NCBI GenBank assembly: GCA_963663005.2
Contig: CAXXHH010000008.1
Location: forward strand, 213,229-277,228
DNA length: 64,000 nucleotides
Reading direction: 5' to 3'
Source: Prolixibacteraceae bacterium
Lineage (GTDB): Bacteria > Bacteroidota > Bacteroidia > Bacteroidales > Prolixibacteraceae
Of this stretch, positions 1 through 64,000 are shown one piece after another (position 1 is the first letter of the stretch; each line of letters starts with the position of its first letter). Below the pieces are notes generated by a model, which searched no databases, had not been told where the DNA came from, and saw only the letters and a list, made by a program, of their open reading frames with translations. The position numbers and the translations under genes are program-made.

Positions 1-1485
1 GTGAATGAGTCATTGGATGAATGGAACCGGATGTTAGGTAGAATCCAGGTGGAAGGCGGAACCAATGAACAACAAAGACGCTTTTACACGGATCTTTATC
101 ACTCCATTCTCGGTCGCAGAACGATCAGCGATTCAAACGGCGCGTACCCGGATAACACCGGAAGCAAATTTCAGGTGAAGCAAATTCCATGCGACACAAA
201 GGGAAAGCCCCTTTTCAATCAATACAATTCTGATGCTTTCTGGGGAGCCCAGTGGACATTGAACACCCTGTGGGATCTGGTATATCCCGAAATTGCAGAG
301 GAATTTGTTCATTCTCTGATGCAGTATTACAAAGATGGAGGGATGATCCCACGCGGTCCGGCCGGTGGCAATTATTCCTTCGTCATGACCGGCGCTTCTA
401 CCACCCCATTTATCGTGAGCGCCTTCCAGAAAGGGCTCGTTAAAGGCAATCTTGAAGAAATTTATGTCGCCTTGAAAAAGAATCACATGCTGGGCGGCAT
501 CATGGAAAGAGCTGGTTATGAGTTTAAAACCAGTGTCGGTGGCGGACTAAAATACTACATCGAAAAGGGTTACGTTCCCTATCCTATTCCTGAAAAAAAT
601 GACGGTTTTCACCAGGATGGAGCCGGGATGACCCTCGAATATGCTTACCAGGATTGGACTCTTGCCCAAATGGCAAAGGCGCTCGGACACACAGAAGATT
701 TCAACTATTTCATTAATCGCTCGAACAACTACAAAAATCTCTTCGATCCGGAAACGGGCTGGATCCGTCCAAAGAACTTAGCAGGAAAATGGAAGACACC
801 GTTCGATCCATATCAGGTTAACAACGGATTCATCGAAGCGAACAGCGCGCAGTCGACCTGGTTTGTGCCACAAGATCTGCCCGGACTTGCAAAATTGATG
901 GGAGGCAACGAAGCTGCAGTCAAAAAACTGACCCAGTCGTTCACCGAAGCCCAGGAACTTGGATTCACTTCCGGCAAATCACACGAGAAGGAGCTTCAGG
1001 AAAAATACAGCCGTATCCCGATCAATTACGGAAACGAACCTTCCATTCAGACGGCTTTCGTTTTCAATCTCCTTGGCAGACCGGATCTTTCGCAATATTG
1101 GTCGCGCGAGGTTGTCAACGCAGCTTTCAGCGGACTGTCACCATCAACTGGATATAATGGCGACGAAGACCAGGGGCTCATGGGAACACTGGCGGTATTG
1201 TACAAGATCGGACTGTTTCAGATGAATGGCGGCACAGAGGCCAATCCGCAGTATCAGCTTGGCAGTCCGCTGTTTGATAAAATTACCATCCAGCTCAATC
1301 CAAAGTACTATCCTGGTAAGTCGTTGACGATAAAAACTGTCGGCAACAGCGACAAAAACAGGTATATTCTTTCGGCCAACCTGAATGGGAAGAAAGTCAG
1401 TACCTCATCCCTCAGCCACCAGAATCTGGTGAATGGCGGCGAGTTGACGCTACAAATGGGCGCCAATCCCGGAAATAAGAAATAA
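1..1485 (+). CDS. GH92 family alpha-mannosidase, C-terminal 494 aa (5' end outside window)
   Basis: The ORF is open to the window edge. Conserved GH92 blocks are visible in the translation (RRFYTDLYH, YGNEPSIQTAF, NGDEDQGLMG). Confidence 0.85.
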   Translation: MNESLDEWNRMLGRIQVEGGTNEQQRRFYTDLYHSILGRRTISDSNGAYPDNTGSKFQVKQIPCDTKGKPLFNQYNSDAFWGAQWTLNTLWDLVYPEIAEEFVHSLMQYYKDGGMIPRGPAGGNYSFVMTGASTTPFIVSAFQKGLVKGNLEEIYVALKKNHMLGGIMERAGYEFKTSVGGGLKYYIEKGYVPYPIPEKNDGFHQDGAGMTLEYAYQDWTLAQMAKALGHTEDFNYFINRSNNYKNLFDPETGWIRPKNLAGKWKTPFDPYQVNNGFIEANSAQSTWFVPQDLPGLAKLMGGNEAAVKKLTQSFTEAQELGFTSGKSHEKELQEKYSRIPINYGNEPSIQTAFVFNLLGRPDLSQYWSREVVNAAFSGLSPSTGYNGDEDQGLMGTLAVLYKIGLFQMNGGTEANPQYQLGSPLFDKITIQLNPKYYPGKSLTIKTVGNSDKNRYILSANLNGKKVSTSSLSHQNLVNGGELTLQMGANPGNKK

Positions 1486-1513
1486 AAATTCTGTGGGTAT
1501 AGAAAAGGCAGAA

Positions 1514-1544
1514 TTGAGATTAACAGATCATTAATCTCAATTTT
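1514..1544 (+). terminator. Rho-independent terminator hairpin after the GH92 gene
   Basis: Perfect 10-bp stem TTGAGATTAA/TTAATCTCAA (1514-1523 / 1531-1540) with a 7-nt loop, followed by TTTT. It overlaps the last codons of the convergent gene. Confidence 0.5.
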
Positions 1545-1824
1545 GTCTCAGCCTGGCAATCCTTACCTCCAGCGATTTTTGATGCTCTTCATCGGTTGAA
1601 TTAGGATCTTTCATGGAAAGAAACAGCTCGCAGGGGAGTTCTTTGCATGCGCCACAACTCTTGTATCCTTTGTTATTTACGGAGCAGTCGTACATGGGGC
1701 ATACTCCATTAGTGGTCATTTCTTTCGCCCAAAACGGGGATCCTTTCACGTGAATGCATCCGGTACAGGTTTTGTTGAAAAATTCACATTCCTCACAATT
1801 TAGTCCACAGGCAGAAATTGTCAT
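1537..1824 (-). CDS. Small Cys-rich protein, DUF3795-like
   Basis: 95 aa from the ATG at 1824 (MTISACGLNCEECEFF..CTGC..CPMYDC..CGACKELPC). The dense Cys pattern is typical of DUF3795. The upstream part of the 176-aa track ORF has no coding support. Confidence 0.6.
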   Translation of the reverse strand: MTISACGLNCEECEFFNKTCTGCIHVKGSPFWAKEMTTNGVCPMYDCSVNNKGYKSCGACKELPCELFLSMKDPNSTDEEHQKSLEVRIARLRQN

Positions 1825-2076
1825 AGCTTTTGTTGTTTGTCCATTGTTTTGTAATTGCCGAAAGGAATCGAAGATCAGCCAAGCCGATTCCCAACTGTAC
1901 ATTTTCGGTTGGGGCGAAAGCTGGTCATAGGATTTCAACTTATAATGCAATTTACAATTTTGTTGATTACTTTCGAAGGAGATGTTCCGAAATATTTTAG
2001 GTATTTCCCCATAGTGAAAACTAATGGAAAAGTTTTGTCCCCTGGCTGAAATTAAATAAACTAACACATACGCTTT

Positions 2077-3357
2077 ATGGAAACAAATCGTCGTAAATTT
2101 CTAGGTTCTGCCCTGACGTGCGGACTGGCTGCTACACTGCCTGCCACATCCTTTGGGTCAAACCAATCATCCGCATCATTAAATCCGAACTATACAAAGT
2201 TGGATGAAATCCTTAATCAGCCAGTGTTTCGAAAGAAATTCTTTCCGGATCCCGTGATTATCGAGACGTTGGAATTGCTGCGATACAAAGGCAGTTTCAT
2301 TTGCAGGGTTAGATCGAAGGATGGGGCGGAAGGATATTCTGTGGGGCATGGCAGTCAGCTACGAGTCCAATATCCGATTTTTACAAATTTACTTCAGCCA
2401 TTTTTTATCGGCAAGGATGCGCGTGAACTGGATCTGATACTGGAACGGGTGTATGTATACAAATTAAATTTCCGGCTTAGCGGGATGGCGCTTGGCGTCC
2501 CGTTGGCGACTATCGAATTCGCTATTTTAGATATGATGGGCCGCATCGCCAAAAAACCGATTGGGGAGCTGATTGGTGATATCCACCATCCCCGGGTGGC
2601 CGTTTACCAGGCAACGGAATACCGCGAAAAATCGGTCGCCGAATCAATGGAGTTGATTACCAGGGATGTGAATGAATACAAAACCAAGGCGCTAAAGATA
2701 AAAGTCGGCGGACTAATGTTCGGCACCGAGGATCTGTATGCAAAAGGTCCGCTGAGAAGAACTGAAGAGATCGTTCCGCTGGTGCGTAAAACCTTTGGTG
2801 ATAAGATGACACTATACGCCGATTCAAACGGTTTCTATTCGGTGGAAGAAGCCATCCGCGTAGGTCATTTGCTGGAAAACTACAAATTTGAATTTTTTGA
2901 AGAGCCCATACCTTTCGACTGGTACGAAGAGACAAAACAAGTGGCCGATGCGCTTACAATTCCGATTGCCGGCGGAGAACAGGAATATAGTCTGCATGGT
3001 TTTCGGTGGTTACTGGCTAACGACGGACTACAAATTGTTCAGCCGGATTTCTACTATTTCGGCGGAATGATACGTTCCATGAAAGTGGCTCTTATGGCAA
3101 ATGCGATGGGGAAAAAATGTACTCCGCACATGTCGGGAGGTGATCTCGGATTTCTGTATATGATCCATTTTGTTTCGGCACTGCCGAATGCGCTGCCACA
3201 CCACGAATTCAAAGGACTAAAAACAGATATTAAATATTCTTGCAAAAGCTCACCGATGCTAGTCGAAGAGGGTGCGATCAAAGTCCCTACCGGACCAGGT
3301 TCCGGAATAGAACTTGATCCGGATTTTGTAAAGAATTTTCAGGTAGTGAAAAGTTAA
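2077..3357 (+). CDS. Enolase-superfamily enzyme (mandelate racemase/muconate lactonizing family) with twin-arginine signal peptide
   Basis: N-terminus [32 protein letters not shown] catalytic blocks are present: [33 protein letters not shown]. Confidence 0.85.
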
Positions 3358-3364
3358 CGCTCAC

Positions 3365-4093
3365 CTAATTCTTAATCACTCCATGGTGCCCCATCAAAAT
3401 ATATTTGAACGATTTAAGGTCGGGCAAGGCCTTTAGCGATTCAATCTGCAATGGGGTATCCATGTTAAATTTTTCCACAAAATGCTCCGCTTTACCATTA
3501 ACCACGACGAGATTATCGCCGGTAACCAGATAGTCATTGTTTACCACAAAACAGACCGAGCCTGGTGTATGACCTGGCGTATGAATTATCCTGATTTTTA
3601 GTCCGTCGACTGTCAGGGTATCATTGCTGTTGAAAAGAATATAGGGACCGTATTTCCACTTCGTTTTAAATGGCCCCATTTTGGCCGTCGTGCCATTAAT
3701 CATTTGCTCCTCATCCTTGTGCATATAGATCTTCGGATTTTTGAAAATTCCGATTGAACCTATATGATCCCCATCAGTATGAGTAAGCAGTATCGCCGAA
3801 ATTTGTTCGGGCGCAATACCAATCTTCTTCAGCTCTTCGCGGAAAGAGCTTTCACCAAATCCGGCATCAAACATCAGATAACTCTGCTTCCCCTTAAAAA
3901 TGAATGCATTGACAAATTTATCCTTTACACTGAAAACCGAATCGTTGATAGCGGCAGTCTCGGCCGGGGTCATACTTTTGGTGGCAGAAATGAAGTTGAT
4001 CAAAAAGACGGCACTGCCGATAACAACCAGTCCAATTAAAATTCCGAAACCCCACAATGAATATTTTACTAATTTTTTCATTTTGATGTTCAA
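3365..4093 (-). CDS. MBL-fold metallo-hydrolase, N-terminally membrane-anchored
   Basis: LTHTDGDHIG (HxHxDH) motif, HTPGHTPGS, and an N-terminal hydrophobic helix. The start could instead be the internal MKKLV. Confidence 0.8.
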   Translation of the reverse strand: MNIKMKKLVKYSLWGFGILIGLVVIGSAVFLINFISATKSMTPAETAAINDSVFSVKDKFVNAFIFKGKQSYLMFDAGFGESSFREELKKIGIAPEQISAILLTHTDGDHIGSIGIFKNPKIYMHKDEEQMINGTTAKMGPFKTKWKYGPYILFNSNDTLTVDGLKIRIIHTPGHTPGSVCFVVNNDYLVTGDNLVVVNGKAEHFVEKFNMDTPLQIESLKALPDLKSFKYILMGHHGVIKN

Positions 4094-4138
4094 AAAAGGT
4101 CAAGACTAAAAATACAAAAAATTTGTGGCAAGATTCCC

Positions 4139-5251
4139 CTACCTGAGTTTCACATCCAGCACAATGATCTCTGACTTCCCGACAGTTCGAACAGGAGGTC
4201 CCCACAACCGAATGCCACTCGTGACAAAAAAGTGTGTGTGATCGATTTTCTCATATCCCCAGGTAAGTCTGTACATCGTCCGGAGTATCAGATTGAGCGG
4301 AAATAATTGTCCATTGTGCGTATGACCGGATAACGAAATATCCACGGTAGTTTTGGATATCTGCTCCAGTTCGGTAGGGCGATGGTCCATCAGAATGACC
4401 GGCAATGAATCATTGACAGAATGCATCAGCTCTTCGACAGATTTTCTTTCTCTGTAGCGGCTATCCAGTCTTCCGGCAAGATTAAATGAACCGTCAACTA
4501 CCAGCGTGGAGTCTAGCAGCAGTTTCATCCCTGCTTTTGCAAAAAAGCGACCTCTTTTCGGTCCGCCGTAAAACTCATGATTTCCAAGAATCGCATAACT
4601 GCCATACTTTGGCTGAATTTTTTTGAGGATATTTTCAAAGTCAGTCATGTTTCCGTCATCCTTATCCCCTTCGATGATGTCGCCGCCAAAAAGCATCAAA
4701 TCCGGTTGGATCGTTTCGATTTTCTGCCTGAATTGCTCCACATAATCAGCCTCCACAGTCTGTTTAAGATGAAAATCTGCCACAAAGGCAATTTTCAGAT
4801 GGTCAATTTTTGATGACCTCCGCGGAATCTCCAGCTGGTATTCTGAAATGCGGATCGTATTCAAATTGATAGCCCCCGCAACTACTATGCCCGTGGCTAA
4901 AAGTACGATGCCTGTCATGCCGTAGACTTTGAATTTAAGACTCTCCCGTACGGAGACAGGTACAACCTTCACGAATCTGTTGACAAGCAACAAACAATCA
5001 AAGAGCAAAACGGAAAGAAACAGATAGAGGTAAAAAGGGAGCATATACCCCGAAACCGTAATCAGCATTCGGGTCAGGAAACCTGGATTCGGTCCGGAAA
5101 TAAGGTTGACAAACGGATAAAGTAAGGCAACCACCAGAAATACTAACGTGAAATATTTCCTATATCCTTTGTTGATAAAAAGCTTACTGAGACGGAAATA
5201 AGCATACACATTGGGAATCAGATATGCGAGGGCAAGAAGTAGATGAAACAT
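4139..5251 (-). CDS. Membrane-bound metallophosphoesterase (YkuE-like)
   Basis: Four N-terminal TM helices, then the calcineurin-like motifs VADFHL, GGDIIEGD, GNHEF, SGHTHNGQ. Confidence 0.8.
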   Translation of the reverse strand: MFHLLLALAYLIPNVYAYFRLSKLFINKGYRKYFTLVFLVVALLYPFVNLISGPNPGFLTRMLITVSGYMLPFYLYLFLSVLLFDCLLLVNRFVKVVPVSVRESLKFKVYGMTGIVLLATGIVVAGAINLNTIRISEYQLEIPRRSSKIDHLKIAFVADFHLKQTVEADYVEQFRQKIETIQPDLMLFGGDIIEGDKDDGNMTDFENILKKIQPKYGSYAILGNHEFYGGPKRGRFFAKAGMKLLLDSTLVVDGSFNLAGRLDSRYRERKSVEELMHSVNDSLPVILMDHRPTELEQISKTTVDISLSGHTHNGQLFPLNLILRTMYRLTWGYEKIDHTHFFVTSGIRLWGPPVRTVGKSEIIVLDVKLR

Positions 5252-5418
5252 AAAATGAAATTCAAATTTTGAGCGTAAATCAGGCTCGTTTATAGGTTAT
5301 TGACTTCTACGAAAAGTTATGTTCAGTTGTTCCGGGTGGCGGTTCAAATTGCATGTAAATTTTATTCGGTGATCCGGGAAAAATAAATAATTTTATCCAA
5401 CGTTAAAACCAACTAATC

Positions 5419-6096
5419 ATGTTAAAAAAGATGCTTTCTGCAGTTGTAATCCTGCTTTTAGTTACCGGATTACTTGCAGCAAAAGAAAAAGCTGTCTCCC
5501 TGAAAAAATTCAAGCAAACCGACATTGGAAATCCTGCCTTAAAAGGCTCATCGCAAGTTCAGGATAAAGGTATCCAAATTATTGCCGGAGGTGCAGATGT
5601 CTGGGGTGTAAAAGACGAATTTCATTTTTCCTGGCTGGAACAATCCGGCGATTTTGATCTGGTCGCCCGGGTCGAAAGCCTTACCGCGCCCCACATGTAC
5701 ACCAAAGCTGGTTTAATGGCACGCGAAGAACTGACAGACAATTGCCGCCACATCTTTTTTCAGGTATTCCCGGATAACAAACCGCGCAATAAAAATAACG
5801 GAGGATATGAATTTCAATTCCGGCAAGCAAAAGCCGGCGAGATGAAAGCGATCTATCCGGCAAAATTCGATGGGACACCCGAATTTCCTGCCAATTACCC
5901 AAATACCTGGATTCGTTTGAAACGTGCGGGAAATCTCTTCACAGGATTCTACAGTGCAGACGGTAAAACCTGGAAAATCTATACTTCCTATTCCCTCGAA
6001 CTTCCGCACAAAATTTATCTCGGATTAGCCGTTACCTCGCATAACACCAAAAGCACGGCTACATCGGTATTCAAGGATATTTCTTTTCTAAAATGA
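5419..6096 (+). CDS. Secreted concanavalin-A-like/LamG-type jelly-roll protein (DUF1349-like), function unknown
   Basis: Signal peptide followed by a beta-rich domain (GGADVWG..DEFHF..GDFDLVARV..KAGLMARE..GLAVTSHN). Its stop overlaps the sulfatase start (ATGA at 6093-6096). Confidence 0.5.
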   Translation: MLKKMLSAVVILLLVTGLLAAKEKAVSLKKFKQTDIGNPALKGSSQVQDKGIQIIAGGADVWGVKDEFHFSWLEQSGDFDLVARVESLTAPHMYTKAGLMAREELTDNCRHIFFQVFPDNKPRNKNNGGYEFQFRQAKAGEMKAIYPAKFDGTPEFPANYPNTWIRLKRAGNLFTGFYSADGKTWKIYTSYSLELPHKIYLGLAVTSHNTKSTATSVFKDISFLK

Positions 6097-7520
6097 GGAC
6101 GATAAAAACTGTGTTTTGGGGATTGGCGCAAATAGCCGGTCTCTCCGCTTTTGCCGAAAAACCGAACATCATTTACATTTTGGCTGATGATCTTGGTTAC
6201 GGCGATCTCAGCTGCTACGGACAGAAGCATTTTCAGACACCAAATATAGACCGGATGGCTAAAGAGGGAATGCTCTTTACCCAGCATTATGCCGGATGTA
6301 CCGTCAGCGCTCCTTCCCGCTCCTCCCTCATGACCGGTCTGAATACCGGCCATACTCCTATTCGTGGAAACAAAGAAGCTACCGAGGAAGGCCAATGGCC
6401 ACTTCCTGGTTCGACTGTCACCATACCCAAGCTACTCAAGGAAGCTGGTTATGTGACGGGAGGATTCGGGAAATGGGGACTTGGTTATCCGGGCTCGGAA
6501 GGTGATCCGAACAATCAGGGGTTCGACGAGTTTTACGGGTTTAACTGCCAGCGGATGGCCCATAACTATTATCCCGATCATCTTTGGGATAATCAGAAAA
6601 AGGTGATGCTGGAGGAAAACACCGGCGATAAATTTGGTCAATACGCTCCTGAGCTGATACACCAGCGCGCCATACAATTTATGGAGAAAAACAGGAACAG
6701 ACCCTTCTTCATGTTTTATCCAACCACGATCCCGCATGCCGAATTGATGGTGCCGAAGAAGTATATGGATAAGTTTAGGGGAAAATTCCTGCCCGAACAT
6801 TCATTCAAAGGAGCCGTACCCGGCGATAAAGGATTCAGAGTCGGATCGTATGGGACGCAACCTGAATCTCACGCCGCATTTGCTGCCATGGTTACTCTTC
6901 TCGATGAAAAAGTCGGTGAGCTGTTTGCCAAGCTAAAAGAGCTCGGATTGGATAAAAATACGATCGTGCTTTTCAGTTCCGACAATGGTCCGCATTTGGA
7001 AGGTGGCGCCGATCCCGATTATTTTGATAGCAATGGTCCATTCAAAGGCTACAAACGCGACCTGTATGAAGGAGGTATTCGCGAGCCCATGATTGCCTGG
7101 TGGCCCGGGAAGATTAAAGCCGGATCAACCTCCGACCTTATTTCTGCCTTCTGGGACGTGATGCCAACTTTGACGGATATTGCCGGCGTTAAATCACCGG
7201 AAAAACTGGACGGAATTTCTTTCCTTCCAACCCTTCTTGGTGAAAAAGGCCAGAAACAGCACGAAACGATGTACTGGGAATTTCATGAGCAAAATGGCAG
7301 ACAAGCGATTCGCAAAGGATCATGGAAACTGGTAAAATACAACGTGCTGATTCCTCAGAAGACGACTACCGAACTTTTCGACCTGAGCAAGGATCCTGGC
7401 GAAGAAAACGACCTGGCAAACAAATATCCCAACATCGTTAAGGAACTCTCTACGTTGATCGCAGGATCGAGAATTCCGTCAGACGTGTATAAATTTCAGC
7501 AGCAAACGGTGATTCAATAA
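6093..7520 (+). CDS. S1-family sulfatase (arylsulfatase-like), apparently Ser-type
   Basis: PNIIYILADDLGYGD, sulfatase signature CTVSAPSRSSLMTG (S-x-P-x-R), GKWGLG, SSDNGP. A signal peptide is present. Confidence 0.9.
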   Translation: MRTIKTVFWGLAQIAGLSAFAEKPNIIYILADDLGYGDLSCYGQKHFQTPNIDRMAKEGMLFTQHYAGCTVSAPSRSSLMTGLNTGHTPIRGNKEATEEGQWPLPGSTVTIPKLLKEAGYVTGGFGKWGLGYPGSEGDPNNQGFDEFYGFNCQRMAHNYYPDHLWDNQKKVMLEENTGDKFGQYAPELIHQRAIQFMEKNRNRPFFMFYPTTIPHAELMVPKKYMDKFRGKFLPEHSFKGAVPGDKGFRVGSYGTQPESHAAFAAMVTLLDEKVGELFAKLKELGLDKNTIVLFSSDNGPHLEGGADPDYFDSNGPFKGYKRDLYEGGIREPMIAWWPGKIKAGSTSDLISAFWDVMPTLTDIAGVKSPEKLDGISFLPTLLGEKGQKQHETMYWEFHEQNGRQAIRKGSWKLVKYNVLIPQKTTTELFDLSKDPGEENDLANKYPNIVKELSTLIAGSRIPSDVYKFQQQTVIQ

Positions 7521-7550
7521 CCAAAATTCATTTTTATTATTTGTGCACTC

Positions 7551-9326
7551 ATGAAAAAAGGTATAGTTTTTCTACTCTTGCTCACCATTTCGATTCAGTC
7601 AGCATTCTCGCAAAAGATTGTCAGCCAGGATCAAAGGATGCAGTGGTGGCGTGAGGCTCGTTTTGGTATGTTTATCCATTGGGGACTCTATTGCATTCCC
7701 GCCGGCGAATGGAAAGGAACTGAATATCCTCAGATCGGCGAATGGATCATGAAAAATGCAAAAATTCCGGTGCAGGAATACCGTGAATTAGCAAAGCAAT
7801 TTAACCCTGTGAAATTTAATGCCAAAGAGTTCGTGGCAACGGCAAAGAATGCTGGAATGAAATATATCACCATCACCTCCAAGCACCACGACGGTTTTGC
7901 GATGTTCAAATCGAATGCCTCCAAATACAATATTGTGGATGCGACACCTTATGGCAAAGATCTCATTAAAGCATTGGCAGAAGAATGTAAGTTACAAGGG
8001 CTGAAATTGTGTTTCTACTATTCTCAGTCGCGCGACTGGAACGAACCAAACGGTCTGGATAACGAATGGGATTTCCCAAAGGAACGCAACTTTCAATATT
8101 ACCTCGATGCGAAAGTTAAACCTCAGCTGACAGAATTACTACTGAATTATGGGCCAATCGGACTGATCTGGTTTGATACGCCAATGACCATTTCGAAAGA
8201 GCAGGCTCAAAGCCTGAAAGACCTGGTTCGCAGTCTGCAACCTGAATGCATCATCAGCGGCCGATTGGGCGGCGGAGTGGAGACAGATTACATGTCGACA
8301 GGTGATAATGTGATCCCTGCAACCGTCGTGCCCGGCGATTGGGAAGTGCCCGCAACCCTCAACAACACGTGGGGTTTCAAGAAGAACGACCACGAATGGA
8401 AATCTCCCGAAGCGCTTACCCGATTGCTCTTCGATATCGCCGCAAAGGGTGGAAACTACCTGCTCAATGTTGGACCTACCTCTGAAGGAGTTATCCCGAA
8501 AGAATCAGTAGATATTCTGGCAAAAGTTGGCGACTGGATGAAAATCAACCAGGATGCCATCTATGGGACACAAGCCAGTCCTTACAAAATTGAGTTCAAA
8601 TGGGGTAACATCACCCAAAAAGCCGGAAAACTATATCTCGGAATTTTCAACTGGCCAGAGAAAGATTTCTATCTCGAAGGATTGAAAACGAAAGTAAAGA
8701 AGATCTATCTGCTTGCCGACAAGCAACAAAAAGCTTTGCCTTTTAAAGAGATTTTCGATCCAAAAACAGATCATCACAGGATAAAAATTCAACTTCCAAA
8801 ACAAGCGCCCGACAAAATCGTTTCGGTGGTTGTCATCGAAATAGATGGTGCCGCAGAAGTTGAATCGGCTATCTGCCAACAGGCAAATAAAACCATCCTG
8901 CTACCCGGAATAGTGGCAACAGCTCAAAAAGAGGGCAAGCCGGCTAATCTTAAATTCACCGCACGAGGCGGAGGCGCCGACTGGATGGATAGCGCCGTCA
9001 CGCTTACCTGGAGTTTCAAAGTCGAGAAGGCAGGAAGCTACAAGGTCGACATCATCACCACCGAAACAGGCTCGCACGGAACACCCGTTTGGCAGGGTGG
9101 ACAAAGTATCAAAATTAAATGCGCAGGCCAGGAGATTTCGTCAACAATCAAAGACGAAAGCAGGGAATACAACCAACGCAGCCAATACTGGAAACTGATT
9201 CATTCGGGTGCTGGCAAGATAAAATTTGAAAAGCCCGGCACCTATGAACTGACACTGAGCCAACAAAATGTTACCGAAAACAAGATCGGATTTACCTTCA
9301 AAGAAATTAATCTTACCAATAATTAA
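7551..9326 (+). CDS. GH29 alpha-L-fucosidase with C-terminal beta-sandwich domain
   Basis: Signal peptide. WWREARFGMFIHWG and KYITITSKHHDGFAMFKS are typical of GH29. Confidence 0.9.
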   Translation: MKKGIVFLLLLTISIQSAFSQKIVSQDQRMQWWREARFGMFIHWGLYCIPAGEWKGTEYPQIGEWIMKNAKIPVQEYRELAKQFNPVKFNAKEFVATAKNAGMKYITITSKHHDGFAMFKSNASKYNIVDATPYGKDLIKALAEECKLQGLKLCFYYSQSRDWNEPNGLDNEWDFPKERNFQYYLDAKVKPQLTELLLNYGPIGLIWFDTPMTISKEQAQSLKDLVRSLQPECIISGRLGGGVETDYMSTGDNVIPATVVPGDWEVPATLNNTWGFKKNDHEWKSPEALTRLLFDIAAKGGNYLLNVGPTSEGVIPKESVDILAKVGDWMKINQDAIYGTQASPYKIEFKWGNITQKAGKLYLGIFNWPEKDFYLEGLKTKVKKIYLLADKQQKALPFKEIFDPKTDHHRIKIQLPKQAPDKIVSVVVIEIDGAAEVESAICQQANKTILLPGIVATAQKEGKPANLKFTARGGGADWMDSAVTLTWSFKVEKAGSYKVDIITTETGSHGTPVWQGGQSIKIKCAGQEISSTIKDESREYNQRSQYWKLIHSGAGKIKFEKPGTYELTLSQQNVTENKIGFTFKEINLTNN

Positions 9327-9329
9327 GTC

Positions 9330-10772
9330 ATGCAAATCAATTATTTAAAAATCTATGCTCTGTTTTTCCTGCTCATGTTGTCGGCAGCAGGAATGGCAGA
9401 AGTTACCCTCCCGCTGTTTTTTAACAACAACATGGTTCTTCAGCAAGGAATTACCATCCCTGTCTGGGGCTGGGCAAAACCGGGAGAAAAAGTCACGGTA
9501 ACTCTGGATAAAAATGTCGTCAGTACCCGGACTGCCAAAACCGGTAAATGGCGCGTGAACCTCCCAAAGATGAATTACGGCGGCCCATACGTCCTGACCA
9601 TCAAGGGGAAAAATCTGGTTACCATAGAGAATGTTCTTATTGGCGAGGTTTGGGTATGCTCCGGCCAGTCAAACATGGAGTTCAAGGTATCTACCACGAA
9701 AAATGCCGAGGCCGAAATAGCTGCCGCCAACTATCCGGATATCCGATTGTTTACTGTCAAAAAAAGAGTCTCACAGCTTCCGCAGGATAAGCTCGATGAG
9801 GGATCATGGTCATTGTGCTCGCCGCAGACCGTTCCAGGGTTTTCGGCCGTAGGCTATTTCTTCGGAAGAAATTTGTACGAAAACCTGAAGGTTCCTATTG
9901 GCTTAATTCATACTTCATGGGGCGGCACTGTTGCCGAAACCTGGACGAGCGCCGAGACGATCTCGACGGATCCCGATTTTTCAGAATTGCTTCAAAAGCT
10001 GAAGACAGTTGACATGGCCACCGCAAAGGTTGCCCCCAATAACTACCCCACGCTGTTGTATAACGGAATGGTCAATCCATTGGTTCCTTATGCCATCAAA
10101 GGTGTAATCTGGTATCAGGGCGAATCAAACGCCTCCCGCGCCCAGCAATACAAAAGAGTCTTCTCAAACATGATCAAAGACTGGCGCACAAAATGGAATC
10201 AGGGAAATTTCCCCTTCCTTTTCGTGCAGCTTGCCAACTACAAAAAGCCGGTTACGGTACCTTCCAACAGTGAATGGGCCGAATTACGCGAAACCCAAAC
10301 GCAGACGCTGCAACTCGAGAACACCGGAATGGCGACCATCATCGACGCCGGAATGGCAGACAATATTCATCCGACAGACAAGCAAGTTGTAGGTTATCGT
10401 CTTTCGTTGGCTGCTCGTAAAGTGGCATATGGAGAATCGCTGGTTTACACAGGTCCGACCTACCGCGAAAAGAAAATCGACGGAAACAAAATTTATGTAA
10501 CTTTCGATAATGTTGGCAAGGGTCTAAAGGTGAATAATTTATACGGATACGTCAACGGGTTCAGCATTGCCGCTGATAATGGGGAATTCAAGTGGGCCAA
10601 GGCATCGGTGGTAAATCAGAATACAATCGTGGTCTCCAGTGAGTCGGTAGAAAAACCCTCTGATGTCAGATACGGATGGGCAGACAACCCCGACGATCTG
10701 AACCTGTACAACGCAGAAAATCTGCCTGCAAATCCGTTTAGAACGGACAAAAGACCGGGAATAACAAAATAA
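9330..10772 (+). CDS. Sialate O-acetylesterase family protein (SGNH-type carbohydrate esterase)
   Basis: GEVWVCSGQSNME, WYQGESN and QLANY blocks, plus a signal peptide. Confidence 0.85.
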   Translation: MQINYLKIYALFFLLMLSAAGMAEVTLPLFFNNNMVLQQGITIPVWGWAKPGEKVTVTLDKNVVSTRTAKTGKWRVNLPKMNYGGPYVLTIKGKNLVTIENVLIGEVWVCSGQSNMEFKVSTTKNAEAEIAAANYPDIRLFTVKKRVSQLPQDKLDEGSWSLCSPQTVPGFSAVGYFFGRNLYENLKVPIGLIHTSWGGTVAETWTSAETISTDPDFSELLQKLKTVDMATAKVAPNNYPTLLYNGMVNPLVPYAIKGVIWYQGESNASRAQQYKRVFSNMIKDWRTKWNQGNFPFLFVQLANYKKPVTVPSNSEWAELRETQTQTLQLENTGMATIIDAGMADNIHPTDKQVVGYRLSLAARKVAYGESLVYTGPTYREKKIDGNKIYVTFDNVGKGLKVNNLYGYVNGFSIAADNGEFKWAKASVVNQNTIVVSSESVEKPSDVRYGWADNPDDLNLYNAENLPANPFRTDKRPGITK

Positions 10773-10898
10773 AAAAAGATCAGCCAATTTTGATTTTACT
10801 TTTTTGGCTGATAACTGTCTATTAATTACTTTAGACGACAAGATTTGAACAAACTATATAGAATTAATAACCCCCGTAATGGGAATAAATTTAAAACC

Positions 10899-11636
10899 AT
10901 GAAGAGAAACATTTTTTTGACCATCACTTTGATTGCAGCCATGTTAATCGCTGCTCCCGCCTTTTCTCAAAAGGTGAATGAACTGACTAAAAAAGAGAAA
11001 AAAGAAGGCTGGACACTTTTATTCAATGGAAAAAATTTCGATGGCTGGAGACAGTGCAACGGAACCGTCATGCCCACCAACTGGGTTATTGAAGATGATG
11101 CGATGAAAGTCTTCACAGCACCCGACAAAAAACCCGGACAAGGTTCTAACGGTGACATCCTGTATCCTGGAAAGAAATACAAAAATTTCGAACTCACGAT
11201 CGACTGGAAAGCAAGCAAAGAAGCTAACTCAGGAATTTTCTACAACGTGAGAGAAGTTCCGGGCAAACCAATCTATTATGCTGCTCCTGAGATTCAAGTT
11301 CTCGACAATGTTGATGCTGGCGATAATAAACTGGCGAATCACCTTGCAGGTTCATTGTATGACATTCTTCCATGTGATCCAAAAACAGTAAATCCTGCCG
11401 GTCAGTGGAATACTTGCAAAGTTACCCTGAAAGATGGTGTTTGTGTACATTATATGAACGGCAAAGAGGTTGTTAAATACACCTTGTGGACTCCTGAATG
11501 GGATGCAATGGTAGCCAAGAGCAAATTCAAATCATTCCCAGGCTGGACTGAAGGAATTGCGAAAGAAGGCTTCATCGGTCTGCAGGATCACGGATACGCT
11601 GTTTGGTTCCGTAACATCAAAATTCGCGAGCTCTAG
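10899..11636 (+). CDS. DUF1080 (3-keto-disaccharide hydrolase domain) protein, secreted
   Basis: ATG at 10899 gives the signal peptide MKRNIFLTITLIAAMLIAAPAFS. GWRQ..NWVIEDD, NSGIFY, EIQVLD, GLQDHG..VWFRNIKI are characteristic of DUF1080. Confidence 0.85.
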   Translation: MKRNIFLTITLIAAMLIAAPAFSQKVNELTKKEKKEGWTLLFNGKNFDGWRQCNGTVMPTNWVIEDDAMKVFTAPDKKPGQGSNGDILYPGKKYKNFELTIDWKASKEANSGIFYNVREVPGKPIYYAAPEIQVLDNVDAGDNKLANHLAGSLYDILPCDPKTVNPAGQWNTCKVTLKDGVCVHYMNGKEVVKYTLWTPEWDAMVAKSKFKSFPGWTEGIAKEGFIGLQDHGYAVWFRNIKIREL

Positions 11637-11665
11637 AAATCAGCTCTTTTTGACCCTAACACAAA

Positions 11666-11701
11666 ATGCCTCAAATAGTAATTTATTTGGGGCATTTTTT
11701 C
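11666..11701 (+). terminator. Rho-independent terminator after the DUF1080 gene
   Basis: Stem ATGCCTCAAA/TTTGGGGCAT (11666-11675 / 11686-11695, one U-G pair) followed by TTTTTT. The track ORF start at 11666 lies inside this hairpin. Confidence 0.6.
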
Positions 11702-11722
11702 AGGAATAAAAACATATCCATC

Positions 11723-12643
11723 ATGCATCTTCGTAATTTTTTGATCTTTTCATCCCTGGCACTCGTTTCCTGCTCCACAAACCCTGCAAATAAACCTCAA
11801 CCCAAAGTGGAGAAAACGGATCCTGTCAAAAGTTCGGAATCCATTCAGACTGTCACAAAACGGGAAATGGTTTCGTTTGAAGGCGGCGCTTTCACCATGG
11901 GGTCTTCGGATGGACCGAATCAGGAGCAGCCTGCCCATCGTGTCGAAGTCAAGCCATTCAGCATCGACAAATATCCCGTCACGGTTGCTGATTTCCGCAG
12001 ATTCATCGAGGCAACGGGTCACAAGACCGACGCCGAGAAATTTGGAGATTCAGGCGTTTTCGATTTCGCCACTTCGGCCTGGACGCTAAAACCCGGGGCT
12101 ACCTGGCAATATCCGATGGGAAAAAATACTGCCCGTGCGGAGGACAACTTACCCGTCACGCAGGTTAGCTGGTATGATGCAAATGCCTATGCCGCGTGGG
12201 AAGGAAAGCGACTACCGTCGGAAGCCGAATGGGAATTTGCAGCCCGCTGCGGAGGTTCAGGCACCAGCCGCTTTAGCTGGGGCGACAACCTGGTCGTGAA
12301 TGGGAAATATCAGGCCAACGTCTGGCAAGGAACCGATGTCTCGGCAAAACAGGGTGACGATGGATTTGTACTCACATCACCGGTAGGATATTATGGATTG
12401 ACGAAATGCGGCCTGGCCGATATGGGCGGAAACGTATGGAACTGGTGCGCTGATGTTTATAAGCTCTATCCCGGAAATAACGCTCCCTTTCAGGAAAATC
12501 CGGATTTGAAAGTTATTCGCGGAGGTTCTTTCTTTTTCGACCAAAACGGTGAAAAGAGCTATACAGTCAGCGGGAGGGCATTCAATACACAGGAAACCTC
12601 GCTTTTTAATACCGGATTCAGATGCGCAAAAGATGGAAAATAA
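11723..12643 (+). CDS. FGE-fold (SUMF1/EgtB/PvdO family) lipoprotein lacking the catalytic Cys pair
   Basis: ATG at 11723 gives the lipobox MHLRNFLIFSSLALVSCS. FGE-domain blocks are present (RLPSEAEWEFAARCGG, GNVWNWCADVY, IRGGSFF). The region after RGGS reads FFFDQNGEKSYTVSGRAF, with no Cys. Confidence 0.85.
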   Translation: MHLRNFLIFSSLALVSCSTNPANKPQPKVEKTDPVKSSESIQTVTKREMVSFEGGAFTMGSSDGPNQEQPAHRVEVKPFSIDKYPVTVADFRRFIEATGHKTDAEKFGDSGVFDFATSAWTLKPGATWQYPMGKNTARAEDNLPVTQVSWYDANAYAAWEGKRLPSEAEWEFAARCGGSGTSRFSWGDNLVVNGKYQANVWQGTDVSAKQGDDGFVLTSPVGYYGLTKCGLADMGGNVWNWCADVYKLYPGNNAPFQENPDLKVIRGGSFFFDQNGEKSYTVSGRAFNTQETSLFNTGFRCAKDGK

Positions 12644-12883
12644 TAATTTTTAGGTCATTATGCCCTGAATAAAATATTTTTCTAAATTTGGCGGTCATTA
12701 TTGAGTAAATCTCCTTAAAACAACAACTAAACAATGATCAAAACGGCTTGAAAAGCAGATCCTTTTCCTGCGGGCTGGGATCAGAACAGTTCAGAATGGA
12801 TTTTTCTTTAAATGACGAAAAAATTTGTACTCCATATGTATTTCTTTTTTAATAAGATAACGGTCAGAAAAATAATTTTCAGG

Positions 12884-14416
12884 ATGAAATTTAGCAATTT
12901 GTTCAATGGTAAAAAATCCAAATTTTGGTTGGTTGGCTTAGGTATTTTGCTCTGTGCTTTCTTTATTTTTTCCTTCAATCTGGTTTCAAATTATACCTCC
13001 TCAGACAAATATTGTGTCTCCTGCCATATTCATCCTGTTCAGGATCAGAACTGGCGACTATCCGAGCACTACAATAATAAATCGGGTTTTGTGACTCACT
13101 GCGTGGAGTGTCACCTTCCTCCCAAAGGTCACGGATACATTCCGGCGAAAGCCTGGCACGGCGCCAAGGACATCTACGGAAAACTTTTTAAAGACAGTGC
13201 CTCGTTCGACTGGGAAGCAAAGAAATCGCTCGAAAATGCAAAAAAATACGTCTACGAATCATCCTGTATCAAGTGCCATCAAAACCTTTTCCCTGCTACT
13301 CTTTCTGTGAATGGCAGCAATGCCCACCTGCAATATATCAACAGCAAGGATATTCCAAAACCAAATTGTATCAACTGCCACCTCAACGTCGGACATTACG
13401 ACAAGAACAATCTCCACGCCCACAATGCCAGTTTTGGAGTAACCGAAACAGTGGCTAAAGAGCTTTTCTCCGAACCGGCCAAAGTTGACAAATTCGAAAA
13501 TTTTGCCGAGAAAGTACCTGGAACGACCCTTTCGTTCGATATGGTAGCAATTCCCGAAGGAACATTTGAGATGGGAAGTCCTGAAAATGAGGAGCTGCGC
13601 AAGCCCGACGAAGGACCTGTACGCAAAGTCCACCTTACAAAATTCTGGATGGGCAAAGCTGAAGTTAGCTGGGAAGAATACCTCGAATTTTTCAAGGCAA
13701 CTGCCTCTCAGGGTCGCAAAGAAGCCGTCGCTGTTCAGCCAGTTACCGATGCGATAACCGGCCCGACTCCGCCATGGGGAGCCCCCGATCAAGGCTGGGG
13801 AAAGGGAACACGCCCTGCCATTACTATGTCGTGGAAAGCGGCAAGCACCTATTGCCTTTGGCTTTCCAAAAAAACCGGAAAGAAATACCGCCTGCCTACG
13901 GAGGCTGAATGGGAATATGCCTGCCGCGGCGGTTCAAAGGATCCTTACTTCTTCCCGGGAAATCCGAAGAAATTTACCTCTGCGGGTATGATGAAGAAAA
14001 TTTTTGGTCCGGACACCACCATGATAAACTCATATGTTATCTACAAGGTGAACAGTCAGTCGAAAACGCGTGAACCCGGTTCCGTAAAAGCAAATCCGTT
14101 CGGATTGAAAAATATGCTGGGCAACGTTGCGGAGTTTTGCTCCGACTTTTATGCCCCAAACAGTTATAAAACCGCATCAGGCGATCTGCTCAACAACCCT
14201 ACCGGTCCGGAGAATGGACAGGAACATGTGATCCGCGGCGGTTCATTCAAGAGCGATGCCAAGGATGTCAGAAGCGCCGCGCGCGATTTCACCAAAACAA
14301 AGGCGTGGCTGATGACTGACCCACAGATGCCGAAGAGTATCTGGTGGTATTCGGATAGTAATGACGTTGGTTTCAGAGTTGTTTGTGAGGCCGACTCTAC
14401 TCTTTCAGGAAAGTGA
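12884..14416 (+). CDS. Fusion protein: membrane-anchored NapC/NirT/NrfH-type tetrahaem cytochrome c plus C-terminal FGE-fold domain
   Basis: ATG at 12884 (MKFSNLF..), one TM helix, and four CxxCH motifs (CVSCH 13013, CVECH 13100, CIKCH 13265, CINCH 13367). From about nt 13523 an FGE-like domain follows (RLPTEAEWEYACRGG, GNVAEFCSDFY, IRGGSFKSD). Confidence 0.85.
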   Translation: MKFSNLFNGKKSKFWLVGLGILLCAFFIFSFNLVSNYTSSDKYCVSCHIHPVQDQNWRLSEHYNNKSGFVTHCVECHLPPKGHGYIPAKAWHGAKDIYGKLFKDSASFDWEAKKSLENAKKYVYESSCIKCHQNLFPATLSVNGSNAHLQYINSKDIPKPNCINCHLNVGHYDKNNLHAHNASFGVTETVAKELFSEPAKVDKFENFAEKVPGTTLSFDMVAIPEGTFEMGSPENEELRKPDEGPVRKVHLTKFWMGKAEVSWEEYLEFFKATASQGRKEAVAVQPVTDAITGPTPPWGAPDQGWGKGTRPAITMSWKAASTYCLWLSKKTGKKYRLPTEAEWEYACRGGSKDPYFFPGNPKKFTSAGMMKKIFGPDTTMINSYVIYKVNSQSKTREPGSVKANPFGLKNMLGNVAEFCSDFYAPNSYKTASGDLLNNPTGPENGQEHVIRGGSFKSDAKDVRSAARDFTKTKAWLMTDPQMPKSIWWYSDSNDVGFRVVCEADSTLSGK

Positions 14417-14443
14417 AAATTGAATAGCGATACGAGAAAAAAA

Positions 14444-15787
14444 ATGGAAAAGAAAAATATCGACAGAAGAAAATTTTTGGGAGCCGGTGTCCTTGCCGGA
14501 GTATCGGTTATTGGCGCCAATGCGCTGCTCTCATCATGCAAACAAGAAGCTACTAACGCCTCCCTCGGACTTCCACCCATCTTGAAAGGTGCGCCAAAAG
14601 GGAAAAAGCTTCGTGCCGGATTGGTTGGTGCCGGAAACCGGGGTACCGGGGCGGCTATTAACTTTATCAGCGCTGGTCCTGATCTCGAAATCATCGCAGT
14701 TTGCGATGTCTTTCAAGACAAAATTGATGCTTTCCGCGAGCGTTTCAAATCTTTCAATTTGGAAATCCCGGAGAAGAACTGTTTCGCCGGATTCGATGGA
14801 TACAAAAAAATGATGGCTCTGGAAGATTTGGATGTTGTTCTGTTGGCAACCCCTCCCCGCTTTCGCCCCGAACATTTTCTGGAAGCTATCCAAAATAAAA
14901 AACATGTCTTCATGGAGAAACCGGCCGCCGTCGACCCTGTCGGTATCCGGTCGGTGATTGCTACCGCGAAAAAAGCTGAAGCGCTTGGACTATGTGTCGT
15001 TACAGGCACCCAGCGCCGGCACCAGGAAGATTATATTGAGACCTATAAACGGGTTCAGGCCGGCGCAATAGGAAGGCTCACATCCGCTAAAGCATTCTGG
15101 AACCAGGAGCATGTCTGGTTTCGTACCCGCGAAGAGGGGTGGGACGATATGACCTACATGATGCGCAACTGGAACAATTTCTGCTGGCTATGCGGCGATC
15201 ATATCCTCGATACGCACGTTCACAACATTGATGTGGTGAATTGGTTCATGGGTAAGACTCCTATCCGCGCAATCGGCAACGGTGGTCGTCACCGCCGCGT
15301 TACGGGCGACCAGTACGACTATTTCAATATCGACTTCGATTATGGCAATGGCGTCAGCTCTCACAGCTACTGCCGCCAGATCGACAGTTGCGCCAATGGA
15401 ACCGGCGAGCTGGTAATGGGTACCGAAGGCTATACCAACTGCGTTAACACCATCTGGGATCTTAACGGAAAAATAAAATGGCAGTTCGAATATCCCAAAG
15501 ATGAAAATGGGAATACCATGAGTCAACTCAAAATACCTGCCTACGTTCAGGAGCACATGCACCTGGTTCATGCCATCCGAAAAAACGAGTACGTGAACCA
15601 GGCCGAACAGACAGCCCTTTCCACCCTCACCGCGATTATGGGCAGAACAGCGGCCTACACCGGACAAATGGTGACCTGGGAGGAAATAATGAAATCGGAT
15701 ATGCAACTCGGACCAAAAGAAATGGTATTCGGTCCGGTGGATATGAAATTCGATGTACCACTTCCCGGCACCCCTCCAAACGTCTAA
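14444..15787 (+). CDS. Gfo/Idh/MocA family oxidoreductase with Tat signal
   Basis: MEKKNIDRRKFLGAG signal, Rossmann motif GLVGAGNRGTG, and the EKP motif (FMEKPAAVD). The ATG at 14444 is preferred over the TTG at 14420. Confidence 0.9.
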   Translation: MEKKNIDRRKFLGAGVLAGVSVIGANALLSSCKQEATNASLGLPPILKGAPKGKKLRAGLVGAGNRGTGAAINFISAGPDLEIIAVCDVFQDKIDAFRERFKSFNLEIPEKNCFAGFDGYKKMMALEDLDVVLLATPPRFRPEHFLEAIQNKKHVFMEKPAAVDPVGIRSVIATAKKAEALGLCVVTGTQRRHQEDYIETYKRVQAGAIGRLTSAKAFWNQEHVWFRTREEGWDDMTYMMRNWNNFCWLCGDHILDTHVHNIDVVNWFMGKTPIRAIGNGGRHRRVTGDQYDYFNIDFDYGNGVSSHSYCRQIDSCANGTGELVMGTEGYTNCVNTIWDLNGKIKWQFEYPKDENGNTMSQLKIPAYVQEHMHLVHAIRKNEYVNQAEQTALSTLTAIMGRTAAYTGQMVTWEEIMKSDMQLGPKEMVFGPVDMKFDVPLPGTPPNV

Positions 15788-15813
15788 AACTATTTTTTGG
15801 CGGTGTGAGTGCA

Positions 15814-15850
15814 CCCCAATCCAAAATCCAAAATTGAAAATCCAAAATTT
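15814..15850. repeat. Period-8 CCAAAATC-type intergenic repeat, copy 1
   Basis: The sequence is CCCCAATCCAAAATCCAAAATTGAAAATCCAAAATTT. It is near-identical to the copy at 25084-25119. A 12-nt direct repeat ACTTTTCACTTA x2 follows at 15867-15892. Confidence 0.8.
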
Positions 15851-15902
15851 TTCTTTTTCTCCTTCCACTTTTCACTTAAAACTTTTCACTTAATTAAAAA
15901 AA

Positions 15903-17219
15903 ATGATTACTAACTCAAACAGAAGGGCTTTTTTGAAAAAATCAGCGGTTGCTTCTGTGGGAACGATGATTCTTCCACAGATCATTCCCTCTACCGCTTT
16001 GGGCATGGGTGGCAGGTTAGCTCCAAGCAACCGGCTCGTCATGGGACAAATCGGTACCGGATCTCAGGGTAAAAGCAACATGCGCGACTTCCTCAAACTG
16101 AACAAAGAAGTACAGTTTGTAGCCGTTTGTGACGTGGATGCCAACAACTTACAACAGGCGAAAGAGCTGGCAAACAAGGCCTATGCCGACAACGGATGCC
16201 GCACTTATGTCGATTTTCGCGAATTCCTTGACAAAGAGAAACTGGATGCCGTCTCCATTGCGCTACCAGACCATTGGCACGGAATTATCTATTCCGCCGC
16301 TGCTGAAAAGAAGGTACATGTCTATGGCGAAAAACCAATCTGCCGCACAATTCGTGATGGCCAAACTATCGTGAAAGCCGTACAAAAAAACAATATCATC
16401 TGGCAAACGGGAAGCTGGCAAAGATCGAACGCCAATTTCCATAGAGGCGCCGAGCTGGCTATCAATGGCCGAATCGGTAAGATTCACCTGATCGAAGCCG
16501 GACTTCCAAACGGAGGAAAAGGAATTGGTACACCTCCGATACAGGAAATTCCGAAAGAACTGAATTGGGATATGTGGTTAGGACCTGCTCCCAAAGTTGC
16601 TTACCGCGGTGTTAGTCACTGGAACTGGCGATGGATCCTTGAATATTCCGGCGGACAACTAACCGACTGGGCCGGCCACCATATAGACATCGCAAACTGG
16701 GGCGCCGGACTAGAGCATACCGGACCCGTCGAAATTGTTGGCGAAGGTGTTTACCCAAGAGAAGGTATTTACAATGTTCCCGTCGAGTACGACTTCCTGT
16801 GCACCTATGCCAACGGAATCAAAATGAGGGTGGCAAATGAGGCACGCTTCGAAAAAGGATCCGGTACCACCTGGTACGGAGATAAAGGCTGGATACACGT
16901 CAATCGTGGTAACGTGCTGGAAGCTTCCGATCCGAAGATCCTGAAGGAAGTAATCGGCGCCAAAGAAATCCAACTGATAAAGAGCGACAACCACTGGCAA
17001 AATTTTGTCGACAACGTCCGCGCAGGTTCAAAAAAGACCATCGCCCCGATTGAAGTTGCTTATCGTGCCATCTCTGTCGCGCTCTTAGGTGAAATCGCCA
17101 TGCAGACCGGTCAAAAAATCAAGTGGGATCCTAAGAAGGAAGAAATCATCGGCAACCCAATGGCAGCCCGTTTGCTCGATCGTCCCTATCGTCAACCATG
17201 GCAATTACCAACTATTTAA
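15903..17219 (+). CDS. Gfo/Idh/MocA family oxidoreductase with Tat signal (second paralogue)
   Basis: MITNSNRRAFLKKSAVASVG signal, GQIGTGSQGKSN Rossmann motif, YGEKPICRT. Confidence 0.9.
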   Translation: MITNSNRRAFLKKSAVASVGTMILPQIIPSTALGMGGRLAPSNRLVMGQIGTGSQGKSNMRDFLKLNKEVQFVAVCDVDANNLQQAKELANKAYADNGCRTYVDFREFLDKEKLDAVSIALPDHWHGIIYSAAAEKKVHVYGEKPICRTIRDGQTIVKAVQKNNIIWQTGSWQRSNANFHRGAELAINGRIGKIHLIEAGLPNGGKGIGTPPIQEIPKELNWDMWLGPAPKVAYRGVSHWNWRWILEYSGGQLTDWAGHHIDIANWGAGLEHTGPVEIVGEGVYPREGIYNVPVEYDFLCTYANGIKMRVANEARFEKGSGTTWYGDKGWIHVNRGNVLEASDPKILKEVIGAKEIQLIKSDNHWQNFVDNVRAGSKKTIAPIEVAYRAISVALLGEIAMQTGQKIKWDPKKEEIIGNPMAARLLDRPYRQPWQLPTI

Positions 17220-17228
17220 TCCAAGCAC

Positions 17229-18452
17229 ATGAAAAAAATTTATACCGTATTCCTGCTGCTGGCAGCATTTTTCTTCCTCTCAACAGGTCAGGTTCAGGCT
17301 GCTAATTACAAGGCATTGATCGTTACCGGTCAAAGCAATCACTACTGGGAAGGTTCGTATCCAATCCTGCAAGAGTTGCTGATTCAGACCAACCTGTTTA
17401 CCGTCGATGTAGTTAAAACACCTGCCAAAGGTGGGGATATGTCGGCCTTTCAACCGGATTTCAAGAAATACAACATCGTGGTAATAGATTATAATGGCGA
17501 GTCCTGGTCAGAAAAAACGAAAACAGCATTTCTGGATTTCGTGAATAATGGCGGAGGAGTGGTCATTTACCATGAAGCCGACAACTCATTTGCCGACTGG
17601 AAAGAGTACAATAAAATCATCGGTATTGGTGGGTGGAATGGCCGCTCTGCCAAGGATGGCCCTTATGTTTATTATAAGAGGAATAAATTGGTTATTGATT
17701 CGGTATCGACCGGCCCGACTGGCTCACACGGACCTCAGCATGAATATGTTGTAAGAACCAGAAATGCCGAACATCCAATCATGAAAGGACTTCCGACCTC
17801 CTGGATTCACGGGAAAGATGAACTTTACAGCACCCTTCGCGGGCCTGCTAAAAACATGGATATTCTGGCTACAGCTTACGCGGATACTTCCAAAAAGGGA
17901 ACCGGCAGGGACGAACCCATGCTGATGACCCTCCAATATGGCAAAGGAAGAATTTTCCACACCGCGCTGGGTCATGTCGGTAAAGACGAGACACATCCTG
18001 CCACTGAATGCGTCGGATTCATCGTGACTTTCCAACGCGGCGCCGAATGGGTCGCTTCAGGTAAGGTAACCCAGCAAATACCACTCGATTTCCCAAATAT
18101 GGCAGGTTCCGTGTTGAGGCCTGATTATAAAGAAACAACGCTGGCTGATGATATCGAAAAAATTTCCACCTACACCATTGACAGAAGTACCCGCTTTTTC
18201 ACTGATCTTCAGGGAAGAATCCGCAGAGTCAGCGGAAATCCTGCCGCCTTGCTGGATATTGAAAAGAAGATGGTCAAAGTCTTGCAAGACAACGACGCTA
18301 CCGTGGAAGGTAAGAAACTCCTTCTGAAAGAACTCGCCTGGATGGGTTCTAACTACTGCGTTCCTGCTGTTCAGGATCTGCTTAAAAATGCCGATCTGAA
18401 GGAAGCCGCTGCGTTTACCCTCGAGAGAATGAAAGGCCCCCGCAAAATCTGA
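17229..18452 (+). CDS. ThuA-domain protein with C-terminal HEAT-like repeats, secreted
   Basis: Signal peptide. ThuA-like core (ALIVTGQSNHYWEG, VIDYNGE, GGGVVIYHEADNSF, WKEYNKIIG). The C-terminal roughly 100 aa are helical repeats (LLKELAWMG..AVQDLLKNADLKEAAAFTL). Confidence 0.8.
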   Translation: MKKIYTVFLLLAAFFFLSTGQVQAANYKALIVTGQSNHYWEGSYPILQELLIQTNLFTVDVVKTPAKGGDMSAFQPDFKKYNIVVIDYNGESWSEKTKTAFLDFVNNGGGVVIYHEADNSFADWKEYNKIIGIGGWNGRSAKDGPYVYYKRNKLVIDSVSTGPTGSHGPQHEYVVRTRNAEHPIMKGLPTSWIHGKDELYSTLRGPAKNMDILATAYADTSKKGTGRDEPMLMTLQYGKGRIFHTALGHVGKDETHPATECVGFIVTFQRGAEWVASGKVTQQIPLDFPNMAGSVLRPDYKETTLADDIEKISTYTIDRSTRFFTDLQGRIRRVSGNPAALLDIEKKMVKVLQDNDATVEGKKLLLKELAWMGSNYCVPAVQDLLKNADLKEAAAFTLERMKGPRKI

Positions 18453-18492
18453 TCGTACTATCAGTAGTTTGCTAGTTAGAATTTTGTAATTT

Positions 18493-18540
18493 AGGCGTCT
18501 GTACACCACGTAACACAATGGTGTACAGACGCCTTTCTCT
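18493..18540 (+). terminator. Strong rho-independent terminator ending the 10.9-18.5 kb cluster
   Basis: Perfect 16-bp stem AGGCGTCTGTACACCA/TGGTGTACAGACGCCT (18493-18508 / 18519-18534), 10-nt loop, then TTCTCT. Confidence 0.75.
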
Positions 18541-18668
18541 CACGAAAACAGGATTGTTACCAAAATGATAGTCCGGTCGTTCGTTGGGAATTCGCAATCA
18601 TTTTTCGATCTTTTTGACGTGTGCCCTGGCTCTTACCCGTTAACTCGTAATTCCTAATTCGTAATTAA

Positions 18669-19598
18669 ATGTTTTCCCTCGTCATCCCAGTCTTTAACGA
18701 AGAACAGTTAATCGATGATCTGGTCTCCCGGGTTGTGGCATCGGTAAATTTATTTGCCGTCGACTATGAGCTACTCTTCATTGACGACGGAAGTACCGAC
18801 AGAACCGTTGAAAAACTCCTAAAGCACAGACTCACAAACAAGAAAATAAAGATTGTATCCCTGTCGAAAAATTTCGGACACCAGGCTGCCTTCACGGCCG
18901 GACTGGAACTATCCACCGGAGACATTGTTGCCATGATGGACGGAGACCTGCAGGATCCGCCGGAACTGCTGGAAAAGATGTACCGGAAAATCCGGGAGGA
19001 AGGTTACGACATCGTTAGCGGAAAAAGAACCGGAACAAAAGGACGCACCCAGCGTACCTTTTATACCCTTCTTTTTCATGTGGTTTTCAAATACATGGCC
19101 GGACTCGAAAATATGGAGAATGCCGGGAATTTTTCCATGATGACGCGCGAAGCAGTTCAGGCACTCCTTTCCATGAAAGAAAAAGTTCGCTATATGCCCG
19201 GACTACGCTCATTCATCGGTTTTAATCAGGGAAGTGTTGAATACATCCGGGAAGACCGGTTTCAGGGCGAACCCAAAATGAGCTTGTCCAAACTCTTTGC
19301 GCTGGCCAACGATGCCATCTTTTCTTTTTCCCGGTTTCCCATCCGGCTCTGCCTATATCTTGGCATCCTGGGCACCGTAGTCTTCATGTCGGCCGGCATC
19401 TACGTTCTGGTCGACAAAATTCTTGGTCTCGCCATAATCGGATGGTCTTCCACTCTTCTAAGCATCTATTTCCTGGGCTCAATTCAGCTGATCTTCCTGG
19501 GAATCGTCGGAGAATATGTTTTCCGTATCTACAAAGAATCTCAAAACCGGCCGATCTATTTTATCCGAAAAATCCATGAAGATCCTTCCAATCCGTGA
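18669..19598 (+). CDS. GT2 polyprenyl-phosphate glycosyltransferase (ArnC/GtrB/DPM1-like)
   Basis: FSLVIPVFNEE, FIDDGSTD, MDGDLQDPP, and two C-terminal TM helices. Confidence 0.9.
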   Translation: MFSLVIPVFNEEQLIDDLVSRVVASVNLFAVDYELLFIDDGSTDRTVEKLLKHRLTNKKIKIVSLSKNFGHQAAFTAGLELSTGDIVAMMDGDLQDPPELLEKMYRKIREEGYDIVSGKRTGTKGRTQRTFYTLLFHVVFKYMAGLENMENAGNFSMMTREAVQALLSMKEKVRYMPGLRSFIGFNQGSVEYIREDRFQGEPKMSLSKLFALANDAIFSFSRFPIRLCLYLGILGTVVFMSAGIYVLVDKILGLAIIGWSSTLLSIYFLGSIQLIFLGIVGEYVFRIYKESQNRPIYFIRKIHEDPSNP

Positions 19599-21663
19599 GG
19601 GAATAACGGGTAAATCCCTATTCAACCTCGCCGCCTTCCTGCTGCTGATCTTCATACTCTTCAGCGCCAATAAGGCCGGCATCTCCGGCGACGAGGAGGT
19701 TCACTACAATCAGTCAGTCAGTGTTTACAACTATTTCTCCTCCCTGGGTGTCAATAACAGTGCGCTGAATACGCCTGTCACCCATCTTAAATACTACGGA
19801 CAATCGTTCGACAACATAACCACCATCCTGATACGTTGGTTCGGAATTGAAGATATCTACAGTTTCAGACATCTGATGAACAGCTTTGCCGCCTGGTTGA
19901 CAATTCTGCTCTCCGCGCTTCTTGCTGTTTGGCTTTCCGGGTACGAGGCCGGATTTCTTACCCTCATTCTATTCGCGTTATCTCCTACTTTTCTGGGTCA
20001 CGCACAGAATAATCTGAAGGATATCCCATTTGCGCTTGCTTACATTGCGGGCTCTCTTTACATGCTAAAATGGCTCTTCGCTAAAAAACCATCTCTGGTT
20101 AATTCGTTGCTTCTCATCTTCTCAATCGCATTTTGCATCGGCATTCGTCCGGGCGGACTGGTTTTAATCTGTTATCTCCTGCTTTTTTTCCTGATCAAAG
20201 AGGTAATTGCCTTCCGAAAAAATGCAAGATATAACACGGCATTCCTTCGCAACAAATTGATATCCATCGGATTCATTATTTTCCTTTCCTATCTCCTGGG
20301 AATCCTTCTTTGGCCATTCGTACTAAAATACCCGGTCACCGGTTTTTGGGAATCCTACAAAGTTATGACCCAGTTTCCGACAACTGTCCGGCAAATTTTT
20401 GAAGGCAGATTCGAATGGTCCGATTTCATGCCATGGTACTATCTTCCCAAACTGATGCTCATCACAATCCCACTCGTGGTCTGGGCCGGAATCCTTTGTT
20501 TTATCTCCCTTCCGGGGAAAGCCCTAAAGAAAGAGTGGTTAAAATATACCTTTTTGTTGTTCACAATCCTCTTCCCAATCCTGTTTGTAATTTATGAACG
20601 ATCCAACCTGTACGGCTCCTGGCGACATTTTCTATTTATCTATCCTGGAATCGTTGTCCTTTCTGCCACAGGAATCTGGAATCTTCTGCGGTTTTTTAAG
20701 TCTGCCGTAAAAAAGGGAATAATTCTCCTGATAGTTTTTCTACTTGCCCTGCATCCTATCGATTTCATGGCACGAAATTATCCCTACTATTACCTCTATT
20801 ACAATCAATTAGTCGGCGGACTGAAAGGTGCATACGGCAAGTACGAAACGGATTATTACTACCATTCCGTCCGGGAAGGATCAGAATGGCTGATTGGATA
20901 TTTGAAGCAGAACAATCCGTCCGACAGTCTGAAAATTGGCTCCAATTTTCCGGCAGATTGGTTCTTCCGAAAGGAGAAAAACCTCTCTTCCACATATTTC
21001 ATGTATAGCGAGAGAAGCCAGCATGACTGGGATTTTTACATCGTTGCCAACAGTTACATCTCGCCAACTCTTCTTAAAAATGGAAACTGGCCTCCTAAAA
21101 ATGCGATCAAAATAATTAAAGCAGACGGAATCCCGATCTGTGCAATTTTAAAAAGAGAAAACAAGGATGATCTTCTTGGATTCCAGGCATATAATCGAAA
21201 CTCGCTGCAAGAAGCCACAAAATTCTTTGAAGATGCCATTAGAAAGGGGTGTCAGGATGAAATAATCTTTTATAATTTTGCGTCGGTATGCTACAAATCG
21301 GGTGACAAAGAAAAAGCAACCACTTTATTGCAGAAGGGGTTGGAAATTAATCCGGATTGTGAACGTATTCTGATGCTTCAGGCAAACATTTTTGCTGAAG
21401 TGAAAAAGTTTGATCAGGCTGCAGAATTATACCAAAAGGTGATACGGGTAAACCGGAAATATTTTGACGCTTATCCTGCGCTGGCAAAGATTTGGATAAA
21501 TCAGGGCGAGCTAAAAAAAGCCCGGAAGCTGCTGAAGGATTGTTTGATGATGAGCCCCAAAAATAAGGCGGCCATTCTTGCTTTGGCCGACAGTTACAGA
21601 AAGAGCGATCCCGATGTAGCAAAAAAGTATGAAGAATTAGCCCTTCAACTTCCAACTGATTGA
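19576..21663 (+). CDS. GT-C fold glycosyltransferase (GT39/ArnT/PMT-like) with C-terminal TPR domain
   Basis: ATG at 19576 (MKILPIREG..), overlapping the GT2 stop by 23 nt. About 11 TM segments with a GDEE motif in the first loop. The last roughly 190 aa are TPR repeats. Confidence 0.8.
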   Translation: MKILPIREGITGKSLFNLAAFLLLIFILFSANKAGISGDEEVHYNQSVSVYNYFSSLGVNNSALNTPVTHLKYYGQSFDNITTILIRWFGIEDIYSFRHLMNSFAAWLTILLSALLAVWLSGYEAGFLTLILFALSPTFLGHAQNNLKDIPFALAYIAGSLYMLKWLFAKKPSLVNSLLLIFSIAFCIGIRPGGLVLICYLLLFFLIKEVIAFRKNARYNTAFLRNKLISIGFIIFLSYLLGILLWPFVLKYPVTGFWESYKVMTQFPTTVRQIFEGRFEWSDFMPWYYLPKLMLITIPLVVWAGILCFISLPGKALKKEWLKYTFLLFTILFPILFVIYERSNLYGSWRHFLFIYPGIVVLSATGIWNLLRFFKSAVKKGIILLIVFLLALHPIDFMARNYPYYYLYYNQLVGGLKGAYGKYETDYYYHSVREGSEWLIGYLKQNNPSDSLKIGSNFPADWFFRKEKNLSSTYFMYSERSQHDWDFYIVANSYISPTLLKNGNWPPKNAIKIIKADGIPICAILKRENKDDLLGFQAYNRNSLQEATKFFEDAIRKGCQDEIIFYNFASVCYKSGDKEKATTLLQKGLEINPDCERILMLQANIFAEVKKFDQAAELYQKVIRVNRKYFDAYPALAKIWINQGELKKARKLLKDCLMMSPKNKAAILALADSYRKSDPDVAKKYEELALQLPTD

Positions 21664-21718
21664 AATTTGGAAAGTTTAGATTTTAAATATTTTACCGGAA
21701 TCAAATAAATTAATAGAA

Positions 21719-21970
21719 ATGAAAAAGTACATCGTTCGTTTGACACTGGCAGGAATCCTGCTCATGAACATCGCCGCTCTCTCAATGGCTCAACTGCCAA
21801 AAGCGGATAAGGACACCGTAAATGCGGATAAAGCTGCAAAACCTGTTTTCTATCAGGCAACTGAAGAGGAAAATTCATCAAAGGGAAATAACTCCACACT
21901 TATTGGTGTTGTTGTTGGTGTAATTGTTGCAGGTGGCATCGTTTTGCTTCGTAGAAAGAAAAAGCAATAG
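21719..21970 (+). CDS. Small bitopic protein (signal peptide, hydrophilic segment, C-terminal TM anchor with RRKKKQ tail)
   Basis: 83-aa ORF with a clear signal peptide and a C-terminal hydrophobic helix. No recognisable family. Confidence 0.5.
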   Translation: MKKYIVRLTLAGILLMNIAALSMAQLPKADKDTVNADKAAKPVFYQATEEENSSKGNNSTLIGVVVGVIVAGGIVLLRRKKKQ

Positions 21971-22007
21971 TTACTCCAGGCTCTGATCGTCAATGTTACT
22001 TTGTCGA

Positions 22008-23051
22008 TTATTCCAGGTACAAACTTTTTTTACTTCTGGGCAGCGCTTCTCCGATAATCGCAGATTCGGGTAAGCCTGCCTTTGTTTTTAACTGCTCCAA
22101 CAGTTCAGTTGCCCTTTCGGCAGGCACCGCCATCAGCAAACCGCCCGATGTCTGTGCATCACAACACAACATTTTCCGTTCATAGGCCAAGTTTGAACCA
22201 AAACTGGTACTTCCCCTTACAAACTCCAGATTTCTGAAGGCAGCGCCGGGAATACAGCCATCTTCAAGCAATGTTATTGACTCCGGGAAATGAGGTAAAC
22301 TACCGGAATAAATCCTCAGCGTCACGTTACTTGCGTCTGCCATCCGCATTGCATGCCCCAAAAGGCCAAATCCTGTAATATCCGTTGCTCCTTTCAGGTT
22401 GAACATTTGCATCGCCTCTGCCCCACTCTTATTCAATTGCTTCATACAATCCAATGCCTTGCGCACTGTCAGTTCATCTGTCATCTTACTTCGTTGTCCG
22501 GCCAGAATCACGCCCGTTCCAAGTGGTTTTGTCAGAATCAGAACATCGCCTGCTCTGACACCCGAGTTAGTGATTAACCTATCGGGATGAACAGTTCCAA
22601 CAACTGCCAGTCCGAATTTTGGGGGAAAGTCCTCTATCGTGTGACCGCCCAGAACCAACGCCCCCGCTTCAACAACCTTGTCGTGCCCTCCCTGCAAAAT
22701 GGCTCCAAAAATAGAAAGTGGAATTTTCGAGGCCGAAAACATCATAAGGTTTAAGGCCAGAAGCGGCGTGCCTCCCATTGCATAAACATCACTAAGGGCA
22801 TTAGCAGCAGCAATCTGCCCAAACTCATATCCGTCACTACAAACAGGAGGGAAGAAATCGGTAGTATAGATCAGAGCTGTCTCATCGTTAAGCTTATAAA
22901 CACCTGCATCATCATGGGTTTCAATGCCTACCATCAGATTGGGATGCTCCACTTTTGGCAACTTCGCAAGGATCTCCCCCAACTGAACAGGCGACAGCTT
23001 GGCGGAACAACCACCCTGCTCAACAGTCGATAACAAATCAAAATCAATCAT
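22008..23051 (-). CDS. selD: Selenide, water dikinase (selenophosphate synthetase), Cys-type
   Basis: N-terminal QGGCSAKLSP (Cys at the Sec/Cys position), and an AIR-synthase-like fold with DDAGVY and GGHTIED. Confidence 0.95.
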   Translation of the reverse strand: MIDFDLLSTVEQGGCSAKLSPVQLGEILAKLPKVEHPNLMVGIETHDDAGVYKLNDETALIYTTDFFPPVCSDGYEFGQIAAANALSDVYAMGGTPLLALNLMMFSASKIPLSIFGAILQGGHDKVVEAGALVLGGHTIEDFPPKFGLAVVGTVHPDRLITNSGVRAGDVLILTKPLGTGVILAGQRSKMTDELTVRKALDCMKQLNKSGAEAMQMFNLKGATDITGFGLLGHAMRMADASNVTLRIYSGSLPHFPESITLLEDGCIPGAAFRNLEFVRGSTSFGSNLAYERKMLCCDAQTSGGLLMAVPAERATELLEQLKTKAGLPESAIIGEALPRSKKSLYLE

Positions 23052-23086
23052 AGGTCACAAAAGTAGGAAATTAACTCCTTCGCGGA

Positions 23087-23636
23087 CCACAGATTACACA
23101 AATTACACAGATCGGGGATTTTGAAAATTGACAATTTGTTCTTTCGTTTCGTGCATTTGCCTTAACTTGGAGTAAGAGATTTTATAATGCAAAATTTGAA
23201 GAATGGAAGAAGACTATCTATATCGAGATGAGAGTTATTTAATTATTGGCTGTTGCATGGAGGTGCATAAACAACTTGGTTGTGGATTCAAGGAGGCGGT
23301 TTATCAGGAGGCTCTGGAAATGGAACTTATCAATAAGGGTATATTTTTCGAACGAGAAAAGAGATTAAAAATTTATTACAAAGGAACCCTGCTACGAAAA
23401 AAATATTATTCGGATTTTATATGCTTTGATAAAATTATCGTGGAACTCAAGGCTGTTAAAGAGTTTACCGATATTCATAAGGCACAATTATTCAACTATT
23501 TGAAAGCCTCTGAGCATCGACTGGGACTATTGATTAATTTTGGATCAACTTCCCTACAGTATAAACGATTTATTTTCTGACAATTTTCAACCTTTAGTCC
23601 TACAAGAATAATCTGTGTAATTCGTGTAATCTGTGG
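23087..23636 (+). mobile_element. Inverted-repeat-bounded GxxExxY gene cassette
   Basis: 26-nt inverted repeats: CCACAGATTACACAAATTACACAGAT (23087-23112) and its reverse complement with one mismatch (23611-23636). An inner IR TTGAAAATTGACA / TGACAATTTTCAA lies at about 23121-23133 / 23579-23591. The interior is visibly AT-richer than the flanking selenium genes. Confidence 0.45.
23203..23580 (+). CDS. GxxExxY protein (PD-(D/E)XK nuclease superfamily, TIGR04256-type)
   Basis: 125 aa containing GFKEAVYQEAL (G-x-x-E-x-x-Y), DFICFDKIIVELK and LLINFG blocks. Confidence 0.9.
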   Translation: MEEDYLYRDESYLIIGCCMEVHKQLGCGFKEAVYQEALEMELINKGIFFEREKRLKIYYKGTLLRKKYYSDFICFDKIIVELKAVKEFTDIHKAQLFNYLKASEHRLGLLINFGSTSLQYKRFIF

Positions 23637-23652
23637 TAAGATAGGGATCCAT

Positions 23653-23874
23653 TTACTGTAATCTCGTCACCACCATCCCTTTCTCGCCTGCAAATATTTC
23701 CAGTTTGTCGCCTGTCTCTTTCGTGGTTTCCAAACACATTCCACATTCAGTCGAATAAGGCTTTGGTACCGGAATTACCCTCACATCCAGCTTGTTCTCC
23801 ACACACCATCGCTCCGCCAAAATTACCTGACGGATATTCTGGAACAAAAAGATCTGTCTATCTCCCGGCATCAT
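23653..23874 (-). CDS. DUF3343 / putative Se-S carrier-like small protein
   Basis: 73 aa. The pattern F..I..V..AE..L....L.VRVIPVP...S.ECGMCL fits PF11823-type proteins. It overlaps the upstream desulfurase stop. Confidence 0.75.
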
Positions 23875-24976
23875 GTATTGCTTTGGACAAATAATTCAAT
23901 TCTTCCGGTGTGTGGTAAGGCGATAATGAAAACCGGCAATCCCCGGTAGGGAAAGACCCAAGATGACGATGGGCAAGGGGTGCACAGTGCAATCCGGCCC
24001 TGCATTCTATTCCCCAATCTTCATAGAATCTGAGCGCCAGATCCGATCCGCTCAGCGACTTATGAATGACGGAAAATAACTTCCCCTGATTCGCAAAATC
24101 TGCCGCACTGCGTACTACGTAGTTTGGATTCTGCCTGACCTCTTCCAACAAAGCTGCAAAATCGTCGCGGGAATGTTTGGAGACCGGCCTGTTTTTTAGC
24201 GCAGCATTTAAGCCATGAATGCCTGTGATATTTGGCGTTCCTGCTTCAAACCTGTCTGGAGCAAAGGTGGGCATTGTGAGTGAATCAGAGCCACTGCCAG
24301 TGCCGCCAAACAGCAGTGGTTCAACCATCTCCGGATGCCTGATAAATGCCCCCCCGGTTCCGGTTGGTCCCAGCAAAGACTTATGTCCGGTGAAGGCGAG
24401 AAAGTCGATACCCCAACTATCCACTTCTACCGGATGCTGGCCAAGCGACTGGCTTGCATCCACCAGCAATGGAATATCCCCGATTGCCTGCTTGATTTCC
24501 CCGGGAGACTGTGCCATCCCATTCACATTACTCATGTGGCAAACCGCCACCAAAATAGTATTCGGACGTATCTTTGAGGCAATATCTTTAATCTTGATCC
24601 GGCCATCCGGCTCGCTATCCAAAAGCTCCCATTCAATCAATCCCATCTTCCGAAGATGCTCCAGCGGTCTGGCAATGGCATTGTGCTCCATGGCAGAGGT
24701 TAAAACATGCCCTCCCTTTTTGCAAATGCCCTGAAGCATCAGGTTCAAAGCGGTGGTGGCATTGGCAGTGAAGATTATCTTTCCCCCATCCGAAGCGCCC
24801 ATCATTTCAGCCAGCAGGTCGCGACACTCTTCCACCAGTTTCGTCGATTGTAAAATTCGTGGATAAGCAGACCGACCATACGTCCCGCCTGTCTCATTCA
24901 AATGTTTAGCCATCGCCTCCGCTACCGCTGAAGGTTTGGGAAAACTTGTCGCACAATTATCAAAGTATAAATTCAT
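23858..24976 (-). CDS. Class V aminotransferase: cysteine desulfurase / selenocysteine lyase family
   Basis: PLP-lysine motif [14 protein letters not shown] and active-site loop RAGLHCAP. Confidence 0.85.
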
Positions 24977-25083
24977 TTCCTAATAATGTAATTGCTGTCT
25001 AGTATGCTTATAGCTTATGTAAATTGGCCATTAGCTCAAAAGAAACCCAACCATCACGACCCCGAAATCTGCATACTCATCAA

Positions 25084-25119
25084 CCCCAATCGAAAATCCA
25101 AAATCGAAAATCGAAAATT
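25084..25119. repeat. Period-8 CCAAAATC-type intergenic repeat, copy 2
   Basis: The sequence is CCCCAATCGAAAATCCAAAATCGAAAATCGAAAATT. It lies between the yedF stop and the desulfurase start. Confidence 0.8.
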
Positions 25120-25126
25120 CCTCTTC

Positions 25127-25732
25127 TTATGGTTTCACGACATGCCCCGTCCTGGCCATGGTCTCGGTAATCGTAAACATATTCGAGATTTTTCCAACCG
25201 ATAGTTGTTCCTTCAGACCGTAAAAATCGATACAGGTTCCGCAGACCAAAATCTCAACGCCACTCTCCGCAAGGGTCTGCAAGGAGGTGATAACTCCCGA
25301 ATCTTTGATGGTCAATTTAACTCCTGAGTTATAAAACAGCAGATGTGTGGGCAATATCGGCTGTTCATTTAAGGCATTCAAAAATCCCTTCATCAGGATT
25401 GTACCAAGCTGGGGATCGCCCTCCCCCATCTTGTCGCTGCTGACAACAACCACATATGCCGACGAACATATACCCGGATCAATGCTGCAAGAATCTGCCT
25501 CATCACTACTTTTAACCTTTTGATTTACAACCTCAATCCGAAAAATTCCGTTCTCTTCGACACCTATCGGCTCAAGCGACTGATCCTTCAGATAGGTCAT
25601 AATATTTTGATAGGCAGTCTGGTTGTCGCACTCAATTTTTAGGGTCTCTCCCGGCAAACAACTCCTTAGAGCCTTCCTTGTCAAAATCAGCGGCTGTGGG
25701 CATAACAGCCCCTTTCCATCTACTTCGTGCAT
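25127..25732 (-). CDS. yedF: Sulfurtransferase-like selenium metabolism protein YedF
   Basis: N-terminal TusA-like domain with the GLLCPQPL (CPxP) motif, plus a C-terminal DsrE-like domain. Confidence 0.85.
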   Translation of the reverse strand: MHEVDGKGLLCPQPLILTRKALRSCLPGETLKIECDNQTAYQNIMTYLKDQSLEPIGVEENGIFRIEVVNQKVKSSDEADSCSIDPGICSSAYVVVVSSDKMGEGDPQLGTILMKGFLNALNEQPILPTHLLFYNSGVKLTIKDSGVITSLQTLAESGVEILVCGTCIDFYGLKEQLSVGKISNMFTITETMARTGHVVKP

Positions 25733-26787
25733 GTTATATCTTTTAGTATTTGATTCTCACCTTGCCAAAATCCAACTTCTGAAACGGAAAATTCAACAAG
25801 CTCCCTCGCAACCTGAGCCGGATCGAACGAGGTCGGCACAAAAGGAACCATCTTTGTCTCCCTGCGTGCCATGCTGAAATCATACGATTTATCATAATAG
25901 GCCAGGGTAATATCCACCACCTTGTGATAATCACCTGCCTGAAGGGCCTCCAGCGTATCTTTGGTGTCTTTGCCTCCGAGTCTTTTGCTTATCTTTTCGA
26001 CGCTATTCTGAAGCTCCTCTATAGGAAAACAGGCATAATCGCGCACCAACCTTTCGATCCGGTCAGACTTTGGCGGATCAATTCGTAATGTCGGGCAGCT
26101 GTTCATCTGAGAGAAAAGCTCATCAAGTATAAAAACCCGTCCGATTGTCTGACTCTCTCCTTCCACCCAGATCGGCTTGGACAAATCAAAAGCTAAAATC
26201 TGCTCGATTATCAAATTGGTGAATTGCTCTGTTCCGGGTTGCGGCGGCTGACCGATTCCTCCGAAACTCGAACCCCGGTGATTGGCCAATCCTTCCAGAT
26301 CCAACACCTGATGACCTAATCCTGCAATTTCATGAAGTATCTCTGTTTTTCCTGAACCCGTTGGGCCACTGAGCATGATGAGTTTCAATCCATCCGCAAT
26401 CAGCTGCCTTCCAAAGGCACGGTAAGCCTTATATCCACCCTCCAGTACGAACACTTCCCTGCCGGCTGTTTGAAGCAACCAGGCCATACTCCCGCTCCGC
26501 ATTCCACCTCGCCAGCAATAAAGGAAAAGTGCCCCATCGTATTCTTTCGCCCGGACAACAAAGTCCTTCAACTTTGGACCAACAAACTCCAACCCCTTTT
26601 GTACGGCAAGATCACGACCCTTTTGTTTGTAAATTGTGCCAACAACCACCCGCTCTTCATCGCTAAAAAGTGGGAACGATATTGCCCCCGGCAAATGACC
26701 ATCCTTGTACTCAGCAGGCGTACGAATATCCAGAACGGTTTTTCCCTTCATCTGTTGTATAAAATCATTCGCTTTGAGTACAGTCAT
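25720..26787 (-). CDS. selU: tRNA 2-selenouridine synthase
   Basis: ATG at 26787 (MTVLKAND..). Rhodanese domain with YCWRGGMRS and a P-loop GPTGSGKT. The track ORF's extra 40 N-terminal aa are a translation of the intergenic repeat. Confidence 0.9.
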   Translation of the reverse strand: MTVLKANDFIQQMKGKTVLDIRTPAEYKDGHLPGAISFPLFSDEERVVVGTIYKQKGRDLAVQKGLEFVGPKLKDFVVRAKEYDGALFLYCWRGGMRSGSMAWLLQTAGREVFVLEGGYKAYRAFGRQLIADGLKLIMLSGPTGSGKTEILHEIAGLGHQVLDLEGLANHRGSSFGGIGQPPQPGTEQFTNLIIEQILAFDLSKPIWVEGESQTIGRVFILDELFSQMNSCPTLRIDPPKSDRIERLVRDYACFPIEELQNSVEKISKRLGGKDTKDTLEALQAGDYHKVVDITLAYYDKSYDFSMARRETKMVPFVPTSFDPAQVARELVEFSVSEVGFWQGENQILKDITCTK

Positions 26788-26850
26788 CGTTGCCAATTTA
26801 TTGCACAAATTTAACCCAAATTGCAATGATCCCGACCTCCTTAATGGAAA

Positions 26851-26882
26851 TTCCAAAATCCAAAATTTAAAATCTAAAATTC
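26851..26882. repeat. Period-8 CCAAAATC-type intergenic repeat, copy 3 (more diverged)
   Basis: The sequence is TTCCAAAATCCAAAATTTAAAATCTAAAATTC. It sits in the divergent region between selU and the membrane-protein gene. Confidence 0.7.
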
Positions 26883-26925
26883 TTTTGTAGCTTTGAATGT
26901 TCCACAACTACTAGTAACACACTAC

Positions 26926-28207
26926 ATGAAGAAAAATCATTTAATTCTCTCCATTCTATTGGTGGGGATCGCCTTTGGCACTGCCTGGGCTATCCGCGGC
27001 CAGTTTGGCCATGAACCCGGTGCCGCTTTTGCCGGGATTATTGGCGGTTCTGCTCTTTTGCTTGTTGCAAAACGCAAAGAGTGGTATACCAAAATGCTCC
27101 CCGTTATTGCCAGCTCCGCTATAGGCTGGGGTGCAACGGGCATGATCAGCTACGGGATGGTCGTTGGGTATTGCAGGGCCGCCGACTGCCTCAACGCAAC
27201 CTATGGCTTTCTATCGCTATTTGTCATCGGCGGACTATTCGGTCTGATTGGCGGCGGACTTGTCGGTCTTTCACTAAACTCCAACTCTGTTAACCGGGTA
27301 AAATGGCCTTCCCTGATGGCCGAAATGGCTGCCGGCGGACTAATATCCTATTTCTTCCTGATTGAACAGGCAGAATTGCTTATGACTCCTCCCCGATCCG
27401 AAGCATGGGCAGTATGCCTCGGTGCAGGCGCTGCCATGGTGTGGCACATGGCACGCAATAACTATTCTTCGGCTATGCGCGTGGCTTTCTATTCAATGCT
27501 CGGAGGAGGTTTCGGGTTTGCTTTCGGAAATTTTCTGCAAATCCACCGGCAATATTCTCGGAATACATTTCAATATGTGGAATGTGATGGAATATAATAT
27601 CGGATTTTGGGGTGGTTCAGGAATGGCATATGGGGTCTTCACTTCCCAATGGCCAACCGAAAATGTGGCACCCAGGAAGTACGAAAACAGTCTTTCACTA
27701 ATGCTCATCCTCCTGATAATCCCTTTGCTTGTCTGGAAAGATGCCTTTCAGGTAACTGATCTCTTGAAGAGTAACTTCCTCGAAAATCAGGAACCCAAAG
27801 CGCTTTTTATATCCGTATTAACGCTTGCAATATTGTTCGTAATGAACATTATTGTCCGCTTCAGACTCACCGGAAAACCAAAATTTGACTCGAAAGATGT
27901 CATGACCCTGTTCCTGAGTGCTTTCGGCACATACATCATCTGGAGCTACCTGATTACCGGTTTGCTAATGGGGAATTTCAGATCTGAACAACCCTTGTAC
28001 GTCCTGAACCTCGGGCTTTTTGTATGGCTCATGAACAAGTCAGAAACTCCCTTCTACGAATCTCAACAAAAGGATTTTTTGCCAAAAGACAAATGGCTGC
28101 TCTGTTTTTCGCTCATAATTGCAGGAATTATTATACTTTCGCTCATATCCAGCTTGATCTACGGGGGTATTCCCGGAGGTAACCTGAGATTCCCAATTAA
28201 GCCATGA
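26926..28207 (+). pseudogene. Polytopic Gly-rich membrane protein of unknown family, apparently split by a +1 frameshift near 27540-27555 (alternatively two overlapping genes)
   Basis: Frame-1 ORF 26926-27597 and frame-2 ORF (27422)-28207 overlap. The hydrophobic sequence continues across frames (..GGGFGFAFGNFLQI | TGNILGIHFNMWNVMEYNIGFWGGSGMAYG..). In total about 13 TM segments. Confidence 0.45.
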
Positions 28208-28300
28208 AATACCCATGAGCCATATTCGCACCAACCGAAAATGAATTATTGGGTATTCCATCAGACCTTAAAAAGCAAAATTATATGCTGATGAAAAAAT
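28198..28300 (+). repeat. Conserved stem-loop / mini-ORF module, copy A (5' leader of the gluconolactonase gene)
   Basis: About 75% identical over about 95 nt to 47317-47438. 8-bp stem AATACCCA (28208-28215) / TGGGTATT (28250-28257). Mini-ORF 28241-28291 encodes MNYWVFHQTLKSKIIC and overlaps the downstream ATG. Confidence 0.6.
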
Positions 28301-29184
28301 ATTTCTTCGTTGTACTCATTTTAGCAGGCGCTTTGTCTGCCAGCGCTAAAGAAAAAAAGAGCAATCCGGCGATCATTGAAAAGGGCGCTGTTGTTACCAA
28401 GGCCGGCGGTGGATACTCATTCACCGAAGGTCCATCAACCGCCCCAGACGGCCGGGTTTTTTTTACCGATCAACCCGACGATAAAATTGAGATCTGGAGC
28501 GAAAATGGTGCCATCTCTACATTTTCCCAATCGTCTGAAAGGTCTAACGGAACAGAATTTAACGAGAAGGGTGAACTCGTCACTTGCGCAGATTTACACA
28601 ACCGCCTCCTGGTTTTTTCAATGGATGGAACACACCGGATTCTTACGGAAACGTACAACGGAAACCAGCTCAATGGTCCCAATGACTTGTGGATTGCTCC
28701 CAACGGCGGCATCTATTTCTCCGACCCATACTATGCCCGCAACTATTGGGAGCCCGGTCACAAGGAGATTCAGGATACCCGTGGCGTCTACTACCTGAAT
28801 CCTGAGGGAAAAGTTATCAGGGTCATTCAGGATTATAAACAGCCAAATGGTTTAGTCGGTACCCCGGATGGAAAAACTTTGTACGTAAGCGATATCAACG
28901 ACCGGAAAATTTGGAAATACTCAATCAATCCCGATGGCACATTAAGCAACAAAAGCCTATTTGCACCTGAAGGTTCTGACGGCATGACCATTGATAAACG
29001 AGGGAACGTTTACCTGACGAATAGTTGCGTTTCCGTCTTTAATGCAAAGGGCGAAAGCATTGCTAAAATTACAGTTCCGGAGCAGCCATCCAATCTTTGC
29101 TTCGGCGGTAAAAAGAGGAATATTCTCTTCATAACTGCCCGTACCTCTGTCTATACTTTAAAAATGAGGGTCAGTGGCCGCTAA
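28285..29184 (+). CDS. SMP-30/gluconolactonase/LRE family protein, secreted
   Basis: ATG at 28285 gives the signal peptide MLMKKYFFVVLILAGALSASA. Beta-propeller blocks FTEGPSTAPDG, NGPNDLW, PNGLVGTPDGKTLYVSD, DGMTIDKRGNVY. Confidence 0.85.
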   Translation: MLMKKYFFVVLILAGALSASAKEKKSNPAIIEKGAVVTKAGGGYSFTEGPSTAPDGRVFFTDQPDDKIEIWSENGAISTFSQSSERSNGTEFNEKGELVTCADLHNRLLVFSMDGTHRILTETYNGNQLNGPNDLWIAPNGGIYFSDPYYARNYWEPGHKEIQDTRGVYYLNPEGKVIRVIQDYKQPNGLVGTPDGKTLYVSDINDRKIWKYSINPDGTLSNKSLFAPEGSDGMTIDKRGNVYLTNSCVSVFNAKGESIAKITVPEQPSNLCFGGKKRNILFITARTSVYTLKMRVSGR

Positions 29185-30374
29185 ATGGGTTTCTCAACAG
29201 GAGGCCTGACAACAGTTTTTGTTTTGGAAATCTTACCGTAATAGTCTTCCAAAATATTGGAAACCATTGGTCTGAAAAAATGCCAGAAGAATGGATCGCG
29301 GTCGATGTAGTTGAACTTATTGAAGTTGAATTGATGCAACCAGGATACGCCTAAAAATTTGGCACTTTCAACATACATCGGATTATCGCAGAAATCTCCC
29401 GCAAAATAATAATAGTTTTTATCCCGATTTTCTATCACACAAGGGAACACCTCCGGTATCCCATTTTCAACCATTAACTTTTTCCCTGCAGCATTGGGGT
29501 AAATTTTATACTTCGAGACAATCCTGTTGGATTCTCCCGATTCCAAAATATCAAACCAATATGGATAAGTGGTCTCCTGGGGGATGGAATATTTTTCCTG
29601 CCCGTATTGTGACGTGTAAATCCAGGGTACCTCTTCTGCCAGCGTATTATCCATCTCAAGTACGACAATTCGTTCGCTCTCGTGAACGAACAAAATCCCT
29701 GGCTGGTGAAAGTCCCACGGTTTGCCATATTGCTTTTTATAAAGCCGCTTTGCCCAAATGGGGATATCCTGGTTGATGATGGTATCTAACGGATCATAAT
29801 ACCGCCCCACCCAACCGGTCCACTTAACATCCAACAATCTCTCCGCATCAGCCCGCACGGCACGGGTCGTTGGACTGGCCAAAAAGTTAAACTCCGCCAA
29901 AATAAGTTTACCCGAATCCTTCATCCGCTGTAGCAGGATAATGTCATTTTTATTCAGTCCGCCGTATATCTTTGCCGACCTTTCATTGACAAGCGAATCG
30001 CCGTACCACTCGTTGGTATATACACCATAAGTATCGGTATAGTACACCATATCAAGACTATCCGCAACCTGGAGCACTTCCTGATCCGAAAATTTTAAAA
30101 AATCCTTTGTAACGAATTTGAAATCTTTGAGGGGAAAAAATCCTTTGTAATTAACATCGGGCTGGTTAACCTGATTGTAGGTAGTGTATTTATTATGGAT
30201 CAACAGCCAGCTCAGGGATTTGTGCTCATCCCGATCCTGGTAAGGGACAGTCATGTCGTAAATCAGAATCTTCAATGGCTTGGTTTCTCTCATCAACCAA
30301 AAGAAATAACTGACCAACGGAATCAGAAATGGCAGACTAAAGATCAACAGAATTCTATATTTTCTTTTCATCAT
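29181..30374 (-). CDS. Hypothetical N-terminally membrane-anchored protein, no recognisable family
   Basis: 397-aa ORF with one N-terminal TM helix. Coding-like composition. The stop overlaps the convergent lactonase stop by 4 nt. Confidence 0.6.
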   Translation of the reverse strand: MMKRKYRILLIFSLPFLIPLVSYFFWLMRETKPLKILIYDMTVPYQDRDEHKSLSWLLIHNKYTTYNQVNQPDVNYKGFFPLKDFKFVTKDFLKFSDQEVLQVADSLDMVYYTDTYGVYTNEWYGDSLVNERSAKIYGGLNKNDIILLQRMKDSGKLILAEFNFLASPTTRAVRADAERLLDVKWTGWVGRYYDPLDTIINQDIPIWAKRLYKKQYGKPWDFHQPGILFVHESERIVVLEMDNTLAEEVPWIYTSQYGQEKYSIPQETTYPYWFDILESGESNRIVSKYKIYPNAAGKKLMVENGIPEVFPCVIENRDKNYYYFAGDFCDNPMYVESAKFLGVSWLHQFNFNKFNYIDRDPFFWHFFRPMVSNILEDYYGKISKTKTVVRPPVEKPI

Positions 30375-30392
30375 TTACATTTTTTGCAAGGA

Positions 30393-30422
30393 TAAAAGGG
30401 AGATCGGCTTGCCAATCTCCCT
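30393..30422 (-). terminator. Candidate terminator after the TIM-barrel gene
   Basis: 8-bp stem AGGGAGAT/ATCTCCCT (30397-30404 / 30415-30422) with a 10-nt loop. On the minus strand it is followed by UUUAU. Confidence 0.45.
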
Positions 30423-30487
30423 CCTGATTCTATCTTTCGTCAGCCGGATTCCGGTTAACGCACTTCTGCCTTCTTAAATGCTTTCCC

Positions 30488-31357
30488 TTATTTAATGTAG
30501 GTCGCAGCAGCCATGAAGTCATAACTCTTTTGAACGCTAACAAGCGGTTCAAAATTGTAACGCTCTACTTCAACGAAATAATCTTTTATCCCAATGGCAT
30601 AACCTTCTTCAAAAATTGCTTTGAAGTCGAGTAATCCGCTTTCCCCAATTTCCTTTTCATCCTTGATATGTAAAAGAGGGAACCGCTTTGGATATTTTTT
30701 CATATAATCAACCGGTGAATATCCACCTTTCATCACCCAATATACATCCATCTCAAAACAAACGGTTTTGGGATCTGTATTGGCGATCATGAAATCATAG
30801 ATAATCTTATCATCGATTTTTGTGAACTCATGGTTGTGGTTATGGAAACCGAACTGCATGCCGGAAGCCGCTGTTAACTTACCAACCTCATTGAAATAAT
30901 CCATCTGGACTTTCAGTTCATCCAGTTTGTCAGGCCATTTCATTCCGGGTTTAATCATATATTTCATGCCAGTTTTTGCGTGGTCTTCAATGGCTTTTTT
31001 CCACCACTCCATAACAGAATCATGTGTTTCTTTGGTGTAATTTGGCCCTCCGAGGTGACAACTATTGAGTCTCATACCCAAATCTTTGACACGTTTTGTG
31101 AACTCATCGGGTAACATTCCGTAAATTTTACCATCTCCGTAAGATGCCGTCTCCAGAGAATAATATCCCATGTCAGCGACCTTTTTCAGCGTTCCGGCAG
31201 CGTCTTTATTCATATCGTCACGCACGGAATACAGCTGAAGTCCTACCTTTTTTTTCTTTTTCCCTGCCGGGATGGCTGCAGACACCAGATTTGTACTCAT
31301 CACCCCTCCGGCAACTATCAGAGAAGTGGCTTTTAAGAAATCTCTTCTGTTCGTCAT
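30488..31357 (-). CDS. Sugar phosphate isomerase/epimerase (xylose-isomerase-like TIM barrel) with Tat signal
   Basis: ATG at 31357 gives MTNRRDFLKATSLIVAGGV. GLQLYSVRD, GFHNHNHEF and LHIKD blocks are present. Confidence 0.85.
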   Translation of the reverse strand: MTNRRDFLKATSLIVAGGVMSTNLVSAAIPAGKKKKKVGLQLYSVRDDMNKDAAGTLKKVADMGYYSLETASYGDGKIYGMLPDEFTKRVKDLGMRLNSCHLGGPNYTKETHDSVMEWWKKAIEDHAKTGMKYMIKPGMKWPDKLDELKVQMDYFNEVGKLTAASGMQFGFHNHNHEFTKIDDKIIYDFMIANTDPKTVCFEMDVYWVMKGGYSPVDYMKKYPKRFPLLHIKDEKEIGESGLLDFKAIFEEGYAIGIKDYFVEVERYNFEPLVSVQKSYDFMAAATYIK

Positions 31358-31686
31358 TGCTATATTGTTTATTGGTTTTTGTTGAATCGTAAAAATAGTT
31401 TTTATTTTTCTCCTTAACAACAAAAGACCACTCCCTTTGTAGGAAGTGGCCCCGTTTACTAACCAAGTTCAATTCGTCCGATATAAAAATTCGCTACTCA
31501 TAAGACGCCGTCTTTCCTTAATTGTTACACCTGTTCTGCTGTTTTTTTTTCTCAAGCAAGAACTATCTGTTCTATTTAGCTGAGGGTCTGATATTTTTTG
31601 CACATAAAATAAAAATTTTCGATGCAAAAAATAATCTGGTAACTATCTTTACATCGCAAAGGATTCATAACTATTAAACTATTAAC

Positions 31687-33234
31687 ATGAAGAAGTTTTT
31701 TAAATACCTGGGCGCCGTTCTATTGGTGCTTGTGGTGGTATTATTCGTCTGGTTCGGATCAAACCTTAAAGACCAGTACCCGGATTATAATCTGGATTTG
31801 AAAATCCTGAACAATCCATCCTCCCAACTCAAGGCCGGTTTCGCTGCCTTGCCAATAACTGCGACTGTTCCCGATCGCTGGGATGATAAAAACAAAAATG
31901 CCGAATTCGATAAAGGCGAAACCTTTACCGACGGTAACGGCAATGGCAAATTCGATCCGGTCTGGATCGCAGGATTCGGCAATAATAAACCGGCGAACGG
32001 GATTCACGACGACCAGTGGGCTCGCGCGATGGTAATTGATGACGGAAAAACCCGCCTTGCTGTCGTCGTACTGGATGCAATTGGTTTCATGAACAATGAT
32101 GTCATCGATGTCAGAGGCCGGATATCAAAGGACGCAGGTATCACTTATGCCATCATCTCATCAACGCATACCCACGAAGCAGCGGATCTCCTCGGACTCT
32201 GGGGCAAAAGTCCATTCAAGAGTGGTATCGATCCGGCGCATATGGAATATGTCAAAAATCAGGCTGTCAAGGCCATAGAAACCGCTGCCAGGAATATTCG
32301 TCCAGCGCGTTTGTCGGTCTCTCAGAATCTTACCGGCGCTGCCCCGCTGGTGATCGACACAAGAATGCCTGAAGTATTCGATTCCGGACTGCGCCTAATT
32401 CAGGTTCTGGATAAAGAAACCAATAAAACTTTGGGTACGCTGATCAATTGGGGCGATCATCCGGAAACGCTTTGGAGCGACAACCTGCTTTTGACTTCCG
32501 ACTTTCCCCATTTCGTGCGCGAAGGAATCGAGAAAGGGGTATTCAACAAAGACAGCTTAATGAAGCCCGGTGTCGGCGGTGTAGCCGTTTATGCCAGTGG
32601 CGCCGTTGGCGGATTGATGACAACGCATCCGCGTCTCGCCGTGAAAGATCCATTCTCCGGTGAGGAATTCAAGGCGCCAACTTTCGAAAAAGCCACAGCT
32701 CAGGGCAAACAATTGGCCAACCTGGCGCTGAGCGCAATGAGTAAACCAGAAGAGGTGATAGATTCGGCCTCCATTTCCATTATCGCGAAAACCTTGCCAA
32801 TTCCCTTGGAAAATACCATGTTCAAACTGGCCGCCATGTTGGGAATCATGAAAAGGGGAACTACTGGCTGGATGAAAATGAAATCGGAGCTGTCTGTCGT
32901 GAAAATAGGGCCTATCTCAATTGTAACGATTCCCGGAGAATTATATCCCGAGATTTTGAATGGCGGCGTAGAAGCTCCTGCAGGTCAGGATTATGCTATC
33001 GCACCAGTTGAAGTTCCCGCCATCAGGGACATGATGCCGGGTAAATACAAATTCATGTTCGGCCTGGCAAATGACGAAATAGGCTATATCATTCCGAAAA
33101 GCCAATGGGACGAAAAAGCTCCATATACCTACGGAAAAGATGGTCACCCATACGGGGAAGTCAACTCCCTGGGACCAGAAACCGCTCCCATCATCCACAA
33201 AAATATTAAGTCCATGCTGGAAGAGTTAAAATAA
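31687..33234 (+). CDS. Neutral/alkaline ceramidase-like N-terminal-domain hydrolase, membrane-anchored
   Basis: N-terminal TM helix. GIHDDQWARAMVIDDGKTRLAVVVLDAIGF ... AIISSTHTHEAADLLG follows the PF04734-type pattern. Confidence 0.65.
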   Translation: MKKFFKYLGAVLLVLVVVLFVWFGSNLKDQYPDYNLDLKILNNPSSQLKAGFAALPITATVPDRWDDKNKNAEFDKGETFTDGNGNGKFDPVWIAGFGNNKPANGIHDDQWARAMVIDDGKTRLAVVVLDAIGFMNNDVIDVRGRISKDAGITYAIISSTHTHEAADLLGLWGKSPFKSGIDPAHMEYVKNQAVKAIETAARNIRPARLSVSQNLTGAAPLVIDTRMPEVFDSGLRLIQVLDKETNKTLGTLINWGDHPETLWSDNLLLTSDFPHFVREGIEKGVFNKDSLMKPGVGGVAVYASGAVGGLMTTHPRLAVKDPFSGEEFKAPTFEKATAQGKQLANLALSAMSKPEEVIDSASISIIAKTLPIPLENTMFKLAAMLGIMKRGTTGWMKMKSELSVVKIGPISIVTIPGELYPEILNGGVEAPAGQDYAIAPVEVPAIRDMMPGKYKFMFGLANDEIGYIIPKSQWDEKAPYTYGKDGHPYGEVNSLGPETAPIIHKNIKSMLEELK

Positions 33235-33258
33235 TTACCAGCATCAAACAGAGATGCG

Positions 33259-33951
33259 TCAGTCTTGAAAAATTAACTTCTCAAGCTGATGCATCGCCTT
33301 TATGACCACATCAGCGCCCGAATTCCATAGAATTTCATCGGCAAGTATTCCGGTGTTAACACCTATCGTGAAAATTCCGGCAGCCTTGGCCGACTCGACT
33401 CCCAACGGGGCGTTTTCTATGACAATTACCTCATTTGCTGCGAAGCCAGATTTTTTCAAGGCCATCAGGTAGGGTTCCGGATTGGGTTTCCCAAATTTTA
33501 CATCTTTCGCCGATACGATCCTATCCTTTCGCACCAATCCGGCAAAATCAACACATAACCCATCCAACAGCTGATCTTGCGCAGATCCGGTAACAACCCA
33601 AATAGCAATATCATTACTTTTTGCCAGTTCCATTACACCCGCGGTACCTTTTATTGGGAGCGCATTTGGCATCGATTCAAAGATTTCACTTTTCCTGGCA
33701 TAAATACGGGAGATCTCTTCATCTGTGGCCTCTCTCCCCAATTTCAATTGAAAGAACATCTGAACCGTGGAAGAGCCTGTGCGACCCTCATTCATATATA
33801 CCTGTTCCAATGGGAAATCCAATCCAAGATCGGCAAAAGCCTGATTCCATGCCACTGCATGATGTCCCATAGAATCGTAAATCACCCCGTCCATATCAAA
33901 AAAAATGGCTTTGATAGTTTCAAAGCCATTTGTCAATCGCCTATTATCCAT
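33259..33951 (-). CDS. HAD-superfamily hydrolase (beta-phosphoglucomutase-like subfamily IA)
   Basis: FFDMDGVIYDS (DxDG), VTGS, KPNPEPY, ENAPLGVESAKAAG. Confidence 0.85.
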   Translation of the reverse strand: MDNRRLTNGFETIKAIFFDMDGVIYDSMGHHAVAWNQAFADLGLDFPLEQVYMNEGRTGSSTVQMFFQLKLGREATDEEISRIYARKSEIFESMPNALPIKGTAGVMELAKSNDIAIWVVTGSAQDQLLDGLCVDFAGLVRKDRIVSAKDVKFGKPNPEPYLMALKKSGFAANEVIVIENAPLGVESAKAAGIFTIGVNTGILADEILWNSGADVVIKAMHQLEKLIFQD

Positions 33952-33970
33952 TCATTTAATTTGTTAATCA

Positions 33971-34008
33971 CCCCACTTCCAAAATCGAAAATCCAAAGTC
34001 CAAAATTG
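33971..34008. repeat. Period-8 CCAAAATC-type intergenic repeat, copy 4
   Basis: The sequence is CCCCACTTCCAAAATCGAAAATCCAAAGTCCAAAATTG. It lies between the HAD start and the upstream gene's stop. Confidence 0.75.
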
Positions 34009-34020
34009 CATATTTTTCCT

Positions 34021-34860
34021 TTATAATTTTCCGGAAAGTGCGTCAAGCAACGGCAACATATTTTTTTTATCTGAAAATCCACTCGCTCCAACAAGATAAT
34101 TACCCTTCCACCTCAGCGAAACACTTCCGTTGAAAGGATCTTTGAACAAGAAATCGCCTTCCGCAGGCTTCTTAATCTTTGCTTCGGCGTACGAGGCATA
34201 TTTTATAATGATTTGCTCTACTTCAGCACGATCGGCTCTCTCCAGAACAAAGAGCGTGATCTCCTCTCCTCCTGAACTGTATTTAGCCCTGACGGCAGAA
34301 CCCATGAAGCCCAATCCCATGAACTCAGTCGGAATGTACTGACAAGTATTCGGAATCAAATTCTCTTTAGGGAACATCCCAACAATTTTAGGATATTCAG
34401 GCTTATCACACAATGTCCGGGAAAACTCCAGCGCCACGGCTTTTAACGAAAATCCGGGTACTTGCTCCAGCTTCATGCCATTCATCTTGACATAATACTT
34501 GCCGGCAACAAAATTGAAGGTCGATGCATCGCCATAACCCTCCAACCCAACCGGTGTGGTCTGCGCCTTGGCTGATTTTTCGATGCTGTAAATCCCATAG
34601 GCATGCAATGGATCGCCGTGATCGTATACCTCGATAGTCAACTCCGAACCATTGTTGCTCCAACTGGCAACCTGCAACGACTCAAAACCATAACTAAGGT
34701 AAAATTCGGAAGCGCCATCAATATGTTCGTACAAATTCTCTTTATTGAAGGTCAATTTCTTGCCATCAGCCTTCCAGGCGGCAAGCTCAGGGAATTTCAA
34801 CTCCTCAGACCTGGCCCCGAATGAAATTAACAGCAAGCCGATAAACAGAATTTTTTTCAT
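34021..34860 (-). CDS. Hypothetical secreted protein
   Basis: 279 aa with a signal peptide (MKKILFIGLLLISFGARS). Its start overlaps the upstream AKR stop by 4 nt. No family recognised with confidence. Confidence 0.6.
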   Translation of the reverse strand: MKKILFIGLLLISFGARSEELKFPELAAWKADGKKLTFNKENLYEHIDGASEFYLSYGFESLQVASWSNNGSELTIEVYDHGDPLHAYGIYSIEKSAKAQTTPVGLEGYGDASTFNFVAGKYYVKMNGMKLEQVPGFSLKAVALEFSRTLCDKPEYPKIVGMFPKENLIPNTCQYIPTEFMGLGFMGSAVRAKYSSGGEEITLFVLERADRAEVEQIIIKYASYAEAKIKKPAEGDFLFKDPFNGSVSLRWKGNYLVGASGFSDKKNMLPLLDALSGKL

Positions 34861-36041
34861 ACCAGGAAGTTTGAAGGCACCATTTTAATCCGGGCTATAT
34901 CCGTAATCCGCTCACGCACATCAAATCCGTTCGGACACGCCACAGAACAACCCTCACAAGAATCACACGGGTTAACCGGAAGGTTCAATTTCGCAACAGT
35001 GGTTTGTGCCTTCGCCGGGAAAGAGTACCCGTAATTGTACATGTATGATCGCATCAGATCCGGAATTGGCAGATTTTGGGGGCATTGACCCGAACAGGTC
35101 AGACATCCGTGGCAGTAAAGACCAGGGTCATTCATCGCCAACTGCAGATCGCCCCTTTCCTGATCTTCAAGTTGATAATTCTGCGCAACTTGCCAATTCT
35201 CTTTCAGCATCTCAAAGTTCGTGATTCCAGGTATGCAGGTGTGAATTAATGGATTTGAAACCACCCATTTCAACGCTGCCTTACAATTAACCGGCTTCTT
35301 CTTATCCTTATCCAGGAAGCCTCCGGCCATGCCCTTCATCCCAATGATGCCAAGTCCGGCGTCATTAGCACGTTGTAACGCCTTTTGTAATTCAGGATCG
35401 TCTTTCAAACGGAAATTGTATGAAGTAAGTACCACATCGTAAAATTTACTGTCTGCGGCAGCATTCAGGACTTCCGGCATGTTGGTGTGGGTAGAGCATC
35501 CTATGAATTTTGCTTTTCCACTCTCTTTGGCGCGCTTTAACGCTTCCAGATATCGGGGATCAAGCAAATAGGTTCGGTCACTGGCGGCATGGAGATATAA
35601 AATATCCACGTAACTCATTTGCAGTCGTTTCAAACTGTCTTCAAATTTCTCCAAAAACTGCTCAGTGGAATACCCTTCCTTCGGGGGATGTATCTTTGTG
35701 GATATGATAACTTTGTCTCTCGGAATATCTTTAAAGTAATTGCCAACCATCTCCTCATTCCGGCCATCCTGGTAACCGCTTGCAGTATCAAAATGACGGA
35801 TACCAATTTCGTACGCCGCTTTGAGAATGTTGGGATTGTCGGCCCGCATTACTCCCATACTGACAATTGGAACCTCAATCCCGGTATTACCAAGGGTTCT
35901 GTATATGATCTTTTTCTTCTTCTTATCTTTTTTCTTCTTCTCTTTTGCTGGCTGAGCCTGAAAAGCTTGCGCCGTCATGCCAACTGCTGCCGTGGCTCCC
36001 AAAAACAGGAAGTTTCTACGATTTAAGGTTGAGTTTGCCAT
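34857..36041 (-). CDS. Aldo/keto reductase with C-terminal double 4Fe-4S ferredoxin-type motif and Tat signal
   Basis: LNRRNFLFLGATAAVG signal, a KEKKKKDKKKKK linker, and an AKR core (YRTLGNTGIEVP, FDTASGY). Two CxxCxxCxxxCP motifs are present (CHGCLTCSGQCP, CDSCEGCSVACP). Confidence 0.85.
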   Translation of the reverse strand: MANSTLNRRNFLFLGATAAVGMTAQAFQAQPAKEKKKKDKKKKKIIYRTLGNTGIEVPIVSMGVMRADNPNILKAAYEIGIRHFDTASGYQDGRNEEMVGNYFKDIPRDKVIISTKIHPPKEGYSTEQFLEKFEDSLKRLQMSYVDILYLHAASDRTYLLDPRYLEALKRAKESGKAKFIGCSTHTNMPEVLNAAADSKFYDVVLTSYNFRLKDDPELQKALQRANDAGLGIIGMKGMAGGFLDKDKKKPVNCKAALKWVVSNPLIHTCIPGITNFEMLKENWQVAQNYQLEDQERGDLQLAMNDPGLYCHGCLTCSGQCPQNLPIPDLMRSYMYNYGYSFPAKAQTTVAKLNLPVNPCDSCEGCSVACPNGFDVRERITDIARIKMVPSNFLV

Positions 36042-36273
36042 AATCTGTCCGTTTTTAATTCTTAATTGGGGATGAAAGAAGTGGTCTACCTAAACAGTTC
36101 GAAAATTAATAAATATTTCTTTCCCATCATCGGCAATTAGGCCTCTCCTTCCTTCAATTCACCTTGTTGCCCGGAAAATTCATACCTTTACATCGTTATT
36201 TGTCCTTAGAACCCGGAAGTGGTAAACTTCTGCTTTATAGATAACTGGTTCGGAGTGAACTCAAAGCATTTAT

Positions 36274-37680
36274 ATGGAAAAGAAATTCGACGTCATCATA
36301 GTGGGAGCCGGACCTGCAGGCATTTTTACTGCATATGAATTACTAAAAGAAAGGAAAAATTGCAGTATTCTCATGCTCGAGAAGGGCAGGGATATCTACC
36401 AAAGAAAATGCCCTAAACATTCTAACGGCGGAACCTGCGTAAATTGTAAACCTTGCTCCATCACCACCGGATGGGCGGGCGCGGGAGCATTTTCTGATGG
36501 GAAACTCTCTCTTTCGCACGAAGTTGGTGGCACTCTCACCGATTATATTGGCGTTGAAGCCACCATGGAAATGATTCGTTATACCGACGATATCTATCTG
36601 AAATTCGGTGCAGATACCGGAATTCACGGACTTACCGAAACTCCTTCTATGCGCGAAGTGGTTAGAAAATCAATCGAGGCAAACCTGAAACTGGTGAAAT
36701 GCCCGGTGAGGCATCTGGGTACCGAAAAAACACAGGCTCTCTACCGCTCACTCTTCGAACATCTCAAAAACAATGGGGTAGAAGTGCAGTTTAATGCGCC
36801 GGTTACAGAATTTCTAATCGAAAATCACCAGGTATCTGGTGTCAAAACTTCGGGCAAAACATTTTTAGGACGGCATGTCGTTCTGGCCATAGGCCGCGAC
36901 GGATCCGACTGGCTCATGCAGCAATGCGCTGCAAAACAAATCCCAACCGAAGTGGGAATTGTCGATATTGGTGTCCGGTTGGAATGCCGTAACGAAGTAA
37001 TGAAGGAGATAAATGATAATTTTTATGAGGCAAAACTGATCCATTACACCCGCACGTTCGACGATAAAGTACGCACTTTTTGCTCCAATCCGGGGGGCTT
37101 CGTCTCATCAGAATATTATGACAATAATCTCGCTGTCGTAAACGGACACAGCTACAAAGATCTGAAGAGTGAGAATACAAATTTTGCACTCCTGGTCTCC
37201 CAAAAATTTACTGAGCCTTTTAATTCTCCAATCGAATACGGCCGTCATATCGCCAGATTGGCAAACATGCTTACCCGAAATAAAATTCTGGTTCAACGTT
37301 TTGGCGATCTGATCCGCGGCAGACGTACCACCTCCGACAGACTCTTTCGTAACAATATCGTACCGACTCTGAAGGACGCTGTTCCCGGCGACCTTAGCCT
37401 GGTTCTGCCCCACAGGATACTCTTTGATATCATCGAAATGATCAAGTCTCTCGACAAGGTGAGCCCTGGTTTGGCAAGCGATGAAACGCTTCTTTATGGT
37501 GTCGAAGTGAAATTCTATTCCAACATCGTTAAAGTGGATAAGACTTTCCGAAGCCCAGCCGTCACAAATCTATACTTCGGCGGAGACGGCGCCGGAATCA
37601 CCCGCGGACTAATGCAAGCTTCTGTCAATGGCGTGCTGATTGCCCGCGAAATAGCAAGAAACCTAACTACCCAGGAATGA
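36274..37680 (+). CDS. FAD-dependent oxidoreductase (COG2509-like uncharacterised dehydrogenase)
   Basis: [14 protein letters not shown] dinucleotide-binding motif and a C-terminal [10 protein letters not shown] motif. Its stop overlaps the metH start (ATGA at 37677-37680). Confidence 0.8.
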
Positions 37681-40600
37681 TGAAAAAAGATATCCGCAAA
37701 GTACTGGAAGAGCGAATCCTCGTGCTGGATGGCGCGATGGGAACAATGATACAACGGTATAAATTTTCTGAGGAAGATTTCCGCGGTGAGCGTTTTAAGA
37801 ATTGGAGCTCTTCCCTGAAAGGTAACAATGATTTGCTTACCCTTACCAGACCTGAGGCAATTCATAAAATTCATGTTGCATTCCTCGAAGCTGGCGCCGA
37901 CATTATTGAGACAAATACATTTAACGCAACCTCAATTTCACAAAGTGACTACGGTACTCAGGATTTTGTCAAAGAAATAAACAGGGAAGCAGCAAAAAAT
38001 GCAGCCCTCGCAGCAGCTGAATTTTCCACGCCCGAAAAACCCAGATATGTTGCCGGCTCAATCGGCCCGACAAACAAAACGTGCTCAATGTCTCCCGATG
38101 TGAACGATCCCGGATTCAGAGCCATTTCGTTTGATGAATTAAAATTTTCATACCGCGAACAAATCGAAGGACTCCTGGATGGTGGCGTCGACCTGCTCCT
38201 CGTCGAAACAATTTTTGACACCCTGAACTGTAAAGTTGCCTTAGTCGCAATCAACGAAATATTTGAGGAAAGAGGAATGAAGATTCCTGTAATGATCTCA
38301 GGAACAATCACCGACAAAAGCGGCCGCACACTCTCAGGCCAGACAATCGAAGCTTTTCTCAACTCTGTCTCTCACATAGACCTGCTCACAATCGGCTTAA
38401 ACTGCTCATTCGGAGCAAAAGATATGCGCCCATACCTGGAGGAACTTAGCAGGAAAGCTCCCTATTATGTGAGTGTTTACCCGAACGCCGGACTGCCAAA
38501 CCAATTCGGCGAATACGATGAATCGCCTGAGGACATGAGCCATCAGGTTGCCGAATTTACGGACAACAGAACAGTCAATATCATCGGAGGCTGCTGTGGC
38601 ACTACCCCTGAACATATCCGTGAACTGGCAAAATTGGCCGCAAATTCCAAGCCGCATCTGAAGGCAAAACCCGAAAAGGCAACGCGTCTTAGCGGATTGG
38701 AACCGCTTACAATCAACAAGCTTTCCAACTTCGTCAACATAGGTGAGCGCTGCAACGTTGCCGGTTCCATCAAATTTGCGCGGCTCATCCGGGATGGCAA
38801 ATATGACGAGGCGCTTTCCGTAGCACGAGAGATGGTAGAAGGTGGTGCTCAAATCATTGACATCAACATGGATGATGCCATGCTTGATGCGAAAAAAGAA
38901 ATGGTCAGATTCCTAAACCTGATCGCTGCTGAACCGGACATTTCACGGTTGCCAATAATGATCGACTCATCCAAATGGGAGGTCATTGAAGCCGGACTTC
39001 AATGCATCCAGGGTAAATCTATCGTCAATTCCATCAGCTTGAAAGAAGGGGAGGAGCCTTTTATCCGCAACGCCAGAAAAATTAGGGATTACGGCGCAGC
39101 CGTTGTGGTGATGGCCTTCGACGAGGAGGGACAGGCAACTTCCTACGAACAAAGAATCGCCATCTGCAAAAGAGCCTACCACATATTGGTCGATCAGGTG
39201 CATTTCCCTGCTGAAGATATCATCTTCGATCCGAATATTCTTACAATTGGTACCGGATTGGAAGAGCATAACAACTACGCGGTCGACTTTTTCAGAACAA
39301 CTGCCTGGATCAAAGATCACCTGCCTTATGCAAAAGTAAGCGGTGGAATTTCCAACGTCTCCTTCTCCTTCAGAGGCAACAACAATATCCGGGAAGCCAT
39401 TCATTCGGTGTTCCTCTTCCATGCAATTAAGGCTGGCCTCGATATGGGTATCGTTAACCCGGGAATGTTGCAGATTTATGACGAAATTCCTACTGAACTC
39501 CTCCAACTTGTTGAGGATCTAGTCTTAAACAGAAGGCCAGATGCCACCGAGCGACTCCTTGAATTTTCGGAAAAAAATAAATTTAAAGACGAAAAGCAGG
39601 AGGTAATCGAGGCATGGAGAGAACTTCCGCTGACTGAAAGAGTCGAACACGCAATGATCAAAGGAATCGCAGACTTTATCGAAAACGACGTTCGCGAACT
39701 GATGCCTATGTACGATTCTCCGCTCAATATCATCGAGGGTCCACTAATGGATGGCATGAATAAAGTTGGCGATCTTTTCGGTGCTGGAAAAATGTTTCTC
39801 CCGCAGGTAATCAAATCTGCAAGAGTGATGAAAAAAGCAGTTGCCTGGCTGCAACCCTTTATCGAGGAGGAGAAAAAACGGAATCCCCTTAAAGTCGACA
39901 TTCGCAAAAAAGTGCTGCTGGCGACCGTAAAGGGTGATGTCCACGATATTGGCAAAAATATTGTCGGCGTTGTCCTCGCTTGCAATAACTACGAGGTGAT
40001 TGACCTTGGCGTTATGGTTCCCTGCGAGACAATCCTCGATACTGCCGCTAAAGAACAGGTAGACATTATCGGATTAAGCGGATTGATCACTCCGTCCCTT
40101 GAGGAGATGGTTCATGTGGCAAAAGAGATGGAAAAGCGGGCCATTGACAAACCTTTATTGATCGGTGGTGCTACGACATCAAAAATACACACCGCGGTCA
40201 AAATAGCCCCGGAATACAGCAAAACAACCCTGTATGTGAAGGATGCCTCCAGGTCAGTCCAGGTTGTTGCCGAACTTTTATCAGGCTCTCCCGAATTTTT
40301 AAAGTCCACCCTGAAGGAATATGCCGAAATTAGGAAAGTACATAGTGCTAAAAAACCCAAAGAATACTGGACTTTACAGGAAGCCCGGGATAGAAAATAC
40401 AAGACCGACTTCCTCAAATATCCGGTGTCTAAACCAAACTTTACTGGTGTAAAGCACTTTAACGACTATCCTCTCGAAGACCTGAGGAAATACATCGACT
40501 GGACTTTCTTCTTCCTGGTTTGGGAATTCAAAGGCAAATACCCTGCCATTCTGCAGGATCCAGACAAAGGTGAAGCCGCTCGTCAGCTTTTCGAGGAGGC

Positions 40601-41357
40601 GAACCAGTTTTTGGACGAGATAATCGAAAAAAAATTGATTCGAGCCAACGGTGTCGTCGGGATCTGGCCAGCTAACAGCGCAGTGGACGATATAGAACTT
40701 TATTCCGATGAATCAAGGTCTGAGGTCTTAGGAACGTTCTATCAATTGCGCCAACAGGAGAAAAAACAGGGCGCAACCGCACAATTTTGCCTGAGCGACT
40801 TCATCGCTCCCAAAGAATCCGGCATCCAGGATTATTGCGGGGCATTTGTTGTCACCGCAGGATTAGGCGTTTCGGAATTAGTGCGGCAGTATAAGAGCGA
40901 AAACAACGATTTTAAAGCAATCATGCTGGAGGCTTTGTCTGACAGACTCGCGGAGGCCTTTGCCGAAAGGTTGCACGAAATCGTACGAATTGAAACGTGG
41001 GGCTATAGCAAATATGAGTCTCTCACGACTGCCGAACTAATCGCCTTGAAATATCAGGGAATTCGCCCGGCACCGGGCTATCCTGCCTGTCCTGAACATT
41101 CCGAAAAAGAGACCATATTTAATCTGTTGAAAGCTCAGGAAATTTCCGGTATATCGCTAACTGAAAATTACTCCATGTTTCCCAACGCTTCGGTTTGCGG
41201 CGTATATTTCGCACACCCCGAATCGAGGTACTTTGGTGTTGAAAAAATTGGTGCAGATCAGGTCGAAGATTATGCCGACAGAAAGCAGGTTGCCGCCGAA
41301 TTTGTTGAGAAATACATTCCCTCCAACCTCAACTACGAACCAAAAAAAAGGGGATGA
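37677..41357 (+). CDS. metH: Cobalamin-dependent methionine synthase, full length
   Basis: 1226 aa with all modules: Hcy-binding, pterin-binding, B12 cap/binding ([12 protein letters not shown]) and the AdoMet reactivation domain ([12 protein letters not shown]). Confidence 0.97.
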
Positions 41358-41375
41358 CCTTAACAATCATCCCCT
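41349..41375. terminator. Bidirectional terminator hairpin between metH and yceI-like gene
   Basis: 9-bp stem AGGGGATGA/TCATCCCCT with a 9-nt loop. It is preceded by A8, which gives U8 on the minus strand, and followed by CTTTCT on the plus strand. It overlaps the metH stop. Confidence 0.6.
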
Positions 41376-41400
41376 CTTTCTCCAAAACCGTAAAATAGCG

Positions 41401-42033
41401 CTAGTTACTACCAGCTACCAATTTAAATTTTAAGGAGAAATCATCATAGATCAGTTTATCTCCAAGACCTTCAAAGAAACTGCCTGAACCATATTTAATT
41501 CCATATTTGGCGCGGTTTACAACCATTTCTCCGGTAGCTGTAACTTGTCCGGATGCTTCATTGACTTCTGCGTCAAATTCAACCGGATTCGTAACACCTT
41601 TTATCGTCAGGTCTCCGGTAAAATGATACTGATTTCCCTGTTTCGCTTCAACTTTTTTGAGCTCCAGCGTAGATTGCGGGAATTTCTCTACACCAAAAAA
41701 GTCGTCCGACTTTAAATGTCCTTCTAATTTCCCCTTCATCGGACTGTCACCTAAATCTTTATCAGCAAGAGTGGCCATATCAACCGATACTTTTCCACCG
41801 GTAATTTTCTTCTTCTCAACAGTCAGACTACCAGCGCCAAATGAAATTGTTCCACTATGCTGACCTGTTACTTTTTTTGCAAGCCACTCAATAGAACTTG
41901 CATTTGAATCGACTTTATAGTCCTTCGAAAAAGCAGCTAAACAGAATGTTAGCAGAAACGAGCTTAAAATGAATTTGGAAACCACTCCCGATATTCCAAA
42001 CATGCTTTTGTTGTTTTTAAAATTTTGAATCAT
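41401..42033 (-). CDS. YceI family periplasmic protein
   Basis: Signal peptide, and SSIEWLAKKVTGQHSGTI..G.L blocks typical of YceI-like lipocalin-fold proteins. Confidence 0.85.
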   Translation of the reverse strand: MIQNFKNNKSMFGISGVVSKFILSSFLLTFCLAAFSKDYKVDSNASSIEWLAKKVTGQHSGTISFGAGSLTVEKKKITGGKVSVDMATLADKDLGDSPMKGKLEGHLKSDDFFGVEKFPQSTLELKKVEAKQGNQYHFTGDLTIKGVTNPVEFDAEVNEASGQVTATGEMVVNRAKYGIKYGSGSFFEGLGDKLIYDDFSLKFKLVAGSN

Positions 42034-42161
42034 GACGTTACATATTTTTGGTAACGTTTACGCACACGGAAAATTTATGTTTCAAAATTGGGCAATAGTG
42101 TGATCCGTACTTAAATTGTATATTTGTGCCATCAATTATATCTTCAACTTTATTTTATAGA

Positions 42162-42866
42162 ATGAAGAACAACAATAACTTAACAGAAGATGTCAGCTTG
42201 ACAGGTTTTCGTTTTTTTCAGTCTCTTTCCGAAGATGAGATGAAAAGTCTTAACAACGAAAAAGTTTGTAGCGCTTACAAAAAGGGAGTCGTCTTATATA
42301 AAGAGGGGAGTCGCCTGACGGGTTTTTACTGCATCACCAAGGGAATTGTAAAAATATATAAAACAGGCATAGACGGTAAGGAACAGATAATCCGTTTTGC
42401 AAAAAAAGGTGATATCATCGCCTATCGATCCTTGTTGAGTCAGGAGTCTGCCTGTACTTCAGCCAAGACGATCGAAGAGGCAACCCTATGCCATATTCCT
42501 TACAAAACTTTGCTTAGCCTGATCGAAAGAAATTGGAAATTTTCCCTGGCTATGCTAAAAATCGTATGCGCCGAACTTAAGGAAGCCAACGATTACATCA
42601 CTGATATTGCCCAAAAAACAGTCAGAGAACGCCTCGCAGAGGTACTTTTGCTGCTCAAACAAGAGTTTGACCTTGACGCTGAAAAAACATTGCAGATTTC
42701 ACTTACCAGAGAAGAACTGGCTAACATGGTCGGTACGGCAACTGAATCAATAATTCGACTCCTTTCAGAGTTTAAACAGGACAAACTGATTGACCTACAG
42801 GGTCGTAAGATAAAGATTATCAATATTCATGCGCTCACGAAAGTGGCCAACCTGACGAAATATTGA
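42162..42866 (+). CDS. Crp/Fnr family transcriptional regulator
   Basis: ATG at 42162. A cNMP-binding-like domain, then an HTH (LTREELANMVGTATESIIRLLSEF). No N-terminal Fe-S Cys cluster. Confidence 0.85.
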   Translation: MKNNNNLTEDVSLTGFRFFQSLSEDEMKSLNNEKVCSAYKKGVVLYKEGSRLTGFYCITKGIVKIYKTGIDGKEQIIRFAKKGDIIAYRSLLSQESACTSAKTIEEATLCHIPYKTLLSLIERNWKFSLAMLKIVCAELKEANDYITDIAQKTVRERLAEVLLLLKQEFDLDAEKTLQISLTREELANMVGTATESIIRLLSEFKQDKLIDLQGRKIKIINIHALTKVANLTKY

Positions 42867-42872
42867 TCTTTT

Positions 42873-44081
42873 TTACATACTGAGCCATTTTTCCGGATCC
42901 AGCTTGCTGTTTTCATACCAAAGCTGAAACTTAAGAACGGTCCTGTTATCGTCTTCCTTATCCGTAAAGACAGTGCCTAACTCCTGCTTCGTATCCACCT
43001 TTTGTCCAACCTGCACCGAAACGCTCGAAAGATTTGAATAGACGGTCAGGTAGCTGCCATGCCTCAATATAATAGCCCAGTTGCCGCTTAATGCGAGAAC
43101 CTTGGTCACCTCACCCTTGAATACTGCCCGGGCCTTGGATCCTGATTGTGTGGTAATATCTATACCGGAATTTCGTTTGATCACATGCTTCAAAACCAAA
43201 TCGGGATGCTCGCCAAAATGATCCGTTATCAACCCCTTTTGCAACGGCCAGGGCAGCTTCCCCTTATTTTGGGAAAAATTATCCGATAAATTTTTCCTTT
43301 CGGGTGATGGCTTCACACCAGGCTCTTTTGCAGCCTTAAGCGCAAGTTTCCGTGCTTCCTCGGCAATAATTTTTTCAATCTCCTGCTCCAGCCTTGAAGC
43401 AATTTTCTGCTGACTTTCAAGCTTTTTCCTTAAATCTTTGTCCTTCTTCTGCAAGGCAGAATAATATTCCTTTTGCTCAGCTTTTTGCCTGGCATACGTA
43501 TCCGACTGACTAATTCTGGAGGACAATAATTGTTGCTTATTCATTTTCTTCGAGCTCAAATCCTCCATTAATACCCCCAACTGCTCCTTCAATTTGGTGA
43601 TCTCGCTCGCCTGGGTTCTCCGGTAGTCTGCGTACTGTCTCAGATAGATAAAGCGCTTATAGGCCTGGTTGAAATCATCCGCCGAGAGAAAAAATAATAG
43701 CTGGTTGTTCTGATCCTGATTTCTTCGGGCATAGCGAATCATTCCAGCATATCTGTTTTTTACCAACTCTAAATCAGCGCTTAATGAATCCAAATTTCGG
43801 GATGTCCGCACAATTGTGGAGTCGAGATAACCCAATTCGTAATTTATGTTGGAAATAAGACTCTCCTGAAGGCGAATTTTACGCTCCAGAATGGTTAGCC
43901 TGTTTATAGAAGTTTTAGTATTTTGATCCGTCTCTTTTAATAAATGGTTGATATACTCGATTTCCTGACTTGTCTTCTCTTTTTCCTTCTTTAATTCATT
44001 AATTGATTGTCCTTTAGAATAGGAAAATGCAATCAGAAAAATCAGCAGGACGAATATTTTTTTTTCAAATTCAACCATCAT
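42873..44081 (-). CDS. EnvC-like murein hydrolase activator (coiled coil plus degenerate LytM/M23 domain)
   Basis: Long coiled coil, then an M23-like domain in which the metal ligands are replaced (NSGIDI instead of HxGxD; LKFQLW instead of HLHFE). Confidence 0.85.
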   Translation of the reverse strand: MMVEFEKKIFVLLIFLIAFSYSKGQSINELKKEKEKTSQEIEYINHLLKETDQNTKTSINRLTILERKIRLQESLISNINYELGYLDSTIVRTSRNLDSLSADLELVKNRYAGMIRYARRNQDQNNQLLFFLSADDFNQAYKRFIYLRQYADYRRTQASEITKLKEQLGVLMEDLSSKKMNKQQLLSSRISQSDTYARQKAEQKEYYSALQKKDKDLRKKLESQQKIASRLEQEIEKIIAEEARKLALKAAKEPGVKPSPERKNLSDNFSQNKGKLPWPLQKGLITDHFGEHPDLVLKHVIKRNSGIDITTQSGSKARAVFKGEVTKVLALSGNWAIILRHGSYLTVYSNLSSVSVQVGQKVDTKQELGTVFTDKEDDNRTVLKFQLWYENSKLDPEKWLSM

Positions 44082-44088
44082 TACACCC

Positions 44089-44976
44089 TCAGTTTGGATT
44101 TAAATCTTTCTTCAACTCTTCCCTTTTGTACTTAGGAGGGATCGTAAAAACAAAATCAGTTTCATCATCTAATGAAACCTTCGATAATTCCACATGCAGG
44201 TCAATTTTTTTCTTACCCGACACCGCAACATGAATAATCCCAGGAAACCATTTCACTCCCAACGCCTTAAATTCCGAGAATTCTATTGTAATAATACGGT
44301 CCGATTCAATATCGTGATAAACCTCTTTCCTTACTACAAACAAATCAGGATCAATATAAATATCCTGCTTAACCAAATTCTGCTCATCATTTCTTTGTTT
44401 AAAGCGCTCAAGCCTATCTTCGTTGGCCGTAATCTTCCTATACTTCCGAGCCCTGATCGACGAAAGTTTGTACATGTTATCCTCTATCGCCAACACGTAA
44501 TCCTTAAATTGGTTTTCTGACTGATCCTGTTTAACAGATTGAATATGATTACTTAATATCGCCTGGATCGTCGGAAAATCAATATCGCTACTTAATAAAT
44601 CACCAATATTTTGAATAGCCCCAGACATCACCATTTTACCAATGTGATAGACGACCCGGAAAGAATCATTATCCAACTCGAGTTTTCCTACCGGGATAAT
44701 CAGATTCTGAGCAGAAACCTGAATAACACTGTCTCTCTTTATCTTATAATTTCCCTTGACTGAATTAACATTTCCATCAATATTAATTGTCACATTTACT
44801 TTCCTGACAGACAACGTGTTGTATTTAAACTCATTGTCATACACCATTCGAACCACCCGCCTGACACTCATGGGCTTAATTTTCTTCTCTATGACAACCT
44901 TTTCAACATGCTTACATCCTGACAAAAGCAAAATGAATAAGCTGATATAAATAAGCGGTATAAACTTTAACTTCAT
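44089..44976 (-). CDS. DUF4292-like lipoprotein
   Basis: ATG at 44976 gives MKLKFIPLIYISLFILLLSGC (lipobox). This start avoids overlap with the upstream TPR gene. Confidence 0.7.
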   Translation of the reverse strand: MKLKFIPLIYISLFILLLSGCKHVEKVVIEKKIKPMSVRRVVRMVYDNEFKYNTLSVRKVNVTINIDGNVNSVKGNYKIKRDSVIQVSAQNLIIPVGKLELDNDSFRVVYHIGKMVMSGAIQNIGDLLSSDIDFPTIQAILSNHIQSVKQDQSENQFKDYVLAIEDNMYKLSSIRARKYRKITANEDRLERFKQRNDEQNLVKQDIYIDPDLFVVRKEVYHDIESDRIITIEFSEFKALGVKWFPGIIHVAVSGKKKIDLHVELSKVSLDDETDFVFTIPPKYKREELKKDLNPN

Positions 44977-44980
44977 GATT

Positions 44981-46765
44981 TTATTCTTCGGCTGACTCAA
45001 TGTACGTAATTTTTTTGATTTTCGTAGGTAATACCTTCGATTTATTCCCCATCTTCAAAGACCTTTCCCATTGCTGAACTGCTTTATCCTTTTCATTGAG
45101 AAAGAATAAAATGTCTCCATAGTGTTCTACTAATACCGGACTTTCCTCCTTGCTGTTCGATAGGGCTGATTCCATATAAAATTTGGCCAACTGATAATCT
45201 TTCTTCTTAAAAAGTACCCACGCATAGGTATCAAGGTAAGTAGCATTGTTGGGATTATTTTTCACCACACCGTTGCTAAGCTTCTCTGCAACATCCAATT
45301 TTAGTGATCTTAATGACAAATAGTAGGCATAATTATTCATCGCAAGATAATTCTGAGGATCAATCTCAACGACTTTGTCAAACCAGCTATAGGCCTTCTC
45401 ATATTCCTTTTGCTTATAATAGGCTTCGGCCCGATAAGTGTATACCTGAGATAAAATTTGAGAATTTTTACCGGAATTGGCTTCAGCCGAATCGAGCACA
45501 GCAAAGACATCAGCATAATTTCCCTGTTGAATCAAGGCCACTGCATCCAAAATGTACAGCACCGGTTGCTCAGGAAAATACTTGATCGCAACCCTACTGT
45601 CTTTTCCTAAAGATTTCCAATCCAGCAAATCATTATCGATGTACAGTAATCGCTCCCAATACGTGTAATTTCCCTTGTTGATTTCTACCACCAGTCGCAA
45701 CTGTTCTCTGGCTTCATTGAACAACTTCTTCCCAAGATAATATTCCGCAAGTAACGCTCTTGGGCGCTCATCGTCTATATGCTTGTCGATAAGAATGTTA
45801 ATCAATTCTAACTGTTGCCTTTCCGTTAGGTGTCTGTCCTCGGATTGAGAATGAAGCAAGTACATCTGAATTTTGGTCTCCAATTCCAGACTCGAATTTT
45901 CGAAACCTGCTTTTAATTGGTCATAGGCCTTTGTAGAATCGCCTGCCGCCTGATAGTAATTTGAAAGCGAAAAATGAATAAATCCATCCGTCGGCTTTAG
46001 CTGCAAAACTTTATTGTAATTCTCAAGCGATTTATCCATAATACTGTCAGCCAAATACATATCGGCCAATAATCCATAATATTTGGACTCCCCCTGATTT
46101 TTAGCTATAAGATTTTCAATTTCCCTGTAGGCTTCCTTCTTTTTCCCTTGTTTTAGGTAGATTGATTGCCTTCCCAATGCTATTGGCTCAATAAGCCCAT
46201 ATTTTTTCTCGAGCTCATCATAACAGGCAAATGCCTCCTCCTGCTTCCCCGCCATATTGAACATTTCCGCCCGATACATTGGATAGTCCGTATTATCAGG
46301 TGATAATGTGGCTAAAACACCAAAAGTAGCAGCAGCCTTTTCGTACAGCTTATTCTGTTGATAAATTTTTGCTAACAGAATTCGATAATACTGATTCTGA
46401 GGATCTAACGAAACAGCTTTCTCCAACATCATCATAGCACTCTGAAAATCACTTCTGACAAGATGTATATTCGCAATCTCGTATAATGCCGCCGAAGAAA
46501 CAGGATCCATTTCTAAACAACGGGAAAAGATCTTTATCGCTTCATCAACATTTCCAATTGTCCTTTGCTTAATCCCTTCAATAAACAGGTATTGAAACTG
46601 CTGTTTTTGATCCTCCGTCAGCAAGGATCGACTCTGAATCTCCACCTCAGGTACAGCTTTCTTAACCGTTTGCTGAGGCGCCTTGCAGGAAGTAAAAATA
46701 CAAATGCAGGGAACGACTACCCAAATAATATAAATTGTTTTGTTCATTGTCTGTTTTTTAAGCAT
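44981..46765 (-). CDS. Tetratricopeptide-repeat protein, lipoprotein-type signal
   Basis: 594 aa with TPR-like 34-aa repeats throughout and the N-terminal signal IWVVVPCICIFTSC. Confidence 0.8.
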   Translation of the reverse strand: MLKKQTMNKTIYIIWVVVPCICIFTSCKAPQQTVKKAVPEVEIQSRSLLTEDQKQQFQYLFIEGIKQRTIGNVDEAIKIFSRCLEMDPVSSAALYEIANIHLVRSDFQSAMMMLEKAVSLDPQNQYYRILLAKIYQQNKLYEKAAATFGVLATLSPDNTDYPMYRAEMFNMAGKQEEAFACYDELEKKYGLIEPIALGRQSIYLKQGKKKEAYREIENLIAKNQGESKYYGLLADMYLADSIMDKSLENYNKVLQLKPTDGFIHFSLSNYYQAAGDSTKAYDQLKAGFENSSLELETKIQMYLLHSQSEDRHLTERQQLELINILIDKHIDDERPRALLAEYYLGKKLFNEAREQLRLVVEINKGNYTYWERLLYIDNDLLDWKSLGKDSRVAIKYFPEQPVLYILDAVALIQQGNYADVFAVLDSAEANSGKNSQILSQVYTYRAEAYYKQKEYEKAYSWFDKVVEIDPQNYLAMNNYAYYLSLRSLKLDVAEKLSNGVVKNNPNNATYLDTYAWVLFKKKDYQLAKFYMESALSNSKEESPVLVEHYGDILFFLNEKDKAVQQWERSLKMGNKSKVLPTKIKKITYIESAEE

Positions 46766-46768
46766 CTT

Positions 46769-47203
46769 TTAATGCTTTCCTGTATGACCAAATCCTCCTT
46801 CACCACGCTCACTCTGATCCAATTCAACTACTTCATTCCATTCAATTTGCTCGTAGGAGGAAATAATCATTTGTGCAATCCGCTCACCATTATTGATAAT
46901 GAAGTCTTCCTGAGAAAAATTAATCAGGATGATCTTAATCTCTCCCCTGTAATCTGCATCAATAGTGCCCGGTGAATTAAGTACCGTCACCCCCTTATTA
47001 ATAGCCAAACCACTTCTGGGTCGAATCTGAGCTTCATAGCCTTCCGGTAGCTGTATAAAAAGCCCAGTCGGGACTAACTTTCGTTCAAAAGGCCTTAGAA
47101 CCAGTGGTTCAGCCAAGTTGGCCCGGAGATCCATTCCGGCAGATTGGTTGGTTCCGTAATGAGGAATACTATTTTTAGAGCTATTAACTATTTTGACTTT
47201 CAT
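46769..47203 (-). CDS. dut: dUTP diphosphatase
   Basis: 144 aa containing [35 protein letters not shown]. Confidence 0.95.
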
Positions 47204-47316
47204 GTGCTTGTAATTTCTGTTTTTTAACGGCTAAATAGAATCGAAGATCTGCGAAACTAATACCCACAATAGCCTGCAATAATTTCATCCATCACTACTT
47301 AGTTACTTTAGGCGGC

Positions 47317-47438
47317 TAATATAAGAAATACCCATAAGAGTATGTTCAAACCAACCAAAAATGAATATGTGGGTGTTCCATGCGGCAGTTAAAAAAACAA
47401 AATTTATACGCATGAAACATATTAAACTGTTCGATTAA
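47317..47438 (+). repeat. Conserved stem-loop / mini-ORF module, copy B (orphan, between flippase 3' end and dut 5' end)
   Basis: This is the homologue of 28198-28300. The stem is AATACCCA (47327-47334) / TGGGTGTT (U-G replaces U-A). Mini-ORF 47361-47438 encodes MNMWVFHAAVKKTKFIRMKHIKLFD. Confidence 0.55.
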
Positions 47439-48933
47439 CATCTAAACGCTTTGGCAATAACCTCATCAAATCAGTCTTTTCGGTACGCCAGATATAAAAT
47501 ATAAATAGTGCAAACAGGATGGTTTTTACACTGTATTTTAAAAATAGACCATTAAAAACAATATTCATTTCGATTATATAGAGAGATATCGCAACTAAAA
47601 AATATGATCCGATTTTTTTTAGATCATACTTTACGGGGAAATATTTCTGTCCAAAGTAATAGGAAATGAGCGTTGTAAGTAGGGAGGAAGCGAAAAAGGC
47701 CATAGCTGAAGCCATATAACCTATTCGGGGAATAAACAAAATGTTGATAAACAATGTAATTATGCCTCCGACAATGGAAAAAATTGCCCCGTACCGCGTC
47801 TGATCCGTTAACTTATACCAAAGTGATTGAGTGTAGAAGATTCCCATAAAAAGATTCCCCATTAACAACCACGGAACAATTTTTATACCAACCGGATCAT
47901 GATAACCTAACTTTGAAGACCCGATGAAATATTTCAGGATGTCTACATAAAACAATACACCAACAAAAATTAGAAGTCCAAAAATGACAAAATAGTTCAT
48001 TATAACACTGTAAACTTTTTTGGATTCCTCCCCCTTATAATGAGCAAATAAAAAGGGCTCAAATGAATACCGGAACGCCTGAACAAATAGAGTCATTAGT
48101 ATAGCTAATTTACCGTTTGCCGAGTACACTCCCAATTCAGACATTGGGTCCTTACCATTTGAAATGAGTTCAGGTATCAGTATTTTGTCAATATTCAGTG
48201 TAACCATGCCTGCAATCCCGACGACAAGGATGGGCCAGCCATAATTCAACATTTCTTTCAGCTTTTCAGTCTTGAATACAATCTTCCTAATCCCCAAATC
48301 CGGCAAGAAGAGCAACAAAGTAACAACCGAGGCAATCATATAGGATAAGAAGGCATATCCGATGCCAATCTCCGGATTATAGAAATAGTGAAGAAACGAG
48401 TCAGGATTATTCGCCAATACTCTCGGACAAAGAAGAATCCAGAATAAATTCAGGAAAATATTTATTCCAATATTTATCATCTTAAAGGCAGCAAATTTGA
48501 TAGGCCTTTGTTGTAGTCGCAGCCGGGCAAAGGGAATTGCCGTTACAGCGTCTAGGGCAACAGTAATTCCCATCCAGATTATATAAAGATGCTGATCCGG
48601 ATACCCTATCCAACCGGATATTTGTCCGGAAAATAAGGAAATCCCTAAAACAAAAAGGAGCGAAGTGAAAGAAAGAGAGGCAAACGAAGTACCAAAAATC
48701 TCATTTGGCCGCTCACTCTTACTGGCGAAGCGGAAATAAGAAGTCTCCATTCCATAAGTAAGAATGACCTGAAAAATTGCGACGTAGGCCAATAAATTAC
48801 TTAAAATCCCATACTCTCCTGTTGGAAAAGTATAGCCATAAATGGGCGTCAGCATTAAATTTAAGAATCTGCCGACGATACTTGACACACCATAAATCAT
48901 GGTATCTCCTGCCAATTTTTTTAGTGCACTCAA
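47422..48933 (-). CDS. MOP-superfamily oligosaccharide/polysaccharide flippase (Wzx-like)
   Basis: 503 aa with about 14 TM segments and the conserved N-terminus SALKKLAGDTMIYGVSSIVGRFLN. The apparent start is TTG at 48933. Confidence 0.8.
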   Translation of the reverse strand: MSALKKLAGDTMIYGVSSIVGRFLNLMLTPIYGYTFPTGEYGILSNLLAYVAIFQVILTYGMETSYFRFASKSERPNEIFGTSFASLSFTSLLFVLGISLFSGQISGWIGYPDQHLYIIWMGITVALDAVTAIPFARLRLQQRPIKFAAFKMINIGINIFLNLFWILLCPRVLANNPDSFLHYFYNPEIGIGYAFLSYMIASVVTLLLFLPDLGIRKIVFKTEKLKEMLNYGWPILVVGIAGMVTLNIDKILIPELISNGKDPMSELGVYSANGKLAILMTLFVQAFRYSFEPFLFAHYKGEESKKVYSVIMNYFVIFGLLIFVGVLFYVDILKYFIGSSKLGYHDPVGIKIVPWLLMGNLFMGIFYTQSLWYKLTDQTRYGAIFSIVGGIITLFINILFIPRIGYMASAMAFFASSLLTTLISYYFGQKYFPVKYDLKKIGSYFLVAISLYIIEMNIVFNGLFLKYSVKTILFALFIFYIWRTEKTDLMRLLPKRLDVNRTV

Positions 48934-49109
48934 GCCAGAAAAATTAATTCTTGTTGACGCAAAGATAATTGAAGAATATAAAAGAAACTCAAAACAATAA
49001 AATTGAATTTCTTAATCTTATAATTTCTTCTTTAACAATATAAGTCTTGCACTTTGTCCAAAATAAGATTCTAAATTTGACAAAATTTTCTTACCAAAAT
49101 TTCTCTTTC

Positions 49110-50186
49110 ATGAAGCGGTTCACGTTATCTCTGGTTCCATTATTCTTTGTATTGATAATCTTGATGAATTGTGCCCAATCAAGCAGCCATTCCAGACGAC
49201 CTGTAACTTCCTTTCAATTGGAACCCAAAAAGAAAAGTTACACGCTTGGCGAAGAAATTGTGATTAGCTTGAATACTAAACTGAAAGATGGGTCAATCGA
49301 AAAAATTGAAATTTCGGTGGATGGAAAACCAGTTCAGACTTCAAATAAATTAACCAATTCGATCATCTATAAAACTGTTGATTTTGGAGTTGGTAAACAT
49401 ATTGTCAAAGTATCTGCGGTAAAAACGGATGGTCAGTCAGGCGATAATTACGAGGAAATTTTCGTCACATCAAACCTTAAGCCCGTTCAATATTCGTACC
49501 AGATCATCTCCGTATTTCCGCATACCACGACGCATTTTACGCAAGGACTGGAATTTCACAACAATATTCTTTACGAGGGAACCGGACAAGAGGGAACCTC
49601 AGCAATTTATCAGCTCGATCTGAAATCAGGAAAAACACTCAAGGAAACAAAACTTGAAAATCAATATTTTGGAGAAGGTATTACGATACTTAACGACAAA
49701 ATATATGAATTGACCTATAAAAATCAAATTGGATTTGTATATGATCTGGCAACTTTCAAATTGCTAAACACCTGGAAATATAAATCAAAAGAAGGGTGGG
49801 GGTTAACCAACGATGGCCACTCACTGATAATGAGTGACGGCACCGAAAACATCTATTTTATTAACCCTGACACCTACCAGGAAGAGAGAAAAATTCAGGT
49901 CTGTAATGAATATAATATCGTAAAGAACCTAAATGAACTAGAGTACATTAAAGGTGAAATTTGGGCTAATATTTGGACTACGGATAATTTAGTTATCATT
50001 GATCCAAAAACAGGAAAAATTACTGGAGAAATCGATTTAAGCGGATTGTCAGGTACTATCGTACAGAACCAGCGGGAACAAATAGACGTGCTTAACGGAA
50101 TTGCATGGAATCCAGTAACCGACAAAATTTACGTTACAGGCAAACTTTGGCCTAAGGCGTTTGAAATTAAATTAATCAGAAAATAA
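49110..50186 (+). CDS. Glutaminyl-peptide cyclotransferase (plant/bacterial beta-propeller type) with N-terminal Ig-like domain
   Basis: ATG at 49110 gives the lipoprotein-like signal MKRFTLSLVPLFFVLIILMNC. Blocks FPHTTTHFTQGLEFHNNILYEGTGQEG, FGEGIT, GWGLTNDG, LNGIAW. Confidence 0.85.
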   Translation: MKRFTLSLVPLFFVLIILMNCAQSSSHSRRPVTSFQLEPKKKSYTLGEEIVISLNTKLKDGSIEKIEISVDGKPVQTSNKLTNSIIYKTVDFGVGKHIVKVSAVKTDGQSGDNYEEIFVTSNLKPVQYSYQIISVFPHTTTHFTQGLEFHNNILYEGTGQEGTSAIYQLDLKSGKTLKETKLENQYFGEGITILNDKIYELTYKNQIGFVYDLATFKLLNTWKYKSKEGWGLTNDGHSLIMSDGTENIYFINPDTYQEERKIQVCNEYNIVKNLNELEYIKGEIWANIWTTDNLVIIDPKTGKITGEIDLSGLSGTIVQNQREQIDVLNGIAWNPVTDKIYVTGKLWPKAFEIKLIRK

Positions 50187-51212
50187 TCAAAATAGGGATC
50201 CAGTACTAAAATCAAGTCTGTTCTTTCCTAAATGACTATATGCCAATTCGGTAACCTCTCGTCCCCTCGGAGTTCGTTTTATAAATCCTTCTTTGATAAG
50301 AAAAGGTTCATATACCTCTTCTATGGTTCCTGAATCCTCTCCAACAGCCGTTGCAATAGTCGAAATTCCAACTGGTCCTCCCTTAAATTTATCAATTATT
50401 GTTGACAAGATTTTATTATCCATCTCATCCAGACCGTATCTGTCAATATTGAGTGCCTCAAGAGAGTATTTGGTAATTTCCAAATCAATTTTCCCATTTC
50501 CTTTTACCATGGCAAAGTCCCGAACTCTCCTCAACAGTGAATTAACAATCCTTGGGGTTCCCCGACTCCTTCTCGCAATTTCAAAGGCTGCATCATCATT
50601 AATTATGACATCGAGAATTCTTGCAGAACGCTTCACTATACCTGTTAATATGTTTATATCATAATATTCTAAATGGCAGGTAATACCAAATCTTGCGCGA
50701 AGCGGTCTTGTTAATAAACCACTCCTTGTGGTAGCTCCAATTAAGGTAAACGGATTTAACTCCAGTTGAATTGAGCGGGCACTTGGCCCCTTATCTATTA
50801 ATATATCAATTCGAAAATCTTCCATTGCAGAATAAAGATATTCCTCTACAATTGGACTCAGCCGATGAATTTCATCGATGAAAAGAACATCATTTTTCTC
50901 AAGATTTGTAAGGAGCCCAGCCAAATCGCCTGGTTTATCCAATACAGGACCTGAGGTCAATTTTAATTTAACTCCCAATTCATTCGCTATGATATTGGAT
51001 AATGTCGTTTTTCCCAGCCCTGGAGGACCATGCAACAGCACATGATCCAGGGACTCGCCACGCATAATTGCCGCCTGAACAAAAACTTGAATATTATCAA
51101 TAATTTTTGTCTGTCCTGCAAAATCATTAAACTTTAGTGGCCTTAACTGATTATCTAATTCCCTTTCAACCGGATCACTATTTGCATCTCTCAAGTCAAT
51201 AAATTCCCCCAT
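50187..51212 (-). CDS. ruvB: Holliday junction branch migration helicase RuvB
   Basis: [34 protein letters not shown]. Confidence 0.97.
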
Positions 51213-51250
51213 TCCTGTGAAAAAATTACAGTAAAAATTAATTGATATAA

Positions 51251-51658
51251 TTAAATACTCTTGTCAAATGATTCAATAATTTCTACAAACTTAAACGCAT
51301 TAAACGGTTTTTCCATTAAATGATCCATGCCATTTTCAACGCACTTTTGAAAATCATTGTTTAACGTATTTGCAGTAAACGCTATTATTGGTGTATAACC
51401 TCTGGATTTATCATAATTTTCAATTTTTCTAATCTCTCTTGAGGATTCAAAACCATCCATAACCGGCATCATTAAATCCATCAAAACAACATCAAAATGT
51501 TCCTTCTTGAAAATTTCAACCCCTTCCAATCCATTATTTGCCACCGTAACTACACAATTCAGTTTTGACAAATTTATTGTTAATAGTTTTTGATTCAGGA
51601 GATTATCCTCTACTAACAAAATTTTTAAGTTCTTCTTAAGTTTAAAATCAGATATCAT
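51251..51658 (-). CDS. Stand-alone response-regulator receiver domain (CheY-like)
   Basis: 135 aa containing [18 protein letters not shown] (phospho-acceptor Asp) and AFTAN. No output domain and no adjacent kinase. Confidence 0.85.
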
Positions 51659-52135
51659 CAGTCTTTTTTAAGTTTTCTCTTAATTAGAAAATTTTCGGTC
51701 TAATTTTGAGCTCATTCCTAAAGTAAGGATTTTAGAAATGAACAATAAGTAATATTATTTAATTTAATGTTTATTCTTTAAAGAAACTTTATTTTATTAT
51801 ATGCTGTTCATGATGTTAATAAATACCAAAAAAATGTCTTAAATGCGCTGCGTTAAAAAGATACTCAAACTTTATTAACTTTATAATTTATTGAAAAACT
51901 GGAATCTATAATCTTATTAACAAGATGTCAATTTTGAGTATAAACTCGAGTATAAATTGTGAAAGTATCTGTTTATAGTTTAATTTCTTTTGATTTTAAT
52001 TAGATAAAATTTGATTTTGACTATTTCTAATACGCTTTATTTATTTATGACAGAGAATTTCTTTTAAAATATCTGCAATTTATTAAAACTTATTAACGTT
52101 TTTTCAGTATTGTTATTAAAACAAAAATTGTCGTC

Positions 52136-52576
52136 ATGTTGAAAATTGCTGTAGCATCTGATCATGCTGGTTTTGATCTTAAAAGTGCAATTATTTTGCA
52201 TCTTAAGAAAGAGAATTTTGAAATTGTTGATTTTGGATGTAATTCGAATGAGAGCTGCGATTATCCTGATTATGCGCACCCTCTGGCTGTAGCTGTTGAA
52301 AATGACTCTGAAATGATTGGATTCGTCTGTTGTGGTTCAGGTAACGGTATTAATATGACTGTTAATAAGCATCAGGGTATTAGGTCTGCTATTTGTTGGA
52401 ACAAGGAAGTCGCCTTTTTGGCTAGGTCGCATAATAACGCAAATATTTGTTCTTTACCTGCTCGTTTTATATCTCAAAATGAGGCATTTGAAATAATTGA
52501 AACCTTTCTTTCGACAGATTTTGAATTCGGTAGGCATTTAGTAAGGATTAATAAAATACCTATTCAAAGTATCTAG
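52136..52576 (+). CDS. rpiB: Ribose-5-phosphate isomerase B
   Basis: IAVASDHAGFDLK, CCGSGNGINMTVNK, RSHNNANI. Confidence 0.9.
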   Translation: MLKIAVASDHAGFDLKSAIILHLKKENFEIVDFGCNSNESCDYPDYAHPLAVAVENDSEMIGFVCCGSGNGINMTVNKHQGIRSAICWNKEVAFLARSHNNANICSLPARFISQNEAFEIIETFLSTDFEFGRHLVRINKIPIQSI

Positions 52577-52591
52577 TATTAAATTATATGA

Positions 52592-53722
52592 ATGGCTGGT
52601 TTATATATTCACATTCCCTTTTGTAGCGAGAAATGCGTTTATTGTGACTTTTATTCAGGTAATCAATTATACCTCATTGATAAGTATGTAGAGGCATTAT
52701 GCTGTGAAATAGAATTGCGTTCTGATTATCTCGAAAAGGAGATATTTGACACAGTTTACTTAGGCGGAGGAACTCCTTCGTTACTTTCTGAAGTTCATTT
52801 ACATAAAATTTTTGAGGCGATTCATAAATTTTTAAGGGCGGGTAATAATCCGGAAATTACAATCGAATGTAATCCTGAGAATATTACTGAGCACTACGTA
52901 AATCAGTTGAACGGTTTGGGAATAAATAGGATAAGTTTGGGAATTCAGTTTCTATTCGATGATATTCTTTCCAAATTTAATCGAAAGCATAATAAAGAAT
53001 TGATATTTAAGTCTTTAGATATTATTTCGAACTCTGTTATTAAGAATTTGTCAATAGATTTAATTTACGCTGTTCAAGGTATTGATGATAATTCTTTGTT
53101 GTCCTCTTTAAATCAGCTTATTAAGTATGATATCAAGCACGTGTCTGCATATAATCTTACGTTAGGGAAGAATTCGAAGCTGTATTGGAAAATAGCGAGC
53201 GGCGAGTACACTGAGTCCAAAGAGGATGTATTCATTTCTCAATATAATATTATACATGATTTTTTGACCTTTTCCGGTTTTTCTCAATATGAAATTAGTA
53301 ATTATGCTAAGCCTGGTTTTATTTCACAACATAACTTGGCTTATTGGAATCAAGTTCCATATTTGGGAGTCGGTGTTTCTGCTCATAGTTATAATGGAAC
53401 ATCCCGGCAGTGGAATCACACTAATATTAGAAAATATGTGCGGGAGTTAGAGTATGCGCCACCTAAGGTTGATTTCGAAATTGAGTATTTAGATGGAGTT
53501 CAATTATATAACGAATATGTTATCCTTAAGTTGAGAACTTTTCAAGGATTATCTTTTGATTATATACGGCGGAATTTCGGAGCTAATATTGGTGTACATT
53601 TTGAGAGAGCCGTTCAAATGCTTATGAGTCGCGATCATTTTGAAATGAATGGTGGTAGTATATTTCCAAAGGAGAGCGACTTATTGATAGCTGATTATCT
53701 TGCTAAGATGTTAATGATCTAG
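52592..53722 (+). CDS. hemW: Radical SAM haem chaperone HemW (HemN-like, oxygen-independent coproporphyrinogen oxidase family)
   Basis: LYIHIPFCSEKCVYCDF (CxxxCxxC), YLGGGTPS, RISLGIQ. Confidence 0.9.
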   Translation: MAGLYIHIPFCSEKCVYCDFYSGNQLYLIDKYVEALCCEIELRSDYLEKEIFDTVYLGGGTPSLLSEVHLHKIFEAIHKFLRAGNNPEITIECNPENITEHYVNQLNGLGINRISLGIQFLFDDILSKFNRKHNKELIFKSLDIISNSVIKNLSIDLIYAVQGIDDNSLLSSLNQLIKYDIKHVSAYNLTLGKNSKLYWKIASGEYTESKEDVFISQYNIIHDFLTFSGFSQYEISNYAKPGFISQHNLAYWNQVPYLGVGVSAHSYNGTSRQWNHTNIRKYVRELEYAPPKVDFEIEYLDGVQLYNEYVILKLRTFQGLSFDYIRRNFGANIGVHFERAVQMLMSRDHFEMNGGSIFPKESDLLIADYLAKMLMI

Positions 53723-53733
53723 TTTTATTTAGT

Positions 53734-54156
53734 ATGAGTATAAATTTTTTTTGTGAAGAGGTGAATTTGCCTGAGTGTAGCTACGAAGTTATTTCTAAGG
53801 TTATCAAGAGTGAACTGAGGTTAAAAAAATTGAAGTTGGGGCAGATAAACTATATTTTTTGTAGTGATGAATATTTGCTCGAATTAAACAAAAAGTTTCT
53901 GGATCACGATTATTATACAGATGTTATTACGTTCGATTATTCGGAGATCCCTAGAATAAGCGGAGACGTATTTATTAGTGTTGATATGGTCTTAAATAAT
54001 TCTGTTATTTTTGGTCAATTATTTGAACAGGAATTGCTTCGCGTTATTTCTCATGGCTTTCTTCATTTACTTGGATACAAGGATAAGGAATTGGAAGACA
54101 TTGAAACCATGAGGGCGATGGAGTCGAGGATGATTAATCGAATAAACTTGTTGTAG
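53734..54156 (+). CDS. ybeY: rRNA maturation endoribonuclease YbeY
   Basis: 140 aa with the HGFLHLLGYKD zinc motif. Confidence 0.9.
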   Translation: MSINFFCEEVNLPECSYEVISKVIKSELRLKKLKLGQINYIFCSDEYLLELNKKFLDHDYYTDVITFDYSEIPRISGDVFISVDMVLNNSVIFGQLFEQELLRVISHGFLHLLGYKDKELEDIETMRAMESRMINRINLL

Positions 54157-54181
54157 ATTTTTTCATTGTTAAATTTTGTGC

Positions 54182-56062
54182 ATGTCTGGTTATTTGGAAT
54201 ATAATGTGATTGTTGTTGGAGCCGGTCATGCAGGTTGTGAGGCTGCTTTAGCTGCAGCAAATTTGGGTTCGTCGGTTTTGTTAATTACGATGGATTTAAA
54301 TCGGGTTGCGCAGATGAGTTGTAACCCTGCGGTTGGGGGAATTGCAAAAGGGCAAATTGTGCGGGAGATTGATGCTCTGGGTGGGATGATGGGTAAAATT
54401 ACTGATTTGAGCTCACTTCAGTTCAGAATGTTAAACCGTTCGAAAGGACCGGCAATGTGGAGTCCCAGGGCACAGTGTGATAAAATCAAATTCTCAGAGA
54501 ATTGGAGAATTGAGCTCCAGCGGAATAAAAATATTAGTTTTTGGCAGGGAACAGTGTCAGAATTGATTATTGAGAATAATTCGGTTCGAGGGGTGGTCAC
54601 TGAAATCGGTCAGAGGTTTTATGCAAATTCAGTGGTTTTGACTAACGGCACCTTTCTAAACGGGTTGCTTCATTTTGGGCAAAGTAAAGTTGATGGCGGA
54701 CGAATATCTGAGCCGGCTTCTTTCGGGATAACCGATCAGCTGAAACGACTTGGCTTTTTAAGCGGTCGGATGAAAACGGGTACACCCCCAAGAATTGATA
54801 AAAGAACAATTGATTTTGATAGATTGGAAGAACAGCTCGGTGATCCAGTTGGGAAATTTAGTTTCTTTCATTCTTGCGATCAAAAGCTTCCAGTTATAAA
54901 TTGCCATATTACCTATACAAATGAACTTGTTCATAAGGAGCTTGAGAAGGGGTTTAAGTTTTCTCCGATGTTTGATGGCACAATCAAAAGCTTGGGTCCC
55001 AGATATTGTCCTAGTATTGAAACGAAGCTCATAATTTTTAATGATAAAAATTCACATCAGTTATATTTAGAGCCTGAAGGTGTTGATTCAATAGAATATT
55101 ATTTGAATGGATTTTCTACATCGCTGCCTGTTGATGTCCAGAGGAGTGCTATCAAGTTTATTCCAGGTTTGGAAAATGCCAGGATTATTAGGCCTGGTTA
55201 CGCAATTGAATATGATTTTTTTGATCCTACTCAATTGAGTCATTCATTGGAATCAAAACTTGCGTCAAATCTTTTTCTGGCCGGACAAATTAACGGTACT
55301 ACAGGCTATGAGGAGGCAGGGGCTCAAGGATTAATAGCGGGAATCAACGCACATCGTAAATCTAATGATCTCCAGCCCCTTGTCTTGGAGCGGAATCAGG
55401 CCTATATCGGTGTTTTGATTGACGATCTTGTTACTAAAGGTGTAGACGAGCCTTACCGTATGTTTACTAGCCGTGCTGAACATCGGTTAATTTTAAGACA
55501 AGATAATGCCGATGAAAGACTCTCGAAGATAGGTTACGATATTGGTTTATTACCCAAAGATTTGTTTGAGCGCTTTCAAAATAAGTCTTTATTGGTTTCA
55601 GACTTGATAGAAAAGGTGAAAGATATTTCGTTACGACCCGAACAGATTAATGATTATCTTTTAAAAAAGGAATCAGCGCCAATCAGACAAAAGACGAAAT
55701 TTCATAGTTTGATTAGCCGTCCCCAGGTTTCTTTGTCAGAAATTCTGGAAGAGTACCCGTTGATTTTAAAATTGCTAGGCATTATTCCTGAGGACCTGTT
55801 TCCGGAGGTAATTGAGTCCGTAGAGATTCACATTAAGTATGCTGGTTATATAGGCAGGGAATTTTCTGTTGCGGAGAAGCTGAAAAGGCTGGAGAATATA
55901 AAAATTGAGAATAGATTTGATTACAATACTATTCCGTCTTTGTCAACGGAAGCTAGAGAGAAGTTAACCAGGATTAAACCTTTGACTATAGGGCAGGCGA
56001 GTAGAATTCCTGGCATCTCCCCGAATGATATAAATGTGTTATTAATATTGCTTGGAAGATAA
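54182..56062 (+). CDS. mnmG: tRNA uridine 5-carboxymethylaminomethyl modification enzyme MnmG (GidA)
   Basis: YNVIVVGAGHAGCEAA, GPRYCPSIE, GQINGTTGYEEAGAQG. The ATG at 54182 is preferred over the TTG at 54176. Confidence 0.95.
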   Translation: MSGYLEYNVIVVGAGHAGCEAALAAANLGSSVLLITMDLNRVAQMSCNPAVGGIAKGQIVREIDALGGMMGKITDLSSLQFRMLNRSKGPAMWSPRAQCDKIKFSENWRIELQRNKNISFWQGTVSELIIENNSVRGVVTEIGQRFYANSVVLTNGTFLNGLLHFGQSKVDGGRISEPASFGITDQLKRLGFLSGRMKTGTPPRIDKRTIDFDRLEEQLGDPVGKFSFFHSCDQKLPVINCHITYTNELVHKELEKGFKFSPMFDGTIKSLGPRYCPSIETKLIIFNDKNSHQLYLEPEGVDSIEYYLNGFSTSLPVDVQRSAIKFIPGLENARIIRPGYAIEYDFFDPTQLSHSLESKLASNLFLAGQINGTTGYEEAGAQGLIAGINAHRKSNDLQPLVLERNQAYIGVLIDDLVTKGVDEPYRMFTSRAEHRLILRQDNADERLSKIGYDIGLLPKDLFERFQNKSLLVSDLIEKVKDISLRPEQINDYLLKKESAPIRQKTKFHSLISRPQVSLSEILEEYPLILKLLGIIPEDLFPEVIESVEIHIKYAGYIGREFSVAEKLKRLENIKIENRFDYNTIPSLSTEAREKLTRIKPLTIGQASRIPGISPNDINVLLILLGR

Positions 56063-56092
56063 CGTTCCACGTGGAACATATATAAATATTGA

Positions 56093-56623
56093 ATGAATAT
56101 TACAATAGAAGAAGTTAAAAGATCGATTCGTAACGTCCCAAATTTTCCTAAGGAAGGGATTCAGTTTAAGGATGTTTCTACAGCATTTAAAGACAAGAAA
56201 ATTTTTAAATATATAGTAGGAGAGATACGAGATTATTATTCAGATTTCGGAATTACCAAAGTTGTTGGTATAGAATCCAGAGGTTTCATAGTTGGTAGTT
56301 CGTTGGCTGTTGAATTGCATGCTGGCTTCATCCCAATTAGGAAGCCAGGCAAACTACCCGCAAATACATTTAATCAGTCGTATGAGCTCGAATATGGGTC
56401 AGATTCATTGGAAATTCACACGGATGCTTTAGATAAGGACGATGTGGTACTTATTCATGACGACCTTTTGGCTACCGGCGGAACCGTGAATGCGGCTGTT
56501 GACTTGGTGAAAAAATTCGGTATTACGAAAATCTATGCCAATTTCTTTGTGGAGCTAGATTTTTTGAATGGGAGAGAACGTATTCGCGAGGGTGTACCTG
56601 TATGGTCACTAATTCATTATTGA
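56093..56623 (+). CDS. apt: Adenine phosphoribosyltransferase
   Basis: FPKEGIQFKD, GIESRGF, VLIHDDLLATGGT. Confidence 0.95.
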   Translation: MNITIEEVKRSIRNVPNFPKEGIQFKDVSTAFKDKKIFKYIVGEIRDYYSDFGITKVVGIESRGFIVGSSLAVELHAGFIPIRKPGKLPANTFNQSYELEYGSDSLEIHTDALDKDDVVLIHDDLLATGGTVNAAVDLVKKFGITKIYANFFVELDFLNGRERIREGVPVWSLIHY

Positions 56624-56629
56624 TATTTT

Positions 56630-58441
56630 GTGAAAAAGGAGCATTCTATACAAATTCTTGACGCAGTAAAACAACTCCCTCCGAATCCAGGAGTATATCA
56701 GTTTTTTAACTCTGAAGACAAAATCATCTATGTAGGCAAGGCTAAAAATCTAAAGAAGCGTGTAACTTCTTATTTTAAAAATAATCTCGACAATAGAAAG
56801 ACTGAAATTTTAGTAAATCAGATTTGCAAAATCAGGCATGTTGTCGTCGATCATGAGGAGGATGCACTTATTCTTGAGAACAGTTTAATTAAGAAATATC
56901 AGCCTAAATACAATATTCTCTTAAAAGACGACAAGACTTTTCCATGGATATGTGTAAAGAATGAACCTTTCCCTCGAATATTTTATACACGCAAAATTTT
57001 TAAGGATGGCTCGAATTATTTTGGTCCATACACCTCGGTGTTTATGGCCAGGACTATTCTAGAAGTTATAAAGCAGATTTTTCCGATTCGCAATTGCAAA
57101 TTGGCTCTGAATAAAGCGAATATAGAATCGCATAAATTTAAGAAATGTTTAGAATTTCAGATTGGGAACTGCAAAGCACCGTGTGAAATGTACTATTCCA
57201 AAAGCGAGTACGATGCCGATATACAAAATGCCAAGGCGATTTTGAGTGGAACTTTGACTCCAGTTTTCAATTTTCTAAAGGGGGAAATGAATTTGGCTTC
57301 AGAAAGATATGATTTTGAAAAGGCGAATGAATATAAAAATAAGATTCAAATTTTAGAGAATTACAAAAGTAAATCACTGGTTTGCAGCGCCTCTCTTACG
57401 AATTTGGATGTATTCTCTATTCATGAAGATGAAAAGAATGCTTACGTCAACTACTTTAGGATTATCGACGGATCAGTTGTGAATACCTATATTCTGGAGG
57501 TCAGAAAGAAAGGTAATGAGACGAAGGAAGATATTCTATCGTTTTGTATTATTGAAATTAGGAAGTTGTTTAATTCTAAATCAAATGAGATTATTCTTCC
57601 TTTCTCTTTAGATTTTGCTCCTGCGAATTGCAGGATTACAATCCCACAGATAGGTGAAAAGAAAAAAATATTGGAACTATGCGAGCGAAACGGACGATTA
57701 TTTATGCTTGAAAGATCAAAAAATGAATCTGTAAAATCTCCTGTTTCGAAAAAGCAAAGGCTACTTGAGGTGATTAAAAAGGATCTGCAATTGGATAACC
57801 TTCCGCATATTATCGAATGTTTTGACAATTCAAATATAATGGGCGACTTTCCGGTTTCGTCATGTGTCGTATTTAAGGATTGCCAACCATTGAAATCTCA
57901 TTACAGGCACTTCAATATAAAATCAGTGGAAGGGCCAAACGATTTTGCGTCGATGCAAGAGGTAATTGAGCGTAGATATAGCAGACAATTAAGTGAAGGT
58001 AATCAACTACCAGATTTAATTGTTGTTGATGGGGGAAAGGGTCAACTTTCTTCGGCATATTCTGTTCTGGCTAAATTGGGTTTGGAAAACAAAATCCCTA
58101 TAATCGGAATCGCAAAACGACTGGAGGAGCTTTATTTTCCCAACGATCCTGTACAGCTTTATTTGGATAAGAAATCCGAAACGCTTAAGGTGCTTCAACA
58201 ATTGCGGGACGAAGCCCATAGATTTGGAATTACGTTTCACAGGAATAAACGTTCGCAAGATTTTATCAAATCTTCTTTAACGGACATTCCGGGAGTTGGG
58301 GATTCAACGCTCGAAAAGCTGCTAACTAATTTTAAATCAGTAGAAAGAGTAAAAATGGCGAGTCGGGAAGAGTTGGAACGGGTGGTTGGCAAGGATAAAT
58401 CCAATAAGATATTAGCCTATTTTTCAGCTGGTAGAAGTTAA
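56630..58441 (+). CDS. uvrC: Excinuclease ABC subunit C
   Basis: GIY-YIG domain (PGVYQFFNSEDKIIYVGKAKNLKKRV), endonuclease V-like domain and a C-terminal HhH. GTG start at 56630. Confidence 0.95.
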   Translation: MKKEHSIQILDAVKQLPPNPGVYQFFNSEDKIIYVGKAKNLKKRVTSYFKNNLDNRKTEILVNQICKIRHVVVDHEEDALILENSLIKKYQPKYNILLKDDKTFPWICVKNEPFPRIFYTRKIFKDGSNYFGPYTSVFMARTILEVIKQIFPIRNCKLALNKANIESHKFKKCLEFQIGNCKAPCEMYYSKSEYDADIQNAKAILSGTLTPVFNFLKGEMNLASERYDFEKANEYKNKIQILENYKSKSLVCSASLTNLDVFSIHEDEKNAYVNYFRIIDGSVVNTYILEVRKKGNETKEDILSFCIIEIRKLFNSKSNEIILPFSLDFAPANCRITIPQIGEKKKILELCERNGRLFMLERSKNESVKSPVSKKQRLLEVIKKDLQLDNLPHIIECFDNSNIMGDFPVSSCVVFKDCQPLKSHYRHFNIKSVEGPNDFASMQEVIERRYSRQLSEGNQLPDLIVVDGGKGQLSSAYSVLAKLGLENKIPIIGIAKRLEELYFPNDPVQLYLDKKSETLKVLQQLRDEAHRFGITFHRNKRSQDFIKSSLTDIPGVGDSTLEKLLTNFKSVERVKMASREELERVVGKDKSNKILAYFSAGRS

Positions 58442-59403
58442 AATAATGAGGCGAAAAGACGTCTTTCAAGCAAAGTTTTAGATCCTGAGTTAAACCACTC
58501 AAGCAATGCTTTATAATTATGAGCTGTACCAATCATAGAATTGATAGCTAATAAAATATGTTCTTCTATCTCATTTGTTAGTTCAATATTTAATGATAAA
58601 ATTATTCCTTTTTCAATTTCTAAAGTATAAGCTATAGTTTTGTCGTTAATACCGAACGAATTTCGATAAATATATTTTGGTGAGTAGTTATATATCCAAT
58701 CAGTTGTAGAATATTTTTCGCTGGAGATCTTTCCAATTTCCCCCTTTTCTTGTTCAGTGAGAGTATAGACTTGTATTTTTTGTTTAAACTCTTGCTGCAA
58801 GTAGTCTGTATATTTACTAGTTAACAGGTGAACCGTCAATTCTGGTTTTACTTCCACGAGATTCATCACTTTTGAGCGAACAGAAGGAATTGATTTATCC
58901 CTGAATCTTTCCGCATTTCCTGCCAAGGAAGTCGAAAGTTGGTTGAGATCGCAATTAACTAGTAATGTGTTGTGTGCTAATTGCCTGTTTTTGAAGATGT
59001 GCATTGCACTTCCAGACACCTTTTTGCCCTTGAGCATAAAGTCATTTCTTTCCGATAGCGATACGTCGATCCCAATGAAATGGAGGAAGTCAAATATTGA
59101 TTGCGTGATTTCCTTGTAACTTACGCTTTCAACGGATTTATTTGAACGTAAAAAGCTGAAATTCAAGTTTCCTTCGTCGTGAAAAACGGTTCCCCCTCCT
59201 GATAATCGCCTGGCTATTAATATATTACTTTCCTCAATATAGCTTGCATTGATTTCCTTTTGCACGATTTGATGTTTACCAACAACAACGGTTGGTTTGT
59301 TTACGTAAAGGAAAATATAATCTGAATCACTGTTTTTTAATAGAAATTCTTCGGTAGCAAGATTCCAGTACGGATTATTGGTTGAGGATAGTAATAGATT
59401 CAT
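58438..59403 (-). CDS. lplA: Lipoate-protein ligase A
   Basis: RRLSGGGTVFHDEGNLNFSF, GKKVSGSAMH (catalytic Lys), SVRSKVMNL. The start overlaps the TolC stop by 4 nt. Confidence 0.9.
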   Translation of the reverse strand: MNLLLSSTNNPYWNLATEEFLLKNSDSDYIFLYVNKPTVVVGKHQIVQKEINASYIEESNILIARRLSGGGTVFHDEGNLNFSFLRSNKSVESVSYKEITQSIFDFLHFIGIDVSLSERNDFMLKGKKVSGSAMHIFKNRQLAHNTLLVNCDLNQLSTSLAGNAERFRDKSIPSVRSKVMNLVEVKPELTVHLLTSKYTDYLQQEFKQKIQVYTLTEQEKGEIGKISSEKYSTTDWIYNYSPKYIYRNSFGINDKTIAYTLEIEKGIILSLNIELTNEIEEHILLAINSMIGTAHNYKALLEWFNSGSKTLLERRLFASLF

Positions 59404-60923
59404 TTTTTTACGCTTTCTCCGATAAGCATTGGATTCGTATACTTTATCTTATGATCCAGTTCAAAATCATACAGCGTAAGAATTCTTAACCTGTAATAGG
59501 CTAGCCAATAGGTTGCCAAAGAATTGATGTAGTCTAATTTGGCAGTAACCCTTTCGGAAGAAGCAATATTCATATCGGTGATCGTAATTTCACCATTTTG
59601 AAATTTTTTCAAGGCGATAATGTATCCATTTGCAGCAACTTTATCTGCCTCCTCTGCTGTTTTTAACTGGTCCTTCAACAATCCGAATTGTTCAACCTGA
59701 ACAATAACACCTCTGTCAAAATCTTCAAATGACTGTTTTACATCGAAGCTAACAAGATCCCGATTTGATTCAGCCATTTTTACTGAAGAGGCGGCTTTTC
59801 CCCAGTCAAGTATCGGAACACTAAACGTCAGCTGTAACATTCTTTGATTCAATGGATTAGAATATATTCCAGCAAAATTTTCGGCACTATTGGATAGACC
59901 GTAATTCCCGGACAAGGTAGCATTTAAACCGCTACTTCGCTTTGCCTGAGTGAGTTGACTCTCTGCAGAAATGAGTCTTCTCTGATAATACACCTGCTCC
60001 GATCGATTTTCTCTGGCTTCCTTTAATGCTTTCTGCGAGTCGATATCAAAAAGGGTGATTAAAAGTGGCATTTGAAGTTCGATTTTCTCCTTCTGGTCCA
60101 ATCCAATATATGACTTCAATGAGAAATCAGCATTCTTCAAATCCATTTTTGCAGAATTCATGGACTTCTGTGCATTTAAGACGGATAATTCTATTCTTGA
60201 AAAATCATTATCTGAAATTTGTCCAAGCTTCTTCTTGATTTTTGCAATCTTTAGATTATCAGAGCTGTTATCATATGAATTTTTGGCCAAATTGTAATTC
60301 GTTTGAATTCTCAGGTAATTGAAGAAATAGGAAGTTGCGTTATAGGCAATACCCTCAATCGTTTGGATGAAATTTTTCTGAGATTCATCGTAAATCATCG
60401 GTTCTAAAATTTTTGTCCATTTCATCCAGTTGTAAGCAAAGATGGGCTGGTTAAAACCTATCGAAAATGGACTGCCCGAGTACCGGGTATTTTCTTTATT
60501 ATAATCCTGAACCCGGCTGAAAGTTGTGGATGCATAGATTTGGGTGCCAGTCAGTGGTATGTATTGATTAAGATACAAATTTGAATTTATTGACAAATTT
60601 GAAACTTGCTTAAATTCAATACTTCCATCTGGTTGGGTAACAGGTATCGTCGATTGCGCATAATTGGGAAGTGTTCCGTTTAAAATAAGGTTAGGAAGGA
60701 ATTGCTTGGAAAAATTTCTATATCTCCAATAGTAACTAACGTGCTGATTCTGTGCATATTTAAGTGCTGAAGACTGTGAGATTGCTAAATCCACAATATT
60801 TCTGAGGCTAAGACTTAATTTTAGGGAATCATTTCTCACACTACCTTCCTGGGCAGAAAGCCTGGAAATTGCCATCAGGCAAGAAAAGGCTAAAAGCAGT
60901 TTTATGGGAGATTTATAAACCAT
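59400..60923 (-). CDS. TolC-family outer-membrane efflux protein
   Basis: 507 aa with a signal peptide and two repeated coiled-coil/beta segments typical of the OEP family. Confidence 0.85.
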   Translation of the reverse strand: MVYKSPIKLLLAFSCLMAISRLSAQEGSVRNDSLKLSLSLRNIVDLAISQSSALKYAQNQHVSYYWRYRNFSKQFLPNLILNGTLPNYAQSTIPVTQPDGSIEFKQVSNLSINSNLYLNQYIPLTGTQIYASTTFSRVQDYNKENTRYSGSPFSIGFNQPIFAYNWMKWTKILEPMIYDESQKNFIQTIEGIAYNATSYFFNYLRIQTNYNLAKNSYDNSSDNLKIAKIKKKLGQISDNDFSRIELSVLNAQKSMNSAKMDLKNADFSLKSYIGLDQKEKIELQMPLLITLFDIDSQKALKEARENRSEQVYYQRRLISAESQLTQAKRSSGLNATLSGNYGLSNSAENFAGIYSNPLNQRMLQLTFSVPILDWGKAASSVKMAESNRDLVSFDVKQSFEDFDRGVIVQVEQFGLLKDQLKTAEEADKVAANGYIIALKKFQNGEITITDMNIASSERVTAKLDYINSLATYWLAYYRLRILTLYDFELDHKIKYTNPMLIGESVKK

Positions 60924-60926
60924 AAA

Positions 60927-62144
60927 TTATTCTTTTACAGCTATTTCGTTGATATTTTTAAATAGATGATATCCAGAGTTTGGCACTATTATCGTGTCAC
61001 CTTCAGATACGCCATCAATTATTTCTACAAACTCAGGACTTGTAAATCCTGTCGTTACCCGATGCTTAAAGGCTTTGCCTTCCTTGTAAACAAAAAGATA
61101 TTCTGGTTTTCCTTTTTCAAATTGGGGAATATTTCTAATTCGCAATGCATTGTCCTTGTAATTTTTGGCTATCCAGATTTCCAGATTTTGATGGGGCATA
61201 AGTTTCGGATGCGAGTTTTCTTCCAGGTGGACATTGAAAAGTACTTTGCCATTCTCCACAATAGGAGAAACAATCCCAATATTCCCAAGCAATTTAACAT
61301 CTTCGAATACTGCATAAATACGGGTTCCAGTCTTGACAAAATCCGCCATCTTTTCTTCAATTGAACCAGAAATTTTATAAGAAGATAAGTCAGAGATCCG
61401 AACTAAAACCTGATCCTTGCTAACTTTTTCTCCTGTTTTATTTCCAATCGACAATACAATACCAGATGAATTAGATTTTACGTTCATCTGTTCCATAGCA
61501 GAGATTTTCTCCTTCAGCTCTTTTTCCTGAATTTCAATGCCTAAAAGCAATCCCTCCTCTTCTGCCCGAAGTTGTTTGAGACGAATGCTGTTCTTTTCCT
61601 TCGTGGTTAAAAGATCCTTTTCCGCAAGCGCTATTTCCTGTTTAGTTTTTTCAATTTTTGCAGGAGATATTCCCCCAACTTCTATCAATTGTTCCTCATC
61701 AGAAAGTTGTGATTTTAAGCTGGTAATATTTAATTTCTTGACATCTTCGCTATACTTTAAATCGATTTTAGTTGAAGTTTCAGCAAGATTATTCTTCTCG
61801 AGACTGTTTCTCTTGAGAGCTAATTGATCCTTAATATTCTCAATTTCCAACTTTATTTGCTGGTCGTCCAGTATTAGAATTACATCTCCGGGCTGAACGT
61901 TACTTCCTGGTTCCTTAATGATTTTTTTTATGGTACTGGGATAAACACATCGTATAAGTACCTCGCTTTCAGGTTCAACAATACCAGATGTTTTGATTGG
62001 ATCAATTACTTTACCCCTTTCAATTTTCAATATGACACATTCATTTTTCTCAATGATGCTTGGTTTATCAGAGCAAAATATGAAACTTATGATCATAAAA
62101 AATGATCCCAAAAGGAATGGGATGTTTTTTTCTTTGATGTACAT
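60927..62144 (-). CDS. Efflux periplasmic adaptor (HlyD/MacA-type membrane fusion protein)
   Basis: N-terminal TM anchor, a lipoyl-like hairpin (VQPGDVILILDD), a long coiled coil and a beta-barrel domain. Confidence 0.8.
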   Translation of the reverse strand: MYIKEKNIPFLLGSFFMIISFIFCSDKPSIIEKNECVILKIERGKVIDPIKTSGIVEPESEVLIRCVYPSTIKKIIKEPGSNVQPGDVILILDDQQIKLEIENIKDQLALKRNSLEKNNLAETSTKIDLKYSEDVKKLNITSLKSQLSDEEQLIEVGGISPAKIEKTKQEIALAEKDLLTTKEKNSIRLKQLRAEEEGLLLGIEIQEKELKEKISAMEQMNVKSNSSGIVLSIGNKTGEKVSKDQVLVRISDLSSYKISGSIEEKMADFVKTGTRIYAVFEDVKLLGNIGIVSPIVENGKVLFNVHLEENSHPKLMPHQNLEIWIAKNYKDNALRIRNIPQFEKGKPEYLFVYKEGKAFKHRVTTGFTSPEFVEIIDGVSEGDTIIVPNSGYHLFKNINEIAVKE

Positions 62145-62321
62145 GGTTATTGGTATTGATCGGATTCTGAAACTCTCGATTATCTGGCAACTATATACCA
62201 GCCTGACAACAAAGTTAAGAAATCAACTCAGAGGAAACATAAAATATTCAAAATAATTAATTGGGAATCTTCATGTTAAGGGTCTCGGCGGGAATGACTA
62301 TTTGAGTTAATCAATTAACAA

Positions 62322-63081
62322 TCAAATGAATATTAATAAGGCAGAAATAAATGTAATCACTACAACGGTCCAACGATAGGAGATATCGTTAATCATGTGC
62401 ACTATTTTTATACCCATGTAGGCACCAAGCATTACAAATGGGACGGCAAAAAAGTCGACCGTTAATGATTCTCTATTTATGTTATTCCAAACAAAAAATT
62501 GTAAAGGGAACTTTGCCATGTTAATAATCGCAAAGAACCAGGCCGTTGTTCCAATGTAGTTTTTCTTAGTAAGATTTAAGGCTAGCAGATAGATCGCAAA
62601 AACCGGTCCGGCCACATTGCCAATCATCGTTGCAAATCCTCCAAGAATTCCGAATATTGCTGCAAATAGTGGGTGACCAGAAATATTACTTCTTTTTTGA
62701 ACCAGGTCATTCCACACCATCAAAACAAGGGAAAATAAGACCGATATGGCGATTATATGCTTAAATTGATGATCATTTACCAATGTGCCAGTCCACAGGG
62801 CGACAAATAGCCCCAATAATGCCCATGGGAGCGCTTTTAGCAATGGTTTCCATTCGGCATGACGGTGATAATACAAGACCGCAAATAAATCGGCTGTGAT
62901 TAAAATTGGCAGCAATACGCCAGTTGACGCTTTCCCCACCGAAGATCATTGCCATCAAAGGAACAACAATCATTGAGACTCCCGGGACGCCGGTCTTGGA
63001 CATTCCTATCAGGAGTGCGCACATACCGATAAGAGCCCAATATGTCAATGGTAAGGAAGAATAAGCGAACGAACCCTGCAT
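62322..63081 (-). pseudogene. TauE/SafE-family anion exporter interrupted by a 1-nt frameshift in a G4/C4 run
   Basis: ORFs 62773-63081 and 62322-62939 overlap in different frames. Removing one C from CCCC at 62934-62937 joins ..VPLMAMIFGG | KASTGVLLPILITADLF.. into one roughly 250-aa protein. Confidence 0.6.
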
Positions 63082-63167
63082 TTCTATATGATTTTCTGAT
63101 TTGAATTGATTTACCTATTTTTGCAAAAAATTTAAAGATAGATTTTTAACGACAAATTTAGTGGATA

Positions 63168-63737
63168 ATGGCAAGTTTAGCAGATTTTCGTAATGGATTG
63201 TGTATCGAATTCAACGATCAGATATTTCAGATTGTGAGCTTTCAGCATGTCAAACCGGGCAAAGGGCCAGCGTTTGTCAGAACAAAGCTGAAGAATATGA
63301 AAACGGGGAAGGTAATTGATAACACTTTTTCCGGCGGTACAAAAATTACAACGGTTCGGGTTGAGAGGAGGCCTTATCAATATCTTTACCATGATGAAAC
63401 CGGCTATAATTTCATGAATGCTGAGACTTTCGAACAGGTGAATATAGACGCTGCGATGGTTGAGAATGCGGATTTAATGAAAGAAGGGATGACGGTTGAA
63501 ATCACTTATCATGCGGAAACAGAGACTCCTTTAACAGTAGACCTTCCTCCTTTTATCGAATTGGAAATCACCTACGCAGAACCGAGTGAACGAGGAAATA
63601 CTGCATCTTCGACAGCCCTAAAGGCAGTAACAGTGGAGTCAGGAGCGACAATTTATGTTCCTCTATTTATTAATCAGGGGGATATTATTAAGGTAGATAC
63701 GCGGGATCGTTCGTATTCTGAGCGAGTAAAGAAATAA
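63168..63737 (+). CDS. efp: Elongation factor P
   Basis: FRNGLCIEFNDQIFQIVSFQHVKPGKGPAFVRTKLKN and the C-terminal OB domains. A TAnnTTTG-like box (TATTTTTG, 63116-63123) lies upstream. Confidence 0.97.
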   Translation: MASLADFRNGLCIEFNDQIFQIVSFQHVKPGKGPAFVRTKLKNMKTGKVIDNTFSGGTKITTVRVERRPYQYLYHDETGYNFMNAETFEQVNIDAAMVENADLMKEGMTVEITYHAETETPLTVDLPPFIELEITYAEPSERGNTASSTALKAVTVESGATIYVPLFINQGDIIKVDTRDRSYSERVKK

Positions 63738-63794
63738 ATTTCATAAAAAAAACCGGGGAACTTCTTCCCCGGTTTTTTTTTATGAAATTTATTT
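63733..63794. terminator. Bidirectional terminator between convergent efp and queA
   Basis: Core stem CCGGGGAA/TTCCCCGG (63753-63760 / 63765-63772), flanked by A- and T-runs and an extended palindrome AAATAAATTTCATAAAAAAAA / TTTTTTTTTATGAAATTTATTT. Confidence 0.8.
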
Positions 63795-64000
63795 CTAGAT
63801 AATTAGCATTGCATCACCATATGTCCCAAAATGATATTTTTCACGGATTGCTTCTTTGTATGCATTCATGAGATAGTCGTAACCGGCAAATGCGCTAACC
63901 ATCATCAACAGTGTTGAAAGCGGCAGATGAAAATTGGAAATCATGCTATCGGCAACACTGAAATCATAAGGAGGGAAGATAAACTTGTTCGTCCATCCTT
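63795..64000 (-). CDS. queA: S-adenosylmethionine:tRNA ribosyltransferase-isomerase, C-terminal 68 aa (rest outside window)
   Basis: Not in the ORF track. My reverse-strand translation reads ..[46 protein letters not shown], matching the conserved QueA C-terminus. Confidence 0.9.

Follow-up and report, generated by a model that had tools for sequence, protein, structure and literature searches.

Gene content and limits of the locus

The window, a stretch of 64,000 nucleotides from a Prolixibacteraceae bacterium, contains a group of genes which an earlier note had described as a single plus-strand cluster of six, closed by a strong terminator. All six of these open reading frames (6/6) were found in place on the plus strand. 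They are listed below with the other features that bear on the analysis.

6093-7520, in the window: sulfatase gene
10845/10899-11636, plus strand: DUF1080 protein (PF06439, E 1e-48)
11666-12643, plus strand: FGE-fold protein 1 (PF03781, E 4e-67)
12884-14416, plus strand: CytFGE, a tetrahaem NapC/NirT–FGE-fold fusion of 510 aa (PF03264 and PF03781)
12923-12985, plus strand: N-terminal membrane anchor of CytFGE, residues ~14-34, FWLVGLGILLCAFFIFSFNLV, as read from the sequence
13013-13381, plus strand: haem c motifs CVSCH, CVECH, CIKCH and CINCH, starting at nt 13013, 13100, 13265 and 13367
13529-14416, plus strand: FGE-fold domain of CytFGE, with GGSFKSD at nt 14237 and both FGE catalytic cysteines absent
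13748-13768, plus strand: candidate ApbE flavinylation site D289-A-I-T-G-P-T295, with Thr295 as the predicted FMN-bearing residue
14318-14356, plus strand: clade-specific C-terminal motif of the FGE-fold domain, DPQMPKSIWWYSD
14420-15787, plus strand: GFO_A, a Tat-exported Gfo/Idh/MocA dehydrogenase (start may be ATG 14444), with RRKF at nt 14465, GAGNRG at 14627, EKP at 14915 and HVHNID at 15215
15903-17219, plus strand: GFO_B, a second Tat-exported Gfo/Idh/MocA dehydrogenase, with RRAF at nt 15921
17229-18452, plus strand: ThuA-like secreted protein with a signal peptide (PF06283, E 9e-26)
18493-18534, plus strand: hairpin with a perfect 16-bp stem, which ends the four-gene unit
28249-29184, plus strand: SMP-30/gluconolactonase
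30488-31423, minus strand: Tat xylose-isomerase-like TIM barrel

The last four genes of the group are tightly spaced, with gaps of 3-27 nt between the fusion and GFO_A, 115 nt between GFO_A and GFO_B and 9 nt between GFO_B and ThuA. The DUF1080 gene and FGE-fold gene 1 display no synteny outside the window, and the latter is separated from the fusion by 240 nt; for these two reasons one cluster, and the membership of the upstream two genes in it, is doubtful. The stem of the hairpin was confirmed by its fold z-score of -5.4, with no shuffled sequence folding as well, but its description as strong was not, since the T run is weak and the tail consists of TTTCTCTC only. This hairpin is likely the terminator of the four-gene unit. 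The gluconolactonase and TIM-barrel genes which had been pointed out nearby do exist, but a link to the cluster was not borne out: they lie 10-12 kb off, one of them on the opposite strand, with unrelated GT2, TPR protein, selD-like and rhodanese genes in between.

The cytochrome fusion and its neighbours

The listed open reading frame of CytFGE begins at 12812, and its homologues place the start at ATG 12884. Its NapC/NirT part matched PF03264 at 89 bits (cut-off 24) and its C-terminal part matched PF03781 with E 2e-44; together with four CxxCH motifs and a hydrophobic N-terminal anchor, these matches agree with the tetrahaem FGE fusion described earlier. Among the 120 closest homologues lengths range from 489 to 534 aa, mostly 510-511, and four CxxCH motifs are present in 120/120; in two homologue alignments the cysteines and histidines of the haem motifs were invariant. 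The AF2 model of CytFGE had a mean pLDDT of 33, its sole confident helix being residues 10-38, and at this value no flavin pocket or interface geometry was obtained from it.

When aligned, GGSFKSD of CytFGE stands opposite GGSFLCH..C of FGE, so that both catalytic, copper-binding cysteines are missing. This contradicts the reading of the fusion as a true formylglycine-generating enzyme that matures a neighbouring sulfatase, its haems supplying or removing electrons, a reading suggested by the JGI names of homologues ([quoted passage not shown]) and by the sulfatase gene in the window. The conserved neighbour is GFO_A, and sulfatases were seen near the pair in few loci only; we consider the chance that this reading is correct to be practically negligible.

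The twin-arginine motifs RRKF (GFO_A) and RRAF (GFO_B) bear out the presence of two Tat-exported Gfo/Idh/MocA proteins. Among 22 GFO_A orthologues the RR motif, GxGxxG, EKP and the H..D active-site residues were invariant, and the protein is probably lipid-anchored via LSSC. A GFO_A gene was found directly 3' of the fusion in all 15 loci retrieved via the fusion (L001-L009, L081-L084, L165-L167) and in 47/47 tetrahaem loci, a count which takes in the window and the loci retrieved through GFO_A, with a median gap of 24 nt. In the reciprocal test an FGE-fold gene lay directly upstream in 38 of the 59 GFO_A-fetched loci with enough upstream DNA; about a third of GFO_A-type genes thus do not have this neighbour, and some genes of the FGE-fold clade stand alone, without GFO_A. 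The GFO_A neighbour was also kept by 17 of 26 haem-less or monohaem relatives with flanking DNA (35-44% identical, five phyla), the haem-less pairs occurring in Planctomycetota, Verrucomicrobiota, Acidobacteriota, Gemmatimonadota and other Bacteroidota. In Verrucomicrobiota and Acidobacteriota, monohaem or dihaem PSCyt1 domains are fused to the FGE-fold domain (L013, L019, L020, L021, L024), which is an independent event with a second, unrelated cytochrome type. A Tat-exported xylose-isomerase-like TIM barrel is encoded 3' of GFO_A in 16/37 tetrahaem loci.

The six genes did not hold as a conserved unit. Of 37 tetrahaem loci, the DUF1080 gene lies beside the pair in one, the window itself, and FGE-fold gene 1 adjoins it in none outside the window; the synteny of the cytochrome-FGE gene that the earlier note had asked about was found with the Tat dehydrogenase GFO_A (15/15) and not with DUF1080. 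GFO_B is present in 8/37 and ThuA in 10/37, in both cases in close relatives only. By these counts the conserved core is two genes, the fusion (12884-14416) and GFO_A (14420-15787), while GFO_B and ThuA, by their distribution, are lineage-specific additions paired with each other. Their pairing reproduces that of ThuB (Gfo/Idh/MocA) and ThuA in the rhizobial trehalose 3-dehydrogenase system; here, however, both are predicted to be exported (one by Tat, the other by Sec), are encoded behind the cytochrome-GFO_A pair, have a putative activity and, unlike the core, are limited to close relatives. The ThuA-like protein matched PDB 4e5v over residues 27-302 (E 6e-101), so the secreted ThuA part of the proposed ThuA-HEAT protein stands; its 105-residue C-terminal extension (residues ~303-407) matched no HEAT family and is absent from some orthologues.

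A 3-keto-glycoside route, to which the earlier note had pointed, remains an analogy, because both dehydrogenases fall below the BT_2158 family cut-off of 750 bits (GFO_A 33 bits, GFO_B 150 bits). The Rossmann half of GFO_B resembles BT_2158-type glycoside 3-dehydrogenases (PDB 8tdf, E 6e-26, residues 37-264), and the DUF1080 protein matches the solved 3-keto-glycoside-pathway structures 8tda and 8rr2 (E ~1e-47). The locus shares with BT2156-BT2160 of Bacteroides thetaiotaomicron a Tat-exported Gfo/Idh/MocA enzyme in the Bacteroidota periplasm (the glycoside 3-dehydrogenase BT2158) and DUF1080 and xylose-isomerase-like TIM-barrel partners (PMC8121099). In that system, by contrast, neither a cytochrome nor an FGE-fold protein accompanies the dehydrogenase, and it is regarded as redox-neutral; the DUF1080 gene, for its part, is not syntenic with the pair studied here.

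A flavinylation-type motif and its linkage to apbE

All members of the fusion clade have the motif D-[AG]-[IV]-[ST]-G-[AP]-T in the FGE-fold domain. It was found in 120/120 of the closest CytFGE homologues, in 72 of them as canonical DAI[ST]GAT, and its D, G and T were invariant in the alignments of fusion homologues. In its form D-A-I-[S/T]-G-[A/P]-T this clade motif is, at sequence level, a match to the published ApbE flavinylation motif, D-x-x-[S/T]-G-A-[S/T] (PMC12052999). In the window a Pro occupies the position of the canonical Ala. The insertion in which the motif is located does not occur in generic FGE proteins, and the motif was not found in generic FGE-family proteins or in FGE-fold gene 1 of the window; neither CytFGE nor GFO_A contains a further one. 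In haem-less relatives that have an apbE of their own the form is still further from canonical, D-A-[IV]-[ST]-R-P-[ST], and we know of no ApbE substrate of this form. The FGE-fold clade is absent from the families named in two flavinylation surveys and one review, which fits with novelty and equally lends the flavin step no outside support.

Six neighbour genes were identified as apbE by Pfam (E <= 1e-64), and an HMM built from these six detected apbE in 21 loci, at <=2.6 kb from the FGE-fold gene in 20 and at 9 kb in L034. Several loci are compact three-gene operons of apbE, FGE-fold gene and GFO_A, and two tetrahaem loci have apbE (L008, L114). By the same HMM none of 42 generic FGE loci had one, and there is none within the 64-kb window. 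In L011, L012 and L023 apbE lies <=~550 nt from an FGE-fold gene which GFO_A does not adjoin, and this arrangement suggests that ApbE acts on the FGE-fold protein.

In one possible alternative, catalysis would be the work of the FGE-fold domain: as a PvdO-like dehydrogenase it would take a small molecule or the GFO_A product as substrate, with the cytochrome as acceptor, GFO_A being an upstream or downstream pathway enzyme that donates no electrons to the fusion. PvdO (dihydropyoverdine dehydrogenase) was indeed the top NCBIfam match, at 114 bits, and the top PDB match (5hha, E 1e-21); the strongly conserved clade-specific motifs PPWGAPDQGWGKG and DPQMPKSIWWYSD suggest a binding pocket, and some clade members do without GFO_A. 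The 114 bits are nevertheless far under the family cut-off of 500, and neither the near-obligatory adjacency to a Tat-exported NAD(P) enzyme nor the flavinylation-type motif is explained, which makes this alternative distinctly improbable. PvdO, of pyoverdine maturation, and GldK/PorK are periplasmic proteins of the same FGE-sulfatase fold without catalytic cysteines. The domain scores far under the cut-offs of these families, however, and in PvdO and GldK there is no flavinylation-type insertion, no fusion to a cytochrome and no GFO_A partner.

An additional scenario is that no electron outlet exists: GFO_A and GFO_B would be redox-neutral NAD-dependent glycosidases or oxidoreductases (cf. 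GH109, BT2158, Zymomonas GFOR), and the cytochrome-FGE gene a neighbour with an unrelated role. Tat-exported Gfo/Idh/MocA enzymes with a bound cofactor are capable of such cycles, and the N-terminal half of GFO_B is BT_2158-like. For BT2158 the authors did not settle on an electron acceptor and proposed a second sugar in this role (PMC8121099). The strict adjacency with gaps of few nucleotides across phyla, the two independent cytochrome fusions, the three-gene operons of the pair with apbE, the low BT_2158 scores and the marginal GH109 similarity (E 1e-4) all speak against this scenario, and we regard it as highly improbable.

Proposed route of electrons

Taken together, CytFGE and GFO_A look like an undescribed route from sugars, outside the cytoplasm, to the respiratory chain. 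The specific reading that we prefer, and to which we give an even chance, is a two-protein periplasmic dehydrogenase with an ApbE-tethered FMN that feeds haems and menaquinone, extended here by GFO_B and ThuA. GFO_A would fold around NAD(P) in the cytoplasm, be exported by Tat and oxidise a hydroxyl of what is presumably a sugar or glycoside. A single helix would hold CytFGE in the inner membrane, and the protein would carry four NapC/NirT-type c haems and a C-terminal FGE-fold domain, inactive as an FGE, to which ApbE is predicted to join FMN at Thr295 of D-A-I-T-G-P-T. In a putative complex of the two proteins, hydride would pass from GFO_A-bound NAD(P)H to the tethered flavin, acting as second substrate in a ping-pong mechanism, and the flavin would pass single electrons to the four haems and on to menaquinone. 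GFO_B and ThuA may share this outlet.

How the hydride of bound NAD(P)H could reach haems, which take up one electron at a time, was left out of the earlier model; a possible route is provided by the flavinylation-type motif together with the linkage to apbE. Its cytochrome-FGE outlet gains from the synteny of the GFO_A pairing (15/15, 47/47) and loses the surrounding module of DUF1080 and FGE-fold protein 1. In Zymomonas mobilis GFOR, which has the Gfo/Idh/MocA fold as well, tightly bound NADP determines export by Tat, and in a ping-pong mechanism a second substrate, fructose, re-oxidises the bound cofactor; here FMN tethered to a protein, with haems and quinone after it, would take the place of fructose, tight NAD(P) binding by GFO_A being presumed by analogy.

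The same complex might run in reverse, from menaquinol through the NapC/NirT haems and the flavin to GFO_A or the FGE-fold domain, and reduce a periplasmic substrate (a keto-sugar, an enone or another oxidant) as a respiratory or detoxifying reductase, much as CymA acts with flavinylated urocanate and fumarate reductases. NapC/NirT proteins (PF03264) are best known as quinol dehydrogenases that feed periplasmic reductases, opposite to the proposed flow. By textbook potentials, however, the step from NAD(P)H (~-320 mV) to menaquinone (~-74 mV) is downhill, and that from menaquinol to bound NAD(P)+ is uphill. The synteny, fusion and apbE evidence suits both directions equally; Tat-signal Gfo/Idh/MocA enzymes are known as sugar oxidisers or as redox-neutral, and the recurrent Tat TIM-barrel partner suits processing of an oxidised keto-sugar product. 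Fumarate and urocanate reductases do receive electrons by way of ApbE-flavinylated motifs (PMC8238504), and CymA with UrdA/fumarate reductases, like the NqrC/RnfG FMN subunits, resembles the proposed complex of CytFGE and GFO_A in the extracytoplasmic combination of a NapC/NirT tetrahaem quinol/quinone module, FMN bound at D-x-x-[S/T]-G-A-[S/T] and a catalytic domain (PMC8238504; PMC12052999). There, FMN_bind-type domains hold the flavin and the substrate is reduced at the expense of quinol, whereas here the flavin carrier would be an FGE-fold domain within the cytochrome protein, and the proposal has electrons running from substrate to quinone. On balance we consider reversed flow unlikely, though less so than the other alternatives.

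The preferred reading, with flow towards menaquinone, has a close parallel in the membrane-bound flavoprotein–cytochrome c sugar dehydrogenases, namely LacABC lactose/glucoside 3-dehydrogenase, FAD glucoside 3-dehydrogenase and fructose dehydrogenase. These likewise oxidise sugars in the periplasm and send electrons from a flavin through c-type haem to the respiratory chain, have one Tat-exported component and often have DUF1080 and TIM-barrel enzymes encoded nearby (PMC9007349; PMC8121099). The proteins are unrelated: the catalytic subunit here is a Gfo/Idh/MocA NAD(P) enzyme and theirs is of the GMC type with FAD, the flavin here is proposed to be FMN tethered by ApbE to the FGE-fold domain, and the cytochrome here is a NapC/NirT tetrahaem membrane anchor. 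If the proposal is true, extracytoplasmic sugar oxidation feeds the respiratory chain in these bacteria, and glycoside oxidation would be energy-conserving.

Gene content of the cassette

An earlier note on this DNA had proposed a six-gene module for periplasmic sugar or glycoside oxidation, with a cytochrome as the electron outlet of its dehydrogenases. ORF listing and profile searches found all six plus-strand genes to be present, at 10845-18452; they are listed here with the neighbouring genes discussed below.

10845/10899-11636, plus strand, DUF1080 protein (PF06439, E 1e-48)
11666-12643, plus strand, FGE-fold gene 1, encoding a lipoprotein (PF03781, E 4e-67)
12884-14416, plus strand, fusion of a NapC/NirT tetrahaem domain and an FGE-fold domain
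14420-15787, plus strand, GFO_A, Gfo/Idh/MocA protein with a Tat signal
15903-17219, plus strand, GFO_B, Gfo/Idh/MocA protein with a Tat signal
17229-18452, plus strand, ThuA-like secreted protein (PF06283; PDB 4e5v, E 6e-101)
18669-19598, family-2 glycosyltransferase (GT2)
19516-21663, TPR membrane protein
22008-23051, minus strand, selD-like AIR synthase-family gene
25720-26907, minus strand, rhodanese-domain protein

The DUF1080 protein has close matches (E ~1e-47) in 8tda and 8rr2, solved proteins of the 3-keto-glycoside pathway. The product of FGE-fold gene 1 is a predicted lipoprotein (..LVSCS) without the FGE cysteine pair; its best family matches, far below cut-off, are to EgtB/SenA C-terminal domains, and the gene lacks the flavinylation-type insertion and is not syntenic with the cassette. 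A HEAT repeat had been ascribed to the ThuA protein, but none was detected, and its C-terminal extension has no Pfam match.

A gap of 240 nt stands ahead of the fusion, and the gaps from there to GFO_A, GFO_B and ThuA are 3-27, 115 and 9 nt, the last placing the start of a ThuA-domain gene directly past the end of a Gfo/Idh/MocA gene, the same pairing as ThuB/ThuA. The proposed terminator at 18493-18534 has a perfect 16-bp stem (z = -5.4) but a weak T tail. No regulatory RNA was matched by Rfam within the window. A sigma-70-type promoter scan gave a result near chance (18 found, 11.8 expected) and the Bacteroidetes-type -33/-7 pattern was at chance level, with none upstream of the cassette; co-transcription was therefore judged solely by gene spacing. 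The gluconolactonase-family and Tat TIM-barrel genes that had been noted downstream do exist, but they lie 10-12 kb off, one on the opposite strand, with unrelated genes between.

Two further features of the window are recorded here. The minus-strand group at 22008-26907 is a selenium/sulfur-trafficking group, unrelated to the cytochrome-dehydrogenase finding, with a syntenic counterpart at 19023-21533 of the homologous locus L081 (Se/S carrier, class-V aminotransferase, TusA/DsrE). From ~42000 to 64000 the G+C content is 0.32-0.40, down from 0.42-0.48, and the sign of the GC skew flips near 52 kb; horizontal acquisition of this part or a strand-bias switch may account for the change.

Pairing of the cytochrome fusion with GFO_A

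Homologous loci (L-numbers) were gathered by a scan of a genome collection and by exact-protein look-ups, and every ORF was compared with the window proteins. All 15 fusion-fetched loci that extend downstream have a GFO_A orthologue immediately after the fusion. Such a gene directly followed the fusion, with a median gap of 24 nt, in 47 of 47 tetrahaem loci (those carrying the fusion), a set that includes the window and loci fetched with GFO_A, the latter biased towards GFO_A. In the reciprocal scan, an FGE-fold gene lay directly upstream in 38 of the 59 GFO_A-fetched loci with enough upstream DNA (30 tetrahaem, 4 haem-less and 4 interrupted by a contig end). The link thus holds without exception when viewed from the cytochrome and is frequent when viewed from the dehydrogenase. 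A third of the GFO_A-type genes are without the partner, which is a weak point of the proposed electron route; the chemistry might also be redox-neutral and the cytochrome-FGE gene an unrelated neighbour, a reading that conflicts with the tested features.

Genes found near the fusion-GFO_A pair in the 37 tetrahaem loci with good flanks
DUF1080: 1/37, the window itself
FGE-fold gene 1: no locus besides the window
GFO_B: 8/37
ThuA: 10/37
Tat xylose-isomerase-like TIM barrel, after GFO_A: 16/37, absent from the window's cassette

The DUF1080 and TIM-barrel counts were set against BT2156-2160-like 3-keto-glycoside clusters, where both kinds of gene would accompany the dehydrogenase. The TIM-barrel neighbours were verified by Pfam, and GFO_B and ThuA were confined to loci whose GFO_A shares 72% identity or more with the window copy. 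Gap sizes and conservation together therefore define the unit as 12884-18452, with two genes as its universal core; by synteny, the six-gene module of the earlier note is reduced to this core and lineage-specific additions.

Both Gfo/Idh/MocA proteins carry the family domain, GFO_A with PF01408 (8e-16) and PF22725, and GFO_B with PF01408 (1.5e-16) and PF19051, and both have a twin-arginine motif (RRKF and RRAF, respectively). Among 22 GFO_A orthologues the RR.F, GxGxxG and EKP motifs and residues H268/D271 are all invariant, a pattern consistent with a dehydrogenase that leaves the cytoplasm in NAD(P)-bound form. From Tat export and the intact dinucleotide-binding motif we infer that the NAD(P) of GFO_A and GFO_B is non-dissociable. 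BT_2158-type membership (NCBIfam NF058561, curated whole-protein cut-off 750 bits) was rejected, as GFO_B scored 150 bits, over residues 6-272 only, and GFO_A 33 bits, and GH109 membership was rejected as well, GFO_A matching the founding member (PDB 2ixa) at E 1e-4 in the Rossmann part only and GFO_B giving no match to it at E <= 1e-3.

In tetrahaem-paired GFO_A proteins (14420-14540 in the window) a lipobox-like ..[LIA][ST][SA]C closes the Tat signal, and the cysteine is absent from orthologues paired with haem-less FGE-fold proteins. This suggests that the tetrahaem-paired enzymes are Tat-exported lipoproteins kept at the membrane near the cytochrome.

A GFO_A-type subgroup of ~50% identity has no FGE-fold partner (L099, L100, L103, L115, L118, L121, L153); it is always followed by a Tat TIM barrel of 311-314 aa (...FKLKYAP..GMF), xylose-isomerase-like and the same one as that found after GFO_A in the 16 tetrahaem loci. 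This protein could be a keto-sugar lyase or isomerase. Tandem copies of GFO_A also occur in some loci (L114 2442-7341; L139 3399-8444; L145), as fusion-GFO_A-GFO_A in L114 and as GFO_A-GFO_A-GFO_B-ThuA with no fusion in L139; several dehydrogenases may be served by one outlet. After the cassette, every close relative carries a family-2 glycosyltransferase, a TPR protein of ~650-715 aa and an ORF of ~84 aa (L002 12814-16005; L003 12868-15995; L081, L083, L084, L165-L167). The glycosyltransferase of L002 and L003 begins 9-12 nt past GFO_A and may belong to the same operon; in the window a hairpin stands between.

The FGE-fold domain as a putative flavin carrier

The fusion starts, as judged from homologues, at the ATG at 12884 and comprises 510 aa, with a hydrophobic N-terminal helix at residues 14-34 and a NapC/NirT domain (PF03264, 89.2 bits against a gathering cut-off of 24.1; residues 35-196 when numbered from the start of the listed ORF at 12812). 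Its four CxxCH haem c sites, at residues 44, 73, 128 and 162, are invariant in 43 sequences. Homologues number in the thousands, and the best 120 are 67-88% identical, all 120 with four haem sites. A representative-library search returned mostly giant multi-FGE-domain proteins, the tetrahaem fusions forming a handful of clusters at 50% identity. Judged from family membership alone, the fusion probably exchanges electrons with the quinone pool. An AF2 model made with 43 close homologues gave no usable fold (mean pLDDT 32.7, pTM 0.22).

The second domain matches PF03781 at E 2e-44. A true FGE is one rival reading of the fusion. True FGEs have two catalytic, copper-binding cysteines after a GGS[FY] motif. 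Alignment of the fusion to the T. curvata and human FGEs stops at RGGSFKSDAKDVRSAARD, a segment with no cysteine where the catalytic pair is expected, and the same holds for all aligned homologues. Association with sulfatases is weak, sulfatase-like ORFs occurring in a mere handful of related loci, and GFO_A is the constant neighbour. True FGE membership conflicts with these features and was rejected; since the catalytic cysteines are absent, the public name 'formylglycine-generating enzyme required for sulfatase activity' is misleading. Another possibility is that the domain is itself catalytic in the manner of PvdO, its nearest characterised relative, yet one that lies far below the family cut-off.

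Five phyla (Planctomycetota, Verrucomicrobiota, Acidobacteriota, Gemmatimonadota and other Bacteroidota) contain FGE-fold proteins that lack the tetrahaem part and share 35-44% identity with the domain in the fusion, and a GFO_A orthologue adjoins the FGE-fold gene in 17 of the 26 such loci with flanks. Five of these loci (L013, L019, L020, L021 and L024) have one or two PSCyt1 'Planctomycete cytochrome c' domains joined to the FGE-fold domain; this cytochrome is unrelated, and the fusion is independent of the tetrahaem one. Two separate fusions to haem proteins, together with a dehydrogenase neighbour that stays constant, are a strong argument that electrons passing between GFO_A and a cytochrome go by way of the FGE-fold domain. 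For GFO_A, synteny and independent fusions support the electron-outlet idea.

ApbE is an FAD:protein FMN transferase. Its recognition motif is D-x-x-[S/T]-G-A-[S/T], with FMN attached to the last residue (PMC12052999; PMC8238504). Every member of the fusion clade has D-[AG]-[IV]-[ST]-G-[AP]-T-P-P-[WYF]-G, which is the canonical DAI[ST]GAT in 72 of the 120 closest homologues and has G-P-T in the remaining 48. In the window it reads DAITGPT (residues 289-295, nt 13748-13768), with Pro instead of the canonical Ala, and haem-less relatives have DA[IV][ST]RP[ST]. The motif lies within an insertion that is absent from generic FGE proteins and from FGE-fold gene 1, and it is the sole one of its type in either partner protein; no [ST]G[AGSP][ST] motif was found in any GFO_A protein checked. 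A second site in ThuA was rejected, the window's 'STGPT' being a chance match that is not conserved in 14 orthologues.

A recurrent gene of ~330 aa was noticed beside haem-less pairs, and six copies of it were identified by Pfam as ApbE (E <= 1e-64). An HMM built from these six found apbE in 21 fetched loci, all 21 holding a member of the fusion's FGE-fold clade, and in 0 of 42 loci holding generic FGE-family proteins only. In 20 of the 21, no more than 2.6 kb separates apbE from the FGE-fold gene (9 kb in L034), and in two tetrahaem loci, L008 and L114, apbE is directly upstream of the fusion. Several of these loci are compact three-gene operons, such as L014 from Pedobacter (FGE-fold, GFO_A, apbE) and L024 (GFO_A, PSCyt1-FGE, apbE). 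In L011, L012 and L023, no GFO_A adjoins the FGE-fold gene and apbE is at most ~550 nt away from it, which points to the FGE-fold protein as the ApbE client. L012 (uncultured Flavobacteriaceae, 9857-17351) has a 180-aa ORF between the FGE-fold clade gene and apbE, and next a short-chain-dehydrogenase-like ORF, a Tat-signal 211-aa ORF and a 781-aa ORF, of which the N-termini only were read; from this locus, the putative flavin module may serve other periplasmic dehydrogenases too.

The flavin relay has its weak points: the window motif is a variant, the apbE-linked haem-less motif is further from the consensus, and there is no apbE within the 64-kb window. Neither FGE-fold nor Gfo/Idh/MocA proteins are mentioned in two surveys of flavinylated proteins or in a 2025 review, and full-text searches of a literature library found no paper linking FGE-fold proteins with ApbE, or with Gfo/Idh/MocA proteins plus cytochromes.

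Proposed electron route and its implications

The hydride of bound NAD(P)H cannot go straight to one-electron haems, and for this reason a flavin, the standard two-electron to one-electron converter, is proposed as the relay. Electrons would pass from the sugar to NAD(P) in GFO_A, then to FMN tethered to Thr295, the four haems and menaquinone. NAD(P) would be loaded into GFO_A in the cytoplasm, which would explain its Tat export, and haem and FMN would be attached in the periplasm to the Sec-inserted fusion. Tat export with bound NAD(P) is established for Zymomonas GFOR. NapC/NirT proteins usually run in the direction opposite to this flow, and the system could be a reductase running in reverse; thermodynamics favour flow towards menaquinone. 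Any energy conservation would depend on the quinol oxidase further down the chain. The TIM barrel so often found after GFO_A suggests a keto-sugar product that undergoes further processing, and it is speculative that GFO_B and ThuA share the electron outlet.

Upstream of the cassette, a glycan-degrading run at 5419-10772 (DUF1349-like, sulfatase, GH29 alpha-L-fucosidase, SASA-type carbohydrate esterase) suggests that this locus deals with sulfated or fucosylated glycans. The sulfatase, fucosidase and esterase genes, together with the DUF1080 gene, hint at such glycans as candidate substrates, in a context that is not conserved.

In kind, this is a predicted respiratory periplasmic sugar dehydrogenase, of protein families not previously known for such a job. 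More specifically, we tentatively propose, as somewhat more apt to fail than to stand, that the FGE-fold clade forms a class of ApbE-flavinylated electron-transfer modules not recognised before. In these, a swinging FMN tethered to Thr would reoxidise the NAD(P)H buried in Tat-exported Gfo/Idh/MocA sugar dehydrogenases ('nicotinoproteins') and pass the electrons to c-type cytochromes. In Bacteroidia the acceptor would be the fused NapC/NirT tetrahaem domain, in Verrucomicrobiota and Acidobacteriota a fused PSCyt1, and in other groups a separate acceptor. The flavin prediction hinges on one threonine.

Few enzyme families in glycan-degrading Bacteroidota, Planctomycetota and Verrucomicrobiota are as expanded and as poorly understood as the exported Gfo/Idh/MocA proteins, and to our knowledge the route by which the bound cofactor of the periplasmic enzymes is reoxidised is unresolved. 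For BT2158 the electron acceptor was explicitly left unidentified (PMC8121099). If the proposal is true, a dedicated wire of flavin and haem into the quinone pool would settle this question for one large clade and name a physiological acceptor for exported Gfo/Idh/MocA proteins of these three phyla. The FGE fold would gain a role as a flavin carrier and ApbE a new substrate class, and thousands of public annotations as sulfatase-maturing enzymes would need correction. The system would then count as a new and widespread kind of respiratory sugar dehydrogenase, and some of the sugar oxidised outside the cytoplasm would deliver its electrons straight to respiration.

Follow-up and report, generated by a model that had tools for sequence, protein, structure and literature searches.

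The gene at positions 12884-14416 of the 64-kb stretch of DNA analysed here (the window) encodes a protein of 510 aa, in which a membrane anchor and a tetrahaem NapC/NirT cytochrome domain are fused to a Cys-less domain of the FGE fold. We propose that this fusion serves a periplasmic dehydrogenase complex as its membrane-bound subunit for electron transfer, with an FMN-carrying FGE half and with electrons passing to menaquinone. We put the probability of this reading at roughly 55%; the flavinylation, the complex, the direction of electron flow and the class of substrate are all inferred. Observed directly were the domain architecture, the loss of the Cys pair, a conserved loop and tail, the linkage to dehydrogenase and ApbE genes, and independent fusions to cytochromes. 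No description of the fusion, of its arrangement with a dehydrogenase partner, or of any pairing of the FGE fold with Gfo/Idh/MocA enzymes was found in curated families or in the full-text literature. The earlier note, made from the sequence alone, could attach no characterised function to this combination, and we likewise found no curated family or publication that assigns it a role. The features of the N-terminal half are as follows:

12884-14416, + strand: fusion gene, transmembrane anchor, tetrahaem NapC/NirT domain and Cys-less FGE-fold domain, 510 aa (ORF translation, Pfam profiles)
12923-12988, + strand: N-terminal transmembrane helix, about aa 14-35 (hydropathy, AF2)
12914-13399, + strand: NapC/NirT domain PF03264, aa 11-172, four haem c sites (Pfam profile)
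13013-13027, + strand: haem c site CVSCH (motif at aa 44)
13100-13114, + strand: haem c site CVECH (motif at aa 73)
13265-13279, + strand: haem c site CIKCH (motif at aa 128)
13367-13381, + strand: haem c site CINCH (motif at aa 162)

The ORF listing also offers an earlier ATG at 12812, but the likely start is 12884, because homologues of 509-511 aa align over 100% of the protein that begins there. The best 19-aa Kyte-Doolittle window begins at aa 16 and the helix is preceded by a Lys-rich segment. The AF2 models of the fusion were of low confidence, with a pLDDT of 34 from the single sequence and 35 from a 66-sequence alignment (67-87% identity), and the only confidently helical residues in both were those of the N-terminal helix (about aa 14-35). 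The helix places the remainder of the protein in the periplasm; this extracytosolic location is inferred from the N-terminal anchor and from the haem sites, since c-type haem is matured outside the cytoplasm.

The single helix and the four CxxCH motifs lie exactly where the earlier note had placed them, and its assignment of this half to the NapC/NirT type, which a failed HMM search would have refuted, withstood comparison with PF03264 (Cytochrom_NNT; E=3.1e-25, 89.3 bits against a cut-off of 24.1, profile positions 6-170 of 174). The four CxxCH motifs are invariant in the alignments of fusion homologues, the acidobacterial forms having CxxxCH at haem site 1, and H50, H62, H148 and H171 are invariant as well. 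K89 and D96, also invariant among the aligned homologues, are seven residues apart, as are the Lys and Asp of NrfH to which they align ('lpfKaiagarDvy' in 2j7a_C). These NrfH residues we take to be K82 and D89 of the quinol/quinone site, and by this alignment the fusion appears to possess the Lys and Asp of that site in the NapC/NirT family. As judged by the profile, the anchor and the four CxxCH motifs, the protein is a member of PF03264, sharing all of these features with the quinol dehydrogenases NrfH, CymA, NapC and TorC/DorC. It belongs to no named equivalog, the NCBIfam scores for NrfH (65 bits, cut-off 134), TorC (58, cut-off 478) and NapC/NirT (45, cut-off 311) all being far too low. 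The haem-1 motif is CxxCHxH, whereas NrfH has CxxCHxM, and its C-terminal extension adopts the FGE fold and is not a haem domain. TorC/DorC also have an extra C-terminal domain of their own, and the extension of the fusion could likewise dock a partner enzyme.

Both domains were present in each of the best 120 matches for the fusion in a database of 5.8 billion proteins, each match representing a 90%-identity cluster. Together with the Pfam E-values, the retention of both domains in at least 120 homologues rules out a chance association. The genomes with related fusion loci are labelled Rikenella, Candidatus Cryptobacteroides, Porphyromonadaceae and Prolixibacteraceae. With both domains confirmed in one protein, the suggestion of the earlier note that four haems connect an FGE module to the quinone pool is supported as a reading. 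The C-terminal half contains the following:

13538-14290, + strand: FGE-sulfatase fold PF03781, aa 219-469 (Pfam profile; the subfamily-specific fold runs on to about aa 503)
13748-13768, + strand: predicted ApbE flavinylation loop D289-A-I-T-G-P-T295, with FMN predicted on T295 (motif match)
14306-14356, + strand: tail motif W475-LMT-DPQMPKS-IWW-YSD491, subfamily-specific, an insertion just after the segment that bears the Cys pair in true FGE

The FGE fold of this half, already read from its motifs, was confirmed by HMM search (PF03781, E=2.1e-44, 152 bits against a cut-off of 23, aa 219-469), and its best sequence matches in the PDB were PvdO (5hha, 1e-21) and FGE (6s07, 6e-21). RLPTEAEWEY, GNVAEF and RGGSF are all present, so that the fold and the motifs RLPTEAEWEY, GNVxEx, RGGS and GFR are common to the fusion and to the copper-dependent FGE (SUMF1 and its bacterial counterparts). 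The Cys pair of FGE is lacking. The residues after RGGSF are KSDAKDVRSAARDF, without Cys, and the segment that carries the pair in functional FGE reads RGGSFKSDAKDVRSAARDF in the fusion, again without Cys. No Cys pair was found in this segment in 14 aligned homologues, down to 37% identity. The only Cys residues of the FGE half are C324, C347, C419 and C501, and none of its His, Cys or Met residues is conserved. The metal site that the earlier note had proposed to look for here was rejected for this reason; what the domain has instead is a flavinylation-type loop.

The FGE half belongs to a distinct subfamily, recognizable by two sequence signatures, the D-A-I-T-G-P-T loop and the W..DPQxPKSxWW tail, neither of which belongs to FGE. 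In the tail, W475, D479, P480, Q481, P483, K484, W487, W488 and D491 are invariant in the fusion alignment, and the DPQxPKSxWW motif was found in subfamily loci and was absent from generic FGE loci. Membership of PvdO, GldK/PorK, EgtB or SenA was rejected, with scores of only 10-30% of the cut-offs (for PvdO, NF051459, 114 bits against 500; for PorK/GldK, TIGR03525, 109 bits against 350), and no gene for type IX secretion (T9SS) or gliding was recognized in the surroundings that were surveyed. PvdO, an FGE-fold protein needed for the oxidation of dihydropyoverdine, is the best match in NCBIfam as in the PDB; like the fusion, it is Cys-less, lies in the periplasm and belongs to a redox context. 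However, it has E-C-I-A-G-K-P where the fusion family has D-A-I-T-G-P-T, its alignment stops at residue 424 of 510, before the tail, and its gene context differs.

The FGE-sulfatase fold, a sulfatase gene 5 kb upstream (6093-7520) and another sulfatase upstream in locus L001 could suggest that the fusion is an anaerobic, quinone-linked FGE variant that matures sulfatases encoded nearby. This explanation is close to refuted. The catalytic Cys pair occurs in no aligned member (n=14), and the local sulfatase is of the Ser type (S-A-P-S-R) and thus no client of FGE. Sulfatases are not conserved neighbours of the fusion, the conserved neighbour being the dehydrogenase gene gfo1 described below. Homologues with an intact Cys pair beside Cys-type sulfatases, which would have overturned the earlier reading, were not seen among the 14 aligned members. 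We conclude from the residues present that the FGE half cannot make formylglycine, which the earlier note had called unlikely, and that the present labels 'formylglycine-generating enzyme' and 'SUMF1/EgtB/PvdO family nonheme iron enzyme' are a widespread mis-annotation of such proteins.

The predicted catalytic partner is encoded immediately downstream:

14420-15787, + strand: Gfo1, Gfo/Idh/MocA oxidoreductase with Tat signal DRRKFLG and lipobox LLSSC (PF01408, PF22725)

The ORF of Gfo1 opens 3 nt past the stop codon of the fusion, the true start being likely the ATG at 14444. The twin-arginine RR, EKP and, within the dinucleotide loop GCGGRGTGAA, the core G-x-G-x-R-G-x-G-A are invariant; the active-site segment GDHIVEQHVHNIDV is highly conserved. 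Gfo1 falls in no characterised family, its best NCBIfam match being IolG (78 bits, cut-off 355) and its score for the BT_2158-type family NF058561 only 33 bits (cut-off 750). By its sequence it looks like an exported, cofactor-loaded enzyme, the bound NAD(P) being inferred.

The fusion adjoins gfo1 in all 11 GTDB fusion loci that have downstream sequence, and lies upstream of it in 9/9 metagenome loci with a Gfo1 at least 55% identical. Beyond the fusions, a Tat-exported Gfo1-type gene was present in 40/56 loci of the FGE subfamily and in none of 24 loci of generic FGE (Fisher p=8e-10); it was adjacent and on the same strand in 33 of those 40, with gaps of -111 to 612 bp. The subfamily loci surveyed came from Bacteroidota, Planctomycetota, Verrucomicrobiota, Acidobacteriota and Gemmatimonadota. 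The 56 and 24 loci are not phylogenetically independent, and their ORFs were called with a crude script. In the reciprocal survey seeded with Gfo1, an FGE-type gene was found in 34/52 loci, 28 of them with NapC/NirT fusions; the 18 loci without one nearby were mostly of 40-50% identity. These 18, and the 16/56 subfamily loci with no Gfo1 within 10 kb, show that the pairing, strong as it is, cannot be an obligate one. In Verrucomicrobia and Acidobacteria the same FGE subfamily is preceded by one or two PSCyt1 cytochrome c domains, which are unrelated to NapC/NirT, and a gfo1 gene stands beside several of these PSCyt1-FGE fusions.

The FGE half has no conserved metal ligand, and the conserved ApbE-type loop and the linkage of the subfamily to ApbE suggest covalent FMN as the missing cofactor. 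The loop DAITGPT (aa 289-295) agrees at 6/7 positions with the published flavinylation motif D-x-x-[S/T]-G-A-[S/T] (PMC12052999 section 8), with Pro in place of Ala. It is present in all of the 120 closest homologues listed, as DAISGAT (64), DAITGAT (7), DAITGPT (43), DAVTGPT (4) or DAISGPT (2), so that 71 of these 120 have the fully canonical motif and 49 have G-P-T. Neither D289 nor T295 varies in the fusion alignments, and D289 is at least 95% conserved across the wider subfamily. Positions 5-6 of the motif vary in the subfamily between G-A, G-P and R-P; standalone relatives, which bear signal or lipoprotein leaders, read D-A-V-T-R-P-[ST] and are farther from the canonical motif. The only substitutions tested in the published motif were Gly to Ala and Ala to Val, each giving ~50% flavinylation (PMC12052999). 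In loci classed as generic FGE, the pattern gave one chance match only.

An ApbE gene (PF02424, E 1e-63 to 1e-77) was found in 20/56 subfamily loci and in 0/24 generic FGE loci (p=4e-4). Where the layout was examined, only a few genes at most separated it from the FGE-type gene, and in L113 and L017 the order is apbE, NapC/NirT-FGE fusion, gfo1, with apbE directly upstream of the fusion. Another target of ApbE in these loci was considered and rejected, as no other ORF recurrently carried the canonical motif. The 64-kb window itself contains no ApbE gene. We assumed that one is encoded elsewhere in the source genome, because the Nqr and Rnf of Bacteroidales depend on ApbE. The FGE half probably carries FMN attached by ApbE at T295, an inference from sequence and gene linkage for which there are no flavin data. 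It would resemble the known ApbE-flavinylated proteins (NqrC, RnfG, PplA, the FMN_bind domains of fumarate and urocanate reductases, DUF2271, DUF3570, Flavodoxin_4 and FMN reductase) in its extracytosolic location, a 7-residue loop resembling D..[ST]GA[ST], the linkage of its subfamily to ApbE and an inferred role as the link between an oxidoreductase and the electron pool of the membrane. The difference is the carrier fold: FGE-sulfatase is not among the ApbE substrate classes listed in PMC8238504, PMC11334425 and PMC12052999. No mention of FGE/SUMF1 as an ApbE target was found in searches of the full-text literature or of the supplements of two flavinylation surveys, the absence from one supplement not being conclusive.

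The absence of ApbE from the window, the departure of the local loop from the canonical motif (G-P-T, not G-A-T) and the lack of conserved His, Cys or Met would also fit an FGE half without flavin, a pseudo-enzyme or lectin-like docking module that tethers the Gfo/Idh/MocA dehydrogenase or binds a glycan substrate beside the tetrahaem cytochrome, with electrons travelling by another route. PorK/GldK and variable ligand-binding proteins, both among the PDB sequence matches, do use the FGE fold as a scaffold without catalytic activity. We consider such a cofactor-less adaptor unlikely, though worth keeping in mind. It leaves no converter from two-electron to one-electron transfer between NAD(P)H and haem, and it explains neither the ApbE gene in 20/56 loci without another candidate target, nor the invariance of D289 and T295 in the fusion alignments, nor the fully canonical motif of 71 close homologues among the 120 listed.

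In the proposed flavin-dependent mechanism, the Gfo1 lipoprotein would oxidize a sugar, glycoside or polyol using tightly bound NAD(P), which would not be exchangeable in the periplasm. The FGE half would act as the partner domain of Gfo1, probably with FMN placed on T295 by the flavin transferase ApbE; this FMN would take a hydride from NAD(P)H and hand electrons on one at a time to the NapC/NirT half, whose four haems may pass them to menaquinone in the membrane. NAD(P)H stands at about -320 mV and menaquinone at about -74 mV, so that transfer is downhill in this direction and not in reverse. NapC/NirT proteins classically oxidize quinol, and quinone reduction by the fusion would therefore be the less usual direction. 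It would differ from the known NapC/NirT dehydrogenases both in this predicted flow toward quinone and in its partner, predicted to be a Gfo/Idh/MocA dehydrogenase instead of a nitrite, nitrate or TMAO reductase. Against the proposal, there are no biochemical data for any member, and no structural support for T295, the tail motif and haem 4 lying close together. The Pro in the local loop, the more divergent loops of standalone forms, the lack of ApbE in the window and the loci in which gfo1 or the FGE-type gene stands without the other also weigh against it.

In favour of the opposite direction, the characterised NapC/NirT members among the matches (NrfH, NapC, TorC) are quinol dehydrogenases, and Gfo/Idh/MocA enzymes include ketoreductases, which are present among the PDB matches. 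The NapC/NirT half would then oxidize menaquinol, as in NrfH, CymA and TorC, and the FGE domain, whether it carries flavin or not, would relay electrons to a reductase reaction in the periplasm, such as the reduction of a keto-sugar or another acceptor by the Gfo/Idh/MocA partner. We find this improbable, more so than an adaptor. Electron transfer from menaquinol to NAD(P)+ is strongly uphill, and the operon context is catabolic (GH29, GH92, an esterase, DUF1080 and isomerase-like TIM barrels). Moreover, in other phyla the same subfamily is joined to class-I cytochrome c domains, which in aerobes typically lie at high potential and receive electrons rather than donate them.

The electron flow from Gfo1 to menaquinone that we favour bears on an acknowledged gap: periplasmic, Tat-exported Gfo-type glycoside dehydrogenases, for example in the 3-keto-glycoside pathways of gut Bacteroides, need a re-oxidant that has not been identified (Liu et al. 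2021, PMC8121099), and the locus offers a concrete and testable answer to how their non-exchangeable NAD(P)H is re-oxidized. Like the ThuAB, LacABC and BT2156-BT2159 systems and the glucose-fructose oxidoreductase of Zymomonas, it has a Tat-exported Gfo/Idh/MocA enzyme whose NAD(P) is presumed to be non-exchangeable, and the fusion loci share with the 3-keto-glycoside systems DUF1080, ThuA and xylose-isomerase-like TIM-barrel neighbours as well as the problem of cofactor re-oxidation (PMC8121099). Unlike re-oxidation by a second sugar substrate, the route proposed here runs through a dedicated flavo-cytochrome partner to quinone. If the proposal is true, FGE-sulfatase would extend the short list of ApbE substrates by a new fold and the complex would be a new type of quinone-reducing dehydrogenase, a new respiratory module. 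Periplasmic sugar oxidation could then serve many Bacteroidia with the fusion in energy conservation.

The use of flavins and cytochromes in extracytosolic electron transfer is modular (PMC8238504). In a wider version of the proposal, which in our estimate could equally be right or wrong, the FGE-sulfatase fold is a new carrier of ApbE-installed FMN and forms, with Tat-exported NAD(P)-loaded Gfo/Idh/MocA enzymes, a widespread periplasmic dehydrogenase family across five phyla, from which electrons leave via the haem module of each lineage. The exit would be the NapC/NirT tetrahaem half, leading to menaquinone, in anaerobic Bacteroidia, and PSCyt1 domains or free cytochromes elsewhere. Organisms thought to have minimal electron-transport chains would thereby gain a sugar-oxidizing respiration.

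The surroundings of the fusion in the window were also examined. A standalone FGE-like lipoprotein (11666-12643) was rejected as a part of the system; it has neither loop nor tail and is not syntenic in relatives. A scan for sigma-70 promoters and terminators gave 17 promoter-like sites (10.6 ± 3.1 in shuffled controls) and 12 terminator-like sites (9.9 ± 3.3), and was uninformative because the counts lie within two standard deviations of the controls and Bacteroidota use other types of promoter. Three further genes were annotated:

10845-11636, + strand: DUF1080 / 3-keto-disaccharide hydrolase family protein (PF06439, E=1e-48)
15903-17219, + strand: Gfo2, a second Gfo/Idh/MocA oxidoreductase with a Tat signal, distantly similar to the BT_2158 glycoside 3-dehydrogenase family (Pfam, NCBIfam, PDB)
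17229-18452, + strand: ThuA-like protein with a Sec signal, accessory (PF06283, E=9e-26)

The position of the DUF1080 gene is not conserved, and L001 also has a DUF1080 gene upstream. Gfo2 scored 150 bits with NF058561 (cut-off 750) and matched PDB 8tdf (6e-26); it was found in close relatives only. The ThuA-like gene is likewise confined to close relatives, with synteny in L001, L004-L008 and L088-L092.

Database searches upheld the architecture that an earlier note had proposed for the fusion protein, namely a membrane-anchored tetrahaem NapC/NirT-type cytochrome joined to an FGE-fold domain. The gene and the neighbors considered here are (window positions):

6093-7520, +, sulfatase with the Ser-type signature S-A-P-S-R
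11666-12643, +, second FGE-sulfatase lipoprotein, standalone and Cys-less (PF03781, E=4e-67)
12884-14416, +, fusion ORF (translation, 510 aa)
14420-15787, +, Gfo1, a Gfo/Idh/MocA protein with twin-arginine signal and lipobox, 3 nt after the fusion
15903-17219, +, Gfo2, second Tat Gfo/Idh/MocA protein, next after Gfo1
17229-18452, +, ThuA-like protein, next after Gfo2
18669-21663, +, GT2 glycosyltransferase and 715-aa multi-spanning membrane protein with C-terminal TPR repeats, after the operon
22008-23051 and 23858-24976, -, AIR-synthase-related protein (AIRS/AIRS_C, SelD architecture) adjoining a class-V aminotransferase

The single N-terminal TM helix corresponds to a hydrophobic helix at about residues 14-35, the four CxxCH motifs lie at nt 13013, 13100, 13265 and 13367 as claimed, and Pfam assigned residues 11-172 to NapC/NirT (E=3e-25) and residues 219-469 to FGE-sulfatase (E=2e-44), both far over the gathering score. 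An alternative ATG at 12812 is possible; the shorter form is aligned over 100% by homologues of 509-511 aa. The catalytic Cys pair is indeed missing: the segment after RGGSF, KSDAKDVRSAARDF, contains no Cys, as in 14 of 14 aligned members with identity down to 37%, and no conserved His, Cys or Met was found in the FGE half. The observation is real and the note's inference on the fusion sound.

Both Pfam domains were present in all 120 best database matches (67-88% identity), whose only source labels are 'formylglycine-generating enzyme', 'sulfatase modifying factor 1', 'cytochrome c nitrite reductase small subunit', 'SUMF1/EgtB/PvdO family nonheme iron enzyme' and 'hypothetical protein'. The fusion reached none of the NCBIfam equivalogs (PvdO, 114 bits against a cut-off of 500; GldK, 109 against 350; NrfH, 65 against 134). 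An exhaustive search of 1.84 billion representatives returned a small number of clusters in which the fusion is full-length, at 37-50% identity (P0122, P0124, P0125, P0128 and P0181), which lie within the very large FGE superfamily. The fusion is a family without a name. In Acidobacteriota-type fusions (L017 10004-11485, L113 4442-6007, P0128, P0220) the first haem site is CxxxCH (CDQTCH, CDQFCH) instead of CxxCH.

One genome per GTDB species was surveyed, yielding 80 loci whose ORFs were called, crudely, and classified by BLASTP against the window proteins. Full fusions occurred in 13 loci, from Bacteroidia, Prolixibacteraceae, Draconibacterium, Porphyromonadaceae, Rikenella, Cryptobacteroides, Ancylomarina, KSB1, Acidobacteriota and one unclassified bacterium. 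A further 43 or so carried the same FGE subtype without NapC/NirT (30-44% identity), recognized by the tail W..DPQxPKSxWW; their sources are Flavobacteriia, Sphingobacteriia, Chitinophagia, Cytophagia, Saprospiraceae, Planctomycetota, Verrucomicrobiota, Acidobacteriota and Gemmatimonadota. The other 24 had a generic FGE-sulfatase without the tail. A Gfo1-type gene was found in 40/56 loci of this subfamily versus 0/24 generic loci (p=8e-10), adjacent and on the same strand in 33 of the 40. The surveyed loci are phylogenetically related, so this and the later p-value overstate independence. Gfo1 followed the fusion in 11/11 fusion loci having downstream sequence; this order is constant among relatives, and the upstream genes differ. 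Conversely, in a metagenome scan seeded with Gfo1, 52 loci extended far enough upstream to be judged; 34 had an FGE-type gene, 28 of the 34 being NapC/NirT fusions, and the fusion lay upstream in 9/9 loci whose Gfo1 was at least 55% identical to that of the window. The pairing is strong, not obligate, and a functional partnership of the fusion with Gfo1 is, in our judgment, highly likely. A sulfatase was rejected as conserved neighbor and FGE client: the constant neighbor is the Tat dehydrogenase, and the nearby sulfatase is Ser-type (SAPSR) and therefore not an FGE client; its maturation would fall to an anaerobic radical-SAM maturase.

Across 22 diverse Gfo1 members the RR motif, EKP and the G-x-G-x-R-G-x-G-A core are invariant, the dinucleotide loop has the consensus GCGGRGTGAA, and the active-site segment GDHIVEQHVHNIDV is highly conserved. 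Characterized relatives are only generic (IolG is best at 78 bits; PDB matches are no better than 1e-11). Tat-exported xylose-isomerase-like TIM barrels, of which the window has none, follow Gfo1 in L012, L014-L016, L018, L025, L036, L050, L057 and many of L100-L167; their resemblance to hydroxypyruvate or 2-oxo-tetronate isomerase (100-117 bits) is below cut-off, and they suggest a periplasmic step processing a keto product.

Proteins of this FGE subtype from Verrucomicrobia and Acidobacteria have, at the N-terminus, one or two PSCyt1 cytochrome c domains unrelated to NapC/NirT, and Gfo1 lies beside several of these fusions. Since two unrelated haem modules are fused to the same family, we argue that the FGE subfamily domain participates in electron transfer. 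NapC/NirT anchors are found chiefly in Bacteroidia-class lineages (Bacteroidales, Prolixibacteraceae/Draconibacterium relatives), with a few in KSB1 and Acidobacteriota; these lineages are presumed to rely largely on menaquinone. Lineages that possess soluble cytochrome c chains have PSCyt1 or no haem domain. This distribution fits the mechanism proposed below. Separately, L021 4684-6855 (Limisphaerales, Verrucomicrobiota) and P0243, also of this FGE subtype, bear an N-terminal extension of about 400 aa without a haem motif, in L021 with a weak sub-threshold FG-GAP_3 match.

Because NAD(P)H gives hydride and haems accept electrons one at a time, something must convert two-electron into one-electron transfer. 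A Pfam census of the two genes flanking the FGE-type/Gfo1 pair on either side found xylose-isomerase-like TIM barrels in 11 ORFs and the flavin transferase ApbE in 8. By direct search ApbE was present in 20/56 subfamily versus 0/24 generic loci (p=4e-4); where layout was inspected, it lay no more than a few genes away from the FGE-type gene. PF02424 was confirmed for eight of these ORFs (E 1e-63 to 1e-77), and seven metagenome loci extend the linkage. The order in L113 is apbE, NapC/NirT-FGE fusion, gfo1, gfo1, with a 10-bp gap between apbE and the fusion, and L017 (Acidobacteriota) has the same order, apbE being directly upstream of the fusion.

The residue to which ApbE links FMN is the final one of D-x-x-[S/T]-G-A-[S/T] (PMC12052999). 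The FGE half of the window protein contains D289-A-I-T-G-P-T295, and all 120 closest homologues have such a loop (DAISGAT 64, DAITGAT 7, DAITGPT 43, DAVTGPT 4, DAISGPT 2), D289 and T295 being invariant in fusion alignments. Standalone relatives have D-A-[IV]-[TS]-R-P-[ST]; generic FGE proteins lack the tail and, bar one chance pattern match, the loop. By our estimate from average residue frequencies, D..[ST]G[AP][ST] is expected by chance in about 0.4% of proteins this size, and no other recurrent canonical motif was found in the remaining ORFs of ApbE-containing loci. The tail, about 15 residues long, is inserted directly after the segment holding the Cys pair in FGE; by analogy with FGE structures and from this position, we assume that loop and tail may lie at the former active-site groove. 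The missing cofactor of the FGE half is probably covalent FMN, and flavinylation of the subfamily is somewhat favored. For the window protein itself, Pro instead of Ala at loop position 6 and the absence of an ApbE gene from the 64-kb window count against it; flavinylation of the G-P-T variant is only slightly better than an even prospect. Published ApbE-substrate surveys name FMN_bind, NqrB/RnfD, DUF2271, DUF3570, Flavodoxin_4 and FMN reductase (PMC8238504, PMC11334425, PMC12052999) and do not mention FGE, SUMF1 or Gfo/Idh/MocA, absence from one supplement not being conclusive. In L024 9857-12538 and L059 9881-12493 (Flavobacteriaceae) a standalone FGE-type gene is followed by a ~180-aa ORF (YceI-like by Pfam in L024) and ApbE, and Gfo1 is not found nearby; the predicted flavoprotein may also have further partners.

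In the mechanism we propose, the non-exchangeable NAD(P) of Gfo1 would serve to oxidize a sugar, glycoside or polyol, the hydride would go to FMN on the T295 loop, which enters as a second 'substrate', and single electrons would pass through the four haems to menaquinone at a K89/D96 site. The NrfH structure 2j7a aligns with the N-terminal half, where K89 and D96 match the Lys and Asp found in the NrfH quinol-site segment; both are invariant in aligned fusion homologues. NapC/NirT proteins normally oxidize quinol, which speaks against quinone reduction. By textbook potentials NAD(P)H lies at about -320 mV and menaquinone at about -74 mV, so electrons should flow towards menaquinone, and we regard this direction as reasonably likely. 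The catabolic context (GH92, GH29, acetylesterase, DUF1080), including the TIM barrels of other loci, agrees with an oxidative mechanism, and a sugar or polyol is a somewhat probable substrate. A re-oxidant for periplasmic Gfo-type glycoside dehydrogenases is a stated unsolved need (Liu et al. 2021, PMC8121099). Judged from sequence and gene context alone, the product of the fusion gene is most likely a new flavo-cytochrome subunit that carries electrons for a periplasmic Gfo/Idh/MocA dehydrogenase; flavinylation, electron direction and substrate are inferred on the same basis.

The standalone lipoprotein upstream of the fusion has neither the flavinylation-type loop nor the DPQxPKSxWW tail, is not beside the fusion in relatives, and best matches, below threshold, SenA and EgtB C-terminal domains. 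The order of GT2 and TPR membrane protein recurs in L001, L004, L005, L009, L011, L088-L092, L095 and L124, even where the fusion protein is only ~55% identical, and in L009 and L011 the pair immediately follows Gfo1. The AIR-synthase/aminotransferase group looks like a selenium or sulfur mobilization cluster; in L001 (19023-21533) these genes occur with Se_S_carrier and TusA/DsrE genes.
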